From IMG/VR virus record IMGVR_UViG_3300031227_000018, positions 32,001 to 96,000 of that record: 64,000 nt of DNA. One strand, written 5' to 3'. This document shows positions 1-64,000 of this stretch, piece by piece. Position 1 is the stretch's first letter. The number at the start of each line of letters is the position of its first letter. Source of the stretch: a virus. Under the pieces are notes generated by a model that had not been told where the DNA came from, did not search any database, and was given only the letters and a program-made list of their open reading frames with translations. The translations under genes were made by a program, and so were the position numbers.

Positions 1-502
1 TGAAATGTATCAACCAGAAGATTTGTTGGATGTTGGAATGGGTTATGGTAATATAGGAAGTATGGCTCAAATTATTATGCCAAGACTTGAACTTAATGGT
101 ATTGAAATTTGGTTGCCGTACCTTAGTCATGAAAATTCTCAGGCAAAAAGATATAAAAGAATATTCTTGGCAGATATCAAAGATATGATTGGTAAACTTT
201 GGCCTGTTGATATTGTAGTTGCGTGGGATGTGATAGAACACCTCGAAAGGGAAGAGGGGATTAATGTTATATATTATTTAAAATCAATCGCAGAAAAAAG
301 TTTGTTAATAAGTCTTCCAATTATCGATTATCCACAAGGCGCAGTTTATGGAAATAATGCTGAGATTCATAAGACTCAATGGAAAGTTGAAGAGATGGAA
401 GAATTAGGTGCGGAAACAGTGTTTAAGGGTAAAGTGATTGGGGTTTTTGAATTTAAAAGAAGTACAACAGAAAGAGAGGGTAACGATCATGATAGAAGAT
501 AA
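1..502 (+). CDS. Class I SAM-dependent methyltransferase, probably 5'-truncated by the window edge
   Basis: LLDVGMGYG motif I and DIVVAWDVIEHL motif; frame is open to the window start. Confidence 0.8.
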   Translation, partial: EMYQPEDLLDVGMGYGNIGSMAQIIMPRLELNGIEIWLPYLSHENSQAKRYKRIFLADIKDMIGKLWPVDIVVAWDVIEHLEREEGINVIYYLKSIAEKSLLISLPIIDYPQGAVYGNNAEIHKTQWKVEEMEELGAETVFKGKVIGVFEFKRSTTEREGNDHDRR

Positions 503-1286
503 GAAAATGAAAAAGAAAGCAAACAATAAGAAGGTGAAAGATACGAATGATAAGGCGGAAGTCGTAAGTCAATTTGGACCGGATTATTATAATGAAGATT
601 ATTACGTAACTCCGGATGGTAAAAAGTTTGAAACTCCTGATGGTGAAACTTTAGGATGGAGTTATCAGAATCCTGATGGTGAGTTTTTGGGTGCTGATGA
701 TATTGTAAAGGCGTGGAAATTGGTGTTTGATCCAAAGAAAATGTTGGACGTAGGGGCTGGGCGGGGAACATTTGTGGCATACGCTCATAATTATGACATA
801 GAAGCGGTGGGTTTTGATTTTTCATCGTGGGCTGTAGGCGACAAGGGAAGGTACCCGAACTGTAAGGCTGACTGGTTGGAACAACACGATGCCACGAAAC
901 CTTGGCCATATAAAGACAATCAATTTGATATGGTAACATGCTTGGATTTGTTGGAACATATTTATGAAGAAGATATTCAATTTGTTATTGATGAAATGTG
1001 TCGAGTTTCCAAGAAGTATATTTTCTTGCAGATTGCCAGTTTGCCCCATGATGAAGGTGTTTGTTTTAAGAAGGGTCAGAAGATCCCTGTTCAGTGGCAA
1101 GGTTGTGCTGTTGCTGGTCATGTGATTATTCAGCCTAAGAAATGGTGGATTAAAAAAATGTATCGGAATGGTTGGAAAATGAATAAAAATATATTGGATT
1201 GGTTTTTGAGTGTAATGGATAGTGATGTCATTTCTAATTGGTTACAAAACACTATTGTAGTTATGGAGAAAGAAAATGACAAATAA
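489..1286 (+). CDS. Class I SAM-dependent methyltransferase (Methyltransf_11/23-like)
   Basis: MLDVGAGRG, GFDFS, FDMVTCLDLLEHI; ATG 489 preceded by GAGGG. Confidence 0.85.
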   Translation: MIEDKKMKKKANNKKVKDTNDKAEVVSQFGPDYYNEDYYVTPDGKKFETPDGETLGWSYQNPDGEFLGADDIVKAWKLVFDPKKMLDVGAGRGTFVAYAHNYDIEAVGFDFSSWAVGDKGRYPNCKADWLEQHDATKPWPYKDNQFDMVTCLDLLEHIYEEDIQFVIDEMCRVSKKYIFLQIASLPHDEGVCFKKGQKIPVQWQGCAVAGHVIIQPKKWWIKKMYRNGWKMNKNILDWFLSVMDSDVISNWLQNTIVVMEKENDK

Positions 1287-2265
1287 TTTATTGCCCTATA
1301 AGAGTTCCACACCAATTCATTTTTATAAAAGGGAAGATCATTCTTCAATTGATATTGTTGGCGGTAAGATTTTTGAACAAATGAAAGAACATGGCTATAG
1401 TGTAGAATTGAGATCGGCTAACAATGTTAATAAGCCAGAAATAAATCCAGTGGATGTTGGGATTGTTTATGGGCTCGTTCGAGATTTAAAGAAGTTGTCT
1501 CGATATAAAATAAAAGTGGCGGGGTTAGTTTGTGAAGAAGAATTGACTCCTCATAATATTGAGTTAATTGAAGAAGCTGATTTAGATCAAATATGGGTGC
1601 CGAGTGAGTTTGTGGCGAACTTTTTTGTTCAAGCTGGATTTACAGAAAAGGTTACTGTTGTACCGCATGGAATAGACGATTCCCCTATTATTGAATGTAA
1701 AAATAATGGGGAAAGATTCGTAGGTTTAATGATATACAATTCATACAATAGATTGAATGATCACGTAAAGAGAAAGAATCCGTTTAAGGCGGTCGAAGCT
1801 GTTAACTCTTTAAATGGATCGTTAGACCTTTTGTTGAGATTAAAAACAAAGCATCAAGGGTATTACAATAAATATGATTTAAAAAGGGTCGAATTTATTG
1901 ATCAATATTTTGAAAATGTGGATGAATTATATAGAGAGTGCAATTTTGTACTTTATCCGTCAGATTCGGAAGGTTTTGGGCTAATTGGCTTGGAGTGTTT
2001 GATGAGAGGAATTCCATTGATTTCCACTAAAACTGGTAACGATTATCTGGATAAAGATATCGAGTATGTCCACATTGAATTACCAGTGACCGTAGAAAAG
2101 ATTAAAGCAGCTATTTTGAAAATGGTGAGTAATTATCAATACTATAGAAAGCAATCCATTCAACAAAGGGATTTACTTTATTCTAGGTTTTCTTGGCCTG
2201 AGATTGGTAAAAAAGTTGATATCACTATGAGTAAAATTATACGTAAAATTTATGGGGTAAAGTAA
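1276..2265 (+). CDS. GT-B (family 4-like) glycosyltransferase
   Basis: WVPSEF, VVPHGID, RKNP, YPSDSEGFGLIGLECLMRGIPLI (EX7E motif). Confidence 0.88.
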   Translation: MTNNLLPYKSSTPIHFYKREDHSSIDIVGGKIFEQMKEHGYSVELRSANNVNKPEINPVDVGIVYGLVRDLKKLSRYKIKVAGLVCEEELTPHNIELIEEADLDQIWVPSEFVANFFVQAGFTEKVTVVPHGIDDSPIIECKNNGERFVGLMIYNSYNRLNDHVKRKNPFKAVEAVNSLNGSLDLLLRLKTKHQGYYNKYDLKRVEFIDQYFENVDELYRECNFVLYPSDSEGFGLIGLECLMRGIPLISTKTGNDYLDKDIEYVHIELPVTVEKIKAAILKMVSNYQYYRKQSIQQRDLLYSRFSWPEIGKKVDITMSKIIRKIYGVK

Positions 2266-2271
2266 AAATCT

Positions 2272-2291
2272 CAAATAAGAAAAGGTATACT
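2272..2291 (+). promoter_or_regulatory. Candidate late promoter motif, copy 1
   Basis: CAAATAAGAAAAGGTATACT; near-identical to 2582-2601. Confidence 0.4.
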
Positions 2292-2301
2292 TCTTTCCAT
2301 T

Positions 2302-2556
2302 ATGAACGGTGACTTTAAGGGAACAGCGGAAGAATGGCGTGGTTATGCTGGTCGCGCGTTAGAAGATATCGGTAAAGATATAACTGAAGTAAAAAAAGAA
2401 TTGAAGGAAATTAAGGTAGATATTTCTTCCCATAAAATGAGTATTGTTAGGTTGAAGTTGAAGAGTGGGATTTGGGGGGTGATTGGAGGGGTTCTTACGA
2501 TTTCGGTATCCTTTCTTATATCCCTTTTAATTGGCAAAAAATTCTTGTTATTTTAA
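2302..2556 (+). CDS. Small coiled-coil plus C-terminal TM protein (XhlA/holin-like)
   Basis: Heptad region followed by a hydrophobic C-terminal helix. Confidence 0.55.
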   Translation: MNGDFKGTAEEWRGYAGRALEDIGKDITEVKKELKEIKVDISSHKMSIVRLKLKSGIWGVIGGVLTISVSFLISLLIGKKFLLF

Positions 2557-2581
2557 AAATAATCATAAAAAATAAAAATAA

Positions 2582-2601
2582 CAAATAAAAGAGGGTATAA
2601 T
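2582..2601 (+). promoter_or_regulatory. Candidate late promoter motif, copy 2, upstream of scaffold/capsid genes
   Basis: CAAATAAAAGAGGGTATAAT containing TATAAT. Confidence 0.5.
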
Positions 2602-2654
2602 GTGGTCGAATTTAGGAGCTTTTTATTCTAAAGAAAAGGAAAGGAGATTTAAAA

Positions 2655-3404
2655 ATGGCTAAAACGAACGAAGATAAACTTCTTAAAGCTATCGGAAATT
2701 TTTTGGATGGTGCTTTAGAGAAAACTGAAAATGAAGAAGATAATCTCGAAGAAGGTGAGGAGATTGTTAAAAAGGCTATGGACGATAAGCCTGGAAAAGA
2801 AAAGAAAGATGATAAGAAAGATAAGAAAGATGATGATGATGATGATGATGATTTAGGTAAGAAATGTAAGAAAGGTGAAGTTGAGGGTGGAGAAGATAAG
2901 ATTAAGCCCGGAAAACCTGCGGTAGATAAAATTGGTAAGAAATCTTTTTCTGGTTCCGATGAAGAATATAACGAATATTTGGAGTTAAAAAAAGCGAAAG
3001 ATGAGGAAGAAATGAAAAAAGCAAACGAAGAAAAAGAAAATTTTCAGAAAAGTATCACAGATTTAAAAGATGTGGTTGTTGATTTGAAGTCTAAAGTTGA
3101 GCTTATGTCAAAACAACCGAACGCTAAAAAATCTGTTGATGGTGTTGATTACATCAAAAAATCTGAGAATAATGATGAGGGAAAAGATGTAGATGAGTCC
3201 ACGCCTACAAGTGGTATGCCAAAACATATTATGAAGGCAAGAGTTGCCAATGTTATGTTTGAAAAAGGTGTTAAGGAGAAGAAATTGACGGCTGCTGATG
3301 TAGCTGAATATGAACACTCTGGAACACTTTTAGATCCTGCTAAACGTGGTCTTGTTAAATCGTTGGTGAGTGAAGAAATTAAAAAGGGTGGATTTCAAGG
3401 ATAA
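2655..3404 (+). CDS. Capsid scaffolding protein
   Basis: Highly charged, coiled-coil, many hydrophobic-x-K-(S/A) sites, directly upstream of the major capsid gene. Confidence 0.65.
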   Translation: MAKTNEDKLLKAIGNFLDGALEKTENEEDNLEEGEEIVKKAMDDKPGKEKKDDKKDKKDDDDDDDDLGKKCKKGEVEGGEDKIKPGKPAVDKIGKKSFSGSDEEYNEYLELKKAKDEEEMKKANEEKENFQKSITDLKDVVVDLKSKVELMSKQPNAKKSVDGVDYIKKSENNDEGKDVDESTPTSGMPKHIMKARVANVMFEKGVKEKKLTAADVAEYEHSGTLLDPAKRGLVKSLVSEEIKKGGFQG

Positions 3405-3439
3405 TTGAATGTAATCGTTAAAGGATAGGAGGAAAAAAA

Positions 3440-4909
3440 ATGAATCCGGATTTAATTTTTGGTCAAGATGCTTTTGTAGCTGATACAGATATGTTGGAAA
3501 CTTTAACCAAAACCTTAACGGCAGGTTATGGTTATGAAGGTGCTCCTGGAGCACTGGCTGGTGGTGGAGCTTTGCAGGTTGAATCTCTTGATTCAACTAT
3601 GAGATCGGTTACCTGGGATTATCGTCATCTCAGAGCATGGCCAATCTTCCCGAAAGACAAGGCGTTCAATACGGTTGAACAGTATAACCGTGAAACCAGT
3701 TATGGTAGCCAGCAAAATGGTGGATTTTTTGATGCGGATCTTGGTGTCGCGCCACAGGCTCATGATGCTAACTTCCATCGTGAAATCCAGAAGGTGAGAT
3801 ATATCGGTACTACGCGTCAGGTTGCTCACCCGTTGACATTGGTCAGAACAGCTAATGGCCCTGCCATTGCTCTTCAGATTCAAGCTGGAACGATGTGGAT
3901 TTTAGAGCAGTGGGAACGTCAGATTTGGGAATCCAACGGCTATTTTCAAAATACAGCTAATGGGTATTTCACTGGTGATCCTGCACATATTCCTGCTGCA
4001 ACTGTAAAGTTTAATGGTATGGATCAGCAGATCCGATACGGCCAGGCAGATGCTTCGGCTCAGTATACGGGTTGGGATGGTTATAATCCAGAAACAACGG
4101 TTGTAACTAATATGGATGGTGCGGTTCCTGATGAGGATGATCTTACGGAATGGGCTTATTTGCAGTCACTTAATTTTGGTACACCTACCCATGCTTTTTT
4201 ACCACTAAAAGCTGTGGCAGATGTTTCTAGAACGATGTTGCCAAAAGAACGTGTAATTCCGGCAGGCACCGAAGGACGCGGTGGATTCTTGATGACTGAA
4301 TTTATCGCTGCAACAGGTGTTTTTAAGATGGTTGGTTCGAGATTCTTAGAACCTAAGCGTGCTCCGATGGTTACAGCTCAAACAGGTGCCCCAGTTCTTC
4401 CGGTCATAGGTGCAACTGCAGCAGAAGCTACGGGTGCTGGTGAAACTTCTGAATTGGCAGCTGGTAATCATTACTACAGGGTTTCAGCTATCAATCAATT
4501 TGGCGAATCACTCGCTGCTGCTCAGGCTGGCCCAATTGTTATCGTGGCAGGTCAGAGGGCTAGAATCGCCATTAATGGTGGTACGGTTGGAGCTCTTTAT
4601 TATGCGATTTATGAATCGCAGACTAACGGTTCTGGCTGGGAATTTGTAGGATATGTTCGAGATACGAATGCTGCAGGTGGAGCAGGTGCAATCTTCCGTG
4701 ACGCTGGTAAACTTCAAAGAGGTTTGGGTCATGGATATCTGCTTCAACTTGATGCGCTTAATGCGATTTGGAGACAGCTTGCTCCATTGATGAAGATGGA
4801 TCTTGCTATCACAGGTCCGGCCTTTAGGTGGATGCAACTTCTATACGGTACACCGATAGTTTTTGCTCCGCTTCATAATTGTATTATGGATAATATCGGT
4901 AGAGCGTAA
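3440..4909 (+). CDS. Major capsid protein (SPO1/Twort-type)
   Basis: TKTLTAGYG...GGALQVESLD N-terminus, inserted YYRVSAINQFGES domain and LAPLMKMDLA...LYGTP C-terminus typical of Herelleviridae capsid proteins. Confidence 0.92.
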   Translation: MNPDLIFGQDAFVADTDMLETLTKTLTAGYGYEGAPGALAGGGALQVESLDSTMRSVTWDYRHLRAWPIFPKDKAFNTVEQYNRETSYGSQQNGGFFDADLGVAPQAHDANFHREIQKVRYIGTTRQVAHPLTLVRTANGPAIALQIQAGTMWILEQWERQIWESNGYFQNTANGYFTGDPAHIPAATVKFNGMDQQIRYGQADASAQYTGWDGYNPETTVVTNMDGAVPDEDDLTEWAYLQSLNFGTPTHAFLPLKAVADVSRTMLPKERVIPAGTEGRGGFLMTEFIAATGVFKMVGSRFLEPKRAPMVTAQTGAPVLPVIGATAAEATGAGETSELAAGNHYYRVSAINQFGESLAAAQAGPIVIVAGQRARIAINGGTVGALYYAIYESQTNGSGWEFVGYVRDTNAAGGAGAIFRDAGKLQRGLGHGYLLQLDALNAIWRQLAPLMKMDLAITGPAFRWMQLLYGTPIVFAPLHNCIMDNIGRA

Positions 4910-4970
4910 CTTAAAATATAGAAGAGATGGTGGTGGTTTCCTTGTGTGCAGTATGCTTCTTAGTCGTAAG

Positions 4971-5002
4971 AAAGGGTGGGATTAAAGTCCTACCCTTTTT
5001 TA
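4971..5002 (+). terminator. Rho-independent terminator after the capsid gene
   Basis: AAAGGGTGGGA-TTAAAG-TCCTACCCTTT followed by T-run. Confidence 0.85.
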
Positions 5003-5075
5003 TTGGTGAATAAGTAAAAAATAAAGTAAAAAAGAAGTAAAATGAGTTGAGAATAAAAATTAAAAGGATAAAAAT

Positions 5076-5360
5076 ATGGGTGAAAATAAAAAAATTTATG
5101 AGACTGATGTTCTTGAACTTTGTCCATTTTTACAGATGAACGGTTTAAGGTATTTGAGGGTTAGGAAAGATAAGAACCATAGTAAAATCGATAATTGTGT
5201 TTTTGTCTTTGAAGATGAAAAACAACAAGGTTCTGATTTATCTATGGCTTTTTTAAAAAGTAGAGAAAAAGAATATAAGGTGCATTGGGGATTTTTTAGA
5301 AATGAATTGGCAAAAGCTCAAGGTAAGAGCTACGCTAATTATGAAATATTGGAAAAGTGA
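5076..5360 (+). CDS. Hypothetical protein (DUF5659-like)
   Basis: YETDVLELCPFLQMNG...CVFVFED pattern; RBS AAGGA. Confidence 0.5.
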   Translation: MGENKKIYETDVLELCPFLQMNGLRYLRVRKDKNHSKIDNCVFVFEDEKQQGSDLSMAFLKSREKEYKVHWGFFRNELAKAQGKSYANYEILEK

Positions 5361-5368
5361 GGAAATAA

Positions 5369-5755
5369 ATGGCGACTGCTTTGACTTTAAGAATATTGGG
5401 TGCTCAGGATCAAGGGATTCTCGATGCTTTTGAGTTTTATGGGGGAGAAAAACGCACCATGACTCTTCAATTGGTTAGAATCGAAGATGATCAAAAATGG
5501 GTAATTCCTGCTGATGTTTCTGATGTTGAAGTGATAGTTTCGGGAACTCCAGATGATATATCTTTAAAAAAATCTGGGGGTTTCGTTGTAATAGATAGCG
5601 TTGATAAAAGTGTAATGACTGTCAATTTGTCAACGACAGCTACTGCAGCAATGATAACGGGGAATATTCAAGCGAAGGTTTCTTCCCCCACCATTGACAC
5701 AATTTATGCTAGACTTGATTTATCATTAAAAAGGTTACGAAAAATATCGGAGTGA
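5369..5755 (+). CDS. Virion structural protein (BppU-N-like beta sandwich)
   Basis: Beta-rich, located in the head-neck module. Confidence 0.45.
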   Translation: MATALTLRILGAQDQGILDAFEFYGGEKRTMTLQLVRIEDDQKWVIPADVSDVEVIVSGTPDDISLKKSGGFVVIDSVDKSVMTVNLSTTATAAMITGNIQAKVSSPTIDTIYARLDLSLKRLRKISE

Positions 5756-5758
5756 TGA

Positions 5759-6574
5759 ATGACTCAAAGTTCAGTTATATTTCCTGAGAATGCTGTATCT
5801 CAACCTGGTTATGATAGGTATGATACGGTATTAACAGTCAATGATTTGAGAAAAAGGTACTTGCATGGAGTTGATTTGAGAGATAGTACGGGCAAAAATT
5901 TGAGCAAACAAGCTGTTGAATTTTATCTCAAGTCCGCCATTTCTCAAATTGAACATGATTATGAAATAACAATCACTCCCACCAAGTACATGTATGAACC
6001 ACATGATTATAAGATGGTGGATTATTGGAATTGGTCTTTAATTAGATTAAAACATAAACCAGTTATCAGTATCGAAGAGTTGCAATTGAGAGTTACTAAT
6101 CCTGATGATAGTAGCGAATCAGATGCTGTAATACCAAACAGTTGGATTAGGCTAACCAATTTGACAGGCCAATTCCAATTAGCCCCTATCACGGGTTCTA
6201 TTGGAACTTTTAATATTGGTAACACCACATTCTTACCTCGCATACTCATTTTTAACGACACTTTTCCGGCGTTTTTTCGTGTAACTTATACTGCGGGTTT
6301 TGAAATAAATAGAATCCCAGCAATCATTAATAACGCTATTGGATTGACTGCTGCTTTACGTATTCTTTCTATCGCGGGCGATCTTGTTCTTGGTGCAGGT
6401 GTAGCGAGTTCTTCAATAGGGTTGGACGGTCTCAGTAAAAGTATTTCAACCACAGCATCGGCTATGTACGGTGCTTATTCTGCTCGTATGGAAGATTATA
6501 GAAAAGAACTTAAAAAAATAGAAGGCATTCTTAAGAAGTATTATGGAAAAACTTTAAAGGCAGCTGTTGTTTAA
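5759..6574 (+). CDS. Head-tail adaptor/connector protein
   Basis: YLHGVDL, VTYTAGF, GAGVASSSIGLDGLSKSISTTASAMYGAYSARM as in Twort-like neck proteins. Confidence 0.8.
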   Translation: MTQSSVIFPENAVSQPGYDRYDTVLTVNDLRKRYLHGVDLRDSTGKNLSKQAVEFYLKSAISQIEHDYEITITPTKYMYEPHDYKMVDYWNWSLIRLKHKPVISIEELQLRVTNPDDSSESDAVIPNSWIRLTNLTGQFQLAPITGSIGTFNIGNTTFLPRILIFNDTFPAFFRVTYTAGFEINRIPAIINNAIGLTAALRILSIAGDLVLGAGVASSSIGLDGLSKSISTTASAMYGAYSARMEDYRKELKKIEGILKKYYGKTLKAAVV

Positions 6575-6591
6575 AATAAAAGGGGTGATAT

Positions 6592-7002
6592 ATGATTAAA
6601 GAATATAAGAAAAAAGAAAAGACGAGGTTGTCGGAACATTTTGTATCTACAGAATTTGATTGTCATTGTAAACGAAAAGGGTGCACTATCACTTATATTG
6701 ATAGCGATTTGATTGACCTTTTAGAGCAATTGAGAGATAAGTGGGGTGGCAACCCTATTTTAATTAAGAGCGGTTTTAGGTGTGTAGATCATAACGCTAA
6801 AGCGGGGGGTAAATCCGGGAGTAGGCATTTGGTAGGTAAGGCGGCTGATTTTGATATGCACAAGTTAAAAGAAATTGTTGGGATAGATGTTTTGATACAA
6901 GATTGTCAGGCTTTTGGAGGGTTGGGGTTATCAATAAGGAAAAGTTTTATTCATGGGGATGTTCGAAAAACTCGTGCAAGATGGAAATATAAAGGAGGTT
7001 GA
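6592..7002 (+). CDS. Peptidase M15A Zn peptidase, putative endolysin
   Basis: LSEHF..EFDC, SGFRC..HN, SRHLVGKAAD, FIHGDVR. Confidence 0.88.
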   Translation: MIKEYKKKEKTRLSEHFVSTEFDCHCKRKGCTITYIDSDLIDLLEQLRDKWGGNPILIKSGFRCVDHNAKAGGKSGSRHLVGKAADFDMHKLKEIVGIDVLIQDCQAFGGLGLSIRKSFIHGDVRKTRARWKYKGG

Positions 7003-7004
7003 TC

Positions 7005-7193
7005 ATGCTAAGTATTTTCAATATTTTTAGAAAAAAGAAACTTAAAGTTGGAGCGAAAGTTGTTTTGTTAGGGAATAAAGATTATGAAGGTGTTATTGCG
7101 GGTGTTAAAGAAGACGGTTGTTTGATTCAGTGGGATAAGTATAAAACAGGTGATATTCATAAATACGCTTTTGATGCGTTTAAACTAATTTAA
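7005..7193 (+). CDS. Small SH3/KOW-like hypothetical protein
   Basis: LKVGAKVV...YEGVI...LIQWD; GGAGG RBS. Confidence 0.55.
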   Translation: MLSIFNIFRKKKLKVGAKVVLLGNKDYEGVIAGVKEDGCLIQWDKYKTGDIHKYAFDAFKLI

Positions 7194-7218
7194 GAAATGA
7201 AGGAAAACGGGGTGAAGA

Positions 7219-8118
7219 ATGGAACAGACAAATAAGGTCTTTGAAGGACTCAAGAGTGATATTATGGGGTTATCTGATTTTATGGGTAAGGAAAAATTGT
7301 ATCAGGATTTTCATGCAATGGTCGCTTTGATAACTCCCGACAAGGAAATACATGCAGATGTGTGGGATCGTGATGAAAGTAGGATAAGAAATAAAATTCA
7401 AAACCCTGAGTATAAAACTTACGGTGAGGAAAAAGGTGGGGTTGAGTTGGCTTTTCGTTTAAAACAAGTATCTCCCCAAGAAATTGGTCTTGCTCCTGTT
7501 GATAAGACTCCAGTTTTTTTTGATTCAGCCATGGCGTTATCCCCTTCTTATCAAGATGAATTTAGTGAAGTAGACGGTTACGAACCTAGTCGTGATATTA
7601 TGGGCGGTGGCATTAAATGTAATTGTGCTGTGTGTGTTGTTTTGAGAAAACCCAAAGAAATTTGGCAGCCCTTTGACTATAAAGTTGCTGAAGAAACGGT
7701 GAATTTCATAAACGAATATATTGAAAACAATAGGATGATTGAAAAGAAAATGAATATCAAAAGAACCCCCGAGGAACTAAAGATATTGACAGATAGAATT
7801 AAAGAACATTATGCGACTAAATCCATTGATTTTATTGATGAGATCAAAAAGTCCGTTGATATTCGCATTAAAAATGATATCAAAGAAAAGGTTAAACTGG
7901 AGAAGACGACTCTTTTAAAGTCAATTAAAGATAAATTGGATTTGTTAAAAAGAACAAAAGAAGGGAAGGAAATCGTTAAAGGTTTGTTTGGTGAAGAATT
8001 TAAAATATTCCAAATGAATTCTGATTCTGAATCTGAAATGGAAGGTTTTTGTAAATCGTTAAGCGGGTCTACTGATATCGTAGATTTTGTCGGTGTCAAT
8101 GGGGCGAAAGGTGAATAA
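7219..8118 (+). CDS. Hypothetical protein, possibly an internal head protein
   Basis: Long ORF; C-terminal K-S sites like the scaffold. Confidence 0.55.
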   Translation: MEQTNKVFEGLKSDIMGLSDFMGKEKLYQDFHAMVALITPDKEIHADVWDRDESRIRNKIQNPEYKTYGEEKGGVELAFRLKQVSPQEIGLAPVDKTPVFFDSAMALSPSYQDEFSEVDGYEPSRDIMGGGIKCNCAVCVVLRKPKEIWQPFDYKVAEETVNFINEYIENNRMIEKKMNIKRTPEELKILTDRIKEHYATKSIDFIDEIKKSVDIRIKNDIKEKVKLEKTTLLKSIKDKLDLLKRTKEGKEIVKGLFGEEFKIFQMNSDSESEMEGFCKSLSGSTDIVDFVGVNGAKGE

Positions 8119-8120
8119 TT

Positions 8121-8951
8121 GTGGTCACAAGAAGGTTGGCAAAGGGGAAGTATACCAAAGGCTCCAATCCTTATAAAGCTAAAACGGGCAGTTGGGCAGT
8201 CTTAGATCCCGAAGAATTTAATGCACAAATTGCTGAACATGGAATTAGGGTTTTGCATGAAAAGATCACCTTATGCCCTAATTATCGTGGTGAAAGCGAC
8301 AGCGGGGTTCATGTTTTAGATTGCCCGCTTTGTCATGGCAGTAATTTCATTCATTTTGATCCGCAAGAAATTTGGGGATTATTTCAACAAAATTCTTTAG
8401 TGCAAAACTTTTTTACACAGGGTTGGTGGGATAGGGGAACAGCTCTTTTAACCACTCCCACCCATTTAGAAGGGGAGTCAAGTCAACCAATTTTTTTGAA
8501 TTATTTTGATAAAATAACACTCCTAGATTTTGAAGAAAGATTTCATGAGTTAATCCATAAGTCTAAAGGGAATCTAGATAAGCTAAAATATCCAGTTGTT
8601 GACGTCAACTTCTTAAGAACCACTTATAAGGAATATCATAAACACAAGGATTTTGATGTAACTGATGATGGCTATATAAAATGGAAATCAGATAATCACC
8701 CTAGCTACGATATGTATCAAGAGGTAGGCGAGTTATTTACGGTATCATATTTACGAAGACCCATCTATCGAGTTTTAGAAATTATGCATGAAGGTAGGTA
8801 TAGTCAATACAATTTTAAAAAAGCCACTCGGGTGGCTTCGCGCTATCCGCAGCAAGTTTTGATTAAGAAGGATTTTTTAATTCAACGAGCGGAAGAAACT
8901 CAAGATAAAGAAATAATTTCGGCTGAGGATTTAACACCATCCGGACCATAA
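8121..8951 (+). CDS. Neck/head-completion protein
   Basis: CP...CPLCHG Zn motif and synteny with Twort-like neck genes. Confidence 0.7.
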   Translation: MVTRRLAKGKYTKGSNPYKAKTGSWAVLDPEEFNAQIAEHGIRVLHEKITLCPNYRGESDSGVHVLDCPLCHGSNFIHFDPQEIWGLFQQNSLVQNFFTQGWWDRGTALLTTPTHLEGESSQPIFLNYFDKITLLDFEERFHELIHKSKGNLDKLKYPVVDVNFLRTTYKEYHKHKDFDVTDDGYIKWKSDNHPSYDMYQEVGELFTVSYLRRPIYRVLEIMHEGRYSQYNFKKATRVASRYPQQVLIKKDFLIQRAEETQDKEIISAEDLTPSGP

Positions 8952-8952
8952 A

Positions 8953-9669
8953 ATGGCAAATTTTGATATAAATTTAAAAGCAAGTGAGTTGGGAAAGAGT
9001 TTGGATGATATTTCCGACCGAGCTAAGAATGAATTGAGCGGAGCATTAGGCGGTTTAGTGGATGCCATTTATGGTCAAGGAATCATTTATGCACAACAAC
9101 GATTAAAGACAACTCGCCTTCAATATTTGGAGAATTTTCATTATCAAAAGGCTGGGGACAATCTTTATGTTATTTATTTGGATGACGAAGCCAATTATTT
9201 AGAAGATGGATTTGCTGGATTTTCTATGATCCCTGGATTAGTGAATGGCCCTAAATCAAAACCCACTAAAGATGGGATGGGGAGATATAACACTGTACCG
9301 ATTCGTCATTCTGTAGGAAGTCAACAAAAGACGAATATGGCACAAATGGAATTACAACAGAATTTAATAGATACAATTAAGAGAAATAAACTGGGAAAAA
9401 CTTTTAAACATCCTTCAGGGCAACCCATGCAGGGAGTTGTAGCTAGGGTTAAGGGAAACGATTTAGCTCAGAACCTTCAAGGGTTGGTGAAAGTTCAAAA
9501 AACGTATGAGAAGGCGACTCAGAGCTATTATATGACTTTTAGGAGGGTGTCCACTAAGACTGATCCAACTAAATGGAGACATCCTGGATGGAAAGGTGCG
9601 CATATTTTTGATGATTTAGAAAATTTTACTGATAGAAAAATAGAAGAAATATTGCAGGCAATTCTGTAA
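8953..9669 (+). CDS. Neck/tail-completion protein (HK97 gp10-like)
   Basis: ANYLEDG, YMTFRRVS...WRHPG. Confidence 0.7.
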   Translation: MANFDINLKASELGKSLDDISDRAKNELSGALGGLVDAIYGQGIIYAQQRLKTTRLQYLENFHYQKAGDNLYVIYLDDEANYLEDGFAGFSMIPGLVNGPKSKPTKDGMGRYNTVPIRHSVGSQQKTNMAQMELQQNLIDTIKRNKLGKTFKHPSGQPMQGVVARVKGNDLAQNLQGLVKVQKTYEKATQSYYMTFRRVSTKTDPTKWRHPGWKGAHIFDDLENFTDRKIEEILQAIL

Positions 9670-9704
9670 TAAAAATTAGAGGCGAGAAGGACTATAATAA
9701 AAAA

Positions 9705-10637
9705 ATGGGTGCTCCACTTACAGAAATCATTTTAGAACGTATAATTCGATATGGATTACAAGAACTTAGGGATAAGCCATCGAGAATTGATATGATCTTT
9801 GATAAGATGCTTTTGCCTGCCATGGTTAAACAATATGGCAACAAAGAAATAGACACTATAAAGCAATACGTTTTAAATAAAAAGATTGCAGTTGTTCAGG
9901 CGTGGCCAATTCAAGCTGAAAAAATACCTTGTTATTCTATAAATGTGGTAGGAACAGAAGAAGCTGCTAATACAGCTTTTTTTGGAGATGAAGGTGGGTA
10001 TGAAGTAGCAACGCGAACTGCGCCAGTTCTTTTATCTACGACTCCATTGAGTTATGATTCAACCACGGGGTTTCTTAAATTATCTGATGGAACAGATTTA
10101 TCAAACATTTATGTTGGAGCTATTTTTACGGATCCTACGGGGGAGGAATATGAAATTTTAGGGGCAATTTTAGAGGAAACTGGAAGGACTGGTTTTGCGA
10201 TAGTTTACGGGGCAGATGTTACATTAGGAAGCAGCGTAGTGTATGGAGCTCCTGATTATGATGTCAGCGACGTTAAGAAAACTCCTATGATAGAAAATGT
10301 CCAAATAGGGGTTCATGCTGGGGAAGAAACAAACTTATGCAAGTATCTTTATTACATGCTTTTGTATTTCATTCAAAGTCGGAGAATGGAACTTGAGAAT
10401 ATCGGGGTCCAACTTCATACTTTTACAGTGAGTGAATTTGCTAAAATTCTGGATTTTTTACCTGACAATGTTTTAAGTAGATTTGTTACTTTCAGGGCTA
10501 AAGTTTGGTTCAGTTGGTATCAAGATCCTATTCAGTCTATAAATCGTACTGGCGTGCAGGTAAAAGTTGATAAAGATAAATGGATAAAAACGGGTGATTA
10601 TACGGTTTTAACAACTGATGGAACTGAAGAAGAATAA
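9705..10637 (+). CDS. Tail terminator/completion protein
   Basis: Synteny before sheath; PCYSINV, VQIGVHA...LCKYLYYML. Confidence 0.65.
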   Translation: MGAPLTEIILERIIRYGLQELRDKPSRIDMIFDKMLLPAMVKQYGNKEIDTIKQYVLNKKIAVVQAWPIQAEKIPCYSINVVGTEEAANTAFFGDEGGYEVATRTAPVLLSTTPLSYDSTTGFLKLSDGTDLSNIYVGAIFTDPTGEEYEILGAILEETGRTGFAIVYGADVTLGSSVVYGAPDYDVSDVKKTPMIENVQIGVHAGEETNLCKYLYYMLLYFIQSRRMELENIGVQLHTFTVSEFAKILDFLPDNVLSRFVTFRAKVWFSWYQDPIQSINRTGVQVKVDKDKWIKTGDYTVLTTDGTEEE

Positions 10638-10653
10638 ATAAAAGGAGAATACC

Positions 10654-11025
10654 ATGATAAAAGAAAAAGAAGTTGAAGAGGTAAAGGTAGAAGAAGTGGG
10701 TTCAATTAAAGAGGAGAGTGTTGCAGTGAAAAAGGTGGATGGGAAAGTAGATGAGAAGGTCGTTAAGACTTACATGAAAAATATAACATTAGCAAAAATA
10801 AACAAGGAAGATTTTGAAATCACTAAAAAAGAAACAGATAATAAGGTAAAATTAGATAACAGATTGACGTTTGAGGCTTTTTTTGAGGTGTTGAAACTTG
10901 AGAATAGTAGCATTAAAGATCACCATAAAAGACCGATTAGATTGTTTTTGGAAGAGAAAAATGATTCAAAAATGTTGTTATTTAAAAAAGAAAGATACAT
11001 GGAACTATTTAAAAATTATTTTTAG
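10654..11025 (+). CDS. Hypothetical protein preceding the sheath gene
   Basis: RBS AAGGAG; syntenic position. Confidence 0.6.
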   Translation: MIKEKEVEEVKVEEVGSIKEESVAVKKVDGKVDEKVVKTYMKNITLAKINKEDFEITKKETDNKVKLDNRLTFEAFFEVLKLENSSIKDHHKRPIRLFLEEKNDSKMLLFKKERYMELFKNYF

Positions 11026-11045
11026 CTTAAAATAAAGGAGAGAAC

Positions 11046-13529
11046 ATGTCGATTACAATTTCTTATAATGGTGCGGCTATTAACAAACCTGGAGCGTATT
11101 CTAAAATTGACGTTGAAGTGAATGCTGGATTGCCGTTAGCTCCTGCAGGTATCGTGGGTATTGTGGGAGAGGCATACGGCGGAGCTCCTGGAAGTTCGGA
11201 TGGTGTTCAAGAATATGACAGCGTACAATTGTATGAAATTATTGCTAAGTATGTTAGCGGTCCTATTGTGGATTCTTGTAGGGCTCTTTTAAATCCAAGT
11301 AAAGACCCCGATATAGTCAACGGTGCGAATAAGGTCAAGATATACAAGACCAATTCATCTGCGCAGTCCAGTTCTTATATTCAACAGATAGATGATGCTG
11401 TCACACCTGAATCCATTATAACATTATTGTCTGCGAATTATGGTGACGATGAAAATAATATCAATTTTTATGTCACCCAAGGAGTTACAGAAGATGACTC
11501 CTGTTCTTTCACTAGTGATACATTAACATTCCCATTAGTTTTATCTGGTGGTGGAATATTGAATTATTATTATCAAGGGTCTATTTATGGCTTTGTAATG
11601 CCAGCAGGTGGACCATATGCCGCAGTTGCTGATGTCATTGCCCTTTTGAATGATGACGCAAATTGGGCACCTAGCCGTCCTATCGTAGCTTCTGCTGTTG
11701 GAACAACTAAAATAAAGGTTGAGATTAACACGGCACTTCCAGCTTTTGATGGTTACGAGACAATGGATGAATATGGTTGGGCATTTTTCGGTGGATTAGT
11801 GAGTGATGCTGAATTGAAATTCAGAACTGATATCCCTTTTACTGGTAATGGAACTGCTGTTGGAACATTTACAACCAGTGACATCAGTACATTGTCTGTA
11901 GGTATGTGGACGCAGGTAATGGATAATGATTCCGCTTTTCTTTTTGTGAAGGTTACAGGAATTAGCGGTTCTGCTGCGCCCTATACGATTACGGTTGATG
12001 ATGGAAACACAAACCTTTTAGCTTATACGGTGGCCCAAAATGCACGTGTTTGGGGTTCTTGTGGTATAATTGACGAAACCACCATGGAATTGACACATGG
12101 AACTGGGGGATGGACGCGAGGTTTTAGGGGTTCTCGATTGGTGATTGCGAAGAAGAATATCACTGTTGAAACTTTACCTGAAAACAGCAATGACACTACG
12201 TTTAGGATTCAATATACAGGTTCTGGCACGAATTGTACAATGTCAATTCAAACCGTTGGCGGTATCAAGAAACTAACAACAACTTGCACAGGTGCTGCGG
12301 CTGATGATTTAGATATTACTTTATCAACATATACCACCATTCAGCAATTGGTAGATTATATTGATAATTATAGCGGAGGAGCAAAATACCATTGCTATAG
12401 CGATTATTACAATGCAGGTTCATTGAGTCCTGCTTATCTCGATTTTTATAACGCCATTCAAATTCGAGCGATTCCACTGGATGTAAAGGTCGCTATCAAT
12501 GAAACTGTTGTTATTCTAAATTCATATTCTCAATTTTTGAGGGGAACTCAAGTTGATAATGTTTACGGTCAACTTGAAACTATTTCAAGTACTGCGAAAA
12601 GATTCTTAACGGGAGCTACCAATGGAGGAACTTCTAACAGTGATGTTCAGGCTGGATTTGATGCATTGTTAACGACTGAATGTGACATAGTTGTTCCGTT
12701 ATTTTGTAGAAATGCTTCGGCTGATATTGTAGAATCTTTGACAGAAGCGACTTCAAATTATACAATTTCTTCAATTGTAACAATGGCAGATTCTCATTGT
12801 CGTACAGCTTCTAACACAATCAATAGAAGTGAAAGAACGGATTTTGTTTCCTATAAAGGAACTTATGCTGCCACTATACAGATGGCAAAACTTTTGAACA
12901 GTGAATACAGCTCATTAGTTCTTCAGGACACTCAAGTCATAGATTCAGATGATACGTTGGCTTGGAAAAATCCGTTCGTGTTTGCTTCTCTTTGTGCTGG
13001 AGCAGAAGCGGGTTCTGAGGTTGGGTTACCACTCACCAAAAAAGCACTTAATTGTAACGGTGTACGTCATTCCGAATTTAATCCAAGAACGGATTACAGT
13101 GCGGCAATTGAAGCTGGCCTTTTCTTCGCTGATATGCCGGAAAGAGGTGGAGTGGTCGTTGTTTGTGGCAATACAACTTATCAAAAAGATGCGAGTTTTG
13201 TTTGGAATAGAAGGTCGGTAATTCGAGCATCTCAGTACACAGCTAAAACATTGCGTGAACAACTTGAGACAGCTTTTGTGGGTAAAACTAAGGCTGGAGG
13301 AACGACTCTTGCTCAAGGTATTAAGGGTTATGCCCAAATGATTCTTGGCTCTTTGTTGAGGCAAAACATATTAGTTGGAGATAGTAGAAATGGTGGTCTT
13401 GGATATCGCGGTTTAACTGTCAATGTATCTGGTGGAACTGTTACTTTGGATGTAATTATTACACCAATTCAAGGAATTGATTTTGTCTTAAATAATATCA
13501 CTTTGGCTAATATCAGTGATGCTGCTTAA
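11046..13529 (+). CDS. Contractile tail sheath protein with inserted domains
   Basis: KPGAYSKI..GIVGEAYGG N-terminus; LREQLETAFVG and ITPIQGIDFV C-terminus. Confidence 0.92.
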   Translation: MSITISYNGAAINKPGAYSKIDVEVNAGLPLAPAGIVGIVGEAYGGAPGSSDGVQEYDSVQLYEIIAKYVSGPIVDSCRALLNPSKDPDIVNGANKVKIYKTNSSAQSSSYIQQIDDAVTPESIITLLSANYGDDENNINFYVTQGVTEDDSCSFTSDTLTFPLVLSGGGILNYYYQGSIYGFVMPAGGPYAAVADVIALLNDDANWAPSRPIVASAVGTTKIKVEINTALPAFDGYETMDEYGWAFFGGLVSDAELKFRTDIPFTGNGTAVGTFTTSDISTLSVGMWTQVMDNDSAFLFVKVTGISGSAAPYTITVDDGNTNLLAYTVAQNARVWGSCGIIDETTMELTHGTGGWTRGFRGSRLVIAKKNITVETLPENSNDTTFRIQYTGSGTNCTMSIQTVGGIKKLTTTCTGAAADDLDITLSTYTTIQQLVDYIDNYSGGAKYHCYSDYYNAGSLSPAYLDFYNAIQIRAIPLDVKVAINETVVILNSYSQFLRGTQVDNVYGQLETISSTAKRFLTGATNGGTSNSDVQAGFDALLTTECDIVVPLFCRNASADIVESLTEATSNYTISSIVTMADSHCRTASNTINRSERTDFVSYKGTYAATIQMAKLLNSEYSSLVLQDTQVIDSDDTLAWKNPFVFASLCAGAEAGSEVGLPLTKKALNCNGVRHSEFNPRTDYSAAIEAGLFFADMPERGGVVVVCGNTTYQKDASFVWNRRSVIRASQYTAKTLREQLETAFVGKTKAGGTTLAQGIKGYAQMILGSLLRQNILVGDSRNGGLGYRGLTVNVSGGTVTLDVIITPIQGIDFVLNNITLANISDAA

Positions 13530-13546
13530 AATAAAGGAGGATTAAC

Positions 13547-14026
13547 ATGTCCGGATCAAGAGTTGATGAAGGTGTAAATCCAAGTGCCGTTTTAACAGGT
13601 GCGAAGATAACATTTTATCTTGGTGAAACAGTTGTGGCGTATGGCAGTGCACTTAATGTGACGATCAATCAAGGACTAACCCCTATCCATACTATAGATA
13701 GGTTAGCTCCCGTTGAGTATGCCGAAATTGATTATACCTGTACATTTTCTATAACAAGATTTAGAGTGCCGAAGAATAATGCAAGGCCAGGGACGGGTTC
13801 TCCGGTTGAATTAGGTTGGCAATCTAAGTTGCAGAATATGTTGACACAGGGCACAATTTCCGCGCGAGTGTATGATAAATCAACTCAACAAAATGTGCTA
13901 GTTATTGAAGAAGTTAAAATGACAACTCGTAACTTTTCAATTGCTGCAAGAGATGTTGGCAATGAAACTCTTGATTTTGTTGGTATCCTTGCATATGATG
14001 AAGCTGGGGAACAAAACGTCATTTAA
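13547..14026 (+). CDS. Tail tube protein
   Basis: 159 aa immediately after sheath; VLTGAKI...PVEY. Confidence 0.85.
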   Translation: MSGSRVDEGVNPSAVLTGAKITFYLGETVVAYGSALNVTINQGLTPIHTIDRLAPVEYAEIDYTCTFSITRFRVPKNNARPGTGSPVELGWQSKLQNMLTQGTISARVYDKSTQQNVLVIEEVKMTTRNFSIAARDVGNETLDFVGILAYDEAGEQNVI

Positions 14027-14043
14027 AATTGCTGACATGATCT

Positions 14044-14084
14044 GTGGGGAGGGCGGGTCCCCTTCTTCGGCCTGCCCTTCTCAC
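14044..14084 (+). other. GC-rich 16-bp hairpin without a U-tail after the tube gene
   Basis: GTGGGGAGGGCGGGTC / GGCCTGCCCTTCTCAC pairing with G-U pairs. Confidence 0.65.
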
Positions 14085-14193
14085 TCCCCCTAAAATAAAA
14101 ACTGCAGTTACCTAAAAAGATTTATATGAACTTACCTAAAAACATTGTTGTAAAACCACTTAAAATTAAACTAAAAAGAAAAAGGAGAATATT

Positions 14194-14607
14194 ATGAATT
14201 TCGATAGTTTACCGCAATTTGAGTTTGGATTTGAAGTAGATGTGATTGGAAGTGAAACGAAAGAAAGGTACAAAGGAAGTTTTGTTTATTGTCGGCCCAA
14301 GATCAAAGAACAGTCGGAAATAGCTCGTCTTAAAGGTCGTCTTGATGGTGGTGTAGATGTTGGTCTTACTATGGTCACCATCCACGATGCACTCGCCCGT
14401 TTAAAAATCACTTTAAAAGAATATCCTAAATGGTGGGAAAAATGTGATTATGGAATGGAACTTTACGATCTTAATGTGATCGCAGAGTTATTGAAACATA
14501 TAAATGATTTTGAAGATCAATTTATAGAAAAAATAAGCGACAAACAACCGAAGGAAAAAAAGAAAGAAGGAAAAGAAGAAAAGACCGATGAACAATCAGA
14601 CACTTAA
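14194..14607 (+). CDS. Tail assembly chaperone
   Basis: Between tube and tape measure; ARLKITLKEYPKWW. Confidence 0.7.
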   Translation: MNFDSLPQFEFGFEVDVIGSETKERYKGSFVYCRPKIKEQSEIARLKGRLDGGVDVGLTMVTIHDALARLKITLKEYPKWWEKCDYGMELYDLNVIAELLKHINDFEDQFIEKISDKQPKEKKKEGKEEKTDEQSDT

Positions 14608-14968
14608 AAATATCAAGAAGACCGCTCTTGATAATGTGAATAAAACTGTCAATGACGTGGATTCATTGCACATATATCTTAAACGGTGGTGGTGTTGGTA
14701 TTACAAACGCCCATATAAAGATTCTTTGTTAGGCGAATACACTTATGAAGAGTTGTTGTTGGAATATTGGGAAAGTATATTTTTGAATGATGAAGAATCT
14801 CGTATGCAAGCTGAAGTTGATTTTCAGGCAGTTTCAGAAGAGGATAAGGAAGATTATGAAGATTGGTTGAAAGAAGAGATGGGCGATGACTATCAGTCAC
14901 CATTAGAAATGCAGGATGCATTTGATAAAACCGATAAGACTGAGGAAGTGAAAAATGCCAAAGCATGA
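14588..14968 (+). CDS. Second tail assembly chaperone
   Basis: RWWCWYYKRP...YTYEELLLEY; syntenic position. Confidence 0.65.
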   Translation: MNNQTLKNIKKTALDNVNKTVNDVDSLHIYLKRWWCWYYKRPYKDSLLGEYTYEELLLEYWESIFLNDEESRMQAEVDFQAVSEEDKEDYEDWLKEEMGDDYQSPLEMQDAFDKTDKTEEVKNAKA

Positions 14969-17138
14969 ATTAGAAATTGGATTAAATTTCAAATCCGATA
15001 GAAAAAGTGTAGATTCGATTAAGCGTGAATTGGAACGGGGAATTAAACTACCCAAAGATGTAAAAAGTTTGTTGGATGGCTCATACATTAAAACTATTGA
15101 AACATTTGACAGAAGTCTTTCTCGTATCATAGGCAAACTTCAAAAATTTTCAGGGTTATCTCAAGGGCGTCCCCTTACTTCAGGGGAAGGTTATCGGGTT
15201 GGAAGACTTCAAGAAACCTTAACACAAGAAATGCACGGTAGAAGTAAAGTTGTGCAGGAAATGCAACAAATGTCCGCAGCGAGAACGGTTGGAGGTGGAA
15301 GTGGGATTGGCCAAGTTGCAAGTGCCGCAGCAGGAAGGTTGGGGTTAGGTCGTGTAGCATCATCAATAGCTGGTGGGGCTTCAGCGGCATCGGTTGTTGC
15401 TTCGGCTGGTGTAACCGCAGCAATTGCATATGGATTTAGAGCTTTGGGTGGTTATGGCAAGTGGAAAGAAGCTGCTCCAGCGTACGCAAAATTGTCGGGA
15501 TTGGGTTATAATCCTTCTCCTTCTACAATGTATGGTGCCACACAGTATGGATTTGGATCCGGGAGAACTCGTCAATTAATGACTGGCATTACAACTGGAA
15601 TGGGTCGTATGGATGGAGGGGTTATGACCCAGATAATGAAAGCCAGTAAGGCGTATGGATTAGATCCTCAAATGTTAGGTCAATTCCCAGGTATGTTGAC
15701 AAAAATGGGTGGGAATAACATCCAAAAACAACAGGCTGAAATTTTTGCTGCTGCATTTAATACAAAACTTGAGAGGGGTAGGATTGGAGAATACCTTGAG
15801 GCCACTGCTTCAACAATGCAACAAATTTCTCAATCTGCTCCAGGGGCAAGTGCATCTTCTATTTCTGGAATGATGTCGACTTTAAGTAGGGGTGGAGGGG
15901 TTCTGACGCCTGGTGTGGCAGGTGGAATGGCATCGGGGTTGAATGAATTGTTAAGAAATCCACAAGGTGGATTAGGTATGTTGATGATGGGTGCCACTAG
16001 TGATGTGTTGAAGAAGGGTGGTTATAGTGGTGCAATGTATGAGGGTATGTACAGGATGTCAAGGGAAAGTATGTTTTTACCTACGCCTGGAGAATTGCCG
16101 GGAAAATTTCCAATCACCCATATGATGGGTAAACAAGGACCGATGACTGAGTTGTCTCGTGCATTTCATTCTGGCGGAGGCACGATGGGGTTGTTGGGGT
16201 CTTTTCGTAAACAACTTGAAGGGTTGGGTGGTGGAGGTGCTGCTGATATTTTACTTTCAAGAGCTCCTGGATTTAAGTCTGCGAATGCGGCAAGAGAGTT
16301 TTTATCTAAGGTGGAATTTGCTGAAATGATGGGTGACACTAAGGGGTTGAAGGGGTTGAGTCGTGAATATGAGCTAAATACAGAAAAAAACCTCATAGAT
16401 ATAAATAAAACTTTAGCTGGAAAAGAGGGTGTTTTAGGTGCATTGGACGAGTTAAATAAGGAAATTGTTGGAAAAAGCGTTGGTCAAGCAACTTTAGATA
16501 TGAGGCAAACTCTTTTGAATCTTGAAAAAGGTTTTACCCCGTTGTTTTCTGTTATTTCCAAATTTACAGGTCCAGGAATAGCTCCATCAGGTTGGGATAA
16601 AATGGTGGATAAAATTAGAAATAAAACAGGTCTTTATCCAAAAAAAACAGGTGAATCATTTGGAGGATCTGTACCATCAACGGTTGATGAAATCTCAGGT
16701 GGGGGAGGGTTTTTGGGGAGTGGTCTGGTTGATGTTAAAAATGCGTGGGGAACAAGAAAAAATATTCATACATCAGATCTTGGCGGTATAGGTTGGAATG
16801 TCCCTTCTGGTACAGATTTGAGGTACAACATTCCATCCAAAGTGACTGGCGTTGGAGAAGGAAGTGTCACTGTAACAGGTCCGTATGGGTTTAAAGTTAC
16901 TACAAAAAATCTACCTAAAATATACGCAAAGAAGGGTCAAATATTAGGTTCTAATGAATTGTTTGGTGTATCAGGGTCGGTTCCGCCTGTCACTAAAGCT
17001 TATGATCCAAATGGGCAGTTAATGGATCCCAGGCTTTATAGTAAGTGGGTGGAAATGGTAGGTGAAATGTTTGGTAAAGGTGCAGCACCGTGGCAGGGTA
17101 AATTGATAAGTCCACAAGAGATGTCTTCAGTGAGATAA
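14955..17138 (+). CDS. Tape measure protein with a degenerate C-terminal M23-like domain
   Basis: Gly/Ala/Met-rich helical sequence; follows the chaperone genes. Confidence 0.75.
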   Translation: MPKHELEIGLNFKSDRKSVDSIKRELERGIKLPKDVKSLLDGSYIKTIETFDRSLSRIIGKLQKFSGLSQGRPLTSGEGYRVGRLQETLTQEMHGRSKVVQEMQQMSAARTVGGGSGIGQVASAAAGRLGLGRVASSIAGGASAASVVASAGVTAAIAYGFRALGGYGKWKEAAPAYAKLSGLGYNPSPSTMYGATQYGFGSGRTRQLMTGITTGMGRMDGGVMTQIMKASKAYGLDPQMLGQFPGMLTKMGGNNIQKQQAEIFAAAFNTKLERGRIGEYLEATASTMQQISQSAPGASASSISGMMSTLSRGGGVLTPGVAGGMASGLNELLRNPQGGLGMLMMGATSDVLKKGGYSGAMYEGMYRMSRESMFLPTPGELPGKFPITHMMGKQGPMTELSRAFHSGGGTMGLLGSFRKQLEGLGGGGAADILLSRAPGFKSANAAREFLSKVEFAEMMGDTKGLKGLSREYELNTEKNLIDINKTLAGKEGVLGALDELNKEIVGKSVGQATLDMRQTLLNLEKGFTPLFSVISKFTGPGIAPSGWDKMVDKIRNKTGLYPKKTGESFGGSVPSTVDEISGGGGFLGSGLVDVKNAWGTRKNIHTSDLGGIGWNVPSGTDLRYNIPSKVTGVGEGSVTVTGPYGFKVTTKNLPKIYAKKGQILGSNELFGVSGSVPPVTKAYDPNGQLMDPRLYSKWVEMVGEMFGKGAAPWQGKLISPQEMSSVR

Positions 17139-17147
17139 GGGGTAGAA

Positions 17148-18959
17148 ATGCCGATATCTAGAGTTATGCCAAAGATAACTTCTAAGGGTGGATCCCAATC
17201 TTATTCGTCAGGCTGTAAGGTTGAAGTTTATCACTATTGTAAACATCAACCTGATGGTATATCCGATGATGCAGATTTGAAAGATGTCTTAGAATCTAAA
17301 GTTTTAACATTTAACAGTAATTCCGAATGCAACCCAGTTGTAAGTTCTCATTTTGCAAAATCAAATACAGCTGGAGCAGGACAATTCAGTTTCACCCTTT
17401 TACCCACTGAGAATTGGCAAAGTCAAATTATGCCCGGAGATTGGGTTCTTATTTATTTAACAAACGGTAGAGATACGAATAAAACAAGCACACCAGCTGA
17501 TAATCGTAAACCAAGGGTGATAGCTAGTAGTACCAGCCAAATTTCTGAACGTAGAGAACAAACAGATGTAAGGTATCATGGGAGTGAAGAAGAAACTTTT
17601 TATTGGACAGATGAAGAATACAGTCGATTTCGAACAGAGAGTGCTGGTGTTGGTTGGTCTAGAAACATATTGAATTTAGCTCGAGAATACAATGCCAGAA
17701 TTAGGGCTAACCCTGGGAACAATTTAGAGTCGGAGCCTGAAGATATCTGGTCTTTGCGGTGTTTGGGTGTTGTAGATTCGGTGGTCAAAAATACCATTGT
17801 CAATCCTGTGAATGGTGCTAAAACTATTCGATACATAGTTGGAGGGCAAGATTTTGGCAAGGTGTTTACAAACTATTCTATCATGCTTTATCCTTGGATA
17901 GCGAAAGATAAGATGCAGGGATTTTATATATGGCAAGTTTTGGAGGCATTAGAAGGAAATGCCGGAGAAATAGTAACCAAAATGATTAAGGGTTTTTTAA
18001 GTAAAAAGATTGATGAAGTTGCGGGGTGGCCTGGAGGTGCTGGTGCGCTGCAATGGTATATTCCGAATCAATTGGCGCAAAAATTTAAAGTTGGAAGTTC
18101 GAAAGATGGGTCAAAGTTTTATGACATTTTAAACATGAAACATATAGAGTTGGATATGGATGGAAATTATTTCACAGCCAACCCCGACCCGAACACTACA
18201 TTGTGGAATATGATGAAACAGTATTCTAATGATCCGATAAATGAAATGTTTTGTGAAATAGATGAAAAAACATCCAAACCGTCAGTGCATTTAAAACAAA
18301 TCCCATTTGCTTTTGCTAATTATGAAGATAAAAATTTAGATCATATAAACAAATTTAAGGATTTAGCTTCTGTTGAAATTAAGGACAATGAAATATTGGG
18401 TAGTTCGTTAACTTATTCTGGTCATGACGGATACAATTTTTTCTTAATGGCAGGCGTCATTTATGACGACAATGTCACTTCCCCTTATCTATCTGTGAGT
18501 ACATTGCAACCTGATTTTCCTTACATCAATAAAACGATGAACAAAAGGTACGGATTGTTACCAATAAGAAATTCTGTTATGTTTATACAAAAAAGTGCAA
18601 CCAAAACAAACGACAGTCTTTTGAAGTCTTGGAATAATTTGTTTAAACATTGGTATCAATACAATAGGTATTTTGAAAAGGGTAGTATGACAATTATGGG
18701 TAACCCTGGTATCAGATTAGGGAAGCGATTGGATGTGATGATTGAGGGAGCAGATAAGGCGGAAGGGCAACAGCCGGAAAAAAGGTCATACTACATTGAA
18801 TCTTATGTTGACACTTGGGATTATCCTAATCGGTGGTCTCAAGATGTAACTTTAACGAGAGGTGTTTATTACGATAGATTTGGTCAAGAGAAATTCAACC
18901 ATGAAACAAAGGAATCGAGTGAATTGCCAATTGGTCAAACTGTAATTAAAAGAAACTGA
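17148..18959 (+). CDS. Baseplate hub protein
   Basis: AGQFSFTL..IMPGDWVLI, GQDFGK, GSMTIMGNPGIRLG, YYIESY..LTRG. Confidence 0.75.
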   Translation: MPISRVMPKITSKGGSQSYSSGCKVEVYHYCKHQPDGISDDADLKDVLESKVLTFNSNSECNPVVSSHFAKSNTAGAGQFSFTLLPTENWQSQIMPGDWVLIYLTNGRDTNKTSTPADNRKPRVIASSTSQISERREQTDVRYHGSEEETFYWTDEEYSRFRTESAGVGWSRNILNLAREYNARIRANPGNNLESEPEDIWSLRCLGVVDSVVKNTIVNPVNGAKTIRYIVGGQDFGKVFTNYSIMLYPWIAKDKMQGFYIWQVLEALEGNAGEIVTKMIKGFLSKKIDEVAGWPGGAGALQWYIPNQLAQKFKVGSSKDGSKFYDILNMKHIELDMDGNYFTANPDPNTTLWNMMKQYSNDPINEMFCEIDEKTSKPSVHLKQIPFAFANYEDKNLDHINKFKDLASVEIKDNEILGSSLTYSGHDGYNFFLMAGVIYDDNVTSPYLSVSTLQPDFPYINKTMNKRYGLLPIRNSVMFIQKSATKTNDSLLKSWNNLFKHWYQYNRYFEKGSMTIMGNPGIRLGKRLDVMIEGADKAEGQQPEKRSYYIESYVDTWDYPNRWSQDVTLTRGVYYDRFGQEKFNHETKESSELPIGQTVIKRN

Positions 18960-18967
18960 GGATAGTT

Positions 18968-19876
18968 ATGCCGCATTTTATGCAAGATGGAACACCGATT
19001 AGTGGAAATATTCATGTGGGGATTCAAAAGGATTCTTATCAAAAACAACGTGAAAATTTTGCTATTTTAAAATGTAGAGTGGATGAGGTGATCTATATTG
19101 ATGATGCAAGAAACTCAACAAAAGGAACATCTAATGAACAAACTGAGTATATATTGACAATCATTGGTGGCCCTGAATTGGGGAATCGAATTTTCAATGC
19201 CATCAGTGTAGTTCCGTTAGGCGGTGTTTATAATAGTGGTGAAATCATACATGACGAATTGATTGAGGGTGACACTTCCGGTGAATTTGAAAAAGAACCC
19301 AATAAAACCCATGGAGCCATAGTTTTATTGGCTAGGGTGAGTGGACGCAAAGGTAATAATGTTATTGTTGGTTGTTTAAAACATCCAAAATCAATACAGA
19401 AAATAAGAAAAGATGATGGTAGGAAAATTCTTTATCAATATAATGGATTGGAAATCGCTGTTGATAAAGAAGGCGGAATCACTTTGACAAATATGGGAGG
19501 ACCAAGAGACAAAAATGGTGATCCTACAAATACAGAAGCTGAAGGAGCTTCTATTGGTATTGATTCTGATGGAATGATGTCGATGAAAAAAGGAAGTCAA
19601 GAAATAAGTATGGACAATGAGGGGCAAGTCAGTATAAAAGCAGCTGGTGAAAATGAAATGGTAATGACTTCCGATGGTCAAACAGAAATGAAAAGTCAAA
19701 TTACAAATATACAGAGTAAGCAAGCGTTAAACATTAAGAGTCAACTCACCTCCATTGGGCAGGGAGGGACTCCTGGTGCGCGGATTGGGGACATATGTGT
19801 TGGAACTGGAAATGAAGGTAGACCTGTGATGTCTAAAATTATAAACGGTTCATTTATAACGATGATGGGGAGTTGA
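18968..19876 (+). CDS. Baseplate central spike (gp5/gpV-like)
   Basis: OB-fold-like N-terminus, beta-helix repeats, ARIGD C-terminal tip. Confidence 0.75.
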   Translation: MPHFMQDGTPISGNIHVGIQKDSYQKQRENFAILKCRVDEVIYIDDARNSTKGTSNEQTEYILTIIGGPELGNRIFNAISVVPLGGVYNSGEIIHDELIEGDTSGEFEKEPNKTHGAIVLLARVSGRKGNNVIVGCLKHPKSIQKIRKDDGRKILYQYNGLEIAVDKEGGITLTNMGGPRDKNGDPTNTEAEGASIGIDSDGMMSMKKGSQEISMDNEGQVSIKAAGENEMVMTSDGQTEMKSQITNIQSKQALNIKSQLTSIGQGGTPGARIGDICVGTGNEGRPVMSKIINGSFITMMGS

Positions 19877-19877
19877 C

Positions 19878-21374
19878 ATGGCTGTAGTTTTAACTCCAGA
19901 TATGAGAAAAGCAGTTTCCAGGAGGTTGGTGAAACTTCCTGGAGAAATAGTTGCATTGACAAATACATCAGACAATCTTGATGATGCAGGAACTGCGTAT
20001 GGGAAGGTTGATGAATCTAACTCTGAATTTCTTCAAAATTGGTTGAATATTGCGAATATGTATTTGGATGAAAAACAAAATATCAATGGTGAAGAATATG
20101 ACACGTACAATCAAGGGGTAGGAGATGATTTTGATATTGATCGAGTTTTCATCACCAATCCCACGTTAAATGTATTCTTTCCAGTCAGTCATGCTACGTT
20201 ATCTGACAATTATTTTCTTAATCCTCAAATAAATATTTACACAAATAGTGCTGCTAATGGAGTGATATCGGCAACTTATGAGTCTAGGGTTTCAAAAGAT
20301 TATGAAATGTTGGCTCTTACTTTATTGACAGGGTTGACAGGGGGAGTCAATACAACTGTAGCTGTAACGTATAGCGGTGGTAACACTCTACAAGTTGCTA
20401 ATGGTGCGGGAACTTCGAATGATTCTTGTGTTATTGTAGATGGAGATAACGGAGCTGTGGTTCCTTCTCAATATCTTTTTTATATTGCTTCTGGGGGAGG
20501 AACGAACACCTTAACAGGTTGGGCTATTTCTGGTGGCCCTGGTAATGTAGTTCCCGCAGGTTCTCAAGTGGTTGTTGGTGGTGGAGTGGTGTGGAGTGAT
20601 GCAGCAAGAGACAGCTTGTCCGGTGCCGCACCTTTTGTGATACTTTCAAATAATATTGTTACTTATATGAATAATACAGCAATTTGGAGTGGTCATTTAA
20701 CCGCTGAAGATGTAGCGTTAACAGCCAATGATGATGCAAGAGCACCACAGCAAGCTCAGAATACAGCGGCATTAGCAGCTATACCCATTATTGAAGCAGC
20801 GACCACCACTTGGTTGACATTTCCGGTTTCAGATGTGGGTGGTAATAGTAGATATAATGATCCAGCTTTAACAGCGTTTCAAACTCCGGTGGATGTTCGT
20901 TCAGCTTTTGTAGTTACGAGGTTGGCACAAATTGTAGTTGCGTTAGGTGCGGTTGCTTATATCGGAGGTGGTCCAACATTTACAGCAACTGGAGCTGCAG
21001 GGAATAAGTATCGTTGGGCAGATAGACGTTGTAACAAAAATTATGGATCGTTATCTCAAGAAGATAATGCAGAATCAACGAAAGAGATAATAGATGAACA
21101 AAAACAAAATTCAGAAGATTTATTGATTGATTATGAAGCTGTAATGACAGCGGCAGCCTTAAATGTAGAACCTACCGGGAGTAAAACGGTTTATATAACG
21201 GATGTATCAGGTTTTAGTGTAGGGGATTCGATTTATGCAATTGATGAATTAAATCTAGAATTGAATGGTTTTGTTACAGGGGTTTACGTAGATATAAATA
21301 GGATGGATTTAAGTTTTGATTTTCCATCCACATACACTTTGGATTATTTGGCGCGTGTGTATAAATTATTGTAG
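19878..21374 (+). CDS. Baseplate/virion structural protein
   Basis: Gly/Ala/Val/Thr-rich; shares a beta module with sheath and baseplate J. Confidence 0.55.
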   Translation: MAVVLTPDMRKAVSRRLVKLPGEIVALTNTSDNLDDAGTAYGKVDESNSEFLQNWLNIANMYLDEKQNINGEEYDTYNQGVGDDFDIDRVFITNPTLNVFFPVSHATLSDNYFLNPQINIYTNSAANGVISATYESRVSKDYEMLALTLLTGLTGGVNTTVAVTYSGGNTLQVANGAGTSNDSCVIVDGDNGAVVPSQYLFYIASGGGTNTLTGWAISGGPGNVVPAGSQVVVGGGVVWSDAARDSLSGAAPFVILSNNIVTYMNNTAIWSGHLTAEDVALTANDDARAPQQAQNTAALAAIPIIEAATTTWLTFPVSDVGGNSRYNDPALTAFQTPVDVRSAFVVTRLAQIVVALGAVAYIGGGPTFTATGAAGNKYRWADRRCNKNYGSLSQEDNAESTKEIIDEQKQNSEDLLIDYEAVMTAAALNVEPTGSKTVYITDVSGFSVGDSIYAIDELNLELNGFVTGVYVDINRMDLSFDFPSTYTLDYLARVYKLL

Positions 21375-21406
21375 GGTTTTCAAGTATAGTAATGCAGAGG
21401 TTTTAA

Positions 21407-23275
21407 ATGGGAATATCTACTTTTATATCGGAAGGTGAAGATTTAATCTTAAATCAAGGTGCGAATATATTTACTACACCATTGATTCAAGGGGGTTCTG
21501 TTGTTCAAAATGCTGGTTATATAACCAAAGGCGTTGAATATGCTCTCAATAGAATTAAAACAAGTAATTGGAGATTTGATTTAGGATACGGTTTTTCGGT
21601 GGAAGGGGATCCGTCTAACAAATTTGCGAATCTTAAACTTCAAATAAATCCCAGCGAATTGAGACAATCTGAAAACTTTGCAATAACTGTTACGCCTTGT
21701 CAAACTGGAGTGATTACAGAGCATCAAGGGTTTGTAATTAAAAATTTGACTATTTCGGGTACGACTGGAATGAGACCGATGGGGGCTGTTAGAACTGGTT
21801 ACGCTGAGTTTATGAGATTGAGGAATTATCTTAGGAGTTATGCAGAGTGTAAAAAAAATCCAAACTATAAAGATTTAAAACTTATTTTTCGCAACAAAAA
21901 AGATAATGAATATTGGTATGTAGAACCAACTGGCCCTGGAGTTGATTTAAGAAGAACACAGGATAGACCGTTTTTATATGATTATACAATTTCATTGATT
22001 ATAGTGGGTTGGGCGGAGGCATATCCTCGTAGGGGTGGAGTTTATGGTCAAATTTTAGATAACATAACTCTTGTTGAGAATATTGTCGATGAGGTTGGTG
22101 ATAGAATAGAGAATGCTGCGGCTATCATTCATGACAGTGCCGATCTATTGAATAGAATTAGTCGTCAAGTGGCAATCACTTTAACAATTCCACTCAATAA
22201 AGTAAGTGCAGCTTTACAAGCAATGAGATATGCAAAAACAACAGTGTCAGCCCTTCCGAGATCTTTTTATGAGGAACTTAAGAGGTCCGCTGCTGATGTG
22301 AGAGATAATTTTATTGATTTGGTTGGATTGGGGGATTCTAGATACAATACAACATTTGGTAGAACGCCACTTTCTGCACAAAAAAGTTTTATATTATCTG
22401 ATGTTAAAACTTTAGAAGCTGTTAGCAGTATAGTGACTGGTATGGATAGGGTTTTAGCTTCTGATGTTATTTTTAGCCCAGAATCAGGATCTGGAGTTTT
22501 GAGTGGAACATCGGACAATTTAGAAAGTGCAATTGAAATTAACAGCAGTGCAGTTCAAGCTACCAGAACTGCTTCTGCCCCATCTTTGAAAGCTGCATTT
22601 AAAAATGCGCTTGATTTTGTGTTACCGCAAAGCGTTAAGGAAGAGGTTATTCAGTATAATGATACACTTGAAAAAATTGCATATCGAGTTATGGCAGATA
22701 CGACATTGTGGTATCAAATAGTTCTTCTTAACAATCTTGATCCACCTTATATTTCAGAAGATCCTATTGTGGGTAAAAACACTTTGTCATATGGGCAAAC
22801 AATTTTGATTCCTCAATATGGTACACCTGATAAAATGGCTGTATTACAAAAAGGTGATACTGAAATTACTAAGGATTTATCAATTTTTGAAAAAAATCTT
22901 GGAGTTGATTTGCAATTAACGAATGAGAATGATATTGCCGTTAATTTAGCAGCTCAAGATTTTGAACTTATAGCTGGTGTAGAAAATGCTGCCCAAGCTG
23001 TTAATATTAAATTAGGGATGGAGCCAGGTGCTTTAATGTATCATCCTGAAATTGGAATTGATATGCAAATTGGTCAAAAGATGGTTTATACTGCAGAAGA
23101 AATAACGGAAATGATAGAATCCACAATTGTTGCAGATAATAGATTTGCTTCTGTTGATTCAATCCATGTTGAACGTGAGGGCAACACTTTAAGGCTCAAA
23201 TTGAAAGTTTCGCTTATGCATTCAAGCAAACCTGTGCCCTTACAACTAATTTTAAGGAGTGGGGAAAATGGCTGA
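21407..23275 (+). CDS. Fused baseplate protein (tube-initiator-like + LysM-like + gp25-like)
   Basis: LQINPSEL/LTISGTTG; DTLEKIAYRVMADTTLWYQIVLLNNL; GVENAAQAV...YHPEIG...ADNRF. Confidence 0.7.
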   Translation: MGISTFISEGEDLILNQGANIFTTPLIQGGSVVQNAGYITKGVEYALNRIKTSNWRFDLGYGFSVEGDPSNKFANLKLQINPSELRQSENFAITVTPCQTGVITEHQGFVIKNLTISGTTGMRPMGAVRTGYAEFMRLRNYLRSYAECKKNPNYKDLKLIFRNKKDNEYWYVEPTGPGVDLRRTQDRPFLYDYTISLIIVGWAEAYPRRGGVYGQILDNITLVENIVDEVGDRIENAAAIIHDSADLLNRISRQVAITLTIPLNKVSAALQAMRYAKTTVSALPRSFYEELKRSAADVRDNFIDLVGLGDSRYNTTFGRTPLSAQKSFILSDVKTLEAVSSIVTGMDRVLASDVIFSPESGSGVLSGTSDNLESAIEINSSAVQATRTASAPSLKAAFKNALDFVLPQSVKEEVIQYNDTLEKIAYRVMADTTLWYQIVLLNNLDPPYISEDPIVGKNTLSYGQTILIPQYGTPDKMAVLQKGDTEITKDLSIFEKNLGVDLQLTNENDIAVNLAAQDFELIAGVENAAQAVNIKLGMEPGALMYHPEIGIDMQIGQKMVYTAEEITEMIESTIVADNRFASVDSIHVEREGNTLRLKLKVSLMHSSKPVPLQLILRSGENG

Positions 23276-26200
23276 ATTTACTTTAAAATCTTTTCAACAA
23301 ATTTTATCTGATATGATCGCAACTGTGGGGGCAAACTCTGCATTGACAGATATCTCAGCTGGTTCTGCAGTCATTACCATGCTGGAAGCTGCTTCAACAG
23401 AAGATGCGAATTCTTATATTCAAATGCTGAATATTATTCGATCTTATAATTTAGATACAGTTGTTGGGATAGATTTAGATGATCGAGCTTACGAATATGG
23501 ATTGACAAGGATCGGAAGCAACCCTGCGAACGGGTATGTAACTCTAAGTGATTCTGCGTTTAGTAAAGTTTCTACGGTTATTTATCCAGGGTTGCCAGGG
23601 CCAAGTGCAGGAAATACAACTGTCAACATCGTAGATTCCACCAGTTTCCCAGCAATTGGAGGGTCAGTTATTGTTGGAAGGGGAACCAACAACGTAGAAA
23701 CAGTTCCTTATGGTTCTATAACTAATATGGGAACTTACTATCGTTTAAATTTGACGTTAGCTTTAACAAAAGATCATGGTACTGATGAAACCATTATTTT
23801 TGCACAAGGTGGCGATCGAGTTGTTCCCGCAGGTAGTGTAGTTTATGTTCCTGAATCTGATTTGATCTCTCAAATAAATTTTATTTTGCAAGCTGATCAA
23901 ACGATTTTAGATGGTGAAGTTTCTATTTTAAATTCTACAGTTATTTGTAGTCAATCAGGCACTGTGGGTAATGTGAATATCGGTGCAATAAGATTCTACT
24001 CAACTTTACCGTTTACTACAGCAGAGGTTACTAATCCCTATTCTTTTTCTACAGGTCGAGATGTGGAAACTGATGAACAATTAAGGGATAGGATTCGTGC
24101 CACCATACAAAGTTTAAGTCGTGGAACAGAGAAGTCGGTTTTAACAGCAGCAGTGCAGGTGACTTCATCTTATCAAAATAATAAAGTTGTATCAGCATCC
24201 TTTGTGGAAGCTACGACTTTAAATGAATTGAATTTTCTTTATATTGATGATGGTGTGGCACTTGAACCGTGGTTTGTAGCGGAACCTTATCAATTGTTGA
24301 TGGAGTATGCAGCTGGTGGAGAAAAGTTTTTACAGCTTGATAATTCAAAAACACCGTTGACAAAAGGAAGTCTTGTAACTCAGAACAGTGAACCGTTTGG
24401 AATTATAGCTGGTCAAACACTGATCATTAGGGTTGGGGGTATTGAAGAAACCACTGTGACTTTTGGTGGAGCAGACATGTTTGCAGTACCAGGGTCTGCA
24501 ACAGCGGAAGAAGTGATAAGGGTTCTTAATGATGAAGTATCGTTCATAGAAGCCAGAACGTCCGGCAATAGAACAAAAGTTGTTATTGAAGCACTAGCTA
24601 ACACTAACGAGGAAATTCAAGTTGTGGGAGGCACTGCGAACGTTGCACTGGGTTTTAAAGAGGGCGTAGATGTTTACACTTTGAAACTTTACAAAAATGA
24701 TATTTTGCTAAGTAAGGATGGATGGAATGCCTATGTTATTTCTCAAAGTGGTCAACCCTTTGCGATTGTTCCTGCGACCACTTTGACCCTAAAGATTGAT
24801 GACAAGCCAACGGTGCAAACGATAACATTCGGTACAGAAACTACAGCAGCAGAAGTTGCTGCATTGATAAACACACAGATAACAGGTGCGCGAGCGTATA
24901 CAATTCAAATTGGAAGTTCGGTGAGAGTTGTGATAGTATCCACTAATCCTTATCCAGGACAATCGGCAGTTGAAGTCACTGGTGGAGCTGCTAATGCTAT
25001 ATTGAATTTTTCCACTACAATCGTGTATGGAGCAGCAAAGGATTATTCTTTAAATAAATACAATGGACAAATTGAATTAGAAGATGTTCTTGTGGCTGGC
25101 GATGAAGTGGTTGCAGGTTCTCCGTACACGAGGGCATTTGAAGAGTCTATCTCAGCTCAAAATTATTCTGTGGTTATTGGTCAATTATTGATTTTACAGG
25201 TGGATGATATTGTGGATAGTTCAGTCACCACTCAGATTAATGTAACTGACTTTATTGATGTCAGTTTAGCTGCAACATATGTTGATGATCATTTTGAAGA
25301 CTTGTATGTTCGATTTAAAAGCACAACGACAACAGTAGCACTTCAAGGTGTTTATCGACAAATATCAGCTTATAATGGTACAACAGGTCAATTCACCACA
25401 GCTGCATTCCCTGCGATACCTCAAGTTGCAGATGTTTATGAGGTGGTTCAAATAGCCACAGCGACAGCGACAGCTTCTTTAGATTGCGATGGTGTTAACA
25501 CCATGTTTGAACCTTTACTTAGGGGAGTGAGTTTTTATGGTAAAACCAAGAATCTTGACACTTTTTTGAGAGTGCAATCGAATAGTCAAGATGAATCTGG
25601 AAGAATACGCATTCATTCCGCCACTACAGTTGTGGGCTTGGATCTTCCTACAGGAGTCACAAACTCAGCGCAAGAGAGTAATTACGGTTTTGTGGAAAGT
25701 GGAAATGAACAGGATTTTACATTTGGTGTTGGTCAATTTATCATTTTTGTTTTTGACAATGATTTAACTTATAAAACTGTAACAGTTAATATAGATTACG
25801 ACAGTATTGTTACTGCTGGGGTTGGTGCCAGTGATTTTAGGGCTGCAAGTTTGATAACCTATTTCACACAGCAAGACTTCTTTGTGGGATGTAGAGTCAG
25901 ATTTAAATTTAATACAACTACAGCAGCTTTAAGAAATCAAATTGGGACAATAACAGCTTATGATGAAACTAACGGTCAAATAACAGTTGCCGCACCACTT
26001 CCAGCTGCACCTGTTATTGGGGATACTTTTGAGATTATTCCAACAACAACACGCAATGTGGTTGATCTTTTTAATCATAGAACTTTTACAAATTTAGGGG
26101 TTTATTGCGATATTGAAGCAAGCTATGACGGGACGAAAGTTCAACTTACAACAAAAACCGAAGGAACTCTAGGTGCTGTTAGATGTGCAGGTGGTAATGC

Positions 26201-26882
26201 AAATGATTTTAGTATACCACTATTGACAGATGGTACGCTTCTGGGAGCTTCCACTGTAGATTCGATTGAAGGGTTGAGTGTTGGATTGCAATTGGTCATA
26301 AACGATAGCGGAGTAGTTGGCCCTGCGGATATAACTATAACAAACATAGCGGGTGCTGCTTCGCCTTATACAGTTTCAGTTTCAGTTGATGCTGGTGGAA
26401 CTGATATCAGTGGTTATTTAACGGGTAATTCAGCTTATTTTATGCCTCGAAATCAATTTGATTTTACTCTTATTCCTGCTGAAGGAATTGATGGTTATAA
26501 AAACTATGTTGGTTTAGTTCAAGAATGTCAGTGGATAATCGACGGTAAGGATACTGATTTTGAAAATTATCCTGGCATTAAAGCGGCAGGGGTTCAAATT
26601 GAAATAAAAGCACCTGTTATGCATTATGTTGAAGTTACCATTGATGTTTCCACATCAGACGGTTTGACATTGGCTCTTGTTAAAAATGATGTTAAATCTG
26701 CAATTAGTAATTATATAAATGGCCTGGGAGTTGGTGAAGATGTGGTTCTTAGTGAAATAATCGCCGCTGTTATGGCTGTCACTGGTATTGTGGATTCAAG
26801 TATTCTCACTCCGACTGCGAATGTTTTAATAGCTGCCAATGAGTTGGCTCGCATTTCAGAAACCGATATTATAGTAGGGTAA
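23268..26882 (+). CDS. Baseplate wedge J-like protein with large repeated insertions
   Basis: DLDDRAYEYGLTR, GRDVETDEQLRDRI, YINGLGVGEDVVLSEII. Confidence 0.88.
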   Translation: MAEFTLKSFQQILSDMIATVGANSALTDISAGSAVITMLEAASTEDANSYIQMLNIIRSYNLDTVVGIDLDDRAYEYGLTRIGSNPANGYVTLSDSAFSKVSTVIYPGLPGPSAGNTTVNIVDSTSFPAIGGSVIVGRGTNNVETVPYGSITNMGTYYRLNLTLALTKDHGTDETIIFAQGGDRVVPAGSVVYVPESDLISQINFILQADQTILDGEVSILNSTVICSQSGTVGNVNIGAIRFYSTLPFTTAEVTNPYSFSTGRDVETDEQLRDRIRATIQSLSRGTEKSVLTAAVQVTSSYQNNKVVSASFVEATTLNELNFLYIDDGVALEPWFVAEPYQLLMEYAAGGEKFLQLDNSKTPLTKGSLVTQNSEPFGIIAGQTLIIRVGGIEETTVTFGGADMFAVPGSATAEEVIRVLNDEVSFIEARTSGNRTKVVIEALANTNEEIQVVGGTANVALGFKEGVDVYTLKLYKNDILLSKDGWNAYVISQSGQPFAIVPATTLTLKIDDKPTVQTITFGTETTAAEVAALINTQITGARAYTIQIGSSVRVVIVSTNPYPGQSAVEVTGGAANAILNFSTTIVYGAAKDYSLNKYNGQIELEDVLVAGDEVVAGSPYTRAFEESISAQNYSVVIGQLLILQVDDIVDSSVTTQINVTDFIDVSLAATYVDDHFEDLYVRFKSTTTTVALQGVYRQISAYNGTTGQFTTAAFPAIPQVADVYEVVQIATATATASLDCDGVNTMFEPLLRGVSFYGKTKNLDTFLRVQSNSQDESGRIRIHSATTVVGLDLPTGVTNSAQESNYGFVESGNEQDFTFGVGQFIIFVFDNDLTYKTVTVNIDYDSIVTAGVGASDFRAASLITYFTQQDFFVGCRVRFKFNTTTAALRNQIGTITAYDETNGQITVAAPLPAAPVIGDTFEIIPTTTRNVVDLFNHRTFTNLGVYCDIEASYDGTKVQLTTKTEGTLGAVRCAGGNANDFSIPLLTDGTLLGASTVDSIEGLSVGLQLVINDSGVVGPADITITNIAGAASPYTVSVSVDAGGTDISGYLTGNSAYFMPRNQFDFTLIPAEGIDGYKNYVGLVQECQWIIDGKDTDFENYPGIKAAGVQIEIKAPVMHYVEVTIDVSTSDGLTLALVKNDVKSAISNYINGLGVGEDVVLSEIIAAVMAVTGIVDSSILTPTANVLIAANELARISETDIIVG

Positions 26883-26884
26883 TT

Positions 26885-28147
26885 ATGGATAGATTAGAAA
26901 GACTTTACAGTTTTATGCCATCTTATTATCATGCTGAATCTAGCGAATATATTAACGCTACTTTTAAAGCATTTGCTGAGCAAGATCAGTTGATAGAAAG
27001 CGCAGTTGATGATGCTAAAGATCAATTGTATGTAAGTCGGGCTGTTCATAATTATCTTGATTATTTATCTTCTAATTTTGATATTTCAAGGCCCACAGAT
27101 ATACTTTATTTTATTGACAGTAAATTTAGAGAACTTATCCCTGTTTTGAGTTATTGGCCGAAGCAAGTGAAACCTACTATTTACAAATGTTTGGAATTGT
27201 TTTGGAGTATCGAATACTTACACTCTACATCTACTAGTGGGAACTTTGAAACTTTTAATTTAGTTGGTGGTGAGACTTTGAGTTTTACTGTAGATGAAAC
27301 AAAAGAAATATCTGTGACATTTTTAGCAGAAGATTTTGCAGTTCCAGGAGCCGCAACTGCTCAAGAAGTTGTTGATCGTATTAATGAATGGGTGCCAGAA
27401 TACGTCATTGCACACACTTACCATGACAAACTTTTAAATCAAATACACGTTCGGATAAGCACTTTGACTTTTGGTTTGGCTGGAACTGTTCAAATAACAG
27501 GAGGTACTGCGAATGTTGCATTAGCTTTTGATACAGATAAACATCAATATACAAAAGTCAGCTTACATGAGTTGAATCCGAATGAATTGATAGTGAGGAT
27601 GCCCAAGAAGATTATACTGGAATATGACACACTATTGTGGTCTCATCATTTCCATGCAGATGCAACAATTGTAGATAGTAGACCAGTCGTTGATGCAACG
27701 CATCCATATTGGCCAGGATCTTTCTTTTATGATCGACCAACAGGATCAAGTATTCATATTACTAGTACGGTTACGACTTTACAACAATCCATTGGAGCGT
27801 CTGGGCATTATGCTGCTGTAACATTTGCCGACACTTCTCAATTTCCAGGAGCAGGCGGTCATATTGTTTTTGATTTTGGTGGAAATGAGCAGGAAGTTGT
27901 AAAATATCTTTCTCGCCCAAACAACACAACCTTATTGCTAGATGCTACGTATCCATTTGTTTATTCGCATGGTATCGGTGATAGAGTCAATTTATGCTAT
28001 CCTACGCCATATAAACCGCGTATAACTGGTGTTGATTATCCAATATTTTTTGTTGATACAGAAATAGCGTACGAGTTAATCAGTCGATTTATTTTGTTGT
28101 TGAAAGCAGCGGGAATTGTTGTGAGATGGATATTAGAAGATGATTAA
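26885..28147 (+). CDS. Baseplate wedge I-like protein
   Basis: YLDYLSSNFDISRP...DSKFRELI; LKAAGIVV C-terminus. Confidence 0.75.
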   Translation: MDRLERLYSFMPSYYHAESSEYINATFKAFAEQDQLIESAVDDAKDQLYVSRAVHNYLDYLSSNFDISRPTDILYFIDSKFRELIPVLSYWPKQVKPTIYKCLELFWSIEYLHSTSTSGNFETFNLVGGETLSFTVDETKEISVTFLAEDFAVPGAATAQEVVDRINEWVPEYVIAHTYHDKLLNQIHVRISTLTFGLAGTVQITGGTANVALAFDTDKHQYTKVSLHELNPNELIVRMPKKIILEYDTLLWSHHFHADATIVDSRPVVDATHPYWPGSFFYDRPTGSSIHITSTVTTLQQSIGASGHYAAVTFADTSQFPGAGGHIVFDFGGNEQEVVKYLSRPNNTTLLLDATYPFVYSHGIGDRVNLCYPTPYKPRITGVDYPIFFVDTEIAYELISRFILLLKAAGIVVRWILEDD

Positions 28148-28193
28148 AAGTTTTTTAAGATATAAAATATAGTTTAATAAATGAGGAGTTAAA

Positions 28194-29294
28194 ATGGCCC
28201 AACAAACAAAACTTATTATGTATGCACAGGAGCGTTACGATTTACCAGATTTTAACACTTTGCAATCTTTAATAGAAACCGATGAACAACTATTGAATAA
28301 AGGTGCTATTTCAGGGTTAAATTGTTATATTTTGGGTGGTTTTGTGGTAACTCACGTAGTTCCACCGAGTCTGAATATTAGCATCAATCCGATAGGTTCT
28401 GTTTTGATAGATGGTGCAAATGATGGCAGTTTATACTATGGTCCAGCTGGAACTGCATTGTTAACGGATACAGCAGTGGATGGCACCACAACTTATTTTT
28501 GGCTTGAGACCGATTTCCAAGGTGGTACGCCAGCAGTTAGAACCTTTTGGGATCCTGCTTCAATGGTTGGTGTTGGAGCTGAATTTAATCAAATAGTCAA
28601 CACTCAAAGAGAATTGATTGTTACTTTGAATAAAAACACAACGGGATTCCCTGTTTCTGGAACTACAATCCCATTGTGCAAAACAACTGCGATTGCTGGT
28701 AATATCACCACTTTTACAGATTGTCGTCAAATGTTGTTTAGACTGGGGTCAGGTGGGAATGCTCCAAATTTAGATTATGTATACCCATGGATAGCGGGTA
28801 GAGGCGAACCTGGGGTTTCTGGTGCTGTTGGTATATTCAGTGGTGGAGATAAACAGCTTGAAAATTTAAAAGATAGTTTAGATGCTATAATGTCAATGAT
28901 TAAAGAAATTAAATTTGGTAGTGCAACAGGTGCTGCAGCTGTTTGGTACGCACCTGCACATTCTAGTTTAGCAGATGTTTCTATTGCTATGACGGGTGGT
29001 GGAGTTTGGTCTTGGGCTTTGGGAACTGGAAGAGTTACACTTACGGCTGATGCAACAATATTGATACCTGGTACAGCTTTTATTAATACGATTGATTTTA
29101 CTGATCCAGAAGGAACTGGAAATGCATGGATAAGCATGCCAGCAAACGGGAATGTAGCTTATGTTGATATTGATAGAACTTCAAATGCAGTTTTAACCGC
29201 CACAGTCGTGGCTTCTTCGGCATACGTTCCAGCACCAGATAGATTTATAATGATACGTAGAATCAGTGACGCTGTTTATATTGGTATGGCATAA
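28194..29294 (+). CDS. Baseplate/tail fibre attachment protein
   Basis: ERYDLPDF N-terminus, TDCRQMLFRLG; position in module. Confidence 0.6.
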   Translation: MAQQTKLIMYAQERYDLPDFNTLQSLIETDEQLLNKGAISGLNCYILGGFVVTHVVPPSLNISINPIGSVLIDGANDGSLYYGPAGTALLTDTAVDGTTTYFWLETDFQGGTPAVRTFWDPASMVGVGAEFNQIVNTQRELIVTLNKNTTGFPVSGTTIPLCKTTAIAGNITTFTDCRQMLFRLGSGGNAPNLDYVYPWIAGRGEPGVSGAVGIFSGGDKQLENLKDSLDAIMSMIKEIKFGSATGAAAVWYAPAHSSLADVSIAMTGGGVWSWALGTGRVTLTADATILIPGTAFINTIDFTDPEGTGNAWISMPANGNVAYVDIDRTSNAVLTATVVASSAYVPAPDRFIMIRRISDAVYIGMA

Positions 29295-29306
29295 AAGGAG
29301 ATTGAT

Positions 29307-30548
29307 ATGGCATTAATGAGATTGGATAATGGTGAATCAGGTGAACTCGCAACTCCATTGACTAAACAACATTTAGAGTATGTTGGAGGTGCTACTTTAA
29401 CAGAGGCAGATTCTCAGCCTGATTACAACACTCTTATCGCACCTAAAGTGGTGCATGGATTTGCTAATTTAGAGGATTTAACACTGGCATTAGCTAAGGT
29501 TGGAGATCTGTTCACTAATCGGTATGGTGATGATATATTTGGAATATTGGAGTGGCAGGCAGCAGCCCAAGCAGATTTTATTAATGGAGCTATTCTCAAC
29601 ATAGGTAATGGAGCTGTTATCAATGTATTGTCTGGAGGAGAAATAGAATGTCGATCTGGAGCGATAGTGGATTTTCAAGATGGTTGTACACCAAGTTTTG
29701 CAACCACCCCAGGAGCTCCGTTTACTGTTGCTGCTGGTGCAGCTGTGGTCACCAATTTAGATGCAGACAAAGTTGATGGTGCAAATGCATCTGCAACTCC
29801 ATCAAATGGCATAATTGTTATTGCTAATGCTAATGGGTTTTTAACAACTCCAGCAGCTGCTCCTACAGTTAATTATGAAGTGGCGAATAAAAAATATGTT
29901 GATGATTCGTCAGGAGCTATAATCGATCATGATCATTCGGTTAGTGGCACCAACCATGGTGGACAACTTGTTCCTGGAACGATATTTGCAGCAGGTAATA
30001 AAACTGGAACAGGCAAAGCGGTTCTTGATGAATTTCCAACTATAAAAGCTCCGACGATATCTCCTACAAGTGCAAGTGCCTTTATATCTGCTCATGAATA
30101 TTATAGAGCGGATGGAACGCCTGTTTATATGCAGGAAAAGGGGGAAGCTCGAACTCAAGTTGATGCGTCTTACGCTATAACAACTGTTGCAGATGCAAAT
30201 AATCGTAGGACTTATATATTCTATTGTGCATATACTGCTACTGGGGCTGGAGATGTTTGGATTGATGTATTTGATGCAACATTGCATGCAAGCGATGATC
30301 AAATAATGATACATGTTGAGGTAATGGGTTCAGATATTACTGGGGCAGCCTCATATTTACTTTGTGATGGAATGTGGCACTCAAGAAGGGGTGTTGGTGG
30401 CACCACGTTTGTTGGTGATGCGGGGTCAACTGGAGGGTGTGCGCAACAAATGGCGTGGGATGGAACAAGTAAGATGACGTATTCATTAAATCGCGATGAT
30501 ACAGTAGCAACGAGATATATGGTTAAAGCTACAGTGCAGGCTTGTTAA
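29307..30548 (+). CDS. Tail fibre/receptor-binding protein
   Basis: VVTNLDADKVDG, VANKKYVDD and DHDHS fibre motifs. Confidence 0.75.
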   Translation: MALMRLDNGESGELATPLTKQHLEYVGGATLTEADSQPDYNTLIAPKVVHGFANLEDLTLALAKVGDLFTNRYGDDIFGILEWQAAAQADFINGAILNIGNGAVINVLSGGEIECRSGAIVDFQDGCTPSFATTPGAPFTVAAGAAVVTNLDADKVDGANASATPSNGIIVIANANGFLTTPAAAPTVNYEVANKKYVDDSSGAIIDHDHSVSGTNHGGQLVPGTIFAAGNKTGTGKAVLDEFPTIKAPTISPTSASAFISAHEYYRADGTPVYMQEKGEARTQVDASYAITTVADANNRRTYIFYCAYTATGAGDVWIDVFDATLHASDDQIMIHVEVMGSDITGAASYLLCDGMWHSRRGVGGTTFVGDAGSTGGCAQQMAWDGTSKMTYSLNRDDTVATRYMVKATVQAC

Positions 30549-30802
30549 TGCCAGAAAAAAAAGAAAATGATATATACATAAGAGATAGGGATAGCAAAAG
30601 TTATCGGCTTGCATTCTGGAGTTTCGTTGCTTCTCTTATTTTTGTATTTTTAGGAATTATAGAACATGTTCAATATGGAGACTTTATGTTGAAATTTAGA
30701 GCGGTGGAAGGTCAAGTTGTTTTGTTTCTACTTACTCCTTGCCTAAGTTTATATGGATTTCGTAGATATACAGATTATCTAGTGAAGAAAGGCGAAAAAT
30801 AG
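30548..30802 (+). CDS. Holin (two TM helices)
   Basis: SKSYRLAFW, two hydrophobic segments, LYGFRRYTD and basic C-terminus. Confidence 0.65.
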   Translation: MPEKKENDIYIRDRDSKSYRLAFWSFVASLIFVFLGIIEHVQYGDFMLKFRAVEGQVVLFLLTPCLSLYGFRRYTDYLVKKGEK

Positions 30803-30828
30803 GGAGGGGTAACCCCTACTCTTTTTTA
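30801..30828 (+). terminator. Terminator at the convergence of late and accessory blocks
   Basis: AGGGAGGGG-TAA-CCCCTACTCT followed by T-run. Confidence 0.65.
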
Positions 30829-31007
30829 TTATCTCCCTTTAAATATAACGGCTCAAACTTCCAATGTCTATAAGATTCATGTTTTCTACCGTTACAAGTT
30901 AAACACTTCCATCGCTTGTATTCTTTTTGAGTCCAAGGACTAACTTTTTCAAACAGTCTGTTCCCTTTACATCTAGGACAAAACAATATTTTAGTTCCTT
31001 CCCTCAT
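30816..31007 (-). CDS. Zn-ribbon protein
   Basis: CPRC...CLTC. Confidence 0.6.
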   Translation of the reverse strand: MREGTKILFCPRCKGNRLFEKVSPWTQKEYKRWKCLTCNGRKHESYRHWKFEPLYLKGDNKKE

Positions 31008-31010
31008 ATC

Positions 31011-31424
31011 TCATTTTCCTTGCATAAATTCATTGTGCCCCATCTCTACCTCTTCGTACAGCCTAGCTATCTGCTTACAATGCTCATCTTCTCTGCGTTG
31101 GTACTTAACTATCTCCCTATCCTTCTCGTCTAACAGTTCTTGTATGAAGGCTTGTAGTTCAAGAAAGCCACCAAGGTCAGCCAAGTCATATACTCCACCT
31201 TTTACCTGAAGACCTTTCTTCTTAATTATGTCGAAGATAAGTTCTCTTAGCTTTTCCTTCCAGTCTTTAGGCTTATCACACCTAGCGCACCCCAACTGAA
31301 CAATACCAAACTTCTTCATCACCTTAATTACTTCATCGAAGAAGTCTGACATTGACACAGCCTTATCTAATTCATTTCCTCTTACATGCATGAAGCTGAC
31401 TTCACTTTTCTCTGAATCAATCAT
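31011..31424 (-). CDS. Hypothetical protein
   Basis: RBS AGGAG; coiled-coil C-terminus. Confidence 0.6.
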   Translation of the reverse strand: MIDSEKSEVSFMHVRGNELDKAVSMSDFFDEVIKVMKKFGIVQLGCARCDKPKDWKEKLRELIFDIIKKKGLQVKGGVYDLADLGGFLELQAFIQELLDEKDREIVKYQRREDEHCKQIARLYEEVEMGHNEFMQGK

Positions 31425-31473
31425 CTTACACTCCTATGTAAACATTTGTAAAATTATAAGCATCAGGTTTTGG

Positions 31474-31851
31474 TTATACCTCATAATAGCCATCTTTGTT
31501 GGGTGTGGCTGGCCATATTATTTTATCATAGGGCTGTAGAAGCATAATTTTCTGCACTTCTTCCATAGAACCATATAGCGTTGTGGTTAAGTACCATATT
31601 GAATTGATCGCATTCACTACCCTGTTGATTAGAGCCGGTGCTAATAATAGCTTGGGTTCTTCTTCTACATAAAATTCCCAATTGTCATCAATTTTTTCAT
31701 CAATATCCCATGAATTTTCGCGGTTAGATCTACTGAATGTGTCTTTACCAAAAAACATTTTATCACCTACATAGAGTATCTTTATGTAGCAGTTTTCGCT
31801 CCATGCTTTCTTTCTTACTTTTCTTCCTACCATACTTTTTGTTATTAGCAT
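31474..31851 (-). CDS. Hypothetical protein with Tad2/DUF2829-like N-terminus
   Basis: GRKVRKKAW...YIKI...DDNWEFY resembles the G-K-V-x-R-x-x-W...DWE pattern. Confidence 0.4.
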   Translation of the reverse strand: MLITKSMVGRKVRKKAWSENCYIKILYVGDKMFFGKDTFSRSNRENSWDIDEKIDDNWEFYVEEEPKLLLAPALINRVVNAINSIWYLTTTLYGSMEEVQKIMLLQPYDKIIWPATPNKDGYYEV

Positions 31852-31863
31852 TTTATTTCTCCT

Positions 31864-32229
31864 TTAGATATTTAACAATGTTTTCTCAATAGCCAATACG
31901 ATAGCTAGGGAGGGTGTAGGTGCTGTTGCTTTTGCAGCAATGTTAGGCCCTAGATACCCCCATGACTTACTAAAACTTATGTCACATTCTTTATCAAAAA
32001 AACTCATAACAAAATAACGGTAGCCTTTTTCTCTCATCTTATCCACAAGCATAAAAGCATCTGCTATGTTATCGCAGAAATTGGGCAATCCCAGCATAAG
32101 ATTACCATTGCAAAACCAATCAGTGCTGTGGATGTCAGACCCTATCCCATTTACCCCCACAACCCATGACTTTTTTTCCCACCCTAGAACCTTCTCAGCC
32201 ATCAGTTTATTTAGCTTCTGTTTGTCCAT
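31864..32229 (-). CDS. Phage ABA-sandwich domain protein
   Basis: LNKLMAEKVLGW...PNFCDNIADAFMLVDKM...TPSLAIVLA; start MDKQ at 32229 with AAGGGG RBS. Confidence 0.75.
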   Translation of the reverse strand: MDKQKLNKLMAEKVLGWEKKSWVVGVNGIGSDIHSTDWFCNGNLMLGLPNFCDNIADAFMLVDKMREKGYRYFVMSFFDKECDISFSKSWGYLGPNIAAKATAPTPSLAIVLAIEKTLLNI

Positions 32230-32256
32230 ATCATCCCCTTTAAATATTAACAGCGT

Positions 32257-32449
32257 AGAGCATGGCAAGATTCGAACTTGCTTGTCAATACGGGTGGCAA
32301 CCAACTGTAGGACTTTTCAGTCCACCCACACGGGGAGCTTTCTTCGCACAGTGCCACAGAGTGCTTGTTACTCCGTAGGCGTCCCGTATCAACACTCTAG
32401 CTTCTTACCGACACTATTAGCATAGGTGTTCCCACCACGCCGCACGCCC
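32257..32449 (-). ncRNA. tRNA-like structured RNA (~193 nt) with a large insertion replacing the anticodon arm
   Basis: Acceptor GGGCGUG/CAUGCUC, T-arm GCAAG-UUCGAAU-CUUGC, D-like arm GUG-GUGGGAA-CAC, internal 12-bp stem and GGACU-GAAA-AGUCC hairpin. Confidence 0.65.
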
Positions 32450-32670
32450 TAGCTGTCAAAGATCAATTGCGATTCCAATACCAATTCAATGTGCTGTTAA
32501 ACCCCAATTCCCTTATTGCATCCTGTAGCCATTCCGGTAAAAGGCACCCATTATTTTGTAGAGACAATAAAAGATATTCTTCCTTTTTATTTTGTGGGAT
32601 AAAATTACAATTTCCACATCCTAAGTTTGCAATTATTATCATGTCCCTCCCACTAGCTGTTAAAGATCAA
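32449..32670 (-). repeat. 18-bp direct repeats (boxA-like) at 32449-32466 and 32653-32670
   Basis: TTGATCTTTGACAGCTAG and TTGATCTTTAACAGCTAG on the minus strand, 17/18 identical. Confidence 0.8.
32463..32642 (-). CDS. 59-aa hypothetical protein (absent from ORF track)
   Basis: MIIIANLGCGNCNF...WYWNRN*; GGGAGGG RBS. Confidence 0.6.
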   Translation of the reverse strand: MIIIANLGCGNCNFIPQNKKEEYLLLSLQNNGCLLPEWLQDAIRELGFNSTLNWYWNRN

Positions 32671-32987
32671 ACCTCATGAATCCCTTCAACCCCTCTTACC
32701 TCTCTGTCTTGTGTTCTTTTATTGAGCCACATCAGAGCTTCTTCTAGTTTTATTATTGCCATAGCGTTTTCTTTACATACGAATTTGCTTGATTGATAGG
32801 CTTGAATTCTTTGCCTACAAGCATCCATTACAGTTTCAACAAATGCTCCATTAGGTTCTCGCCTATCTGTGCCTTTTCCTAATGGTCCATCTTGCCAACT
32901 GATTGAAATTCCCGTTCCTTCGACACTTCCTCCAGTTGGATTACCATTTTCGTCTTGTGTGTTAACTGCATGATATTCTGCCAACAT
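32667..32987 (-). CDS. tad1: Tad1-family anti-Thoeris/anti-CBASS signal sponge
   Basis: ISWQDGP...NGAF...RIQAYQSSKFVCKENAMAIIKLEEALMWLNKRTQDREVRGVEG matches the Tad1 pattern FQxG...RLxxFQ...RENAxAxTxxEEALMWxxxRxxDRxxRxVxG. Confidence 0.85.
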   Translation of the reverse strand: MLAEYHAVNTQDENGNPTGGSVEGTGISISWQDGPLGKGTDRREPNGAFVETVMDACRQRIQAYQSSKFVCKENAMAIIKLEEALMWLNKRTQDREVRGVEGIHEV

Positions 32988-32999
32988 ATTTACCTCCCT

Positions 33000-33200
33000 T
33001 TAAGGTTTACATGTCCATTTAATATGCAACTCGTTATTTTTCCATCTTTTTAATTCATCGTCCATACCCGCACTGGATAAATAATTTTTAATAGCAAAAT
33101 TAATGTCTTTAGAATTAGTGCTGGAAATAGGACTAAAAACAATTTCAAGTACATCTCCATCCCACCTATGATCTATAACAAAAAACGCTCTACTTGTCAT
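33000..33200 (-). CDS. Small hypothetical protein
   Basis: GGGAGGG RBS, 66 aa. Confidence 0.6.
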   Translation of the reverse strand: MTSRAFFVIDHRWDGDVLEIVFSPISSTNSKDINFAIKNYLSSAGMDDELKRWKNNELHIKWTCKP

Positions 33201-33223
33201 TCAACCCTCCCTTTTTAAATTTG

Positions 33224-33296
33224 TGCTCCCAGCGGGATTTGAACCCACAATCCTCAGCGTGAAAAGCTGATGGCCTAACCATTAGCCCATGGGAGC
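33224..33296 (-). tRNA. tRNA-Glu (UUC), CCA not encoded
   Basis: GCTCCCA/TGGGAGC acceptor, TCAGC-TTTTCAC-GCTGA anticodon arm, GTGGG-TTCAAAT-CCCGC T-arm. Confidence 0.92.
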
Positions 33297-33305
33297 ATTC
33301 AGTCA

Positions 33306-34796
33306 TTAAAAATCTCTATATATTATCTCGCTGGGATATCTTTTATAGATTTCCATTCGAGCATTGTGATGTTTATAAAGATATTTCGTCCCCTTATTCG
33401 TAAAATCAATAAAATAAGCTGACTTTTTGTTTTCATGTGGACGCAATAATCTACCAATTTTCTGAACTACTTCGCTATCAGCTTTAAAACCAGAAGCTAA
33501 TATACCCACTTGGGCAGGAACAGTATCAACACCCTCGCCTATCACTGATGTTCCTATCAAAATATTGAATTTGTTATCATTAAAATCCTCAAGAATTTGC
33601 TTGTTCACTTTTCGTTTCCATTTGCCAGTAATAAAAACAGAACCTTCAATCTTTTCTTGCAAAATTTCTCCATGTTTAATCTCGTTTACAAAAATAATAG
33701 TAGGGACATTGTTGCTGTCAAGTTTTTGAGCAATTTCAACAATCTTATCATTATACTCTTCGTTTTGGATAAGAGCCATTTGATTTTCTTCTCTCCATTT
33801 ACTCTCTATATAAGGATTATCGTATTTATACACTATGAATTTAATGGGACTTAAAAACTTGTCGCTTATACCTTTATTAAACCCATACTCATACAAAACG
33901 TCTGACATAATAGCTTTTAATGATAAATCTGAATTATCATTTCTATAATTAGTAGCTGTGAAGCCATAACGAAAATAAATATCCTTAAATTGATTGAAAT
34001 TTAATGAAGATAAGGTTTCAGCTGAGGAATGGTGAAATTCGTCTGTAATCAACATGTCGATTGATTCAAACCATTCTGCAGGTATCTTCGGTAAGGATTG
34101 ATAGGTGGCCACTGTGATATCTTTATCAAACTGTTTTTTGCCACCTGTGATAACCCCTACGAATCTTTTACCATACAATTCAATCAATTGACTTTCAAAG
34201 ATATCTAAGATATTGGAAGACGGTACCACCACAAGAGTCTTCACTCCCTTTTCTTTAATCAGTTCCTTAATGATAAGTGTCTTCCCTGTTCCAGTGGCTG
34301 CTTCTACAATTCCACGGGAGTGAATCTTTAACTTTTCTAAGATTTCTTTTTGATAATACCTTAATTTTGGTAATTTAGTGAGTTTAAGATAATTCTTTTC
34401 TTTTTCTTCGGGTTTCTTTCTAGCATCTTCTATGGTGTAATGAATCTTAAAATTTTTGAGATATTTTTCAACCATACATAAAAGACCTGTCGGGAATGAA
34501 TTATTTGACCTATTGAAGAGTTTAACAATGGTAGCTTTTTCAACCCATTCTTCCAGCCTTTGTGGAGTGATATAAAGATACTTTAAAAGATCTGGTCGAC
34601 TCTTCCTCAATTCTTCTTTACTGAAAATTTTGGCATCTCTATATTTCTTCTTCATTACATTACGTATGAAGACATAATCCTCTTTGCGATAAGAAAGAAG
34701 ATCATTAAGATTGGAAGATAATTCGTTGATCACATTTGGATTATTATCTCCATATTTTATAAAACAGGTGCTATTATGGATTATGATTGTTATCAT
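33306..34796 (-). CDS. SF2 DExH helicase (UvsW/XPB-like)
   Basis: LRYYQ, ATGTGKT, DEFHH, TAT, QKIGRLLR. Confidence 0.92.
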   Translation of the reverse strand: MITIIIHNSTCFIKYGDNNPNVINELSSNLNDLLSYRKEDYVFIRNVMKKKYRDAKIFSKEELRKSRPDLLKYLYITPQRLEEWVEKATIVKLFNRSNNSFPTGLLCMVEKYLKNFKIHYTIEDARKKPEEKEKNYLKLTKLPKLRYYQKEILEKLKIHSRGIVEAATGTGKTLIIKELIKEKGVKTLVVVPSSNILDIFESQLIELYGKRFVGVITGGKKQFDKDITVATYQSLPKIPAEWFESIDMLITDEFHHSSAETLSSLNFNQFKDIYFRYGFTATNYRNDNSDLSLKAIMSDVLYEYGFNKGISDKFLSPIKFIVYKYDNPYIESKWREENQMALIQNEEYNDKIVEIAQKLDSNNVPTIIFVNEIKHGEILQEKIEGSVFITGKWKRKVNKQILEDFNDNKFNILIGTSVIGEGVDTVPAQVGILASGFKADSEVVQKIGRLLRPHENKKSAYFIDFTNKGTKYLYKHHNARMEIYKRYPSEIIYRDF

Positions 34797-34803
34797 ATTT
34801 CAC

Positions 34804-34841
34804 ACTTTAATTGTTCTAATGAAGAAAGTAAAAAACTATTT
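34804..34841 (-). promoter_or_regulatory. Phage early/middle promoter (helicase)
   Basis: AAATAGTTTTTTACT-17nt-TAAAGT. Confidence 0.7.
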
Positions 34842-35124
34842 TGTGCCCTTTTATTTTTTAAAAGATTTTAGTTTGCTTCTATAACTCTACTTACCTTATG
34901 AATTTATTTAATTCTCAATTGAATAAAACTGTATCCGAGAGTTACAAAACATTCTTTTTTTTAATAAAAAAAACAGCAAAAAACAATAAATCACTTCATT
35001 AAATGAGTTGATAAAAACTTTAAAAGTTAAGTGGTTAAGTGAGTGAAACGGATTTTTGATATAGTTTTTCTTAACTTATTGATTTTAAAAAGAATGGGGT
35101 ATAAAAAAATGAAACACTTCCTAA

Positions 35125-36078
35125 TTATATGTAGTTGTGGATTGATACTTCTAATAATCCACGATTGATGAGGTTGTGTAAAAGATAATATCCAAAACAT
35201 TCCTTATCTCTTATCCCCCTTAGCAATTCTTTCATATAACGAGGTCTTTTAATCTTCTTTTTGTAATTATCCGATAGATTTTTCTTGAACCTTAGAACGT
35301 CTACGATCCTTGAACAATCTTTTTTTGATGATGTAGGTCGGATAATTTTAGTATATACATTAGTTATATTTGTGCTTATTTCCGGAACACCCTCAAAAGG
35401 GTGAATTTTTTCTGTTATTTTTGTAGATGGATTGACGGGGGGAGGGCTTTTTTTATCGATTGTAGTCTTAATGATAAGATACAATTTCCAAGTATTGTTT
35501 TTAAAATTCTTTTTGATAAATGCCCTGACCAGTGAATATTCTTTGGGACTTGTTTTAGAATGACCGATAACTTTCGTATGACCATTTTTTTGGTCTACTT
35601 TTTGTTCGTGTTCTAATAAATCAATTTCGTTATTTTTTTCGTATCTTTTTGCCAGTTTAGGTGTTGTAACGATCCCCATTTTCATAAGTTTTTTAATGAC
35701 ATCTTTTCCTTCTAATGGGAAGTTTATCTTTTTAAATTTAAGCCAAGCGTCAAAGTAATTTGATTTTTCGGATTTACTTAGTTTGAATGATTGTGGTGAA
35801 AGTAATATTGGTAGGAAAATCTTCTCATCAGAACCTCTTCGGATCACTTCATCTCGAATGAGTTGTATGGATGTTGCGTGTAAGTTTGGGAATTTTTTTC
35901 TGCATTTTTTATATAGTATTTCGTGGTGAAATTTACGATCAACGGTTTTATTGGTTTTTATCAAGTTTGAATGTAGCTCAACAACCTCGTTGGTGTCGTT
36001 TAAAAGACTTTCTAACAAATCTCGTTTTGCTTTTTTGGGATTTAGATTTAAGTGTAATGTAGTGTATTTTTCTTTCAT
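35125..36078 (-). CDS. Protein with TnpB/Cas12f-like N-terminal lobe lacking RuvC
   Basis: TLHLNLNP..KRDLL, HEILYKKCRKKFPNLHATSIQLIRD, FDAWLKF, WKLYLII; no GxDxG or Zn finger. Confidence 0.5.
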   Translation of the reverse strand: MKEKYTTLHLNLNPKKAKRDLLESLLNDTNEVVELHSNLIKTNKTVDRKFHHEILYKKCRKKFPNLHATSIQLIRDEVIRRGSDEKIFLPILLSPQSFKLSKSEKSNYFDAWLKFKKINFPLEGKDVIKKLMKMGIVTTPKLAKRYEKNNEIDLLEHEQKVDQKNGHTKVIGHSKTSPKEYSLVRAFIKKNFKNNTWKLYLIIKTTIDKKSPPPVNPSTKITEKIHPFEGVPEISTNITNVYTKIIRPTSSKKDCSRIVDVLRFKKNLSDNYKKKIKRPRYMKELLRGIRDKECFGYYLLHNLINRGLLEVSIHNYI

Positions 36079-36095
36079 CGTATTTTATAGATACT

Positions 36096-36133
36096 CTTAT
36101 AGTTGCCAAAAATCAAAAAGTAAAAAACTATTT
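36096..36133 (-). promoter_or_regulatory. Phage early/middle promoter (TnpB-like gene)
   Basis: AAATAGTTTTTTACT-17nt-TATAAG. Confidence 0.7.
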
Positions 36134-36145
36134 TCAAAAAAGATA

Positions 36146-36183
36146 AAATAGTTTTTTATTTTTTTGTTTCAATGGAGTAAAAG
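36146..36183 (+). promoter_or_regulatory. Phage early/middle promoter (groEL)
   Basis: AAATAGTTTTTTATT-17nt-TAAAAG. Confidence 0.7.
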
Positions 36184-36212
36184 GAATGCAGTTCTTTGAG
36201 AGAGCTGTTTGT

Positions 36213-36277
36213 GTGGCAGGTGGATTGGGGGTCGTTGATTTTCCATCCCCCAAGTGCGACCCTCATCCGCTTGTCAT
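36213..36277 (+). promoter_or_regulatory. Long GC-rich hairpin in the groEL leader
   Basis: GTGGCAGGTGGATTGGGGGTCG / CGACCCTCATCCGCTTGTCAT, about 21 bp with G-U pairs. Confidence 0.65.
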
Positions 36278-36307
36278 AAAATCGATAATAACATCATAGG
36301 AGGTCAA

Positions 36308-38029
36308 ATGGAGTCTGTAAAAGCAAAAAGGATAGTTTCTAAGCAGAGGTTTCGTGATTTGGTGATTCAAGGTGTGGGCATTTTATCAGAACCTGTAGTT
36401 GCCACATTAGGCCCAGAGGGTTTGCCAATCTTGATTCAAAGAGATGGAGCTCCGCCGTTTTTTACAAAAGACGGTGTAACAGTGGCTCGTCATACAAAAG
36501 TCAAAAATCCGTTGCTTGATACGATAATCACTTCATTAAAAGAAAGTTCTGAAAAAACTAATGAAAAAGTTGGTGATGGAACAACAACCGCAGTGGCTTT
36601 GTCTGCCGCTATTATTCGTGAGGGGATGAAACAGATAAAATCTGGAATTGTCACTCCACAAGAATTGGTTAATGGTATTCGTAAATTAGGAGATCTGTTT
36701 CCAGCTGTTTTAGAAAAATGGGTAAGAAAGATAAAGACAAAAGAGGAGCAGCACAATGTTGCTTATATATCAGCTAATAATGATAAAGTCATTGCAGATA
36801 AAGTTGTGGAAGCTGTTGAGATGGCAGGGGAAGACGGTTATGTTTCGCTTGAAGATGGTACTTCAAAAGAAATTAAGGTTCAGTTTGTTGAGGGATATAC
36901 TTTATCGTCTGGGTGGTCTAATATCGGAGCTTATGGGACTACTTTTGTTAATAATTCTCAAAAAAATTCAGTGGACATATTGAAGCCAGCGATTCTTTTA
37001 TATGATGGAGTTGTTTCTGATGTCAATGATTTGGCTAATTTCTACATTGCTTTAACAAACAACGGGACTAGACCGATTCCATTATTAATAATAGCTCATA
37101 ATTTTGAGGGCGAAGCACTTAATATGCTTATTCTCAATAAGCGTGCTGGTCAAATTGTTGGGCTTGCAAAAGTTCCTTATTTGTCAACCATCAGTAGTCG
37201 TCGTTGGCTTTTAGATGATTTGGCAGCTTTGACGGGTGGTAAGGTTGTTGAGCATGATTCTAATGGTATTATGAAGGGAGTTTTTAGTGGTGAAAAAGTT
37301 AAGACCCTTAATGAAGGGGTGTTGGGGTGTTGTGATAAAGTGGTTATTGGTAAAAAAGATACGATAATTTATGGTGGTCATAGTGATGATGAAGAAAAGA
37401 TCAAGTACAGTGACACTTTGAGAGGACAGTTGCCGGATGCTGAAAGTGAATCGGAGTTTGATGTTGATTTGATCAAAACTCGTTTATCTAAAATGTTTGG
37501 TGGTATAGTGGAAATTCAGGTGGGCGGTTCTACTGAATTGGAGGTTAGAGAGAAAAAGTACAGGGTTGAAGATGCACTCAATGCGACGCGTGCTGCAACT
37601 GAAATGGGTGTAGTTCCTGGTGGTGGGATTGTTTTTTTCAATCTAGCAGAAATTTTCTTAAAAGATTATTTAAGAGATAATGTTCATATGGCAATAGCTA
37701 TTAAAGTCATGAAAGAAGCGTTAAAAGATCCCCTTAGAATTATATTGTCAAACGCTGATATTAAACCTGATGAGATAATCGGTGATCTTTTAAAGACAGT
37801 GCGGTCGCACCCTCTCAGGGGTTATGATGCGAAAAAGAAGGTTTTAGTGGAGAATATGATGGATGCAGGGATTATGGATCCTCTTAAGGTGTCAATTTTG
37901 GCTCTTAGAAGTGCGATTTCAATATCTTGTGAATTATTGTGTGGTGGTGGAATGTTGGCTTTTGATGAAGGCACTGACAATCCTTCACAATCTGACTTTT
38001 ATGTTAATGAATCCAATCAGGAGGTGTAG
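36308..38029 (+). CDS. groEL: Phage GroEL-like chaperonin
   Basis: TLGPEG, TKDGVTVA, GDGTTTA, RVEDALNATRAA, GVVPGGG, GIMDPLKV. Confidence 0.95.
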   Translation: MESVKAKRIVSKQRFRDLVIQGVGILSEPVVATLGPEGLPILIQRDGAPPFFTKDGVTVARHTKVKNPLLDTIITSLKESSEKTNEKVGDGTTTAVALSAAIIREGMKQIKSGIVTPQELVNGIRKLGDLFPAVLEKWVRKIKTKEEQHNVAYISANNDKVIADKVVEAVEMAGEDGYVSLEDGTSKEIKVQFVEGYTLSSGWSNIGAYGTTFVNNSQKNSVDILKPAILLYDGVVSDVNDLANFYIALTNNGTRPIPLLIIAHNFEGEALNMLILNKRAGQIVGLAKVPYLSTISSRRWLLDDLAALTGGKVVEHDSNGIMKGVFSGEKVKTLNEGVLGCCDKVVIGKKDTIIYGGHSDDEEKIKYSDTLRGQLPDAESESEFDVDLIKTRLSKMFGGIVEIQVGGSTELEVREKKYRVEDALNATRAATEMGVVPGGGIVFFNLAEIFLKDYLRDNVHMAIAIKVMKEALKDPLRIILSNADIKPDEIIGDLLKTVRSHPLRGYDAKKKVLVENMMDAGIMDPLKVSILALRSAISISCELLCGGGMLAFDEGTDNPSQSDFYVNESNQEV

Positions 38030-38031
38030 CG

Positions 38032-38274
38032 GTGGCTCAAATTGATCAAAAAGAACTTGTTGCATTAATTATTGAAGAAATGGATTGTAAGAAAGTGTTT
38101 CAAGCAAAATGGGTTTTTGATTGTGCGTTATGTGGAGATCATGTTGACGAAGGCACTGATTTTGTATTTATAGGTGATAAGCAGAAGATTTGTGTGTCTT
38201 GTCAAGCGTATATATCTGAATTTTTTAGTGATGCGTTGCAGAGAGAAGAAGAAAAAGACGGATGTTTAAAATAG
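38032..38274 (+). CDS. Zn-finger protein
   Basis: CALC...CVSC. Confidence 0.65.
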   Translation: MAQIDQKELVALIIEEMDCKKVFQAKWVFDCALCGDHVDEGTDFVFIGDKQKICVSCQAYISEFFSDALQREEEKDGCLK

Positions 38275-38306
38275 TTTTTTATTTTTGTTTATAAAAAGCG
38301 TAAAAG
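38269..38306 (+). promoter_or_regulatory. Phage early/middle promoter (clamp/modification operon)
   Basis: AAATAGTTTTTTATT-17nt-TAAAAG. Confidence 0.7.
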
Positions 38307-38342
38307 AAAGCAGTAGAAATGAACTGTATTTAGGAGAAACAA

Positions 38343-38552
38343 ATGGTTAAAGAGTGTAAGCATGACATATTGATAGCGATTTCTCAGGAGGATGAAAAGT
38401 TTTTGTGTTTTGATAAAACAAGGAGGTACAAGTGTCAGTTGTGCAGTAAGGAGATTTTGATTTTACAATATGAAGTGCGTGAATATAATGAAAGAAAATT
38501 GGAAGATGATGATAGGCAGTTAAATCTTTTTGAAAAGGAGGAAGTGAAATGA
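38343..38552 (+). CDS. Small Zn-ribbon protein with a QLNLF clamp-binding motif
   Basis: CKH...CQLC; RQLNLF near the C-terminus. Confidence 0.65.
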   Translation: MVKECKHDILIAISQEDEKFLCFDKTRRYKCQLCSKEILILQYEVREYNERKLEDDDRQLNLFEKEEVK

Positions 38553-39250
38553 AAGTAAAATCGTTGATATTTAAAGATTATTTAAGGCAGTCATGTATGG
38601 CAGGATCAGCAGCAGTTGGAGAATGTTTTCTTGATTTTAAGGATGAGGGTGTTGAGTTGTTGACAGTTACTGCAGCGAATAATGTTATGGTTAATTCATT
38701 TTTGTTAAAGAAAAATTTTGAAGAATACGAAGTGTTTGGTAAAATTGGGATAGACAATCTATCCAACTTGATGAAGTTGCTTGAACGTATTGAGAGCGAA
38801 CATATTGCTGTTGAGAAAAAAGATAACAATTTGTTGTGTTTTAAGGGTGGTAATAAAAAGATTGAATTTCTATTGAAAGATCCTGAATATATTGAAGCAC
38901 CTCCAACAGTTCCAAATGATTTATCTCATGATATTTCAATAAAATTAAATCCTGACCAAATTCGGGAATTCCTTAACGATGTTTCGGCATTGAGTGCAGA
39001 TGAGATTTTGTTTACCACAGAATCTGGGAAACTATTGTTGGTGGCTTTAGGTCAACATAAAATACGCAACAAGATTGATGTTGATATTGACGGTGAACTC
39101 AATGCAAAGTTCACTTCCCTTTTAGTTGATGCTATTGGCAATCTTACGGGTAACATTAAGGTTGATTTAAAAAATGATTATCCGGTTTTATTTAGCACAG
39201 ATTTGAATGCTAATGGATTTATTAAAATTTTAGTAGCTCCAAAAGCGTAA
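38549..39250 (+). CDS. Sliding clamp (PCNA/T4 gp45-type)
   Basis: 233 aa two-domain size; IGIDNLSNLMKLL, LKNDYPV, C-terminal KILVAPK as in PCNA; adjacent to loader. Confidence 0.82.
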   Translation: MKVKSLIFKDYLRQSCMAGSAAVGECFLDFKDEGVELLTVTAANNVMVNSFLLKKNFEEYEVFGKIGIDNLSNLMKLLERIESEHIAVEKKDNNLLCFKGGNKKIEFLLKDPEYIEAPPTVPNDLSHDISIKLNPDQIREFLNDVSALSADEILFTTESGKLLLVALGQHKIRNKIDVDIDGELNAKFTSLLVDAIGNLTGNIKVDLKNDYPVLFSTDLNANGFIKILVAPKA

Positions 39251-39251
39251 A

Positions 39252-39436
39252 ATGAGAAAAGGTCAAAAAGTATCAGAAGAGATTCGGAAATGGAATGGGA
39301 CGAAGGTGTCCATTATAATTACGATGGCTCATTGAGAGAACGAGACATCAATAGGCAGGGAGAAATAAAAAGATATTACTCTAATTTTAGATTTTTAAGA
39401 ATAAATGAAATAACTGAAATGATAATACAAGTGTGA
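39252..39436 (+). pseudogene. Internally deleted NUMOD3 plus Vsr/DUF559-type homing endonuclease relic
   Basis: MRKGQKVSEEIRK joined out of frame to EWDEGVHYNYDGSLRERDINRQGEI...FLRI. Confidence 0.65.
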
Positions 39437-39443
39437 GGTTTTT

Positions 39444-40367
39444 ATGCGACTAAAAGATTGTGTTTTTGTTGAAAAATATCGTCCCAAGTCTATTGCTGAT
39501 ATAGCGGGGAAAAGTAAGACGTTTCTTTCTTCTTATTTGGAGAAGAATGAATTACTTCCCCACTTCTTATTTTATAGTACTTTTCCAGGAACTGGTAAAA
39601 CATCGTTGGCGAAGGCTTTTGTCAATGATTTGGGTTGTGATATTTTATTACTCAACAGTTCTGATGAACGTAAGATAGACGTTGTACGAGAGAAAGTGAA
39701 AATGTTTGCTAGTTCTGTATCTAGTAAGCAAGGTAAGAAGAAGTGTATATTTCTTGATGAGGCAGACGGTTTGACACGGCAGAGTCAGGATGCATTGCGA
39801 AATGTGATGGAAACTTATAGTAAAAATTGTTTTTTTATACTTTCTTGCAATTATATCAATAAGATTATTGATCCGCTAAAAAGTCGTTGCATTCTAGTTG
39901 ATTTTTCAAAATGTTTTAATAAAAAAGAAGTTTGTTCGTATATATCAAAAATAGTTCAAGAAGAGAGTTTGAATGAATTGGGTGTTAACGATGAAGTCGT
40001 GGAAAAAGTTGTGGAAATGTACAGGCCGAATGTTCGCAATATGGTTATGTTTTTGCAAAGAGTTAAGGTTTCAGGTGCAGAAGTTGTTGGAGAGATTTTA
40101 AACAAGGATGTTTATGATTCTTTTTGGGATCTTTTTAAAGAAAAGAAGTTTGCATCTATAGGAAAATTGTTGGCTGAAAATGATTTAGATGTTGAGTTGA
40201 TCAATAAGTGGTTGTTTGATAAGGCGATAGAAAATTCAAAAGAATTGGGGGTTAAAAGACTTATCAAAACTATCAGAATAATTGCTGAGAATGAAAGAGA
40301 TTTTGTTTCAGGCGCGGATAAGAATTTAATTTTCCGTTGCGGTATTTTTAGTATGATGATTGGATAA
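39444..40367 (+). CDS. Clamp loader AAA+ subunit (RFC small/T4 gp44-like)
   Basis: VEKYRP, PGTGKT, LNSSDER, LDEAD, SQDALR, LKSRC. Confidence 0.93.
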   Translation: MRLKDCVFVEKYRPKSIADIAGKSKTFLSSYLEKNELLPHFLFYSTFPGTGKTSLAKAFVNDLGCDILLLNSSDERKIDVVREKVKMFASSVSSKQGKKKCIFLDEADGLTRQSQDALRNVMETYSKNCFFILSCNYINKIIDPLKSRCILVDFSKCFNKKEVCSYISKIVQEESLNELGVNDEVVEKVVEMYRPNVRNMVMFLQRVKVSGAEVVGEILNKDVYDSFWDLFKEKKFASIGKLLAENDLDVELINKWLFDKAIENSKELGVKRLIKTIRIIAENERDFVSGADKNLIFRCGIFSMMIG

Positions 40368-40380
40368 CTGGGGGGGGCAG

Positions 40381-40797
40381 ATGTTCAATATAATCAAAAA
40401 CCTTTATACTCGAAAAGATTATGATTGGATAAGGGAGTTGGATGACAATGTTCCATCTTTAGTCATTTTCAATTACCTTTTATCTGACCCTTCAGTTGGA
40501 AGAAAGATTAAGAGTTTGGCTCCCAGTTTGTTCAGTATTCCTCCAAAGAATTTTATCGCTGTTTTGCATACGTATGTTCCAAAACAAAATAGAGCTCCTT
40601 TTCTTGGAGGTGTTCGTAAAAAGGAAGAAGACAAAGTTGTTGATGAAATAATGGATAAATTGAGGAGATATTTTAAATATTCTGAAAAAGAATTTTCATA
40701 TATTCAAAAGTATATTTTTGATAATTTTGTTAAAGATAACATAAAAGAATGGCAAATTAAACTGGGATTAGGAGGTAAGAGGCATGTCGTTAAATAA
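40381..40797 (+). CDS. Clamp loader small subunit (T4 gp62-like)
   Basis: Size and position; YVPKQNRAPF...IMDKLRRYFKYS. Confidence 0.6.
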   Translation: MFNIIKNLYTRKDYDWIRELDDNVPSLVIFNYLLSDPSVGRKIKSLAPSLFSIPPKNFIAVLHTYVPKQNRAPFLGGVRKKEEDKVVDEIMDKLRRYFKYSEKEFSYIQKYIFDNFVKDNIKEWQIKLGLGGKRHVVK

Positions 40798-41122
40798 TTT
40801 TGTGAACCTTGATTCAGGGTACAAAGAAAAAATGAGTCGGCTTGAAAGGTTGAAAAAAAGGTTTTCTGAATCTTTACCTGAAAATATAGCAAAATATAAG
40901 GCCCAAGAAATTGTTTTAACATCTGATAAGTTGGAGAGTGTTAAGCTAAATGCCAATAATCATGCAGGATTAAGACCTAGTTTAGCTTTTTATTTTGAAA
41001 ATGCAGAAGAAATTAAAATGGTAGCAAAATATTTCAATACAAGTTTTAAGCAAATGGCAGTGAAAGATTCCGGTTTGTTAATTGAGATTATTAAAATGTT
41101 GGAGGAAACGAAAAATGGATAA
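40784..41122 (+). CDS. Hypothetical protein in the modification operon
   Basis: Translationally coupled to neighbours; LAFYFENAEE. Confidence 0.6.
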   Translation: MSLNNFVNLDSGYKEKMSRLERLKKRFSESLPENIAKYKAQEIVLTSDKLESVKLNANNHAGLRPSLAFYFENAEEIKMVAKYFNTSFKQMAVKDSGLLIEIIKMLEETKNG

Positions 41123-42524
41123 GAATAATTGTGAGATAGACAGCATGGAAAATTCTTGTGATTTGAGAGAAGAAGAGAATTGGGATTTTGATACAAAAGA
41201 AAGGTATGGAAGTCCACGAGTAAGTTCTGAATATATGGATTGTTCTTTGCCATTGACTTTTGATCAATATTCGTATTGTTCTATGAAGTGCAAATATTGT
41301 TTTGCATATTATCAAAAAGCGATGAATCCGTCTATGCGTTCTGGGATAAAATTAAAGGGGGTTAATGTAGACAAATTGATTAAAATGTTTAAAGGGGAAA
41401 TACCTGAAGACCCATATTATCATAATTTTATTAAAAAGAAGTTCCCATTCCATTGGGGTGGCCTTGCTGATCCGTTTGATATGGTTGAAAAAAAATATAA
41501 ACTTGGTTTTAAATTATTGGAAACTTTGGTGGAATTGAATTATCCAGTTATATTTTCTACAAAAGGAACATTACCCTCACAAGAACCCTATTATTCTTTG
41601 TTTAAGAATGCTGCAAAAAATAAGAATTTTGCATTTCAGTTCAGTATTATTGCTAATTCCGATGAGTTATCGAAAAAGATAGATGTTGCAGTTCCGACAA
41701 CTTCTGAAAGATTACAGTGCATGAAAACAATGTCAGATTTAGGTTATTGGACTGTATTAAGATTAAGACCTTTTATAGTTGGAATAAGTGATATTGATGT
41801 AGAAGAGCTTATAACCCGTTCTTCTCAAAATGGTGCGAATGCTATTTCCACTGAATTTTATTGTTATGATGCTAGATGTTCAAATAATGTAGAAATAGCA
41901 AAAAGATTTAAGGAAATATCGCAAATATGTGGTTTTGATATCATCGATTTTTACAAAAAGTTAAGCCCTTCTGAGCGAGGTGGTTATAGGAGATTGAATA
42001 GAAATCTTAAAGAAGAGTATGTGAAAAGAATGTATACAACCTGTAAGAAGGTTGGTATGCAATTCAATATTTCGGATCCAGATTTTAAAGAACTTAATGA
42101 CAGCGGTTCTTGTTGTGGTTTGCCTGAATTAAGGGAACAGTATGACAGTGATTTGGTTAATTGGTCTCGTGGGCAATTAACTTATCATCTCAAGGAATTA
42201 CGTAAAAGATATTGGGCAAGTGGAGGTAAAGAAAGGTATTTAAAGATTCGTGATGTGATGGGAGATTCTTATGATGGTTGGTTAAAAGAACCGCGTTTTT
42301 ATAGTGATAGTCTTAAAAATTGGGCAACTTCTTGGGCAAAAGTTAATATGGGTTATAGAGACGAATTCATACAAACATGGAATAATACCAGGAGTTCTGG
42401 TAATCCGTACAATTATTTTCATGGTAAGATTAAACCTTCTTATATTGATGATGATAATAATGTTGTTTTTGAGTATGTTCCCCATGATTATGAGAAGAGG
42501 TGGAAAGAAGAAGGGATATTGTAA
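41115..42524 (+). CDS. Radical SAM enzyme (spore-photoproduct-lyase-like clade)
   Basis: DQYSYCSMKCKYC (CxxxCxxC), GGLADPF, STKG, LRLRPFI. Confidence 0.88.
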   Translation: MDKNNCEIDSMENSCDLREEENWDFDTKERYGSPRVSSEYMDCSLPLTFDQYSYCSMKCKYCFAYYQKAMNPSMRSGIKLKGVNVDKLIKMFKGEIPEDPYYHNFIKKKFPFHWGGLADPFDMVEKKYKLGFKLLETLVELNYPVIFSTKGTLPSQEPYYSLFKNAAKNKNFAFQFSIIANSDELSKKIDVAVPTTSERLQCMKTMSDLGYWTVLRLRPFIVGISDIDVEELITRSSQNGANAISTEFYCYDARCSNNVEIAKRFKEISQICGFDIIDFYKKLSPSERGGYRRLNRNLKEEYVKRMYTTCKKVGMQFNISDPDFKELNDSGSCCGLPELREQYDSDLVNWSRGQLTYHLKELRKRYWASGGKERYLKIRDVMGDSYDGWLKEPRFYSDSLKNWATSWAKVNMGYRDEFIQTWNNTRSSGNPYNYFHGKIKPSYIDDDNNVVFEYVPHDYEKRWKEEGIL

Positions 42525-43262
42525 ATGGGAATAAAATATTGTAGGTCTTGTTGTCAAATGACTAGTCACGGTTTAAATGACAGGTGTTTAAAGTGCGGAA
42601 AAAATAATTTAATTCAAAAAAATATATTGGGGGAAGAATGTTGGGTTAGAAAAGATACTTGGGATGAAAATATTTTTAAAGAAATGGGATTGTATTTGAA
42701 AAAGATTTCTTTAACTCCTGAGGATGTCTGGCTGGATGTAGGCGGTAACATAGGGAGTTTTTGTAAAAAAATTGCCAAAGAAGTTGCCACTGTTATTGCT
42801 TATGAGCCAGATGAAAATAATTTTGAACTTTTAAAGAAAAATAATGAAGAAAGTGATAATATTATTTTTGTAAATAAAGCTGTTATTGGAAATGCTGATA
42901 TTGTGAGGGATTTTTATTTGAATCAAAAAACCAATAAGAGTACACATTCTTTTTTTGTTAAACGTGGAAGGGAACGCGTTGAGGTTGGATGTGAGAATGT
43001 TAATGAGATAATTCAAAAGTATAAAGTTGATAAAATAAAAATTGATTGTGAGGGGAGTGAGTACGAAATCATAAAATCTATTGTTGATTTTTCTTCAATT
43101 AAAGAAATATTTGTGGAATTTCATTTAAATATTTTATGTAAAAAGAATGATTTAACTAAGTACAGGGAAGTTATTAAAATCCTTAAAAAGAATTTTGCGT
43201 ATTTGGAGTATCCGGAGGATGTTAAAAAAAATTGGCATGTTTATATTTATGTGAAAAAATAA
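42525..43262 (+). CDS. FkbM-family methyltransferase
   Basis: LDVGGNIG, AYEPDENN, KIDCEGSEYEI, VEFH; N-terminal Zn knuckle. Confidence 0.88.
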   Translation: MGIKYCRSCCQMTSHGLNDRCLKCGKNNLIQKNILGEECWVRKDTWDENIFKEMGLYLKKISLTPEDVWLDVGGNIGSFCKKIAKEVATVIAYEPDENNFELLKKNNEESDNIIFVNKAVIGNADIVRDFYLNQKTNKSTHSFFVKRGRERVEVGCENVNEIIQKYKVDKIKIDCEGSEYEIIKSIVDFSSIKEIFVEFHLNILCKKNDLTKYREVIKILKKNFAYLEYPEDVKKNWHVYIYVKK

Positions 43263-44432
43263 ATGAGATATATACATTCACAAAATAAAGATAAAGAATT
43301 TATCGATTGGAGAAACCCTTCTAGAAGGAAAGAAGGGTTTTTAAAGTGGTTAAAATGGAGAATGCGGTATGGAGATTTGGACCATTACGTTTGTAATAAT
43401 TCCTACAGGGATGCAATTGGCAAAATGTCTCCAACTGGTAAATCAATGACTAAGGAGCAGGCGCATTGGTTTTCTTTAATTTTTGGTATGACTTATCAAT
43501 CAGAAATGGCGTGGGTTATTTATTGGAATTTTCCTGATTTTTGGTCTATCAACATTGAAGAGTTAGAAAAATGGAATTTGGATAATATTGATCGACAAAG
43601 GTATGCTCGTGATACTAAATATAATAAAGGGAGGATCGTTAGTCAAGTCAAGTCCCTCCAAAATGAAATTGGTCCTTCCGGTTCTATTGAAAAGTTTTTT
43701 GGTGAATCATTGAGTGATGATGAAAATGAGTCTTTTGAAAAAGTTTTTAATTCTTGTATGAGGTTTCATAAGTATGGAGGTATGACTTCTTGGTTGACTT
43801 GTCAGTTGTTATTCGAAACTGCCAATGTACCGATTAAACCTGACACCGTCAGAGCCACCACACCTTGGAATTGGTCAGTAAGGTCGGGTTTGATGTATGC
43901 TTATAATAGGGACGATAAGATTGAAGCTACTTGTAAGGATGTTGAGTTTTGTGATAAAGATATTGAACAAATAAAAGAGTATGAAAAAGAGTTGTATGAG
44001 TTAGCGAAAGATTGTATTGATGAAAATGATAAAAAGATTTTTTCAAATTATTTATTAGAATCTCATTTGTGTCAATATAAAAAGTTAATGTTAGGAGGTG
44101 ATTATGCTGGTCATTCTTCTGGAGATCACTTTTCAAGGGCACTTTGGTTATCTGAACGGTGGCCTGAAGTAAATTTTGATGTATTTTTTAAAGAAGCAAT
44201 AAAAAAACATTGTCCGATTGTAAGGGGAAAAAGGGAGAGTAAACAGCTTCGGTTTGTTTGTTCTAAGACAGGTCAGATGATAAATATGCATGAGGACTTT
44301 CAGGAATTGCCTAATATGTATTTGGAATTGGGAATAAATCCTGATTGGTTTTATACTAAAGAATATGACGAAGAAGTGGGAAGTAGAGTTGATAGTTATG
44401 CAAATAAAATTTATAATTCTAATTGGTGGTGA
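43263..44432 (+). CDS. aGPT-PPlase2-like (amino acid:DNA transferase) thymine hypermodification enzyme
   Basis: YARDTKYNKG, HhH-like YGGMTSW, LESHLCQYKK...YAG. Confidence 0.78.
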   Translation: MRYIHSQNKDKEFIDWRNPSRRKEGFLKWLKWRMRYGDLDHYVCNNSYRDAIGKMSPTGKSMTKEQAHWFSLIFGMTYQSEMAWVIYWNFPDFWSINIEELEKWNLDNIDRQRYARDTKYNKGRIVSQVKSLQNEIGPSGSIEKFFGESLSDDENESFEKVFNSCMRFHKYGGMTSWLTCQLLFETANVPIKPDTVRATTPWNWSVRSGLMYAYNRDDKIEATCKDVEFCDKDIEQIKEYEKELYELAKDCIDENDKKIFSNYLLESHLCQYKKLMLGGDYAGHSSGDHFSRALWLSERWPEVNFDVFFKEAIKKHCPIVRGKRESKQLRFVCSKTGQMINMHEDFQELPNMYLELGINPDWFYTKEYDEEVGSRVDSYANKIYNSNWW

Positions 44433-44446
44433 AAGGAAGGGGTAAA

Positions 44447-44824
44447 ATGATTAACACTTATGATCTTGATGGGGTTGTTTATTTAGGAGATGATTATGAT
44501 GGTATTTATCCAGGTAGAGAAGACATCATTATAACGGGGAGAAGTATTGAGGAAGCGAAGTCTACGCATGAAATGTTGAGGTTGAGGTGCATTTATAGTC
44601 ATGTGTTTTTTAACCCAATTCCATTCAGTGCAAAAACTAGAGAATCTTCTGGTTATCATAAAGTTAATGTGATTAAAATGTTGATTGAAAGCGGTTATGA
44701 ACATGGCCTTCATTTTGATGATGATGAAATTCAGATCAAAATAATCAAAGAGCTCCTTCCCAATGTTCGTGTTGTGCATGTAGTTTCTGATATTGTTGAG
44801 AAGGAAAATGTTAGACATGATTGA
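44447..44824 (+). CDS. HAD-family phosphatase
   Basis: YDLDGV, IITGR, K, HFDDD. Confidence 0.82.
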   Translation: MINTYDLDGVVYLGDDYDGIYPGREDIIITGRSIEEAKSTHEMLRLRCIYSHVFFNPIPFSAKTRESSGYHKVNVIKMLIESGYEHGLHFDDDEIQIKIIKELLPNVRVVHVVSDIVEKENVRHD

Positions 44825-45317
44825 GGGCAAAATGTTAGAAATAGAAAAGAGAATAGTTATTGAACCTGAAAGTGTTGTTTGGAATCAGAAGGTAAAGGAG
44901 TGGTGCGGTCTTCCGTATTATGATAAAAAAAATGGATGTCCAAATTTCAATAAACGTAAGGGATGTCCGATGGATAATAAGAATATAGATGAAATTTTAG
45001 ATGTCAATAAAAAAACTTATATTGTGGGTGTTGTTTTTAATTTAAAAGAATATCGCGATGAAATGAAGAAAAAACATTCAAATTGGACATATCGACAATT
45101 AAACAATGTGATATATTGGCAAGGATCAATTTTTGGAAAAATGAAAAGGGAAGTCAATAAGTTTTCATTGATGAATCCTGGTTTAAAAATTGTTTATAAG
45201 CCAGAAGCATATGGAGTTAATTTAACAAAGATGTTATTGAATTCGGGTGTTCCGATAAACTGGAAGTACCCGTTGAGAAAGATTTATATTGTGGCGTTAT
45301 TAGGAGGAAAAATATGA
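44817..45317 (+). CDS. DUF2284-like Cys-rich metal-binding protein
   Basis: WCGLPY...GCPNF...GCP, PEAYGVN. Confidence 0.6.
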   Translation: MIEGKMLEIEKRIVIEPESVVWNQKVKEWCGLPYYDKKNGCPNFNKRKGCPMDNKNIDEILDVNKKTYIVGVVFNLKEYRDEMKKKHSNWTYRQLNNVIYWQGSIFGKMKREVNKFSLMNPGLKIVYKPEAYGVNLTKMLLNSGVPINWKYPLRKIYIVALLGGKI

Positions 45318-45832
45318 AAGAATTTATTGCAGTTATTGGTCAAAGTGCATGTGGTAAAACAACATTTGTTCAAAATGAATTTATTGGGGCAAATGAGATG
45401 GTGTTAAATAAAGATCCACTTTTACATACTGTTGTTAATGATTGTTGTTTATTGGGGGATTATGTTACGTCTGTGAGGACAAAAGGTACTGACAGGTTTT
45501 CTTATTCTATTTTACCAGATTTGATTGAGTTTATAAAAAATAAAAAAGATGAATACAATCGTTTTGTCGCAGAAGGTGATAGAATAAATTGTGAAAGATT
45601 CTTCCAGTCTTTAAAAGATTTGAAATTGAATGTTACGGTTTATGTTTTTTTATGTGATGTTAATTTGAGCGTTCAGCGTAGAGTTGATTCTGGTTCAAAA
45701 CCTTCAGAGCAATTTGTAAGGGCAACTCAAACTAAAACTTTAAGAATGAAAAAAATGGTAGAATCTTTAGGGTTTAAAGTTATTGTTGAAGATTCTAGAA
45801 CAGAAAACAATATCAAACATGGATGGTGGTGA
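45314..45832 (+). CDS. P-loop nucleotide kinase of the base-modification type (PLNK3-like)
   Basis: IGQSACGKTT, LGDY, GTDRFSYSILP, EGDR. Confidence 0.8.
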   Translation: MKEFIAVIGQSACGKTTFVQNEFIGANEMVLNKDPLLHTVVNDCCLLGDYVTSVRTKGTDRFSYSILPDLIEFIKNKKDEYNRFVAEGDRINCERFFQSLKDLKLNVTVYVFLCDVNLSVQRRVDSGSKPSEQFVRATQTKTLRMKKMVESLGFKVIVEDSRTENNIKHGWW

Positions 45833-45835
45833 CTT

Positions 45836-46216
45836 ATGCGTGAAGAACTTGAAGCAAAAATGTTTTGTCAATTATTATATAAAGAGGGGTATGTTGAAGG
45901 TACGTCTGGTAATTTAAGTTTTAGAGATAGAAGTAGAGTTAAAATAACTCGTACAGGTTGTACATTGGATGATCCATTTTTTGTTGATACAGAAAGTTTT
46001 GAGGCTTCATCTGATGTTAATTTACATAAAGAAATTTATCGATTGACGGATAGTGATTGGATTTTTCATGTTCATAAAGACCTTAAATTAAAATTTCTTT
46101 TGACAGATAAAGATTTGGATCTTCATTGGTTTAATGTAAGAGATCATGGGGTTTGGGTTGGATGTGGAGTTGATATAAAAATTTATAGAATTCTTGAAGA
46201 TGAGGGAATTTTATAA
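45836..46216 (+). CDS. Minimal class II aldolase/adducin-family protein
   Basis: GTSGNLSFR, ITRTG, SSDVNLHKEIY, HVH, HG. Confidence 0.8.
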   Translation: MREELEAKMFCQLLYKEGYVEGTSGNLSFRDRSRVKITRTGCTLDDPFFVDTESFEASSDVNLHKEIYRLTDSDWIFHVHKDLKLKFLLTDKDLDLHWFNVRDHGVWVGCGVDIKIYRILEDEGIL

Positions 46217-46248
46217 GGGTAGGTGATGATATGAAATTTAAAAAGTAG

Positions 46249-46285
46249 AATAGTTTTTTATTTTTATTCTAGTTTAAAGTAGAGT
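46249..46285 (+). promoter_or_regulatory. Phage early/middle promoter (replication operon)
   Basis: AATAGTTTTTTATT-17nt-TAGAGT. Confidence 0.7.
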
Positions 46286-46293
46286 GAGGGGAT

Positions 46294-47748
46294 ATGAATT
46301 TAGACAACAGATTTCCGTTCGAGTTGGCCCTGCAAAGAACTATTTTAAAAGTAATGTTCAAAAACGAAACATTTTTTTTAAAATGTATGTCGCATTTGAA
46401 AAGTGAATATTTTGAGAATCAATATTTATCTTGGCTTTATAAACTTATTGTTAGTTATTATAAAGAATACAAAACACTTCCATCAATGGAAACTGTTAGA
46501 AATGAAATATTGAAGTTTGAAGTTAAGGATCGAATATTGTATGAGAAAGTTTATGATGATATATTGGCAACTGACTACAAGGATTTGGAATATCTTTATC
46601 ATGAATTGACTGGGTTTGCAAAGAGAGCTTATTTTGTTGACAATATAAAGCGAACCTTAAGTCTTTATAATGAAGGTAATCGCAATAATGCATATCGTCA
46701 TATGAAGGAGTTTTCTCAAAGTTTGTCGGAAATAGATTTTGAAGAAAGTGACTTATTTGATTATTCGAATTTGTTTCCATTATTGGAAGGTCTTCGTTCT
46801 CCGAAATTTAGAATGCCACTATCTATAAAACCTTTTGACGAAGTTATGGCTGGGGGGATGCCAAAAGGTCGGTTGATGTTGATATTGGCAGGCGTGAGTC
46901 AAGGTAAGTCGATGGTTTTAACTAATTTGGGGAAAAATTTTATTCAAAAAGATAAGAAGGTGTTGTTTATTACGTTGGAGAATCCAGAGGATGAGCAAAT
47001 AACTCGTTTTTTGTCTCCTATGACGGATATATCTCAAGATGATTTTAATAAAAGAGAATTGACTGATGATGAAAAAGTCAAGGTTATAATGGCGAAGGAA
47101 AAGATGGAAAAGAATCTGTTTTTAAAAAGTTGGTATGAAGATTCCTTGACTATTGAACATATTGTTAATTATTGTAAAGTGAGACATGCAATGGATCCGT
47201 ATGACGTTTTAATTATAGATTACGTCCAGTTGATTAAACAAAGGGCATCGGAGCGCATGCGTGACCTGTGGGCTATCCAGGGTGATATTGTGAAGGGTTT
47301 GCAGAATTTAGCAAGGAATTTGAATATTTGCGTTATAAGTGCTGCTCAGATCAATAGGTCAGCAATGCAAAAGACTCGCAAGAGTAAAGGGTTCAAAGAT
47401 TTGACTCGGATGACTGATGTTGGTGAATCTTATAATCAAGTTAAGATAGCCGATATTGTTCTTACTTTAACTGTTTCAGATGCTGATTATAAGAATAGTG
47501 TTATGCGAATGTTGTTGGATAAACATCGTGGGGGTGAAAAAGGTATCTTGGTTGAGGTTGAGGTTGATTTTCCAACTCAAAAAATATTCAGTCCGGATTT
47601 GCGATGTAGAAAGTTGAAATGGTCAGATGCACTTAATCCCTCAGGAAATAGAGATCCAAAAGATTTGGATGAAGAACCTGAGAGTGAAGAAAGCGGGACT
47701 GATAATGTGAAGGTGTCGGAGGCTGAAATTGAAAAACTCTTATCATAA
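46294..47748 (+). CDS. Replicative DnaB/gp41-like helicase
   Basis: AGVSQGKS, ITLE, IIDYVQL, AAQINR, DKHR. Confidence 0.92.
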   Translation: MNLDNRFPFELALQRTILKVMFKNETFFLKCMSHLKSEYFENQYLSWLYKLIVSYYKEYKTLPSMETVRNEILKFEVKDRILYEKVYDDILATDYKDLEYLYHELTGFAKRAYFVDNIKRTLSLYNEGNRNNAYRHMKEFSQSLSEIDFEESDLFDYSNLFPLLEGLRSPKFRMPLSIKPFDEVMAGGMPKGRLMLILAGVSQGKSMVLTNLGKNFIQKDKKVLFITLENPEDEQITRFLSPMTDISQDDFNKRELTDDEKVKVIMAKEKMEKNLFLKSWYEDSLTIEHIVNYCKVRHAMDPYDVLIIDYVQLIKQRASERMRDLWAIQGDIVKGLQNLARNLNICVISAAQINRSAMQKTRKSKGFKDLTRMTDVGESYNQVKIADIVLTLTVSDADYKNSVMRMLLDKHRGGEKGILVEVEVDFPTQKIFSPDLRCRKLKWSDALNPSGNRDPKDLDEEPESEESGTDNVKVSEAEIEKLLS

Positions 47749-48706
47749 TCAACAAGATGTATTGAGTTTTGATTTAAAAGGGTTGTTGTCTTCCCATTTC
47801 AATAATTATTGTGAAAACAATAACAGCTATTATATGGCATGTCCTTTTTGTGGAAAAAAAAATAAGTTTTATATTCAGAAAAAATACAAGTATTTTATAT
47901 GTTTTGTATGTGAAGAAAAGGGGAGCATTTATAGACTCCTTGCACATTTAAAAAATATTCCGTCTAAAGAAGCGTATAAGATAATACATAAAATTAAAGA
48001 AGAGAATTTGTCGTATGATGATGAATTGAAATTGAAGTTTGTTGATGAAGTTTATGAATCTGAATCTGATGTTTTGAATTTGGATTTGAGTTCTTTGGGA
48101 TTTTATTCATTGTTAAAATTCAAAGAAAATCACGAAGCAAGGGAATATATAGCTCATCGCGGTTTAGATGATAATATGATACAGCATTTTAATTTACATT
48201 ATTGTGATAGAACTAAGAGGGTGATTTTTCCTGTTGAATTTGAGGACAAAATTGTTGGATATCAAGCTCGTGATATAACGGGAGAACAAGAACCGAAGAT
48301 TCTTTCTTCAAAAGGTTTTCAAAAGACTAGGTTTTTGTATAACTACAACAAGTTGCTCTATGATTTACCAGATTATGTTGTTTTAGTGGAAGGGCCAATA
48401 GATTGTATAAAGTCGTATGAGTATAATTCTGTGGCATTATTTGGTAAACACATGTCAAAAGATCAGCTTCATTTATTATTGAAAATACCGACTTTAAAAA
48501 AAGTGTATATAGCTTTGGATCCGGAAGAAGAAGAGGGTCGGTTTGAGATGATGAAAGATTTATCTGCTTTTTGGGAAACGCTGCTCGTTCCTGTGGAAAT
48601 TGGCAAAGATATAGGGATGTATAGTTCTTGGGAAATTGGAATGTTATTGAAAAGATCTCAGTCGATATTTGATTTTGGAGATCAACTAAATATAGAAGAT
48701 AAATAG
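47729..48706 (+). CDS. DNA primase (Zn finger plus TOPRIM)
   Basis: CPFC..CFVC, YQARDI, LVEGPID, ALD. Confidence 0.9.
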   Translation: MKNSYHNQQDVLSFDLKGLLSSHFNNYCENNNSYYMACPFCGKKNKFYIQKKYKYFICFVCEEKGSIYRLLAHLKNIPSKEAYKIIHKIKEENLSYDDELKLKFVDEVYESESDVLNLDLSSLGFYSLLKFKENHEAREYIAHRGLDDNMIQHFNLHYCDRTKRVIFPVEFEDKIVGYQARDITGEQEPKILSSKGFQKTRFLYNYNKLLYDLPDYVVLVEGPIDCIKSYEYNSVALFGKHMSKDQLHLLLKIPTLKKVYIALDPEEEEGRFEMMKDLSAFWETLLVPVEIGKDIGMYSSWEIGMLLKRSQSIFDFGDQLNIEDK

Positions 48707-48714
48707 AGGTTACA

Positions 48715-51700
48715 GTGGTGAAACCATCTTATGTTGCTCTTCATTGTCATAGCACTTATTCATTCATGGATGGTGTTGGTACCATTGAGGAATGGGTAAA
48801 AGGTGCAAAAGAAAAAGGTGTTGCTGGTTTGGCGATTACCGATCATGGCGATGCCTCATCTATGTTAGAGCTGTATGGGTTGGGGAAGAAACATGGTTTA
48901 CCTGTTGTTTTGGGTTGTGAATTTTATATAGCAATGTCAAAGGAGAAGGATAAGAATGACAGATATTCTCATGTTGTAGTTTGGGCAAAGAATGAAATTG
49001 GGTACAAAAATATTTGTAGATTGACGTATTTATCTTATCAAGATGAGAATTTTTATTATAAACCGAGAATAACATTCGATGATTTAGTCAAGCATAAAGA
49101 GGGCCTTATTGTTGGTTCAGCTTGTGTGAAGGGTGTTATTGCAAAATATATAAATGATTTATCTGATGTTGATAATGAAGATGCGATAAACCTTGTAAAT
49201 TCTTTTAAAGAAGCGTTTGGTGAAGATTTTTATTTAGAGATTCAACATGGCGATTTGACATATGAATGGGATGAAAAGAAAGAACAATTTTATAAAGCAA
49301 AATCAGTTAATATACAGGAAACTATCAATAGAGTTATTTGTCAATTGGGTAAAAAATGTGGTGTTAAAGTTATAGCAACTCCTGACGCTCATATGATTGA
49401 TAAAGATCAGAAGATTGTTCAAGACGTTCAATTGAAAAATTATTTTAAAGATAAAAGAATGTACCATGAAATTTATTATTTGCCAACACGTGAAGAATTT
49501 ATAGGAATGTTCAATGAAAAGCATCCATACATTCCCAATGAAGATTTGGATATTTATTTGGATAATACTTATGAGATTTTGAATAAGTGTAAAGATTTAA
49601 ATCTTAAGTTTGATTACAATTTGCCAAAAGTGGATGCAGCTAAGGTTCATGGTATTTGGGGTTTAATAGAAGAAAAAGGCATTATAGATATGAAGAACGA
49701 GGTTTACACTCATAGAATAAAAGATGAATTGGAAGTTATTATTAATAATGGGGTACTCAATTTATTGCCCTATTTTATTGTGTTAGAAGAATTGGTTGAA
49801 TGGTGTGAACGAAATGATATTCTGGTCGGTCCAGGAAGGGGTTCGGCTGCGGGTTGTTTATTAAATTATGCTTTGGGTATAACCAAAGTTGACCCCATCA
49901 AGTATGGTTTACCCTTTAGTCGGTTTTTGAATTTAGCGAGAGTTCAAGAAGGGACTTTGCCCGATATTGATTTAGATTTTAGTGATCAGCAAGTGGTGAA
50001 GGATTATTTGGTTAAAAAATATGGCAGGGAATACGTTTTTAATATTTGCGTTAATCAAACCTTAAAAGCTCGATCAGCTTTTAAGGATATAATCAGGGTG
50101 ATGGCTCCTGAAGTTAGTGCAGATAAAGCTAATCAATTGAGTAAAATGATTATTTTTTCCTCTGAAACTAATCAAAAACAGGTTTTAAAAGAATCGTTGA
50201 ATAAAAATCCTAAATTGAAATCGTTTTTGATAAATAATAGGGAAGTTTTTATAGCAATCACTAAGTTGATTGGACAAGTGAGGCAAAGGGGAACTCATCC
50301 TTCTGCTGTGGTTATGTCTAAGGTTCCTGTTTACGAGGTGGTTCCTGTTGCCAAGAATAGAAATAGTGGCGAATACGTTACTCAATATACCATGGAATGG
50401 TGTGAAAAAGCTGGATTAATTAAGAATGATATATTGGGCCTCAAGACATTGAAAGATGTTTCTGGATGTAGAAAATTGATAATGGGCAAATACAAGAAGG
50501 ATATTGATGTTTTTAATTTAGATTTTGAGGATGAAAAGGTTTTTAAGGAATTTGAAAAATGCAACACTGATACAGTTTTTCAATTTAACACTGATTTAGT
50601 GAAAGGCATTTTAGGTAGAGTTAAGATTAAGAGTTTAGAAGATTTGTCTGTTGTAACTTCTTTGGGTCGCCCAGGTCCGATGGATATGGGTATGCATAAA
50701 ATTTATATATCATGTTCTAATGATTTGGAAGAAGTTGTTTATCCACATGATTCATTGAGAACATTGTTGAAAAGTACTTTCGGTATTATGGTGTATCAAG
50801 AGCAAGTGATGGAAGCAGTGAAAATTTTAGGTGGTTTTACCGATGTAGAAGCGGATAATATTCGTAGGGCGATGGGTAAGAAAAAGATTGAATTATTGAA
50901 TGAAGTTAAGGATAAATTTATAGAATATGCAGTCAATAAATATTCAGATATAGATAATGGTAAAGCAAACAAGTTGTGGGATTTGATTTATTCGTTTGGT
51001 CGATACGGCTTTTGTCATGCTCATGCCATTTCTTATTCAATGTTGGCTTATATATGCATGTGGTTAAAAGTTTATTATCCATTGGAATGGTGGAGTTCAG
51101 TTCTTAGCAATGAAGGGGATGCAGACACTGTTAAGGAGTATTATGTAAAGAATAAAGAGATGTTTATTATGCCAGATATAAATAAAAGTAAGGATACATA
51201 TATAGTTGATGGTGATAAGATAGTCATACCGTTGATTTTTTTGACGAGGATAGGTGAGAAAGCTGTTATAGAAATCATTAAAAGACAACCGTATTCTAGT
51301 TTTAGGGATTTTTTGAATAGAACAGATAGGCGTTTGATAAATAAAAAAGTTGTGATGAATTTGGTATGGTCAGATGTTTTTAGCAATGTAAATCGAGGTG
51401 ACAGCAATAAGGAATTACTAAAAGAATATTATTATTTTATGGCGAACGGGAAGAGTAGGCCTCAGATTGCAAAGATTTTGGAAGAATATTCTAAAGACAT
51501 TGAATCATTGAATAGATTTGATATAATCAATAAAAAGATTGAGAGTTGCCCCATTTATGATGTAAATTGTCAAGAATATTTTAAAGATTATTTTAGTAAG
51601 GATGTAGTGTCTTTAGATAAGATTTTAAAATTTGAAGAAGAATGTAAGGTAAAAGTAGGTGGAATATTTGGTGGAATAAAAGTTATAAAAACAAAAACGA

Positions 51701-51891
51701 ATAAACCGATGGCTTTTGCTAATTTGCGGAATAATAATTGTTCGATTGATTTGGTTTTATTTCCTGAAGTTTATGACGCTCATAAAGATAAGATTAAGAA
51801 TAATTTATTGTCTGAGGTTGATGGAAAGTTTAATGTGCGAAATAATAAGAAGTCCATAATAGTTAATGGATTAAAATTCATAGAAGTATAA
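48715..51891 (+). CDS. dnaE: DNA polymerase III alpha subunit (family C)
   Basis: HCHSTYS PHP domain, GPGRGSAAG, PDIDLD, YGFCHAHA, C-terminal OB fold. Confidence 0.95.
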   Translation: MVKPSYVALHCHSTYSFMDGVGTIEEWVKGAKEKGVAGLAITDHGDASSMLELYGLGKKHGLPVVLGCEFYIAMSKEKDKNDRYSHVVVWAKNEIGYKNICRLTYLSYQDENFYYKPRITFDDLVKHKEGLIVGSACVKGVIAKYINDLSDVDNEDAINLVNSFKEAFGEDFYLEIQHGDLTYEWDEKKEQFYKAKSVNIQETINRVICQLGKKCGVKVIATPDAHMIDKDQKIVQDVQLKNYFKDKRMYHEIYYLPTREEFIGMFNEKHPYIPNEDLDIYLDNTYEILNKCKDLNLKFDYNLPKVDAAKVHGIWGLIEEKGIIDMKNEVYTHRIKDELEVIINNGVLNLLPYFIVLEELVEWCERNDILVGPGRGSAAGCLLNYALGITKVDPIKYGLPFSRFLNLARVQEGTLPDIDLDFSDQQVVKDYLVKKYGREYVFNICVNQTLKARSAFKDIIRVMAPEVSADKANQLSKMIIFSSETNQKQVLKESLNKNPKLKSFLINNREVFIAITKLIGQVRQRGTHPSAVVMSKVPVYEVVPVAKNRNSGEYVTQYTMEWCEKAGLIKNDILGLKTLKDVSGCRKLIMGKYKKDIDVFNLDFEDEKVFKEFEKCNTDTVFQFNTDLVKGILGRVKIKSLEDLSVVTSLGRPGPMDMGMHKIYISCSNDLEEVVYPHDSLRTLLKSTFGIMVYQEQVMEAVKILGGFTDVEADNIRRAMGKKKIELLNEVKDKFIEYAVNKYSDIDNGKANKLWDLIYSFGRYGFCHAHAISYSMLAYICMWLKVYYPLEWWSSVLSNEGDADTVKEYYVKNKEMFIMPDINKSKDTYIVDGDKIVIPLIFLTRIGEKAVIEIIKRQPYSSFRDFLNRTDRRLINKKVVMNLVWSDVFSNVNRGDSNKELLKEYYYFMANGKSRPQIAKILEEYSKDIESLNRFDIINKKIESCPIYDVNCQEYFKDYFSKDVVSLDKILKFEEECKVKVGGIFGGIKVIKTKTNKPMAFANLRNNNCSIDLVLFPEVYDAHKDKIKNNLLSEVDGKFNVRNNKKSIIVNGLKFIEV

Positions 51892-51905
51892 AAAAGGAGA
51901 GAGTT

Positions 51906-52769
51906 ATGATAAAAGAGAAGAGGGATGACCAGGAAGTTCAAGTTGTGTTTGCTATTTATGGTGGAGATTCTGAAAGTAGGAGGAATTTGTCCGGTGGTAT
52001 TATAAAATATTGTAAAGAGAAAGCCATTAAAGTAGATTTGGCGTTGCCATTGCACACTTTAGCTCGATCTTTGTTCAATGTGCCTCCACAGTATTTGTTG
52101 GAAAAGGATAAAGAATTTTTGTCTCCAATTTTGGTGAATGATTTTACTATTAAACGAGCGATAAAAACTATTTATGATAGCCTTGGTACTTTGGCTAATT
52201 TTAATCCGAACAGAATTGGATTGAATAATTTTAATAGGCCGCGTTTAAAATCGGGTAATGATGTGTTGAAGTTCATTGGATTTGAGCTTATTCGTAAGGT
52301 TTATCCGAATTTTTTATCAGTTGTTTCGTGTAAAAATATATTGGGGAGAACGGGCAATTTTGTTGTGGAAGGGATAAAGTTTTATGATGAATACAATTAT
52401 TTGGTTGATAATTTTCAATTAGTGTACCCAATAAAGATTGAAGAAAAGAAAGCAAAGAAGGACGATGTTGTTGATGATTATGCTGTTTTAAAAGATGATT
52501 TACGAGATATTCAGCCGTCATCTGTATTGTCATTTGGGTTATCGGCGAAGGATGGACTTAAAGAGGCAGAAAAGTTATGCCCAAAAATAGAAGAAAATGT
52601 CAATGAATTGTTGGAGCTAGGCGATGTAAAGCCAATTTTTATCCCACAAGTTGTTGCACCGAATGCTCTTAATCATAATCAATCCAATGAAAGTGGAGTT
52701 ATTCGTACAAATAATGCTGTTTTTGAAAAAAAAGCACATATTTGGAGTGATGATGAAGTGATAGTCTAG
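51906..52769 (+). CDS. dNMP-kinase-like protein with a degenerate P-loop
   Basis: LALPLHTLARSLF, LKFIGFELIR, FVVEGIKFYDE resemble FADPLK/LQxxGTE/DxRFxNE; Walker A lacks GK[ST]. Confidence 0.55.
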   Translation: MIKEKRDDQEVQVVFAIYGGDSESRRNLSGGIIKYCKEKAIKVDLALPLHTLARSLFNVPPQYLLEKDKEFLSPILVNDFTIKRAIKTIYDSLGTLANFNPNRIGLNNFNRPRLKSGNDVLKFIGFELIRKVYPNFLSVVSCKNILGRTGNFVVEGIKFYDEYNYLVDNFQLVYPIKIEEKKAKKDDVVDDYAVLKDDLRDIQPSSVLSFGLSAKDGLKEAEKLCPKIEENVNELLELGDVKPIFIPQVVAPNALNHNQSNESGVIRTNNAVFEKKAHIWSDDEVIV

Positions 52770-52783
52770 CGAGGCGATTTGAT

Positions 52784-53608
52784 ATGGGTATAAAGAGAAT
52801 TTTTATTGCATTGATTTATATTGCACTTATTTTGGTGTTTAGTTTTTTTATTATAAAAGGGATGAAGGGTTGCACTAATGATAGTGACATTAAAATGAAG
52901 GGTAATATTGATGCGACTTATTTGATTCATTCTTATGCTCGTAAAACAAATTCTCCAGATTTTGTTTATAAAAAAGATGGGGATGTAAGGTATTTATTTC
53001 ATGAAATTCATTTGAATGAGAAAGGTAAAGATGGTCCGGCATTAGGTTATGTTATGATTTATCCGGATGGTCGTGTTGTTAGTGGTGTGTATAAGCATGA
53101 GATTCAAACAAGAACTGAAATTGTTTATGAAAAGGAAGAGGTCGTAACAAAAAATAAAGCATATTTAGTGATGAAGCAATCTGGTTTGGCTAATCGTAAA
53201 GGCAGTGACAGAGTGAATTGGAAGAATGTTCCTTATGAGTTGGAATTGATAAGTGTAGAAGAATCTTTTAATGTAGAGGTTGTGAAAAGGCGTAAAATAG
53301 TTTTTGATTTTTGTCCGGAAATAGGGGTAAATGGTATTATGGTTTTCAAAGATCAAGAATTTGATGTAATTCCGAGTTTGGGTTTTTCTGTCATTAGCTA
53401 TAAAGACGGTGAGAAGATTAAATATCGTTTTTTAAAGTTTGCAGTGGGAGTTAGGGATCTTAGTGCAGGTGCGAATATCAGTTTTTCTCCTGTATTGTAT
53501 AATCTTGGTAATAAGATAAGTTACATCAATAACACTTATTTAGCACCTGTTTTGGGTTATGATAAACGTGGTTTCGATTTTGGATTATCTTTAAGTTTAA
53601 CATTTTAA
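52784..53608 (+). CDS. Membrane-anchored protein with beta-rich C-terminus ending in Phe
   Basis: N-terminal TM followed by KGC; C-terminal FDFGLSLSLTF. Confidence 0.6.
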   Translation: MGIKRIFIALIYIALILVFSFFIIKGMKGCTNDSDIKMKGNIDATYLIHSYARKTNSPDFVYKKDGDVRYLFHEIHLNEKGKDGPALGYVMIYPDGRVVSGVYKHEIQTRTEIVYEKEEVVTKNKAYLVMKQSGLANRKGSDRVNWKNVPYELELISVEESFNVEVVKRRKIVFDFCPEIGVNGIMVFKDQEFDVIPSLGFSVISYKDGEKIKYRFLKFAVGVRDLSAGANISFSPVLYNLGNKISYINNTYLAPVLGYDKRGFDFGLSLSLTF

Positions 53609-53651
53609 TTAGGGTTATTGGTTTATTAAATTAATTGCCCCAGAAAAGGAG

Positions 53652-54557
53652 ATGGTCATGACAAAAGGTTACGAGTATGACGAGAGTGAGATGGAAAAAG
53701 CTGTTGAGAAAAGTAGGGCAAGAAGGAGTAAAGAAGGTTCAAGGGGTAAATTTTTCAATTTGCAAGAAAATATGGATAATATCTTTAGATTTTTGCCACC
53801 TCCAGCTGGTTCTGAAAGAAGATTGCCGTTTTTAGAAACTACGAAACATTTTATGCAGAATGAGGGCAAATATTTGGTCCTCAATTGTACATTAGAAAAG
53901 CATGGTGTTTGCCCTATTTGTTCTCATGTTAAAAGTTTGAGAGATAAGGCAAGGAATCTAAGTAGTGAAGAGGCAAAAAAGAAGATGAGAAAAGCTGCGT
54001 CTGATATCCGTTGTCAATATGCTTATGTTTATACGGTTTTAAATGAAGAAAACGAAATTGGTACTTTAGAGATGCCATCTAAGTTGCATGATATGATTTT
54101 AGAACAGTGTAGTAGTTTGAAAAAAATTGGTGGAGACAATTTTGTTAATGTTTATGATTTTGAAAAGGGAAGAAACATAATAATTACAAAGAAAAAAGAA
54201 TTTAAGTCAAATTCTACAAATTATATGTGGGTTTATAGTGCGACCTTTTTCCCAACTGAGAGTGCCATTCCAAAAGGGTTGTTGGATGATTATGAAGGGA
54301 TGTATGTTTTTCCAGAAATTTATGTTAAAGATTATGATCCAGAGAATTTAGAGGCTGCATTAAGGGGTGATTTTTCTTTTTTACAAAAGAAAAAGAGTGA
54401 TGTTGAAGATTCAGATCCCACTAAAATCAAGGATGACGACGAGGTAGATACGAAGGAAGATGGCAAGGTTGAAGGATCTGATGATAAAGGCGATTCCCAG
54501 CCTTCAACAGAAACAACGAGTGACGATGATGATCTTATAGATGAGCTCTTAAAGTGA
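53652..54557 (+). CDS. Single-stranded DNA-binding protein (T4 gp32-like)
   Basis: FRFLPP, H...C...CPIC Zn site, GRNIIITK, acidic tail. Confidence 0.85.
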   Translation: MVMTKGYEYDESEMEKAVEKSRARRSKEGSRGKFFNLQENMDNIFRFLPPPAGSERRLPFLETTKHFMQNEGKYLVLNCTLEKHGVCPICSHVKSLRDKARNLSSEEAKKKMRKAASDIRCQYAYVYTVLNEENEIGTLEMPSKLHDMILEQCSSLKKIGGDNFVNVYDFEKGRNIIITKKKEFKSNSTNYMWVYSATFFPTESAIPKGLLDDYEGMYVFPEIYVKDYDPENLEAALRGDFSFLQKKKSDVEDSDPTKIKDDDEVDTKEDGKVEGSDDKGDSQPSTETTSDDDDLIDELLK

Positions 54558-54586
54558 CGATGATCTTATAGATGAGCTCTTAAAGT
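54525..54586 (+). repeat. 31-bp tandem duplication across the SSB stop codon
   Basis: GA(T/C)GATGATCTTATAGATGAGCTCTTAAAGT twice. Confidence 0.92.
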
Positions 54587-54614
54587 CTTAATTAAAATAA
54601 AAAGGAGATGTGTC

Positions 54615-55130
54615 ATGACTAAAAAATACAAAAGATTGCCTCCAAAAATGATTGTGAAAGTGAAAGATTTATTTGATAAAATATCTCCCGAGGATATTGA
54701 TGTAGATTTTTTAGATGATTATAAAGGTGAAGGGGACAAGGAATATGCAAATTTATCTGATTTTAAAAAAATAGGTTCTGAGTATTTATATGCACAAGAT
54801 TTATGTTTGAATAATTCAAAAGTTTGTGCGGCTTTTCAGGAAGAAGCAAAAAGAATTTTAAGCAAGGAAGAATCTTTGGCATTCCTTGATCGGGCTGTTC
54901 AGGCTTATGGTGCCCTTAAAAAAGAAAAGATGGAGATTACAGATGGGAAGGCAGGATCTTATGTGAATATAGATGAGAAAGTTAATCAATTAAGACAATT
55001 GCATTCGAGTTGGGGTATTCTCAAAGATTACTTTTTTTCTTATTACAGATTGTTTGAGAAAAAACATGATTGGGTTAAGACGATGATTTATATGGAGGCA
55101 AAAATGGATGGGAATAGGGGGGCAACATGA
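54615..55130 (+). CDS. Helical protein, possible UvsY-like recombination mediator
   Basis: Between SSB and RecA; ITDGKAGSYVNIDE. Confidence 0.45.
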   Translation: MTKKYKRLPPKMIVKVKDLFDKISPEDIDVDFLDDYKGEGDKEYANLSDFKKIGSEYLYAQDLCLNNSKVCAAFQEEAKRILSKEESLAFLDRAVQAYGALKKEKMEITDGKAGSYVNIDEKVNQLRQLHSSWGILKDYFFSYYRLFEKKHDWVKTMIYMEAKMDGNRGAT

Positions 55131-56203
55131 CGTTGGATGCGAAGTTAAAAAGTAAGTTGTTTAAAAACTCCCCTGTTTCGGATAAAGAAATTGATGAGAT
55201 AATTTCTGAGAAAAGGGTTCCCACTGTTTCTCCATCTATAAATTGGGCATTAGAAGGGGGCATTGTTCCTGGGAGATTTTATTGTTTTGTTGGTCCGGAA
55301 TCGGCAGGTAAAAGTATGTTTGCTGTTTCTTGTTGTGTGGAGATGTTAAAGAACAATCCCAACGGTCGGATTATTTGGTTTGATACAGAAGAATCTTTCA
55401 CTACGCATTGGTTGGATATTTTTATGAAAGATGAGGATGGGTTTAATGATGATGATAGAAAAGGGTGTCTTGATGATGAGAAAAAAGGGCGATTTATAGT
55501 TAAACAAGTGAAATATGGGAGAGACATCTTTGATCATTATATTGATGATTTGACTCAAATTCATGATTCGGGAGTTCCAATTTTGAGTTGTGTGATTGAT
55601 AGCAAGGATTGCATCATTCCTCCAAAAGAAGAGAGTCGCCAATCAACTGAAGACCACACTATGGCGGCTTTGGCAGGTTATTTGCCTGCGGCTTTTAGAA
55701 AGATGATTTCTCCTTCTCGTATTCGTAAAACTTCTTGGATATTTATTTCGCAAGTTGGTATGCAATTTGATGAAATGCAAAAAAGACTTGGGAATAGGTA
55801 TACAATGTCTGGTGGTAAAAAGTTTTTGCATTATATGGATGCGATATTATTGTTTGAACAATTAGAAGGGAAAGTTAATAAGATTTTTGATGATGAGAAG
55901 GTGGGTATGGATGGTAAACCAGTCCAGCTTGGGTGTTATATTAAAATGAAAGTAAATCACAAATGCCGTGTTGGTGTGCCTAATCGTGTTGCAGTGTTTA
56001 AGTTTATTTATAAAGAAGGGGTGGTTGGACAATGGGAAGAAATAGCTAAGTTAGCAGTAGGGATTGGAATTGTAAATAAAGAAGGGAGAACGTATTTTTA
56101 TCAAGAGGGTAAACTTGGAGTCAGTGAAGGTGAATACTTGAACAAGGTTAAAGAAGATGAAAAATTACAAGAAGAATTATACACTAAAATAATGGAGAGT
56201 TGA
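55127..56203 (+). CDS. RecA/UvsX-like recombinase
   Basis: GGIVPGR, GPESAGKS, FDTE, VIDS, SGG. Confidence 0.92.
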   Translation: MTLDAKLKSKLFKNSPVSDKEIDEIISEKRVPTVSPSINWALEGGIVPGRFYCFVGPESAGKSMFAVSCCVEMLKNNPNGRIIWFDTEESFTTHWLDIFMKDEDGFNDDDRKGCLDDEKKGRFIVKQVKYGRDIFDHYIDDLTQIHDSGVPILSCVIDSKDCIIPPKEESRQSTEDHTMAALAGYLPAAFRKMISPSRIRKTSWIFISQVGMQFDEMQKRLGNRYTMSGGKKFLHYMDAILLFEQLEGKVNKIFDDEKVGMDGKPVQLGCYIKMKVNHKCRVGVPNRVAVFKFIYKEGVVGQWEEIAKLAVGIGIVNKEGRTYFYQEGKLGVSEGEYLNKVKEDEKLQEELYTKIMES

Positions 56204-56204
56204 A

Positions 56205-57260
56205 GTGAATTATTTAATTGTTGGGGATTTACATTTGAAGTTGAATAATCTTGAAGCTGCGGATTTATTCTTTGATTATTTGTTTGAAGAGATAAAGAAA
56301 AAGGGGAAGGATGTTGAAGTGTTTTTTTTGGGGGATATTTATGAAGTAAAATCTATAATTAGAGTTGAAGTTCAAAATTATTTTTACAATAAGTTGAGTA
56401 AAATTAGTGATAATGTAAAGGCGATTTATTTAATTTTAGGTAATCATGATTATACGAATAAGAATCTAGTTGACCATGCCTTTAATTTTGGTTGTGAAAA
56501 GCTCATTAAAAATTTGAAAGTTATTGATAAGCCATCTATTTTGAATGATGGTATATGGGCAATTCCATATTGTGAGAATAGTCAAGATTTTATAAAACGG
56601 TTAGCAGATCTCACTTCAACAGTAGAAATTAAAAAACCTAAGATCATTTTTTGTCATCAAGCGTTTAATGGGTTCGCTTACAGTGTTCGAAGTGGGGTTA
56701 AAGAAGAGAATGGTGTTGATCTTGAGAAGGTCAAGTTTGATGGTTGTAAGGTTATTGCAGGTCATTTTCATTCATTTCAAGAAAAAGATGTCATTGTTTA
56801 TCTTGGTACACCATTTGCCCACACTTTTTCTGAAGCTAATGAGAGCAAAAAGATATTGTGGATAAAAGATGATAAGTGGGAGTATTTATCAACTGGAGAT
56901 AAAGTTCCACGATACTGTATTTTTGATACTAATTTTAATGAATTATTGGGCGGTAAAAAGTTTGGATATAAGGAAAACGATCATGTTAAGTTTTTGATAT
57001 CTGATAAAGAGGAAAATTGCAAAAAAGTTACGAAGGATTTTTTAGGTTCTTTGATGGATGAAGGCAAGATTAAAAAGTGTGACAATGTTTATCTTCAATA
57101 TAGTTTTTCTGATCATCAGGTTGATATAAATATAGATGAGAATCAATCGGTGATTAGTATGTTTGAGGATTATGTGAATATTTATTTAAAAGACAACAAA
57201 TATAAGGGTTTGATTTTGAAGGTAGGTGTGGGGAGGTATTTGAAAAATGCCTCTTTATAA
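56205..57260 (+). CDS. Mre11/SbcD (gp47-like) nuclease
   Basis: GDLH, LGD, GNHD, HQ, GHFH. Confidence 0.92.
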   Translation: MNYLIVGDLHLKLNNLEAADLFFDYLFEEIKKKGKDVEVFFLGDIYEVKSIIRVEVQNYFYNKLSKISDNVKAIYLILGNHDYTNKNLVDHAFNFGCEKLIKNLKVIDKPSILNDGIWAIPYCENSQDFIKRLADLTSTVEIKKPKIIFCHQAFNGFAYSVRSGVKEENGVDLEKVKFDGCKVIAGHFHSFQEKDVIVYLGTPFAHTFSEANESKKILWIKDDKWEYLSTGDKVPRYCIFDTNFNELLGGKKFGYKENDHVKFLISDKEENCKKVTKDFLGSLMDEGKIKKCDNVYLQYSFSDHQVDINIDENQSVISMFEDYVNIYLKDNKYKGLILKVGVGRYLKNASL

Positions 57261-57606
57261 GTATGAATGTGCAAATTGTAATACGATTTTTGACAGGTTA
57301 ATAACCCCACCATCACCTGCAGTTGCCAGATGTTTTAGTTGCGGTGGGGTAGCTCAAAAACTTTTAACGAGGAGTTTATCTCCCACAGTGAAAGTTTTGT
57401 TGGATAAATACAGAAAAAAATCGGTATTAAGAAACATTAATAAAGTCATGAAAGACAGGTCTTGGAATCATCAAAAGAAATATGAAATAGGGGGGATGAT
57501 TTCAAAATATGGTGTTGGCTACTTGAAGAAAGTGACTAATTTTTTTGATAAGACAACTGGGTTGTTAAAAAAAGATAAAGTCAAAAACGATGAAGGTGAG
57601 TTATGA
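57247..57606 (+). CDS. FmdB-family Zn-ribbon protein
   Basis: MPLYKYECANC...CFSCG. Confidence 0.8.
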   Translation: MPLYKYECANCNTIFDRLITPPSPAVARCFSCGGVAQKLLTRSLSPTVKVLLDKYRKKSVLRNINKVMKDRSWNHQKKYEIGGMISKYGVGYLKKVTNFFDKTTGLLKKDKVKNDEGEL

Positions 57607-59456
57607 TTAAATTAAAAGAGTTGAAGATTTTGAATTTTTTGTCTTTTAAAAAGTTGGAGATGAACTTCGAGAAAGGTATCTTCCTTATTGATGGTTGGAA
57701 TTACGATGAAGATACGGCTAATGGTGCGGGTAAATCGGCGATAATAGATTCTATTTGTTTTGCATTATACGGTGATCTACCTCGTAAGGTCAAGTTTGAA
57801 GAGGTTATAAATTGGGATGAATCTACATTGGATATGCAACTTTCTTTTGAATCTAGTGGTAAATCTTATTTTATTCATAGATCTCGGAATCCGAATGTTC
57901 TTAATTTTTATGTAGATACTAATCTTAAGAACGGTAAAGATATGCGGGAAACACAGCAGATAATAACTGAGGTGTTGAAAATAAGTTTGGATACATTTCT
58001 TCGTTCTGTTTATTATTCTCAAAATAATGATATTGTGGCACAATTTCTTTTTTCTAATGATGAGGAAAAGAAAGATGTTTTAACTGAATTATTGGATTTG
58101 CATATTTTTGATGATTGTTGTGAGAAGGTCAAAAAGGATAGTCAAATTTTTGTGGGTAAAAAGGATGGTATAATTAAAGATGTTTCGTACATACAAAAAC
58201 AAAATAAAGAAAAAGAAGGTGAAATTGAAAGATTGCAGAAGTTATTTGATACTTTTGAAGAGATGAGGGAGATTGACGTTCAACGGATTAAAAAGCGGAT
58301 TTCTGATTTGAAATCTGAGAAGATAAAAATTAATGCAGATTATAAGAAAGAATGTGGATTATCAGATACAATAGATATTTATTCTAACAAAATGGATGAT
58401 TTGGAAAAAGAAATTGATTTAGTATTTGAGTCTCGTTTAAAAGATGCTGAAAATAAATTGATATCTATCAATAAAGAGTTGCAAATTTTGAGTAAACAAT
58501 TGAAAGAGTTTGATTGTTTGATTGTTAAAGGGAAGTGTCCCACTTGTTTTCAAAGTGTTAATGATGGGGCTTTAAAAGATGTTGTTACTCCATTGTCTGA
58601 AGAAATAAATCAAAAGAAAAAGGAAAAGGAAAATCTAGACATTCAGGTGAGAGAATTTCAGAAAAAAGTTGATGAAATGTCTGTTAAGAAAAAAGAAGTT
58701 AATGAATTGAAAATGAAAATTATAACTTCACAAACTATTTTAAAGAAGGCACATTCTAGTCATAAGGATATGTTAAAAAATATTGATCGTCATCTTGATG
58801 ATTGTGATAAACAGTTGTCTAAAGAAAAGGGCAATAAAAATAATTATGGTGAAATGATTAAAGAGTTTCGTGATAAGATTGATAAGGGTGAAAAAGAGGT
58901 GAAGGATAAGAATGAGGAAGTTAAGAAGATAACCAAACTTATGGATGTTTATTATTATCTCATTCGGGCGTTTAGTCGTGAGGGTGTTAAAAGTTATGTG
59001 TTTGCTAAGATTATAAATGAAATAAATCATTATATAAACGATTATTTGGTAGAGATATTTGATGCAAATATAAGTTTGCGTTTTGATATAGAATCTTTGG
59101 ATTCGAAGGGGAAGGCAAAACAGAAAATTGACACTGTTTTGACTGTTGGTGGAGAACAGAGAAATATTAATATTTTGTCAGGAGGAGAAAAAGCTCGTTT
59201 AATTTTAGCTACCAATTTCGCTCTTTCTAAGATTATTTCAACTAGATGTTCAAGCGTCCCCAATTTTATTTGTCTTGATGAGTGTTTCACTGGATTGGAT
59301 GTGAGTGGTAAGGAAAAGATGATGGTGTTTCTGAGAAAGTTAAGTGAAAATAAAGATTTTGTTTATATTGTAGATCATACGTCAGAGTTTAAGTCGCTTT
59401 TTGATGGGATATATAATGTTGAAAAACGTAACGGAGAAAGTAAATTGGTCGTATGA
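57603..59456 (+). CDS. Rad50/SbcC (gp46-like) ATPase
   Basis: NGAGKS, CPTC zinc hook, LSGGE, LDE, H-loop. Confidence 0.93.
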   Translation: MIKLKELKILNFLSFKKLEMNFEKGIFLIDGWNYDEDTANGAGKSAIIDSICFALYGDLPRKVKFEEVINWDESTLDMQLSFESSGKSYFIHRSRNPNVLNFYVDTNLKNGKDMRETQQIITEVLKISLDTFLRSVYYSQNNDIVAQFLFSNDEEKKDVLTELLDLHIFDDCCEKVKKDSQIFVGKKDGIIKDVSYIQKQNKEKEGEIERLQKLFDTFEEMREIDVQRIKKRISDLKSEKIKINADYKKECGLSDTIDIYSNKMDDLEKEIDLVFESRLKDAENKLISINKELQILSKQLKEFDCLIVKGKCPTCFQSVNDGALKDVVTPLSEEINQKKKEKENLDIQVREFQKKVDEMSVKKKEVNELKMKIITSQTILKKAHSSHKDMLKNIDRHLDDCDKQLSKEKGNKNNYGEMIKEFRDKIDKGEKEVKDKNEEVKKITKLMDVYYYLIRAFSREGVKSYVFAKIINEINHYINDYLVEIFDANISLRFDIESLDSKGKAKQKIDTVLTVGGEQRNINILSGGEKARLILATNFALSKIISTRCSSVPNFICLDECFTGLDVSGKEKMMVFLRKLSENKDFVYIVDHTSEFKSLFDGIYNVEKRNGESKLVV

Positions 59457-59477
59457 TCAAGAAAGGGAAGTGGCGGT

Positions 59478-59975
59478 ATGCTTAAAATAAAAAATAAAAA
59501 ACAAAAAGTGGAAGAGGTTAAAATAAGCAAAGAAGAGTATGATCGTTTGAAGGATGTAGATGAAGAATATGGAGCGATGTTTAAACAGTGGAGAGAAATG
59601 GGGAAAAGGGTTGGGTTGGCGAATAAAAGTTTGATTATAATGGCTGGTACGTTGAAAACTGTGGATGGTTTATTGAAAGATAATTTTAATGTTTGGTTAA
59701 GTAAGACGATCAAGGCAGGGAAAGCGGTTATAACTGCGAAAGTCAGTACGTTTAGGAATGAAAAGGATGTAGCAGATACAATAGAAGGGGCTTATTTGCA
59801 AGCTGTTTTGGTTAAAGTAGCTCAAAATTCAAAAAATTATTACAGTGGTGGAAGTGATCTTTGTGAAATGTTTATGGGAAATTTGGATGATAGTGTACCG
59901 AAAGAAATAAGGGAAGTGATGAAAGAAGGGGTTCTTAAAGGTGCTGTTAAATTGGATAAGGAGGGGGAGGAATGA
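59478..59975 (+). CDS. Hypothetical protein
   Basis: ORF within operon. Confidence 0.6.
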   Translation: MLKIKNKKQKVEEVKISKEEYDRLKDVDEEYGAMFKQWREMGKRVGLANKSLIIMAGTLKTVDGLLKDNFNVWLSKTIKAGKAVITAKVSTFRNEKDVADTIEGAYLQAVLVKVAQNSKNYYSGGSDLCEMFMGNLDDSVPKEIREVMKEGVLKGAVKLDKEGEE

Positions 59976-60592
59976 AATTAGATAAGGTACAAGCTGTTAA
60001 AAAATACCATATTGTTTATGCTACAATCAATTTAAAAAATTCTAAATTGTATATTGGAAGGCATTCTACCGATAATTTAGAAGATGGATATTTGGGTAGT
60101 GGGAAGATTCTCAATAAGGCTATTAAAAAATATGGTAAAGAAGTTTTTGCTATTGATATTTTGGAGTTTTATGATACATTTGAAAAATGTTGTAAAGGTG
60201 AAAAGTTTTGGATTCGTATGTTTAAAATGCCAAATAAAATATCAAATGATGTTTATAATATTTCGGATGGGGGGGAAGGGAATTTGGGTTATACTCATAC
60301 AAATGAAACTAAATTAAAGATATCGGCTCCAGGTGAGTCTAATCCTATGTTTGGTAAAAAGCATAAAGAGAGTACAAAAGAGTTGATAAGAGTTAAAAGA
60401 CTTAAAAATTTGGAATCTAAAGAATTCAGAACTAGGATGATTAAAGTTCATGCTGATGTGTCAGGGAATAAAAATCCTTTTTATGGCAAGCATCATTCTG
60501 AAGAAACAAAGAAGAAGATTGGTTTATCCAATATGGGTAAAAAGCGTTCCAAAGGAATTCTACAAAAAATTGAGATAAATTGCATTGGATAG
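59972..60592 (+). CDS. Free-standing GIY-YIG homing endonuclease (Seg-like) with NUMOD3 repeats
   Basis: IVY...YIGRH, YLGSG, YNISDGGEG, NPMFGKKH, NPFYGKHHSEETK. Confidence 0.9.
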   Translation: MKLDKVQAVKKYHIVYATINLKNSKLYIGRHSTDNLEDGYLGSGKILNKAIKKYGKEVFAIDILEFYDTFEKCCKGEKFWIRMFKMPNKISNDVYNISDGGEGNLGYTHTNETKLKISAPGESNPMFGKKHKESTKELIRVKRLKNLESKEFRTRMIKVHADVSGNKNPFYGKHHSEETKKKIGLSNMGKKRSKGILQKIEINCIG

Positions 60593-60626
60593 AGTATCAC
60601 TTACTTTAAGTTAAGGGTTTATTCAA

Positions 60627-61082
60627 ATGAAAATTAATATTCTTAGTATTGATCAAGGTTCAAATTGTGGATGGGCTGTGTCTCGAAGTATTTATGGGGT
60701 TTGGGATTTAAGAACTAGGAAAGATGAGTCTCAAGGGATGAAATTACTTCGATTCAGGGCTAAATTGGAAGAGGTTTGTTCTTTGCAAAAAATTGATTTG
60801 ATTGTTTATGAGCGCGTGGCGGGATTTCATAAAAGTTCGATTATTCATGCGGCAAAATTAGTGGCTGTTGTAGAATCTTTTTGTGAAAAAATGAATATTT
60901 CTTATAGGGCATATTCAGCAACCGAAATTAAGAAGTTTGCGACGAGTAAGGGTAATTGTAGTAAGCAGGCAATGATTGACGCGGCAAAAGAAAAATTGGG
61001 ATACAGTGGAGATTCTGATGATGAGGCTGATGCGATGTGGCTTTTGGAGTTGGCTTTACATGACTTGAAGTTGGGGGATTAA
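60627..61082 (+). CDS. RuvC-like Holliday junction resolvase
   Basis: LSIDQG, VYE, IKKFAT.KGN..K, DEADA. Confidence 0.88.
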   Translation: MKINILSIDQGSNCGWAVSRSIYGVWDLRTRKDESQGMKLLRFRAKLEEVCSLQKIDLIVYERVAGFHKSSIIHAAKLVAVVESFCEKMNISYRAYSATEIKKFATSKGNCSKQAMIDAAKEKLGYSGDSDDEADAMWLLELALHDLKLGD

Positions 61083-61083
61083 A

Positions 61084-61509
61084 GTGAAAAAAGAAAAAAT
61101 AGAGGAAATTTTAGAAGATGTTAATGCACCGAATTCTGTTTTTAATGTTGTGACTTCAGATATTTGGTTGTCTGAAATGGGGTATTTGACAGAAAATTAC
61201 CTAAAGGGTTCGTTGAAATTGATTCGATTGATTGATAGGGGGGTTAAAAGATGTGAATTAGATTATGATAAAGGAAAGAATCTGATTAAGTGTACTTTGA
61301 AATTGTCTTGGTTTTCTTATTGGTTCAGAAGAAGTAAGCTCTATAATAAAATACTTATTTTTTGTGAGAATAATTTTGTTGAACAAGATGTTGATTTGAA
61401 ATTTATGAGGTATAAAAAAGAAAGCTATGAAAGAACTCAAAGAAAAAAACGAAAAGAAAAAGAAGCAGAGGGGACGCCCCAAGGGGAGTCTGGGAGCTCT
61501 GTCGAATGA
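61084..61509 (+). CDS. Hypothetical protein
   Basis: ORF within operon. Confidence 0.55.
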   Translation: MKKEKIEEILEDVNAPNSVFNVVTSDIWLSEMGYLTENYLKGSLKLIRLIDRGVKRCELDYDKGKNLIKCTLKLSWFSYWFRRSKLYNKILIFCENNFVEQDVDLKFMRYKKESYERTQRKKRKEKEAEGTPQGESGSSVE

Positions 61510-62191
61510 GATAACACCACAATTTGCTGAAGAATTGTTTAGGTTGTGGCTTAACGGCAAAACTCTGCATGATATTGTGCATCTTTATATGGGTGCGAAT
61601 AATCGTCGTCCTCAGTTCAGTTTGGTTAAATTGCAGAGTGTTTATAGGGAATATAAGTGGGAAGAGAGAAGAAAAGGTATTGTAAAAGAAATTATGGAAG
61701 CGAGTGATAAGCAGATTATCATGGATAAGCATAAGCAGTTGGTTGCTTTATCTATGATGTTGGAAATAAACACTCGTAAGATAGAGGAAGTTTATAAAGA
61801 ATATGTGATCGATCCAAAGAAATTTTTTAATAAAATTGAGAAAGATAAAAAAAGTAAAAAGGGTAAAAATAGTGGTCACTTTTTGTGTGTTGTTGATTCC
61901 ATGGAAGAATTGAAATCACTTTTTGATTATTATAAGAAAATAACTTCTCCAGAAATGGCAGAAAATGGTGTGGTCACTCCTGGACTTTCATTTGTTCAAC
62001 AGAATGTGATGCTTCCTCAGCAGAACAATACAGTTAACAATAATGTTCAAATAAGAGACAATAAATTGTGCTTAGATAACCCTGAAATAAGAGGACAGTT
62101 TTTTAATTTAATAAAGAATATAGCTGATTTGCGTGCTAATGGGGAATCTGAGAAAGAACCTTTGTTGTTGGAAGATAAAGATGACAGATGA
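61427..62191 (+). CDS. Probable terminase small subunit
   Basis: RGRPKG and HTH-like N-terminus, YKWEERR; directly upstream of the large subunit. Confidence 0.6.
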   Translation: MKELKEKNEKKKKQRGRPKGSLGALSNEITPQFAEELFRLWLNGKTLHDIVHLYMGANNRRPQFSLVKLQSVYREYKWEERRKGIVKEIMEASDKQIIMDKHKQLVALSMMLEINTRKIEEVYKEYVIDPKKFFNKIEKDKKSKKGKNSGHFLCVVDSMEELKSLFDYYKKITSPEMAENGVVTPGLSFVQQNVMLPQQNNTVNNNVQIRDNKLCLDNPEIRGQFFNLIKNIADLRANGESEKEPLLLEDKDDR

Positions 62192-64000
62192 TTTAGCTAA
62201 AATGTTTTCTGAGGCTGAAGATCCATTTTTAATGGGTTTTGAAGAAATTCCCAAGACAAGGGAAGAGCTGGACAGTTATTTGAGGTTTTATTTTGGTGTT
62301 TATCTAGCTTCCAAACCTATTGAAGATGGGAACTCTTCTCCGTTAGATTTTGCGTGGGACATCATAAGTTCGATGATGGGGTATAAAAAGAACCCAAAAT
62401 TAGAAGATTTTAATTTTTTGGGTATTGCTTGTCGATCAGGTCAAAAATCTTTGTCTTGTGGAATAATTGAGGCATTTGCTCTTAAGCATGATAGGTGGCG
62501 GGACTATTTTCACATGGCTTCGATTTTTGATCAATCAAAAGTCACTTATGGATATGTTCAAGATATTTTAAATAAAAAATATGTTGATGCAGTGGCTGTT
62601 AAAACTGTAATGAGTGAAACTATTAGTAAAAGTGGGAGAAAATTAAAAGTTGGAACAGGAACAATTCGTGCAGTTAACTCTTTCCATGGTAGCGTCATTC
62701 AAGATGAAGTTGATTTGACAGATAAAAAGGTGTTTATTGAGTCAAAAGGTATGTTGTCTCCAGGTGTTGGAAATAGGAGTCCATTGAATGTTTGTATAAG
62801 TACACGTAAATTTGCGTTTGGTAATATTCAGGGTTTACTTAAGAAGAAAGAAAGGGATTCTGATTATCCGCTGAGAGTGCATCGGTGGGGTGTATTAGAA
62901 ATAACAGAAAAGTGTTCTGATAAAAAATCTGGAGAATTGAATAGCGAGCTTTATGTTGATGAAGAAAGGTTGGTGGCATTAAATCAATTTGAGTATGAAC
63001 GGTTGACTGAAAAAGCAAAACTTGAATACATGCACTACCCAGCTTATGAAAATTGTTATAAATGCGGTATTTTTTCATTTTGTTTGAGGAGATTGAAAAA
63101 TCAAATAGAAGATAACCCATATTTACAACCTATTGACGATATAAGGAGACTTTTTTTTACTGATGATAACGAATTTTTTAAATCTCAAAGATTGAATAGA
63201 AAACCGTCAAAGTCGGGTTTAGTTTATCCAGATTTTGAATCGTCCATTCACCTTGCTTCTTATGAGAAAATATATGAAATTTTTTTAAAGGAAGAGTATA
63301 CAGGGGAGGTTGATCTTGAATTGGAAGATATGATTGAGTTGTTTAAGAAGCACAAATGCAAAGTGTTTGTTGGTTTGGATTTTGGTTTTAATGTGTCGGT
63401 GGCGTTGTTAGGCGTGGTAGACGGTCGTGACAATATTTATATATTAGCAGAGTTGGTTTGTAATTTCAAGTCCGACGCTGAATTTGCTTATGAAACAAAT
63501 ATGAAGTGGGGGCATTTAGGTGTTGATAGGGTTTTCCCTGATATTGAAGATCCAGGTGCTATAAAAGAATTTAAGAGATACTTTCAAGTTGTTGATGCTG
63601 ATGTACAGCCATATTCTAGGATATCAAAGGATGTAAAATGGGGTATTGGATTAGTTAGAAAGCATATGAGAGTCCCTGGTACGAATAGAGAGACTAAGTT
63701 GTGGGTACACGTTTCTTGCGAATTAGTGACTGATGAAGTTATAATTTATCGCCGTAAAATAGACCCTGAATTAGATGAACCAAGTGATCAAATTAGAAAA
63801 AAAGAAGATCATGCGATGGATACATTGCGTTATCTTATTGTTGGGATATTAGGGATGTACAGAGTTGGTTATATTTTAATTGAAAATGAAAAACCTGTTT
63901 CTAAAAAGATCTATTCTGGAGAAAACCCTAATAATATTGTTCCTTCTGTGGATGAGGTGGTGTCTGCTGCTGGCGGAATAATGGGTGAAGTTGGTCTTGA
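62181..64000 (+). CDS. terL: Terminase large subunit, 3'-truncated by window edge (absent from ORF track)
   Basis: Manual translation: ACRSGQKS Walker A, VIQDEVD Walker B, VGLDFGF and DHAMDTLRY nuclease motifs. Confidence 0.9.
   Translation, partial: MTDDLAKMFSEAEDPFLMGFEEIPKTREELDSYLRFYFGVYLASKPIEDGNSSPLDFAWDIISSMMGYKKNPKLEDFNFLGIACRSGQKSLSCGIIEAFALKHDRWRDYFHMASIFDQSKVTYGYVQDILNKKYVDAVAVKTVMSETISKSGRKLKVGTGTIRAVNSFHGSVIQDEVDLTDKKVFIESKGMLSPGVGNRSPLNVCISTRKFAFGNIQGLLKKKERDSDYPLRVHRWGVLEITEKCSDKKSGELNSELYVDEERLVALNQFEYERLTEKAKLEYMHYPAYENCYKCGIFSFCLRRLKNQIEDNPYLQPIDDIRRLFFTDDNEFFKSQRLNRKPSKSGLVYPDFESSIHLASYEKIYEIFLKEEYTGEVDLELEDMIELFKKHKCKVFVGLDFGFNVSVALLGVVDGRDNIYILAELVCNFKSDAEFAYETNMKWGHLGVDRVFPDIEDPGAIKEFKRYFQVVDADVQPYSRISKDVKWGIGLVRKHMRVPGTNRETKLWVHVSCELVTDEVIIYRRKIDPELDEPSDQIRKKEDHAMDTLRYLIVGILGMYRVGYILIENEKPVSKKIYSGENPNNIVPSVDEVVSAAGGIMGEVGL

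Follow-up and report, generated by a model that had tools for sequence, protein, structure and literature searches.

The window, a stretch of 64,000 nucleotides of DNA from an uncultured phage, carries on its + strand a run of genes that starts at a promoter-like 17-mer, AATAGTTTTTTATTTTT (positions 38270-38286), and extends to position 46216. A second exact copy (46249-46265) lies ahead of the genes for DnaB helicase, DnaG primase and DnaE polymerase (46294-51891, + strand). The genome holds five exact copies of the 17-mer, all intergenic and all on the + strand; one further copy precedes GroEL (36147) and two others lie at further sites of the genome. We infer from the sequence that the motif is a phage-specific promoter. 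The preliminary description of this DNA assigned the two blocks to separate promoters, which agrees with the exact 17-mer ahead of each; however, no terminator divides the clamp/modification block from the DnaB-DnaG-DnaE block, and the 17-mers are putative promoters. Domain and profile searches upheld the gene calls made between 38343 and 46216, and the genes are as tightly packed as described, with the single exception of the 193 nt that separate the clamp from the loader gene; this gap contains a doubtful 48-aa ORF (39290-39436), a candidate gene only. Two small proteins are encoded upstream of the clamp gene. One is an 80-aa CxxC...CxxC zinc-ribbon protein (38032-38274; phrog_1581, function unknown), the other a 69-aa Cys-containing protein (38343-38552) that has no family match in Pfam or PHROG and whose stop overlaps the clamp start.

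Full-length profile matches and a modelled fold show that the gene at 38549-39250 encodes a genuine PCNA-fold clamp of 233 aa, as originally proposed. It matches phrog_223 at 4e-12; the single sequence aligns over its full length with Sulfolobus (Sso) PCNA3 at 2e-9, and the family profile reaches 5.6e-20 against Pyrococcus PCNA, with the C-terminal APR/APK client-pocket motif aligned (...APRVEE). The AF2 model (pLDDT 96.3, pTM 0.91) displays a two-domain protomer of the DNA-clamp fold, for which all of the top 50 Foldseek matches are PCNA (TM 0.79-0.87). T4 gp45 is not among the PDB sequence matches of the clamp.

The adjoining gene encodes a 307-aa AAA+ clamp-loader subunit of the RFC small subunit / T4 gp44 type (39444-40367). 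Its AAA+ module is homologous to RFC small subunits (2e-37) and matches T4 gp44 at 7e-28, whereas bacterial gamma/tau reaches only 5e-7; the protein also matches phrog_168 at 7e-64, and its assignment as an RFC loader is confirmed. Overlapping the loader stop is the gene of a candidate small clamp-loader subunit (145 aa, 40360-40797), homologous to a family of small post-loader ORFs (c6) found across the lineage (hhalign 96.9%). This protein had been called gp62-like. Its position and its lineage-wide conservation behind the loader agree with that name, but similarity to T4 gp62 was not found, and there is neither a PDB match with the family profile nor a Pfam or PHROG match.

Next in the run is a conserved pair of genes. 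The first encodes a hypothetical protein of 112 aa, hyp112 (40784-41122), a member of the c5 family (hhalign 98%), which always lies upstream of the radical SAM gene. The N-terminus of hyp112, MSLNNFV, forms a PIP-like core, and an N-terminal PIP-like motif occurs in 14 of 25 c5 and 4 of 6 hyp112 members. The second encodes a radical SAM enzyme of 480 aa with a CxxxCxxC cluster motif (41082-42524, with a probable ATG start at 41115). The top Foldseek matches of its AF2 model (pLDDT 89) are the spore photoproduct lyases (SPL) 4fhf/4fhg (E=6e-7, TM 0.58-0.60 by target), and its ESM Atlas neighbours are labelled "DNA repair photolyase / SPL family". Sequence and model thus place the enzyme in the spore photoproduct lyase family, which does not imply lyase activity. 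Homologues are present in 53 related viral loci and are kept in relatives even without the ADDT and the kinase; a DUF2284 gene is a recurrent neighbour (9 loci).

The remaining genes of the block encode an FkbM-type methyltransferase (42525-43262; PF05050 at 2.9e-13), an amino acid:DNA transferase (ADDT / aGPT-Pplase2; 43263-44432), a HAD-like phosphatase with a DLDGV motif (44423-44824; phrog_415 at 2.5e-6), a Cys-rich metal-binding protein of the DUF2284 family (44793-45317), a P-loop kinase of 172 aa (45314-45832) and a class II aldolase-like protein of which only the N-terminal part is present (45836-46216; PF00596, Aldolase_II, at 4e-8). The aGPT-PPlase2 assignment is borne out by a PF18724 score of 57.9 bits against a curated cut-off of 26.2. 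The kinase, a candidate DNA 5-hydroxymethylpyrimidine kinase, shows Walker A and EGDR motifs in its family alignment, and six of seven homologues have aromatic C-terminal tails; it is without any Pfam match, and the HMUDK model PF18723 is absent from the whole genome. Another kinase of the relatives' blocks (family c36) weakly matches PF18748 (6e-4). Neither a dUMP hydroxymethylase (thymidylate-synthase homologue) nor a TET/JBP protein was found in the genome.

The clamp and loader belong to a previously undescribed lineage of large phages. A neighbourhood survey covered 47 non-redundant loci, 43 of them with the radical SAM gene; the clamp was found in 34 of the 47 and the loader in 37. A run of clamp, loader, small subunit, c5/hyp112 and radical SAM genes is conserved across 46 related viral loci. 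Read along the locus, the genes are prim, DnaB, clamp, loader, c6, c5, radical SAM, variable block, polymerase, gp32 and UvsX. Seven loci have their loader relocated 3' of the polymerase, and clamp, c5 and radical SAM genes are still adjacent there. One relative (L005) has clamp and loader and no radical SAM gene in 16 kb. The polymerase family differs between loci (DnaE-UDG, UDG-PolA, PolA, PolB) while the clamp module persists, and DnaE-bearing relatives yielded no phage-encoded clamp other than PCNA. Between the radical SAM and polymerase genes, the enzyme block varies greatly; in relatives it includes TET-associated-type glycosyltransferases, radical SAM-SPASM and B12 radical SAM enzymes and HMUDK-like kinases. 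The expected linkage of clamp and loader to modification genes hence recurs in dozens of divergent relatives, but it does not extend to every enzyme for which it was proposed: the ADDT, kinase, FkbM, HAD and aldolase genes are a variable insert, while the SPL-like radical SAM enzyme and c5/hyp112 are conserved neighbours. Within a single viral lineage, gene order is shared by descent, and its conservation there does not count as independent evidence that the proteins interact physically.

Evidence of another kind is provided by terminal peptides, scored as tails if GIxxFLKK-like or ending in -LF, -WF or -WW. Among ORFs of at least 150 aa such tails occur in 48 of 140 within the blocks and in 38 of 514 elsewhere (P=3e-14), an enrichment that is weak at the level of protein families (12/57 vs 20/195, P=0.04). 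The strict form G[ILMV]xx[FWY]h is found in the last 14 residues of 30 of 1073 ORFs, compared to 0.46% of internal windows, and is concentrated in TAGT (9/22) and radical SAM-SPASM proteins (7/11). At its core the peptide has a hydrophobic residue and, after two spacer positions, an aromatic residue followed by a hydrophobic one; basic flanks are frequent, and the whole resembles an archaeal PIP box without its glutamine. At least eight unrelated multi-member enzyme families of the block carry the terminal peptide of the relatives' polymerases, which is located at the N-terminus of UDG-PolA (e.g., MSGIRNFFPS) and near the C-terminus of DnaE-UDG, and which c5/hyp112 proteins also bear at their N-terminus; in one genome (G001) PolB ends in KQGKLF and the kinase in KQKSLF.

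In the window the FkbM methyltransferase ends in ...VYIYVKK, the ADDT in ...NSNWW and the kinase in ...HGWW, the latter two being the only WW C-termini among 144 ORFs. These tails deviate from the spacing of the canonical PIP box (Qxx[ILM]xx[FY][FY]), which occurs on no enzyme of the window's cluster, and the radical SAM, HAD, DUF2284 and aldolase proteins of the window lack such a tail. Strict PIP matches in the whole proteome are confined to QAYISEFF, directly after the second CxxC of the 80-aa zinc-ribbon protein, and QGEIKRYY in the doubtful 48-aa ORF. The 69-aa protein has a beta-clamp-type QLNLF near its C-terminus, the sole QL[SDN]LF of the proteome (0.03 expected). All three strict clamp-motif matches are situated in small ORFs within 1.4 kb around the clamp gene. 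The receptor of the terminal peptide, which we infer to be the clamp, could be another protein.

We consider it an even chance, judging from sequence comparisons, that the PCNA clamp is the replisome clamp of the lineage and that modification enzymes probably dock on it as well. Clamp and loader would form the replication module's own sliding-clamp system, and the interval between clamp and polymerase would hold the conserved pair of c5/hyp112 and SPL-like radical SAM enzyme, followed by a changeable set of hypermodification enzymes. The loader would put the PCNA ring on primed DNA, the polymerase would ride the ring, and modification enzymes would dock on it and act on freshly made duplex DNA, so that the ring may serve as a shared tool belt for both. 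Since many unrelated modification enzymes and the polymerases of the relatives share a clamp-docking-like peptide, the modification of bases may be linked to the replication clamp.

Alternatively, the clamp may be purely replisomal and serve the polymerase, probably together with a flap nuclease and a helicase. The modification genes would then occupy a permissive operon slot for co-timed expression, and their tails would be made for some other partner, for DNA contact or for stability. We regard this as rather less probable, though as the most serious competitor. It is in accordance with the position of clamp and loader, which in almost every relative have DnaB/DnaG on one side and polymerase, gp32 and UvsX on the other, with the lack of another phage clamp in DnaE relatives, with the terminal peptide on the relatives' polymerases and with the highly variable block content. 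The near-complete relative G014 likewise favours it: its genome encodes the radical SAM enzyme, the ADDT and the kinase, while neither clamp nor loader could be detected. However, a purely replisomal role leaves the occurrence of the polymerases' peptide on so many unrelated enzyme families unaccounted for, as it does the adjacency of clamp, c5 and radical SAM genes after loader relocation, and it fits poorly with the replicase of this phage.

DnaE is the sole polymerase in the complete 109-kb genome, in which we found no PolA and no PolB; a PolB had been named beforehand as speaking against a clamp set apart for modification. This DnaE is of the bacterial type with a C-terminal OB fold, without a UDG domain and without the PIP-like terminal peptide of the lineage. 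The beta clamp is the cognate clamp type for family-C polymerases, and the genome encodes a DnaN-type beta clamp outside the window (genome positions 100738-101889), preceded, like the replication genes, by the 17-mer. It is a full-length, three-domain protein (residues 5-381 align to 10-386 of solved beta clamps at 9e-9; PF02768 at 36 bits; phrog_947 at 9e-21). Among 12 genomes examined, the phage beta clamp and its combination with an OB-type DnaE are present in this one only. The replicase of this phage may therefore use beta, because its DnaE is of bacterial type without the peptide and DnaN stands behind the same promoter-like motif; PCNA would be left mainly to modification enzymes and other clients.

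The preliminary description went further and held that the clamp serves the modification enzymes rather than the replicase. As a general statement this does not hold, since clamp and loader lie inside the replication module and persist with any polymerase family, the relatives' polymerases bear the peptide, and DnaE relatives have no other phage clamp. What stands is the phage's own beta clamp, the lack of PolB and the PIP-like tails on unrelated enzymes. Exclusive dedication of the PCNA clamp to modification is possible in this phage only, because its DnaE is without the terminal peptide. We judge this strict version, with DnaE running on a phage or host beta clamp, to be improbable. In DnaE, the segment PQIAKIL can be aligned, weakly, to the internal region by which Thermus Pol III alpha binds beta; this would agree with the strict version, but as a beta-binding motif the segment is not convincing. 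Nor was a gamma/tau-type loader for the beta clamp seen, the sole loader being of the RFC type; the lineage-wide pattern is that of a clamp serving polymerases, and the tail of gp47, GVGRYLK, suggests clients outside modification.

A bolder extension of the shared-clamp reading, to which we assign a slightly lower probability still, is a hypermodification machine that is coupled to replication and needs no oxygen. In it, c5/hyp112 and the SPL-like radical SAM enzyme would ride PCNA and activate the thymine C5-methyl or an equivalent pyrimidine position in new DNA, taking the place of the nucleotide-level hydroxymethylase and of the TET/JBP dioxygenases; DUF2284 might be their iron-sulfur helper. 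Kinases, amino-acid transferases, glycosyltransferases and methyltransferases with tails would dock on the ring as well to complete lineage-specific hypermodifications, and a separately acquired DnaE/beta pair would have freed the ring in this phage. The SPL-like enzyme occurs in genomes with 5-hydroxymethylpyrimidine glycosyltransferases and kinases and without a known source of that base, and its conservation in such genomes suggests that modified pyrimidines in DNA arise there by an anaerobic pathway not yet described. By analogy to T4 gp45, a mobile transcription activator with gp33 and gp55, the clamp might instead act mainly in transcription with the 80-aa and 69-aa proteins as adaptors, which is very improbable: small zinc-binding proteins with canonical clamp-binding motifs do lie next to the clamp gene, but no gp33 or gp55 homologue was identified and the enzyme tails would be left unexplained.

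T4, too, has a trimeric-type clamp (gp45) and an RFC-like loader (gp44-gp62) within its replication module, and there the clients gp43, gp33 and gp55 dock via terminal tails. By sequence, the clamp described here is nearer to archaeal PCNA than to gp45; the polymerase is DnaE instead of PolB, and the modification genes sit between clamp and polymerase. Clamps are already known as tool belts with one phage example, T4 alpha-glucosyltransferase, which co-purifies with gp45 (Sommer et al. 2004; PMC13216743), although glucosylation levels in T4 reportedly depend mainly on something other than this interaction (PMC13216743). A post-replicative DNA-modifying enzyme as clamp client is thus shown in T4 and putative here, where the tail is found on many unrelated modification enzyme families instead of one enzyme. 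If the shared-clamp reading is true, replication-coupled hypermodification would be a general strategy across a phage lineage, and the docking peptide would offer an easy means of recognising new DNA-modifying enzymes from their sequence.

In its fold and its C-terminal APR/APK motif the clamp agrees with the archaeal and eukaryotic PCNA tool belt, for which a DNA methyltransferase on the ring (DNMT1-PCNA) is an established precedent. PIP clients such as the Pyrococcus RFC-L and PolB tails and FEN1 have the same hydrophobic-x-x-aromatic-hydrophobic core at extreme termini with basic flanks; by contrast, the lineage peptides lack the PIP glutamine, the -WW tails of the window are off-spacing, the host is bacterial, and the proposed clients are hypermodification enzymes.

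The thymidine hypermodification pathways of M6, ViI, SP10 and PhiW-14 consist of a 5-HMUDK kinase, aGPT-Pplase/ADDT and radical SAM/PLP enzymes (PMC5889632, PMC8989533). The present cluster likewise unites an ADDT, a P-loop kinase and a radical SAM enzyme, and action on DNA is expected after replication. It differs in that neither a dUMP hydroxymethylase nor TET/JBP was found in the genome, that its kinase fails HMUDK models, that its radical SAM enzyme is SPL-like and is kept in relatives without ADDT and kinase, and that its FkbM, HAD, DUF2284 and aldolase partners are absent from the described pathways. An OB-extended family-C polymerase with a phage PolIII-beta homologue is known from Bacillus phage 0305phi8-36, for which two clamp types in one genome were not reported (PMC3201878). 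The phage described here adds a complete set of PCNA and RFC-type loader. In its lineage, polymerases of three families have been swapped around a clamp module that stays the same, and the presence of both clamp types makes this phage well suited to studies of clamp-polymerase specificity.

The clamp and its loader are the replisome clamp system of this phage lineage, and the modification cassette is embedded in the replication module. ORF calling and family searches bear out the run of genes listed in the preliminary description. Its 233-aa product is a true PCNA-type clamp, with a full-length match to Sulfolobus PCNA3 (2e-9). A clamp-family profile built from 60 members hits Pyrococcus furiosus PCNA at 6e-20, in an alignment that includes the C-terminal ...APRVEE, and the AlphaFold model (pLDDT 96) superposes on PCNAs with TM 0.8-0.87. 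The 307-aa loader is an AAA+ protein of the RFC-small-subunit/gp44 type, to which RFC is much nearer than bacterial gamma/tau. The label gp62-like for the 145-aa protein is positional, as the protein shows no similarity to T4 gp62; it is nevertheless a homologue of the small ORF found after the loader lineage-wide. The radical SAM enzyme has a CxxxCxxC motif, the amino acid:DNA transferase (ADDT, PF18724) matches well over threshold, and the HAD-like protein and the kinase show DLDGV and a P-loop, respectively.

The window covers bases 32001-96000 of its source viral record (109,218 bp, direct terminal repeats, rated complete), has a G+C content of about 32-37% and carries nearly every gene on the + strand. 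No close relative, cultured or deposited, is among 50,697 phage records, in which blastn of the region gave no match and tblastn none for the clamp or the radical SAM enzyme. The loader has only distant relatives among T4-like gp44 proteins (about 33-39% identity), and no phage DnaE exceeds about 30% identity to that of the window. Directly upstream of the clamp block lies a GroEL-type chaperonin gene (window 36254-38029; Cpn60_TCP1, 4e-54).

The clamp family comprises about 350 representatives at 50% clustering. We seeded the survey of related loci with the loader and the radical SAM enzyme, because the clamp as a single seed found none and its alignments were too divergent for scanning. A clamp profile search of genomes missed the clamp known in one relative (G006), and its empty output carries no weight. 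Together, the loader scan and the radical SAM alignment scan returned 59 viral loci. Removal of redundancy left 46, or 47 once the window is counted, a set biased to loci holding the radical SAM gene. Clustering of their ORFs revealed a single conserved replication module in the order helicase c12, DnaG, c19, DnaB, c15; clamp, loader, c6, c5, radical SAM; a variable block; polymerase; c8, gp32 and UvsX. With the window included, the clamp is present in 34 of 47 loci and the loader in 37. The 145-aa and 112-aa proteins of the window are homologues of c6 (hhalign 97%) and c5 (98%), respectively. In seven loci the loader is relocated behind the polymerase, and clamp, c5 and radical SAM are still adjacent.

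The polymerase of the relatives (L007-L068; G001-G011) takes several forms, namely DnaE with a C-terminal UDG, UDG-PolA (sometimes split), PolA (G002) and PolB (G001). Judged from gene content, the polymerase is interchangeable within one phage lineage and the clamp/loader/radical SAM module is fixed. The window's DnaE is the exception in the lineage, having a C-terminal OB fold of bacterial type and lacking UDG; it counts as a fifth polymerase form. It is the sole polymerase of the phage, because the whole genome contains neither a family-A nor a family-B polymerase. Outside the window, the genome also encodes a full-length DnaN-type beta clamp (383 aa, genome 100738-101889), so that the phage possesses both clamp types with an RFC-type loader only, no gamma/tau-type loader having been seen. 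The beta-clamp operon (G000:C1:99438-102765, equivalent to L004:4438-7765) is flanked by the portal/protease genes and the genome end, is headed by the 17-mer AATAGTTTTTTATTTTT and contains a 198-aa unknown protein, an FKBP-type prolyl isomerase, the clamp and two small ORFs. A beta clamp was found in none of the 11 relatives examined.

The block between the radical SAM gene and the polymerase contains, in relatives, TET-associated-type glycosyltransferases, radical SAM-SPASM and B12 radical SAM enzymes and a GT4-like protein, as well as HMUDK-like and P-loop kinases, ADDT, FkbM and DUF2284 proteins. Because this content varies, the genes first listed for the window are a single variant of an exchangeable cassette. 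The neighbours that stay with the clamp are c5 (hyp112, the 112-aa protein, in the window) and the radical SAM enzyme.

Unrelated enzymes of the block terminate in similar peptides, such as GGIRSWLK, KGISSFLKR, SGIKKFLKE, GIMSFLKKR and KKGISKFV, and in the window's subgroup enzymes end in -KLF, -SLF, -GWF, -KFW or -GWW. The strict motif G[ILMV]xx[FWY]h occurs within the last 14 residues of 30 of 1073 ORFs, against 0.46% of internal windows, and is concentrated in glycosyltransferases (9/22) and radical SAM-SPASM enzymes (7/11). Under a looser definition, applied to ORFs of at least 150 aa, 48 of 140 block ORFs carry the tail against 38 of 514 elsewhere (P=3e-14), a contrast that is weaker when counted per family (12/57 vs 20/195, P=0.04). 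The peptide is N-terminal in c5 (14/25) and hyp112 (4/6). Polymerases bear it as well: at the N-terminus of UDG-PolA (MSGIRNFFPS, MSGFFFP, MSNFFP and others), near the C-terminus of DnaE-UDG (KKGLNSFF, SGIKNFV) and at the end of the PolB of G001 (KQGKLF), whose kinase ends in KQKSLF. In the window, only two of 144 ORFs end in WW, the ADDT (...NSNWW) and the kinase (...HGWW), at a W frequency of 1.2%; FkbM has the C-terminus VYIYVKK and hyp112 the N-terminus MSLNNFV. The gp47/Mre11-like nuclease (window 56205-57260) has the C-terminus GVGRYLKNASL, which contains the GhxxYLK peptide of the relatives' modification enzymes. The tail is absent from the window's radical SAM, HAD, DUF2284 and aldolase proteins and from its DnaE. 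Two further features were observed nearby: the upstream helicase c12 of relatives ends in ...KGWI or ...QGWI, and a GIY-YIG/NUMOD3 homing-endonuclease-like gene (window 59972-60592) follows gp46 within the recombination module.

Polymerases are canonical clamp clients, and the shared peptide resembles archaeal PCNA-interacting (PIP) tails such as that of Pyrococcus RFC-L. For these two reasons the clamp is most likely the receptor of the peptide. Canonical PIP or beta motifs are absent from the cluster enzymes, and none in DnaE is convincing. Strict PIP matches in the proteome number only two, QAYISEFF in an 80-aa CxxC...CxxC protein (38032-38274) and QGEIKRYY in a doubtful 48-aa ORF (39290-39436). 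The single match to QL[SDN]LF (0.03 expected) is QLNLF in a 69-aa protein overlapping the clamp start (38343-38552). All three strict clamp-motif matches fall within 38032-39436, flanking the clamp gene, and these small ORFs may encode clamp adaptors, regulators or inhibitors, one per clamp type.

Exact copies of the 17-mer occur at window positions 36147 (before GroEL), 38270 and 46249 and at genome positions 99438 and 105578. All are intergenic and on the + strand, and their number is far above chance; near copies lie at window 53296 (+), 36116 (-) and 34824 (-). Several copies terminate in TAnnTTTG, which resembles the Bacteroidota -7 element. We infer a putative promoter, which would mark a regulon whose members include GroEL, the clamp/modification block, DnaB-DnaE, the beta-clamp operon and a DUF932 gene. 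A generic scan for sigma-70 promoters and terminators performed at chance level and was uninformative.

The nearest structural match to the model of the radical SAM enzyme (window 41082-42524; pLDDT 89) is spore photoproduct lyase (SPL), and a protein atlas places the enzyme in viral clusters of the "DNA repair photolyase / SPL family". In about 40 related loci the SPL-like enzyme adjoins glycosyltransferases, kinases or ADDT. A role in the ADDT pathway only is ruled out, as about 40 loci keep the radical SAM gene without ADDT and kinase. Enzyme types carried by these genomes act elsewhere on 5-hydroxymethylpyrimidines in DNA. No thymidylate-synthase-type hydroxymethylase and no TET/JBP turned up in the phage genome; the hydroxymethylase is missing in 9 of 10 relatives, including all six near-complete ones, and TET/JBP was not found in four. 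Because relatives of the SPL-like enzyme handle thymine-methyl radicals, we speculate that it is the candidate supplier of the modified pyrimidine, by an oxygen-independent route. In one relative an intein lies inside the radical SAM CxxxCxxC (L008:7736-10075; Hint/Intein Pfam matches). Two others have radical SAM versions with large insertions (L048:9986-12403, 805 aa; L061:7514-10879, 1121 aa), and Hint matches or splits also occur in the polymerase genes of these two relatives with the handles L008 and L061.

Given the shared peptide, docking of the cassette enzymes on the replisome's own ring is probable. A clamp dedicated to modification is possible in this phage alone, because it alone joins a peptide-less bacterial-type DnaE with a beta clamp of its own. 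For the lineage, the earlier proposal that the clamp serves modification and not the replicase does not fit, the clamp and loader being part of the replication module and the polymerases bearing the peptide. Obligate coupling of clamp and modification is weakened by two loci. In the near-complete 94-kb relative G014 (L072, G014:C1:50461-57787), a radical SAM gene (33% identity), an ADDT without aromatic tail and a kinase adjoin gp46, and no PCNA-type clamp or RFC-type loader is detectable; L005 has clamp and loader and no radical SAM gene within 16 kb. Synteny inside one lineage is likewise not independent support for coupling. For docking on a replisome clamp there is a published precedent in T4, where the alpha-glucosyltransferase, by an interaction reported not to be the main determinant of glucosylation levels, binds the gp45 clamp (PMC13216743).

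Follow-up and report, generated by a model that had tools for sequence, protein, structure and literature searches.

A spore photoproduct lyase-like radical SAM enzyme as a proposed oxygen-independent entry step to thymine hypermodification in an uncultured phage

Introduction

Where does a phage obtain hydroxymethylated thymine if it encodes the enzymes that consume this base and none of the enzymes known to make it? To our knowledge, the only enzymes known to oxidize the methyl group of thymine or 5-methylcytosine in DNA are Fe/2-oxoglutarate dioxygenases, which require O2. The other known route to 5-hydroxymethyluracil (5-hmU) operates at the nucleotide level, before replication. The question is raised by a gene cluster of IMG/VR record IMGVR_UViG_3300031227_000018, a complete genome of 109,218 bp with direct terminal repeats (DTR). 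The window comprises 64,000 nucleotides (positions 32,001 to 96,000 of the record), and all coordinates below refer to it. An earlier note on the window had proposed an unfamiliar enzyme combination for thymine hypermodification, in which a radical SAM enzyme (rSAM) might activate thymine directly in DNA without oxygen.

Results

Organization of the gene cluster

Positions 40784-46216 of the plus strand hold one closely packed run of eight genes, in the order small protein, rSAM similar to spore photoproduct lyase (SPL), FkbM, ADDT, HAD-like, DUF2284, kinase and short class II aldolase. Neighboring genes touch or overlap throughout from the clamp loader at 39444 to 46216, and no terminator-like site was found within 39444-46216. 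The features, including two upstream genes given as context, are as follows.

39444..40367, plus strand: clamp-loader large subunit (PF00004/PF13177; phrog_168, E 6.7e-64), context; it opens the uninterrupted gene run
40360..40797, plus strand: 145-aa protein at the clamp-loader small-subunit position, context; found at the same place in six related loci
40784..41122, plus strand: small conserved protein of 112 aa immediately preceding the rSAM, possibly an accessory or activator subunit
41082..42524, plus strand: SPL-like rSAM, proposed entry enzyme (PF04055, E 3.8e-7; motif CSMKCKYC)
42525..43262, plus strand: FkbM-family SAM methyltransferase (PF05050, E 2.9e-13; N-terminal CxxC...CxxC ribbon)
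43263..44432, plus strand: ADDT, an aGPT-Pplase2-type transferase (PF18724, E 1.7e-15; phrog_3271, E 4e-37)
44423..44824, plus strand: minimal, putative HAD-like phosphatase (phrog_415; invariant D14xD16, G39, K80 and D100D101)
44793..45317, plus strand: DUF2284 Cys-rich metal-binding protein (PF10050, E 4.8e-6; Atlas score 0.96)
45314..45832, plus strand: P-loop kinase, homologue of the 5-hmdU DNA kinase M6 gp54 (Walker A GQSACGKTT; phrog_800)
45836..46216, plus strand: class II aldolase-like protein of 126 aa (PF00596, E 4.3e-8, residues 11-81)

For the 145-aa protein, no Pfam family was listed in its hmmscan batch. All seven enzymes named in the earlier note are present in the ORF list on the plus strand, where it had placed them, and its reading as a thymidine-hypermodification cluster is sustained, with an ADDT carrying the catalytic-Cys motif and a 5-hmdU-kinase homologue both encoded. 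The combination is less unfamiliar than it had supposed: FkbM-ADDT-HAD-kinase is a common cassette, found in 41 loci including that of the cultured phage Cr30, and normally accompanied by a TET gene and a myo-inositol-phosphate-synthase-like (MIPS) gene.

Enzymes predicted to consume 5-hmU

The aGPT-Pplase2 assignment of 43263-44432 was upheld by HMM search, with a PF18724 score of 57.9 bits against the Pfam gathering cut-off of 26.2. Cys270 is invariant in eight diverse members of the clade (motif HLCQYKK), and its motif matches the one around the catalytic Cys in M6 gp51 and PaMx11 gp46; the form E-x-x-L-C-x-[WY] aligns with M6 gp51 and with the ADDT of a second phage genome, L015, which is evidence at the level of the motif. 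In PaMx11 gp46, Cys247 is the catalytic cysteine of the transferase (PMC11472151). Identity between the protein and the ADDTs found in TET-type cassettes reaches 69%, whereas its similarity to M6 gp51 is only remote. By its sequence, it is predicted to swap the phosphate of 5-phosphomethyl-dU in DNA for a nucleophile.

The kinase family aligns with M6 gp54 (hhalign 96.4%, E 1.2e-9, 127 columns), the tested 5-HMUDK. Its phrog_800 label, "terminase small subunit", is also the label on the M6 gp54 and Cr30 gp114 records. The 5-NedU pathway of M6 comprises the ADDT gp51, the PLP enzyme gp52, the rSAM isomerase gp53, the kinase gp54 and the dUMP hydroxymethylase gp58. The cluster resembles this pathway in its kinase and ADDT homologues and in having an SPL-like rSAM; however, the genome lacks the hydroxymethylase, the PLP decarboxylase and a dCMP deaminase.

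Search for a known source of 5-hmU

Across the whole 109,218-bp record, no match was found to PF00303 (ThyA-like), PF02511 (ThyX), PF12851 (TET_JBP), PF00145 (C5-methyltransferase) or PF00383 (dCMP deaminase). As positive controls, the PF00303 search detected both M6 and Cr30, and PF12851 was found in five of five sister records. M6 gp58, gp52 and gp65 gave no tblastn matches in the genome (gp58 at E above 2), and direct hmmscan of all ORFs of at least 90 aa except two found neither an oxygenase, 2OG-oxygenases included, nor a PLP enzyme. The statement of the earlier note that the 64 kb contain no ThyA-like, TET/JBP or PLP gene is thereby borne out and extends to the complete genome; the dUMP hydroxymethylase and dCMP deaminase that it had proposed to look for in the remainder were not found by PF00303, gp58 tblastn and PF00383. 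As judged from these searches, neither 5-hmU nor 5-hmC has a known source in the complete DTR genome. An unrecognized 5-hmU-forming enzyme may be present among the unannotated ORFs, which counts against assigning this role to the rSAM.

Sequence and predicted structure of the rSAM

The likely start of the rSAM is the ATG at 41115, as in its database copy P0001. Metagenomes contain more than 470 members of the family, which is nearly restricted to phages, with four MAG contigs among 185,579 species genomes; relatives are named "DNA repair photolyase" by JGI. Seven cysteines are conserved in the family: C66, C70 and C73, which form the CX3CX2C cluster motif, and C54, C321, C344 and C345.

The structure model (pLDDT 88) has SPL as its top solved fold, with a match of Z 19.0 and rmsd 3.2 Å over 272 residues, while other rSAMs reach Z of at most 15.6, 3 Z units under SPL. 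SPL is a DNA-binding rSAM whose chemistry proceeds via a thymine-methyl radical. The rSAM shares with SPL (SplB; PDB 4FHC and relatives) the fold and the CX3CX2C cluster; however, identity is only 13-15%, and the rSAM has an additional C-terminal domain of about 150 residues bearing an invariant CC pair. The family profile found no SPL match in PDB at E ≤1. The genomic contexts also differ, being DNA modification for the rSAM and spore repair for SPL.

The 480-aa M6 gp53 is also SPL-like, and shows 21% identity to the rSAM over the rSAM core (hhalign 94.5%, 212 columns), while the C-terminal 200 residues of the rSAM, with the conserved CC motif, cannot be aligned to it. A full-length orthology to M6 gp53, the glycinyl-thymine isomerase, was considered and rejected, as the match covers the 212 core columns only and L015 has a separate gp53 orthologue. 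This 105-kb DTR genome encodes the family rSAM together with the full M6-type set: the gp53 orthologue (39% identity, 332 aa), a gp52-like PLP enzyme (E 2e-24), an ADDT and a kinase. Neither a ThyA-like gene nor TET was found in it, and a 5-hmU source would be the sole function lacking from its M6-type set. L015 encodes both the rSAM and its own gp53 isomerase; therefore, the rSAM is not that isomerase.

These data bear on the possibility that the rSAM is a gp53-like tailoring enzyme, which would rearrange the group attached by the ADDT, with 5-hmU coming from an unrecognized phage enzyme or from the host. The likeness to gp53 speaks for it, as does the listing of rSAMs among the tailoring enzymes of T-hypermodification clusters (PMC8989533). 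We consider it unlikely, given the confinement of the homology to the core, the co-occurrence of both enzymes in L015, the pairing of the rSAM with a glucosyltransferase and no ADDT in most lineages, and the TET-type sister cassettes, which function without an rSAM. Furthermore, we know of no host that supplies 5-hmU.

The rSAM in the TET/JBP slot

The comparison set consisted of the 41 loci with the closest ADDTs (37-69% identity), those of Caulobacter phage Cr30 and 40 IMG/VR loci. In 35 of them, a TET_JBP gene (PF12851, 48-85 bits) is found 2-2.5 kb upstream, and five of the six loci without it are cut by the contig end. The gene order of the TET-type loci is TET-(FkbM)-ADDT-MIPS-HAD-(kinase), and these cassettes contain no rSAM. 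In the study genome and in a further locus (L047), the TET slot upstream of the cassette is filled by the rSAM. Since the rSAM occupies the slot of the oxygen-dependent TET/JBP and no known 5-hmU maker accompanies it, it is probably an oxygen-independent substitute.

The cluster shares with the Cr30-type cassettes (gp129-gp114) the ADDT clade (32-69% identity), the HAD (35-69% identity), the FkbM methylase and the kinase, as well as the post-replicative logic without nucleotide-pool enzymes. In some lineages, both have ParB-like neighbors. They differ in the entry enzyme, which is an SPL-like rSAM here and an Fe/2OG dioxygenase there; in addition, the study cluster lacks the MIPS-like gene and adds DUF2284, the small upstream protein and the short aldolase. 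No report of the product of a Cr30-type cassette was found in the searchable literature. TET_JBP-associated T-hypermodification contigs were noted by Lee et al. 2021 (PMC8989533). We consider it fairly probable that 40784-46216 is a self-contained post-replicative pathway of thymine hypermodification, in which the rSAM would act first instead of TET/JBP or a dUMP hydroxymethylase.

Distribution and neighbors of the rSAM family

The 46 dereplicated lineages of the family were compared. The rSAM is followed by a TAGT glucosyltransferase in 22, where it is the next gene, by a kinase in 10 and by an ADDT in six, and at least one of the three lies within 10 kb of the rSAM in 32 of the 46. The remaining 14 have no recognized consumer adjoining the rSAM, some being contig ends and others showing unknown genes or a B12-rSAM. 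Among 46 rSAM-bearing records, none contains TET_JBP (PF12851) or a C5-methyltransferase, and TAGT is present in 29. A weak ThyA-like match lies near the rSAM in four, and none was found among the 10 records that are at least 90% complete. Second rSAM genes often follow the family rSAM, of SPASM type in 10 lineages and of B12-binding type in three.

The TAGTs (PF20691, TET-associated glycosyltransferases) beside the rSAM are 22-35% identical to the T-even genes for glucosyltransferases of glucosyl-HMC. In T-even and TET-type phages, the hydroxymethyl group is supplied by dCMP hydroxymethylase or TET, whereas the rSAM phages have neither; unlike these systems, the study window itself has no TAGT. 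A ParB_N protein lies directly upstream of the rSAM in five of the 46 lineages, in the slot of the small protein. This neighbor mirrors the phage T-dioxygenases described by O'Toole et al. 2026, which are ParB-activated (PMC13229309). The rSAM and the small protein can be read as a mobile "entry module" carried by a large set of uncultured phages, a module which would feed any downstream set, whether a TAGT glucosyltransferase, a Cr30-type ADDT cassette or an M6-type cassette of ADDT, PLP enzyme and isomerase.

In 43 of 61 related loci, the rSAM is located just downstream of the clamp loader, with Pol III alpha, DnaB and DnaG close by, a site that also fits a role in repair or replication. The rSAM could accordingly be an SPL-like enzyme of DNA repair or replication, unrelated to base modification and adjacent to it through a shared replication module; the solved fold closest to it belongs to a repair enzyme, the JGI label says the same, and the 14 lineages without a recognized consumer agree with it. 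This seems improbable to us, because it leaves TAGT, kinase and ADDT without a substrate in the 10 near-complete genomes and in the study genome, and explains neither why rSAM and TET are exchanged one for one ahead of a shared FkbM-ADDT cassette nor the ParB neighbor. The family profile, moreover, has no sequence match to SPL.

Discussion

Proposed role of the rSAM in DNA modification

In the preferred reading, which we regard as probable on the available sequences, the rSAM converts thymine in DNA to 5-hmU, or to an equivalent activated form, without oxygen. The rSAM would bind phage DNA, possibly with the small upstream protein as partner and DUF2284 as redox helper, and the 5'-deoxyadenosyl radical would take a hydrogen from the C5-methyl group of thymine. 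The resulting allylic radical would lose one electron, possibly via a second cluster on C54, C321, C344 and C345, and addition of water would give 5-hmU. By homology to M6 gp54, the P-loop kinase would phosphorylate it; by homology to M6 gp51 and PaMx11 gp46, Cys270 of the ADDT would attack C6, the phosphate would be expelled and a nucleophile added. The FkbM methylase, the HAD phosphatase and the short aldolase may build or trim the appended group.

Comparison lends independent support to the earlier suggestion of oxygen-independent thymine activation. The rSAM takes the place of TET/JBP in front of a shared cassette; in about 45 lineages without TET, it accompanies users of hydroxymethyl-pyrimidine from three unrelated classes; it occurs in near-complete genomes without a ThyA-like gene; and in some lineages it has a ParB-like neighbor, as T-dioxygenases do. 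Replacement of O2-dependent enzymes by rSAMs has precedents in HemN/HemF and BchE/AcsF. A 2026 preprint (PMC13228596) describes an rSAM that takes over from an oxidase in the modification of tRNA uridine. Against this reading stand the comparative nature of all its evidence, the electron acceptor and water addition that rSAM hydroxylation of an unactivated methyl group requires, the lineages without an adjoining consumer, the replication-module site, and the four records with a weak ThyA-like gene, in which the rSAM may act after a hydroxymethylase. That the rSAM instead activates thymine without free 5-hmU, through another handle such as a radical-coupled adduct or on the nucleotide before replication, with kinase or TAGT using the product, would fit the demanding chemistry, the second rSAM genes and a fold that by itself cannot distinguish DNA from nucleotide substrates, but is quite doubtful given that the kinase has a homologue phosphorylating the hydroxyl of 5-hmU, that TAGT relatives glucosylate hydroxymethyl-pyrimidine, and that the same cassettes operate behind TET, a 5-hmU maker.

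For the family as a whole, we lean slightly towards a role in hydroxylating, or activating, 5-methylpyrimidine in DNA independently of oxygen. The family would be a functional analogue of TET/JBP on a different fold and a third 5-hmU route besides these and dUMP hydroxymethylase, feeding glucosylation or amino-acid-type hypermodification in uncultured phages, probably of anaerobes. If true, rSAM oxidation of the thymine methyl group would be new enzymology for DNA, would account for thymine hypermodification by phages of anaerobes, and would give a function to hundreds of virome "DNA repair photolyase" genes. It would also repeat, for an epigenetic-type DNA mark, the pairing of aerobic and anaerobic enzymes seen in heme and chlorophyll synthesis, and offer an oxygen-free tool for site-directed installation of 5-hmU.

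Other genes of the cluster

The 112-aa protein is homologous to a 130-aa protein that precedes the rSAM elsewhere (hhalign 98.1%, E 6.7e-14), and a small upstream protein is present in 32 of the 46 dereplicated rSAM lineages; its model (pTM 0.38) showed no fold match. Homologues of the FkbM protein lie between TET and ADDT in relatives, and it is probably a tailoring methylase of the appended group. The HAD-like protein had no Pfam and no PDB sequence match, and consistently accompanies this ADDT clade, being found in 38 of the 41 close ADDT loci, Cr30 included, with 35-69% identity.

The DUF2284-like identity given in the earlier note was confirmed by HMM search (PF10050). Viral clusters of this family exist in the Atlas, and it shows weak structural similarity to nitroreductases (TM 0.49). 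Nine of the 46 rSAM lineages have DUF2284, and no TET-type cassette does; it tracks the rSAM, not the ADDT, and may serve the rSAM as a redox helper.

The short aldolase had no tblastn match among the approximately 100 related loci fetched. Its match is confined to profile positions 7-92 of 183, the N-terminal half; it has an HVH motif, and aldolase_II clusters of 127 aa are held in the Atlas.

Gene organisation of the modification cluster

The record is 109,218 bp long, of which the window covers bases 32001-96000; it carries direct terminal repeats of 127 bp, and is therefore a complete genome. Eleven genes on the + strand, each abutting or overlapping the next, extend from the clamp loader gene at 39444 to position 46216. 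No terminator-like site was found between them, and the matches of a promoter and terminator scan were no better than chance.

Genes of the modification cluster (window coordinates)
41082/41115-42524, +, radical SAM protein (PF04055, motif CSMKCKYC)
42525-43262, +, FkbM methyltransferase (PF05050)
43263-44432, +, aGPT-Pplase2-type transferase, ADDT (PF18724, 57.9 bits against a cut-off of 26.2; phrog_3271, E 4e-37)
44423-44824, +, HAD-like protein with invariant DxD, K and DD motifs (phrog_415)
44793-45317, +, DUF2284 protein
45314-45832, +, P-loop kinase, homologous to gp54 of Pseudomonas phage M6
45836-46216, +, class II aldolase-like protein of 126 aa

All the gene calls of the earlier note, made from the sequence alone, were borne out by Pfam, PHROG and profile comparisons. 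Its assignment of 43263-44432 to the aGPT-Pplases is upheld by the PF18724 score and by motif comparison, in which the invariant Cys270 falls within the motif where the transferases PaMx11 gp46 (PMC11472151) and M6 gp51 have their catalytic cysteine. The kinase family is homologous to M6 gp54, an experimentally defined 5-hmdU DNA kinase (hhalign 96.4%, E 1.2e-9). The gene for a phage-encoded GroEL-like chaperonin (36254-38029; PF00118, E 4e-54) lies shortly before the run of replication and modification genes, and a homing-endonuclease-like gene (GIY-YIG/NUMOD3) is found at 59972-60592, within the recombination gene block.

Search for a source of 5-hmU

Two routes to 5-hmU are recognised: a ThyA-like dUMP hydroxymethylase acting before replication and a TET/JBP dioxygenase acting after replication (PMC8989533, PMC13229309). 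PF00303, PF02511 and PF12851 had no match in the complete genome, and M6 gp58 (hydroxymethylase), gp52 (PLP enzyme) and gp65 retrieved nothing from it as tblastn queries. As controls, the Pfam searches did detect the M6 hydroxymethylase, the thymidylate synthase of Caulobacter phage Cr30 and the TET genes of five sister records. Direct hmmscan of all but two of the genome ORFs of at least 90 aa found no thymidylate synthase, 2OG-type oxygenase, PLP enzyme, dCMP deaminase, C5-methyltransferase or ParB. The earlier note had described a set of hypermodification enzymes with no dUMP hydroxymethylase in view, and this observation holds for the entire genome: the rest of the record encodes no known hydroxymethylase (PF00303, with working controls, and gp58 tblastn), and the search for a dCMP deaminase that it had suggested was likewise negative.

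A cupin (PF07883/mannose-6-P isomerase type) and a nitroreductase were considered as alternative oxidants and rejected, since both are part of sugar/glycan gene sets; to our knowledge, neither family acts on DNA. They are located at about 18-34 kb of the genome (window 1-2265 at its end), in a large glycan-tailoring set that also includes an APS kinase, a sulfotransferase, a pyruvyl transferase, GT2/GT4/GT7C glycosyltransferases and several methyltransferases. A sugar nucleotidyltransferase and an NAD epimerase/dehydratase are encoded at genome positions 552-1487 and 4934-5863.

The radical SAM gene occupies the TET position of related cassettes

The closest ADDT in a cultured phage is that of Cr30 (32% identity), and scans of IMG/VR yielded 41 loci with an ADDT 32-69% identical to that of the window. 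A TET_JBP dioxygenase gene (430-450 aa; PF12851, 48-85 bits) is found 2-2.5 kb upstream of ADDT in 35 of them; in five of the other six the upstream sequence is shorter than 1.5 kb, and in the sixth TnpB is inserted there. These cassettes show the order TET, (FkbM), ADDT, a myo-inositol-phosphate-synthase-like gene, HAD and often a kinase, and none of the 41 contains the radical SAM or DUF2284 gene; the order in the window is radical SAM, FkbM, ADDT, HAD, DUF2284, kinase and aldolase. Because TET is upstream in 35/41 sister loci and the radical SAM gene is there in the window, the latter occupies the TET slot of the cassette. The ADDT and HAD proteins of the window are up to 69% identical to their counterparts in TET-type loci.

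In the locus with the insertion (L084), the TnpB/IS605 OrfB gene (5116-6303) is upstream of FkbM-ADDT, roughly at the usual TET position, with ADDT starting at 7853; it is the sole cassette with sufficient upstream DNA that lacks TET. Two Cr30 annotations can be revised: gp129 (L004 4942-6270), named a putative SNF2 DNA repair protein in the record, belongs to the TET_JBP dioxygenases (77 bits), and gp114, annotated as a terminase small subunit, is a kinase homologue, M6 gp54 carrying the same mis-annotation.

A locus with the M6 tailoring enzymes

In the 105-kb DTR record of locus L015, the gene order is small protein, radical SAM, second radical SAM, PLP enzyme, ADDT and kinase, and the record contains no ThyA-like or TET gene. 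The second radical SAM protein is truly orthologous to gp53, the glycinyl-thymine isomerase of M6, with 39% identity across 332 residues, and M6 gp52 is matched by the PLP enzyme (E 2e-24); with ADDT and kinase, L015 therefore has the M6 tailoring set in full. Judged by these matches, the hydroxymethylase is the sole M6 function missing, and the extra gene is the radical SAM gene under study. That the latter encodes a tailoring enzyme like gp53 is unlikely: L015 has a separate gp53 orthologue, many radical SAM lineages lack ADDT, and the likeness between the two proteins is confined to a 212-column radical SAM core. The gp53-type isomerase gene of L015 (11302-13104) is split by an intein (PF14890) immediately after the CxxxCxxC cluster motif.

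Distribution and neighbours of the radical SAM family

More than 470 metagenomic relatives were found, the best 120 of which share 43% identity or more; inteins are present in several. Two diverse family members gave no tblastn match among 50,697 cultured phage records, and the family therefore has no cultured model; among 185,579 species genomes it appeared only in four short MAG contigs. A scan of viral contigs with the single radical SAM sequence matched nothing, and alignment A1 was used to fetch 61 IMG/VR loci, which dereplication at 90% identity reduced to 46 lineages.

The clamp loader gene precedes the radical SAM gene in 43/61 loci. A homologue of the small protein 40784-41122 is encoded directly upstream in 32 of the 46 lineages (hhalign 98%), and in five others a ParB_N protein replaces it (L069:8986-9996, L060-L062, L064); the C-terminal part of these ParB-like neighbours is weakly similar to the small protein (hhalign 58%, E 1e-4), which we take as a lead only. 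The model of the small protein (pTM 0.38) gave no meaningful fold match, and its predicted complex with the radical SAM protein (scores 0.00, 0.72, 0.00) was counted neither way.

Downstream, the 46 lineages show a TET-associated glycosyltransferase (TAGT, PF20691) in 22, a kinase in 10, ADDT in six, a radical SAM-SPASM protein in 10, a B12-radical SAM protein in three and DUF2284 in nine; none contains TET. Searches of the 46 whole records bearing the gene found TAGT in 29, TET_JBP and C5-methyltransferase in none (0/46 each), and weak ThyA-like matches in four, none of them among the ten records at least 90% complete. The weak ThyA-like gene near radical SAM in four records means that the family may lack a single common role. 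The TAGT proteins of these phages are 22-35% identical to those of the T-even glucosyl-HMC glucosyltransferase genes, which adjoin dCMP hydroxymethylase in cultured phages.

A repair or replication enzyme unrelated to modification would fit both the position next to the clamp loader and the absence of a recognised consumer from 14 lineages; it is improbable, however, as it leaves the kinase, ADDT and TAGT consumers without a substrate and the exchange with TET unexplained.

5-Methylcytosine was rejected as the radical SAM substrate, since C5-methyltransferase is absent from this genome and the 46 related records. In L044 (11311-12723) and L066, the radical SAM gene and a kinase gene flank one for a 470-aa protein, part of which weakly resembles thymidylate synthase (PF00303, 20 bits, E 4e-4); this protein may be either a hydroxymethylase that has diverged or an enzyme of ThyA fold that works on DNA. 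In L028 (11541-14584), L063 and L032/L033, the radical SAM gene is followed by genes for a B12-binding radical SAM protein (PF02310 and PF04055) and a 460-aa protein, without TAGT or ADDT, which represent another, uncharacterised downstream module. The TAGT reading frames of L067, L068 and L074 (records G042, G043 and G049) have 4-7 in-frame TGA codons, and ORF calling with translation table 11 broke down in them; TGA probably encodes an amino acid in these phages.

Structure of the radical SAM protein

Profile searches found no PDB sequence relevant to the radical SAM, ADDT or HAD families. The AlphaFold model of the radical SAM protein (pLDDT 88, pTM 0.89) has spore photoproduct lyase (SPL) as its top solved match in Foldseek (E about 1e-6) and as its best match in VIA-align (Z 19.0, rmsd 3.2 A over 272 residues, model residues 24-332), other radical SAM enzymes scoring Z 15.6 or less. 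It is well established, and also summarised in PMC8989533, that SPL is a DNA-binding radical SAM enzyme and that its mechanism proceeds via a radical at the methyl carbon of thymine. Residues 333-480 of the model form an extra domain. Seven cysteines are conserved in 75 family members, the triad C66/C70/C73 plus C54, C321, C344 and C345, and the last four could hold a second cluster.

Proposed pathway

Across loci, the radical SAM gene and TET alternate, and the former is paired with hydroxymethyl-pyrimidine users of three kinds. In the pathway that we consider the likeliest, the radical SAM enzyme would take a hydrogen from the thymine methyl group in DNA, and the allylic radical would be oxidised and hydrated to 5-hmU, which the kinase would phosphorylate before ADDT substitutes the phosphate. 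DUF2284, which tracks the radical SAM gene and never TET cassettes, has a weakly nitroreductase-like fold and may be a redox helper. ParB activates some T-dioxygenases (PMC13229309) and, by analogy, the radical SAM enzyme may have an activator in the small protein encoded upstream or, in other lineages, in ParB. That the radical SAM enzyme makes a different handle, or has a pre-replicative substrate, is unlikely.

No radical SAM enzyme was reported to hydroxylate thymine or 5-methylcytosine in DNA in the 8.4 million papers and preprints searched. On the gene content compared here, the cluster represents a new form of post-replicative thymidine hypermodification, and comparative genomics makes the radical SAM enzyme, at its proposed entry step, a strong candidate for a DNA-modifying activity of a new kind. 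The interpretation in the earlier note, a new base with thymine perhaps activated directly in DNA, is supported in part, in that the consumers are present, the known 5-hmU sources absent and the radical SAM gene in the TET slot; this support does not extend to the product of the pathway. Cr30-type cassettes have the inositol-phosphate-synthase-like gene beside HAD, whereas the window lacks it and has the short aldolase instead; as a lead only, that sister gene suggests that the appended group has a donor derived from a sugar phosphate or cyclitol phosphate.
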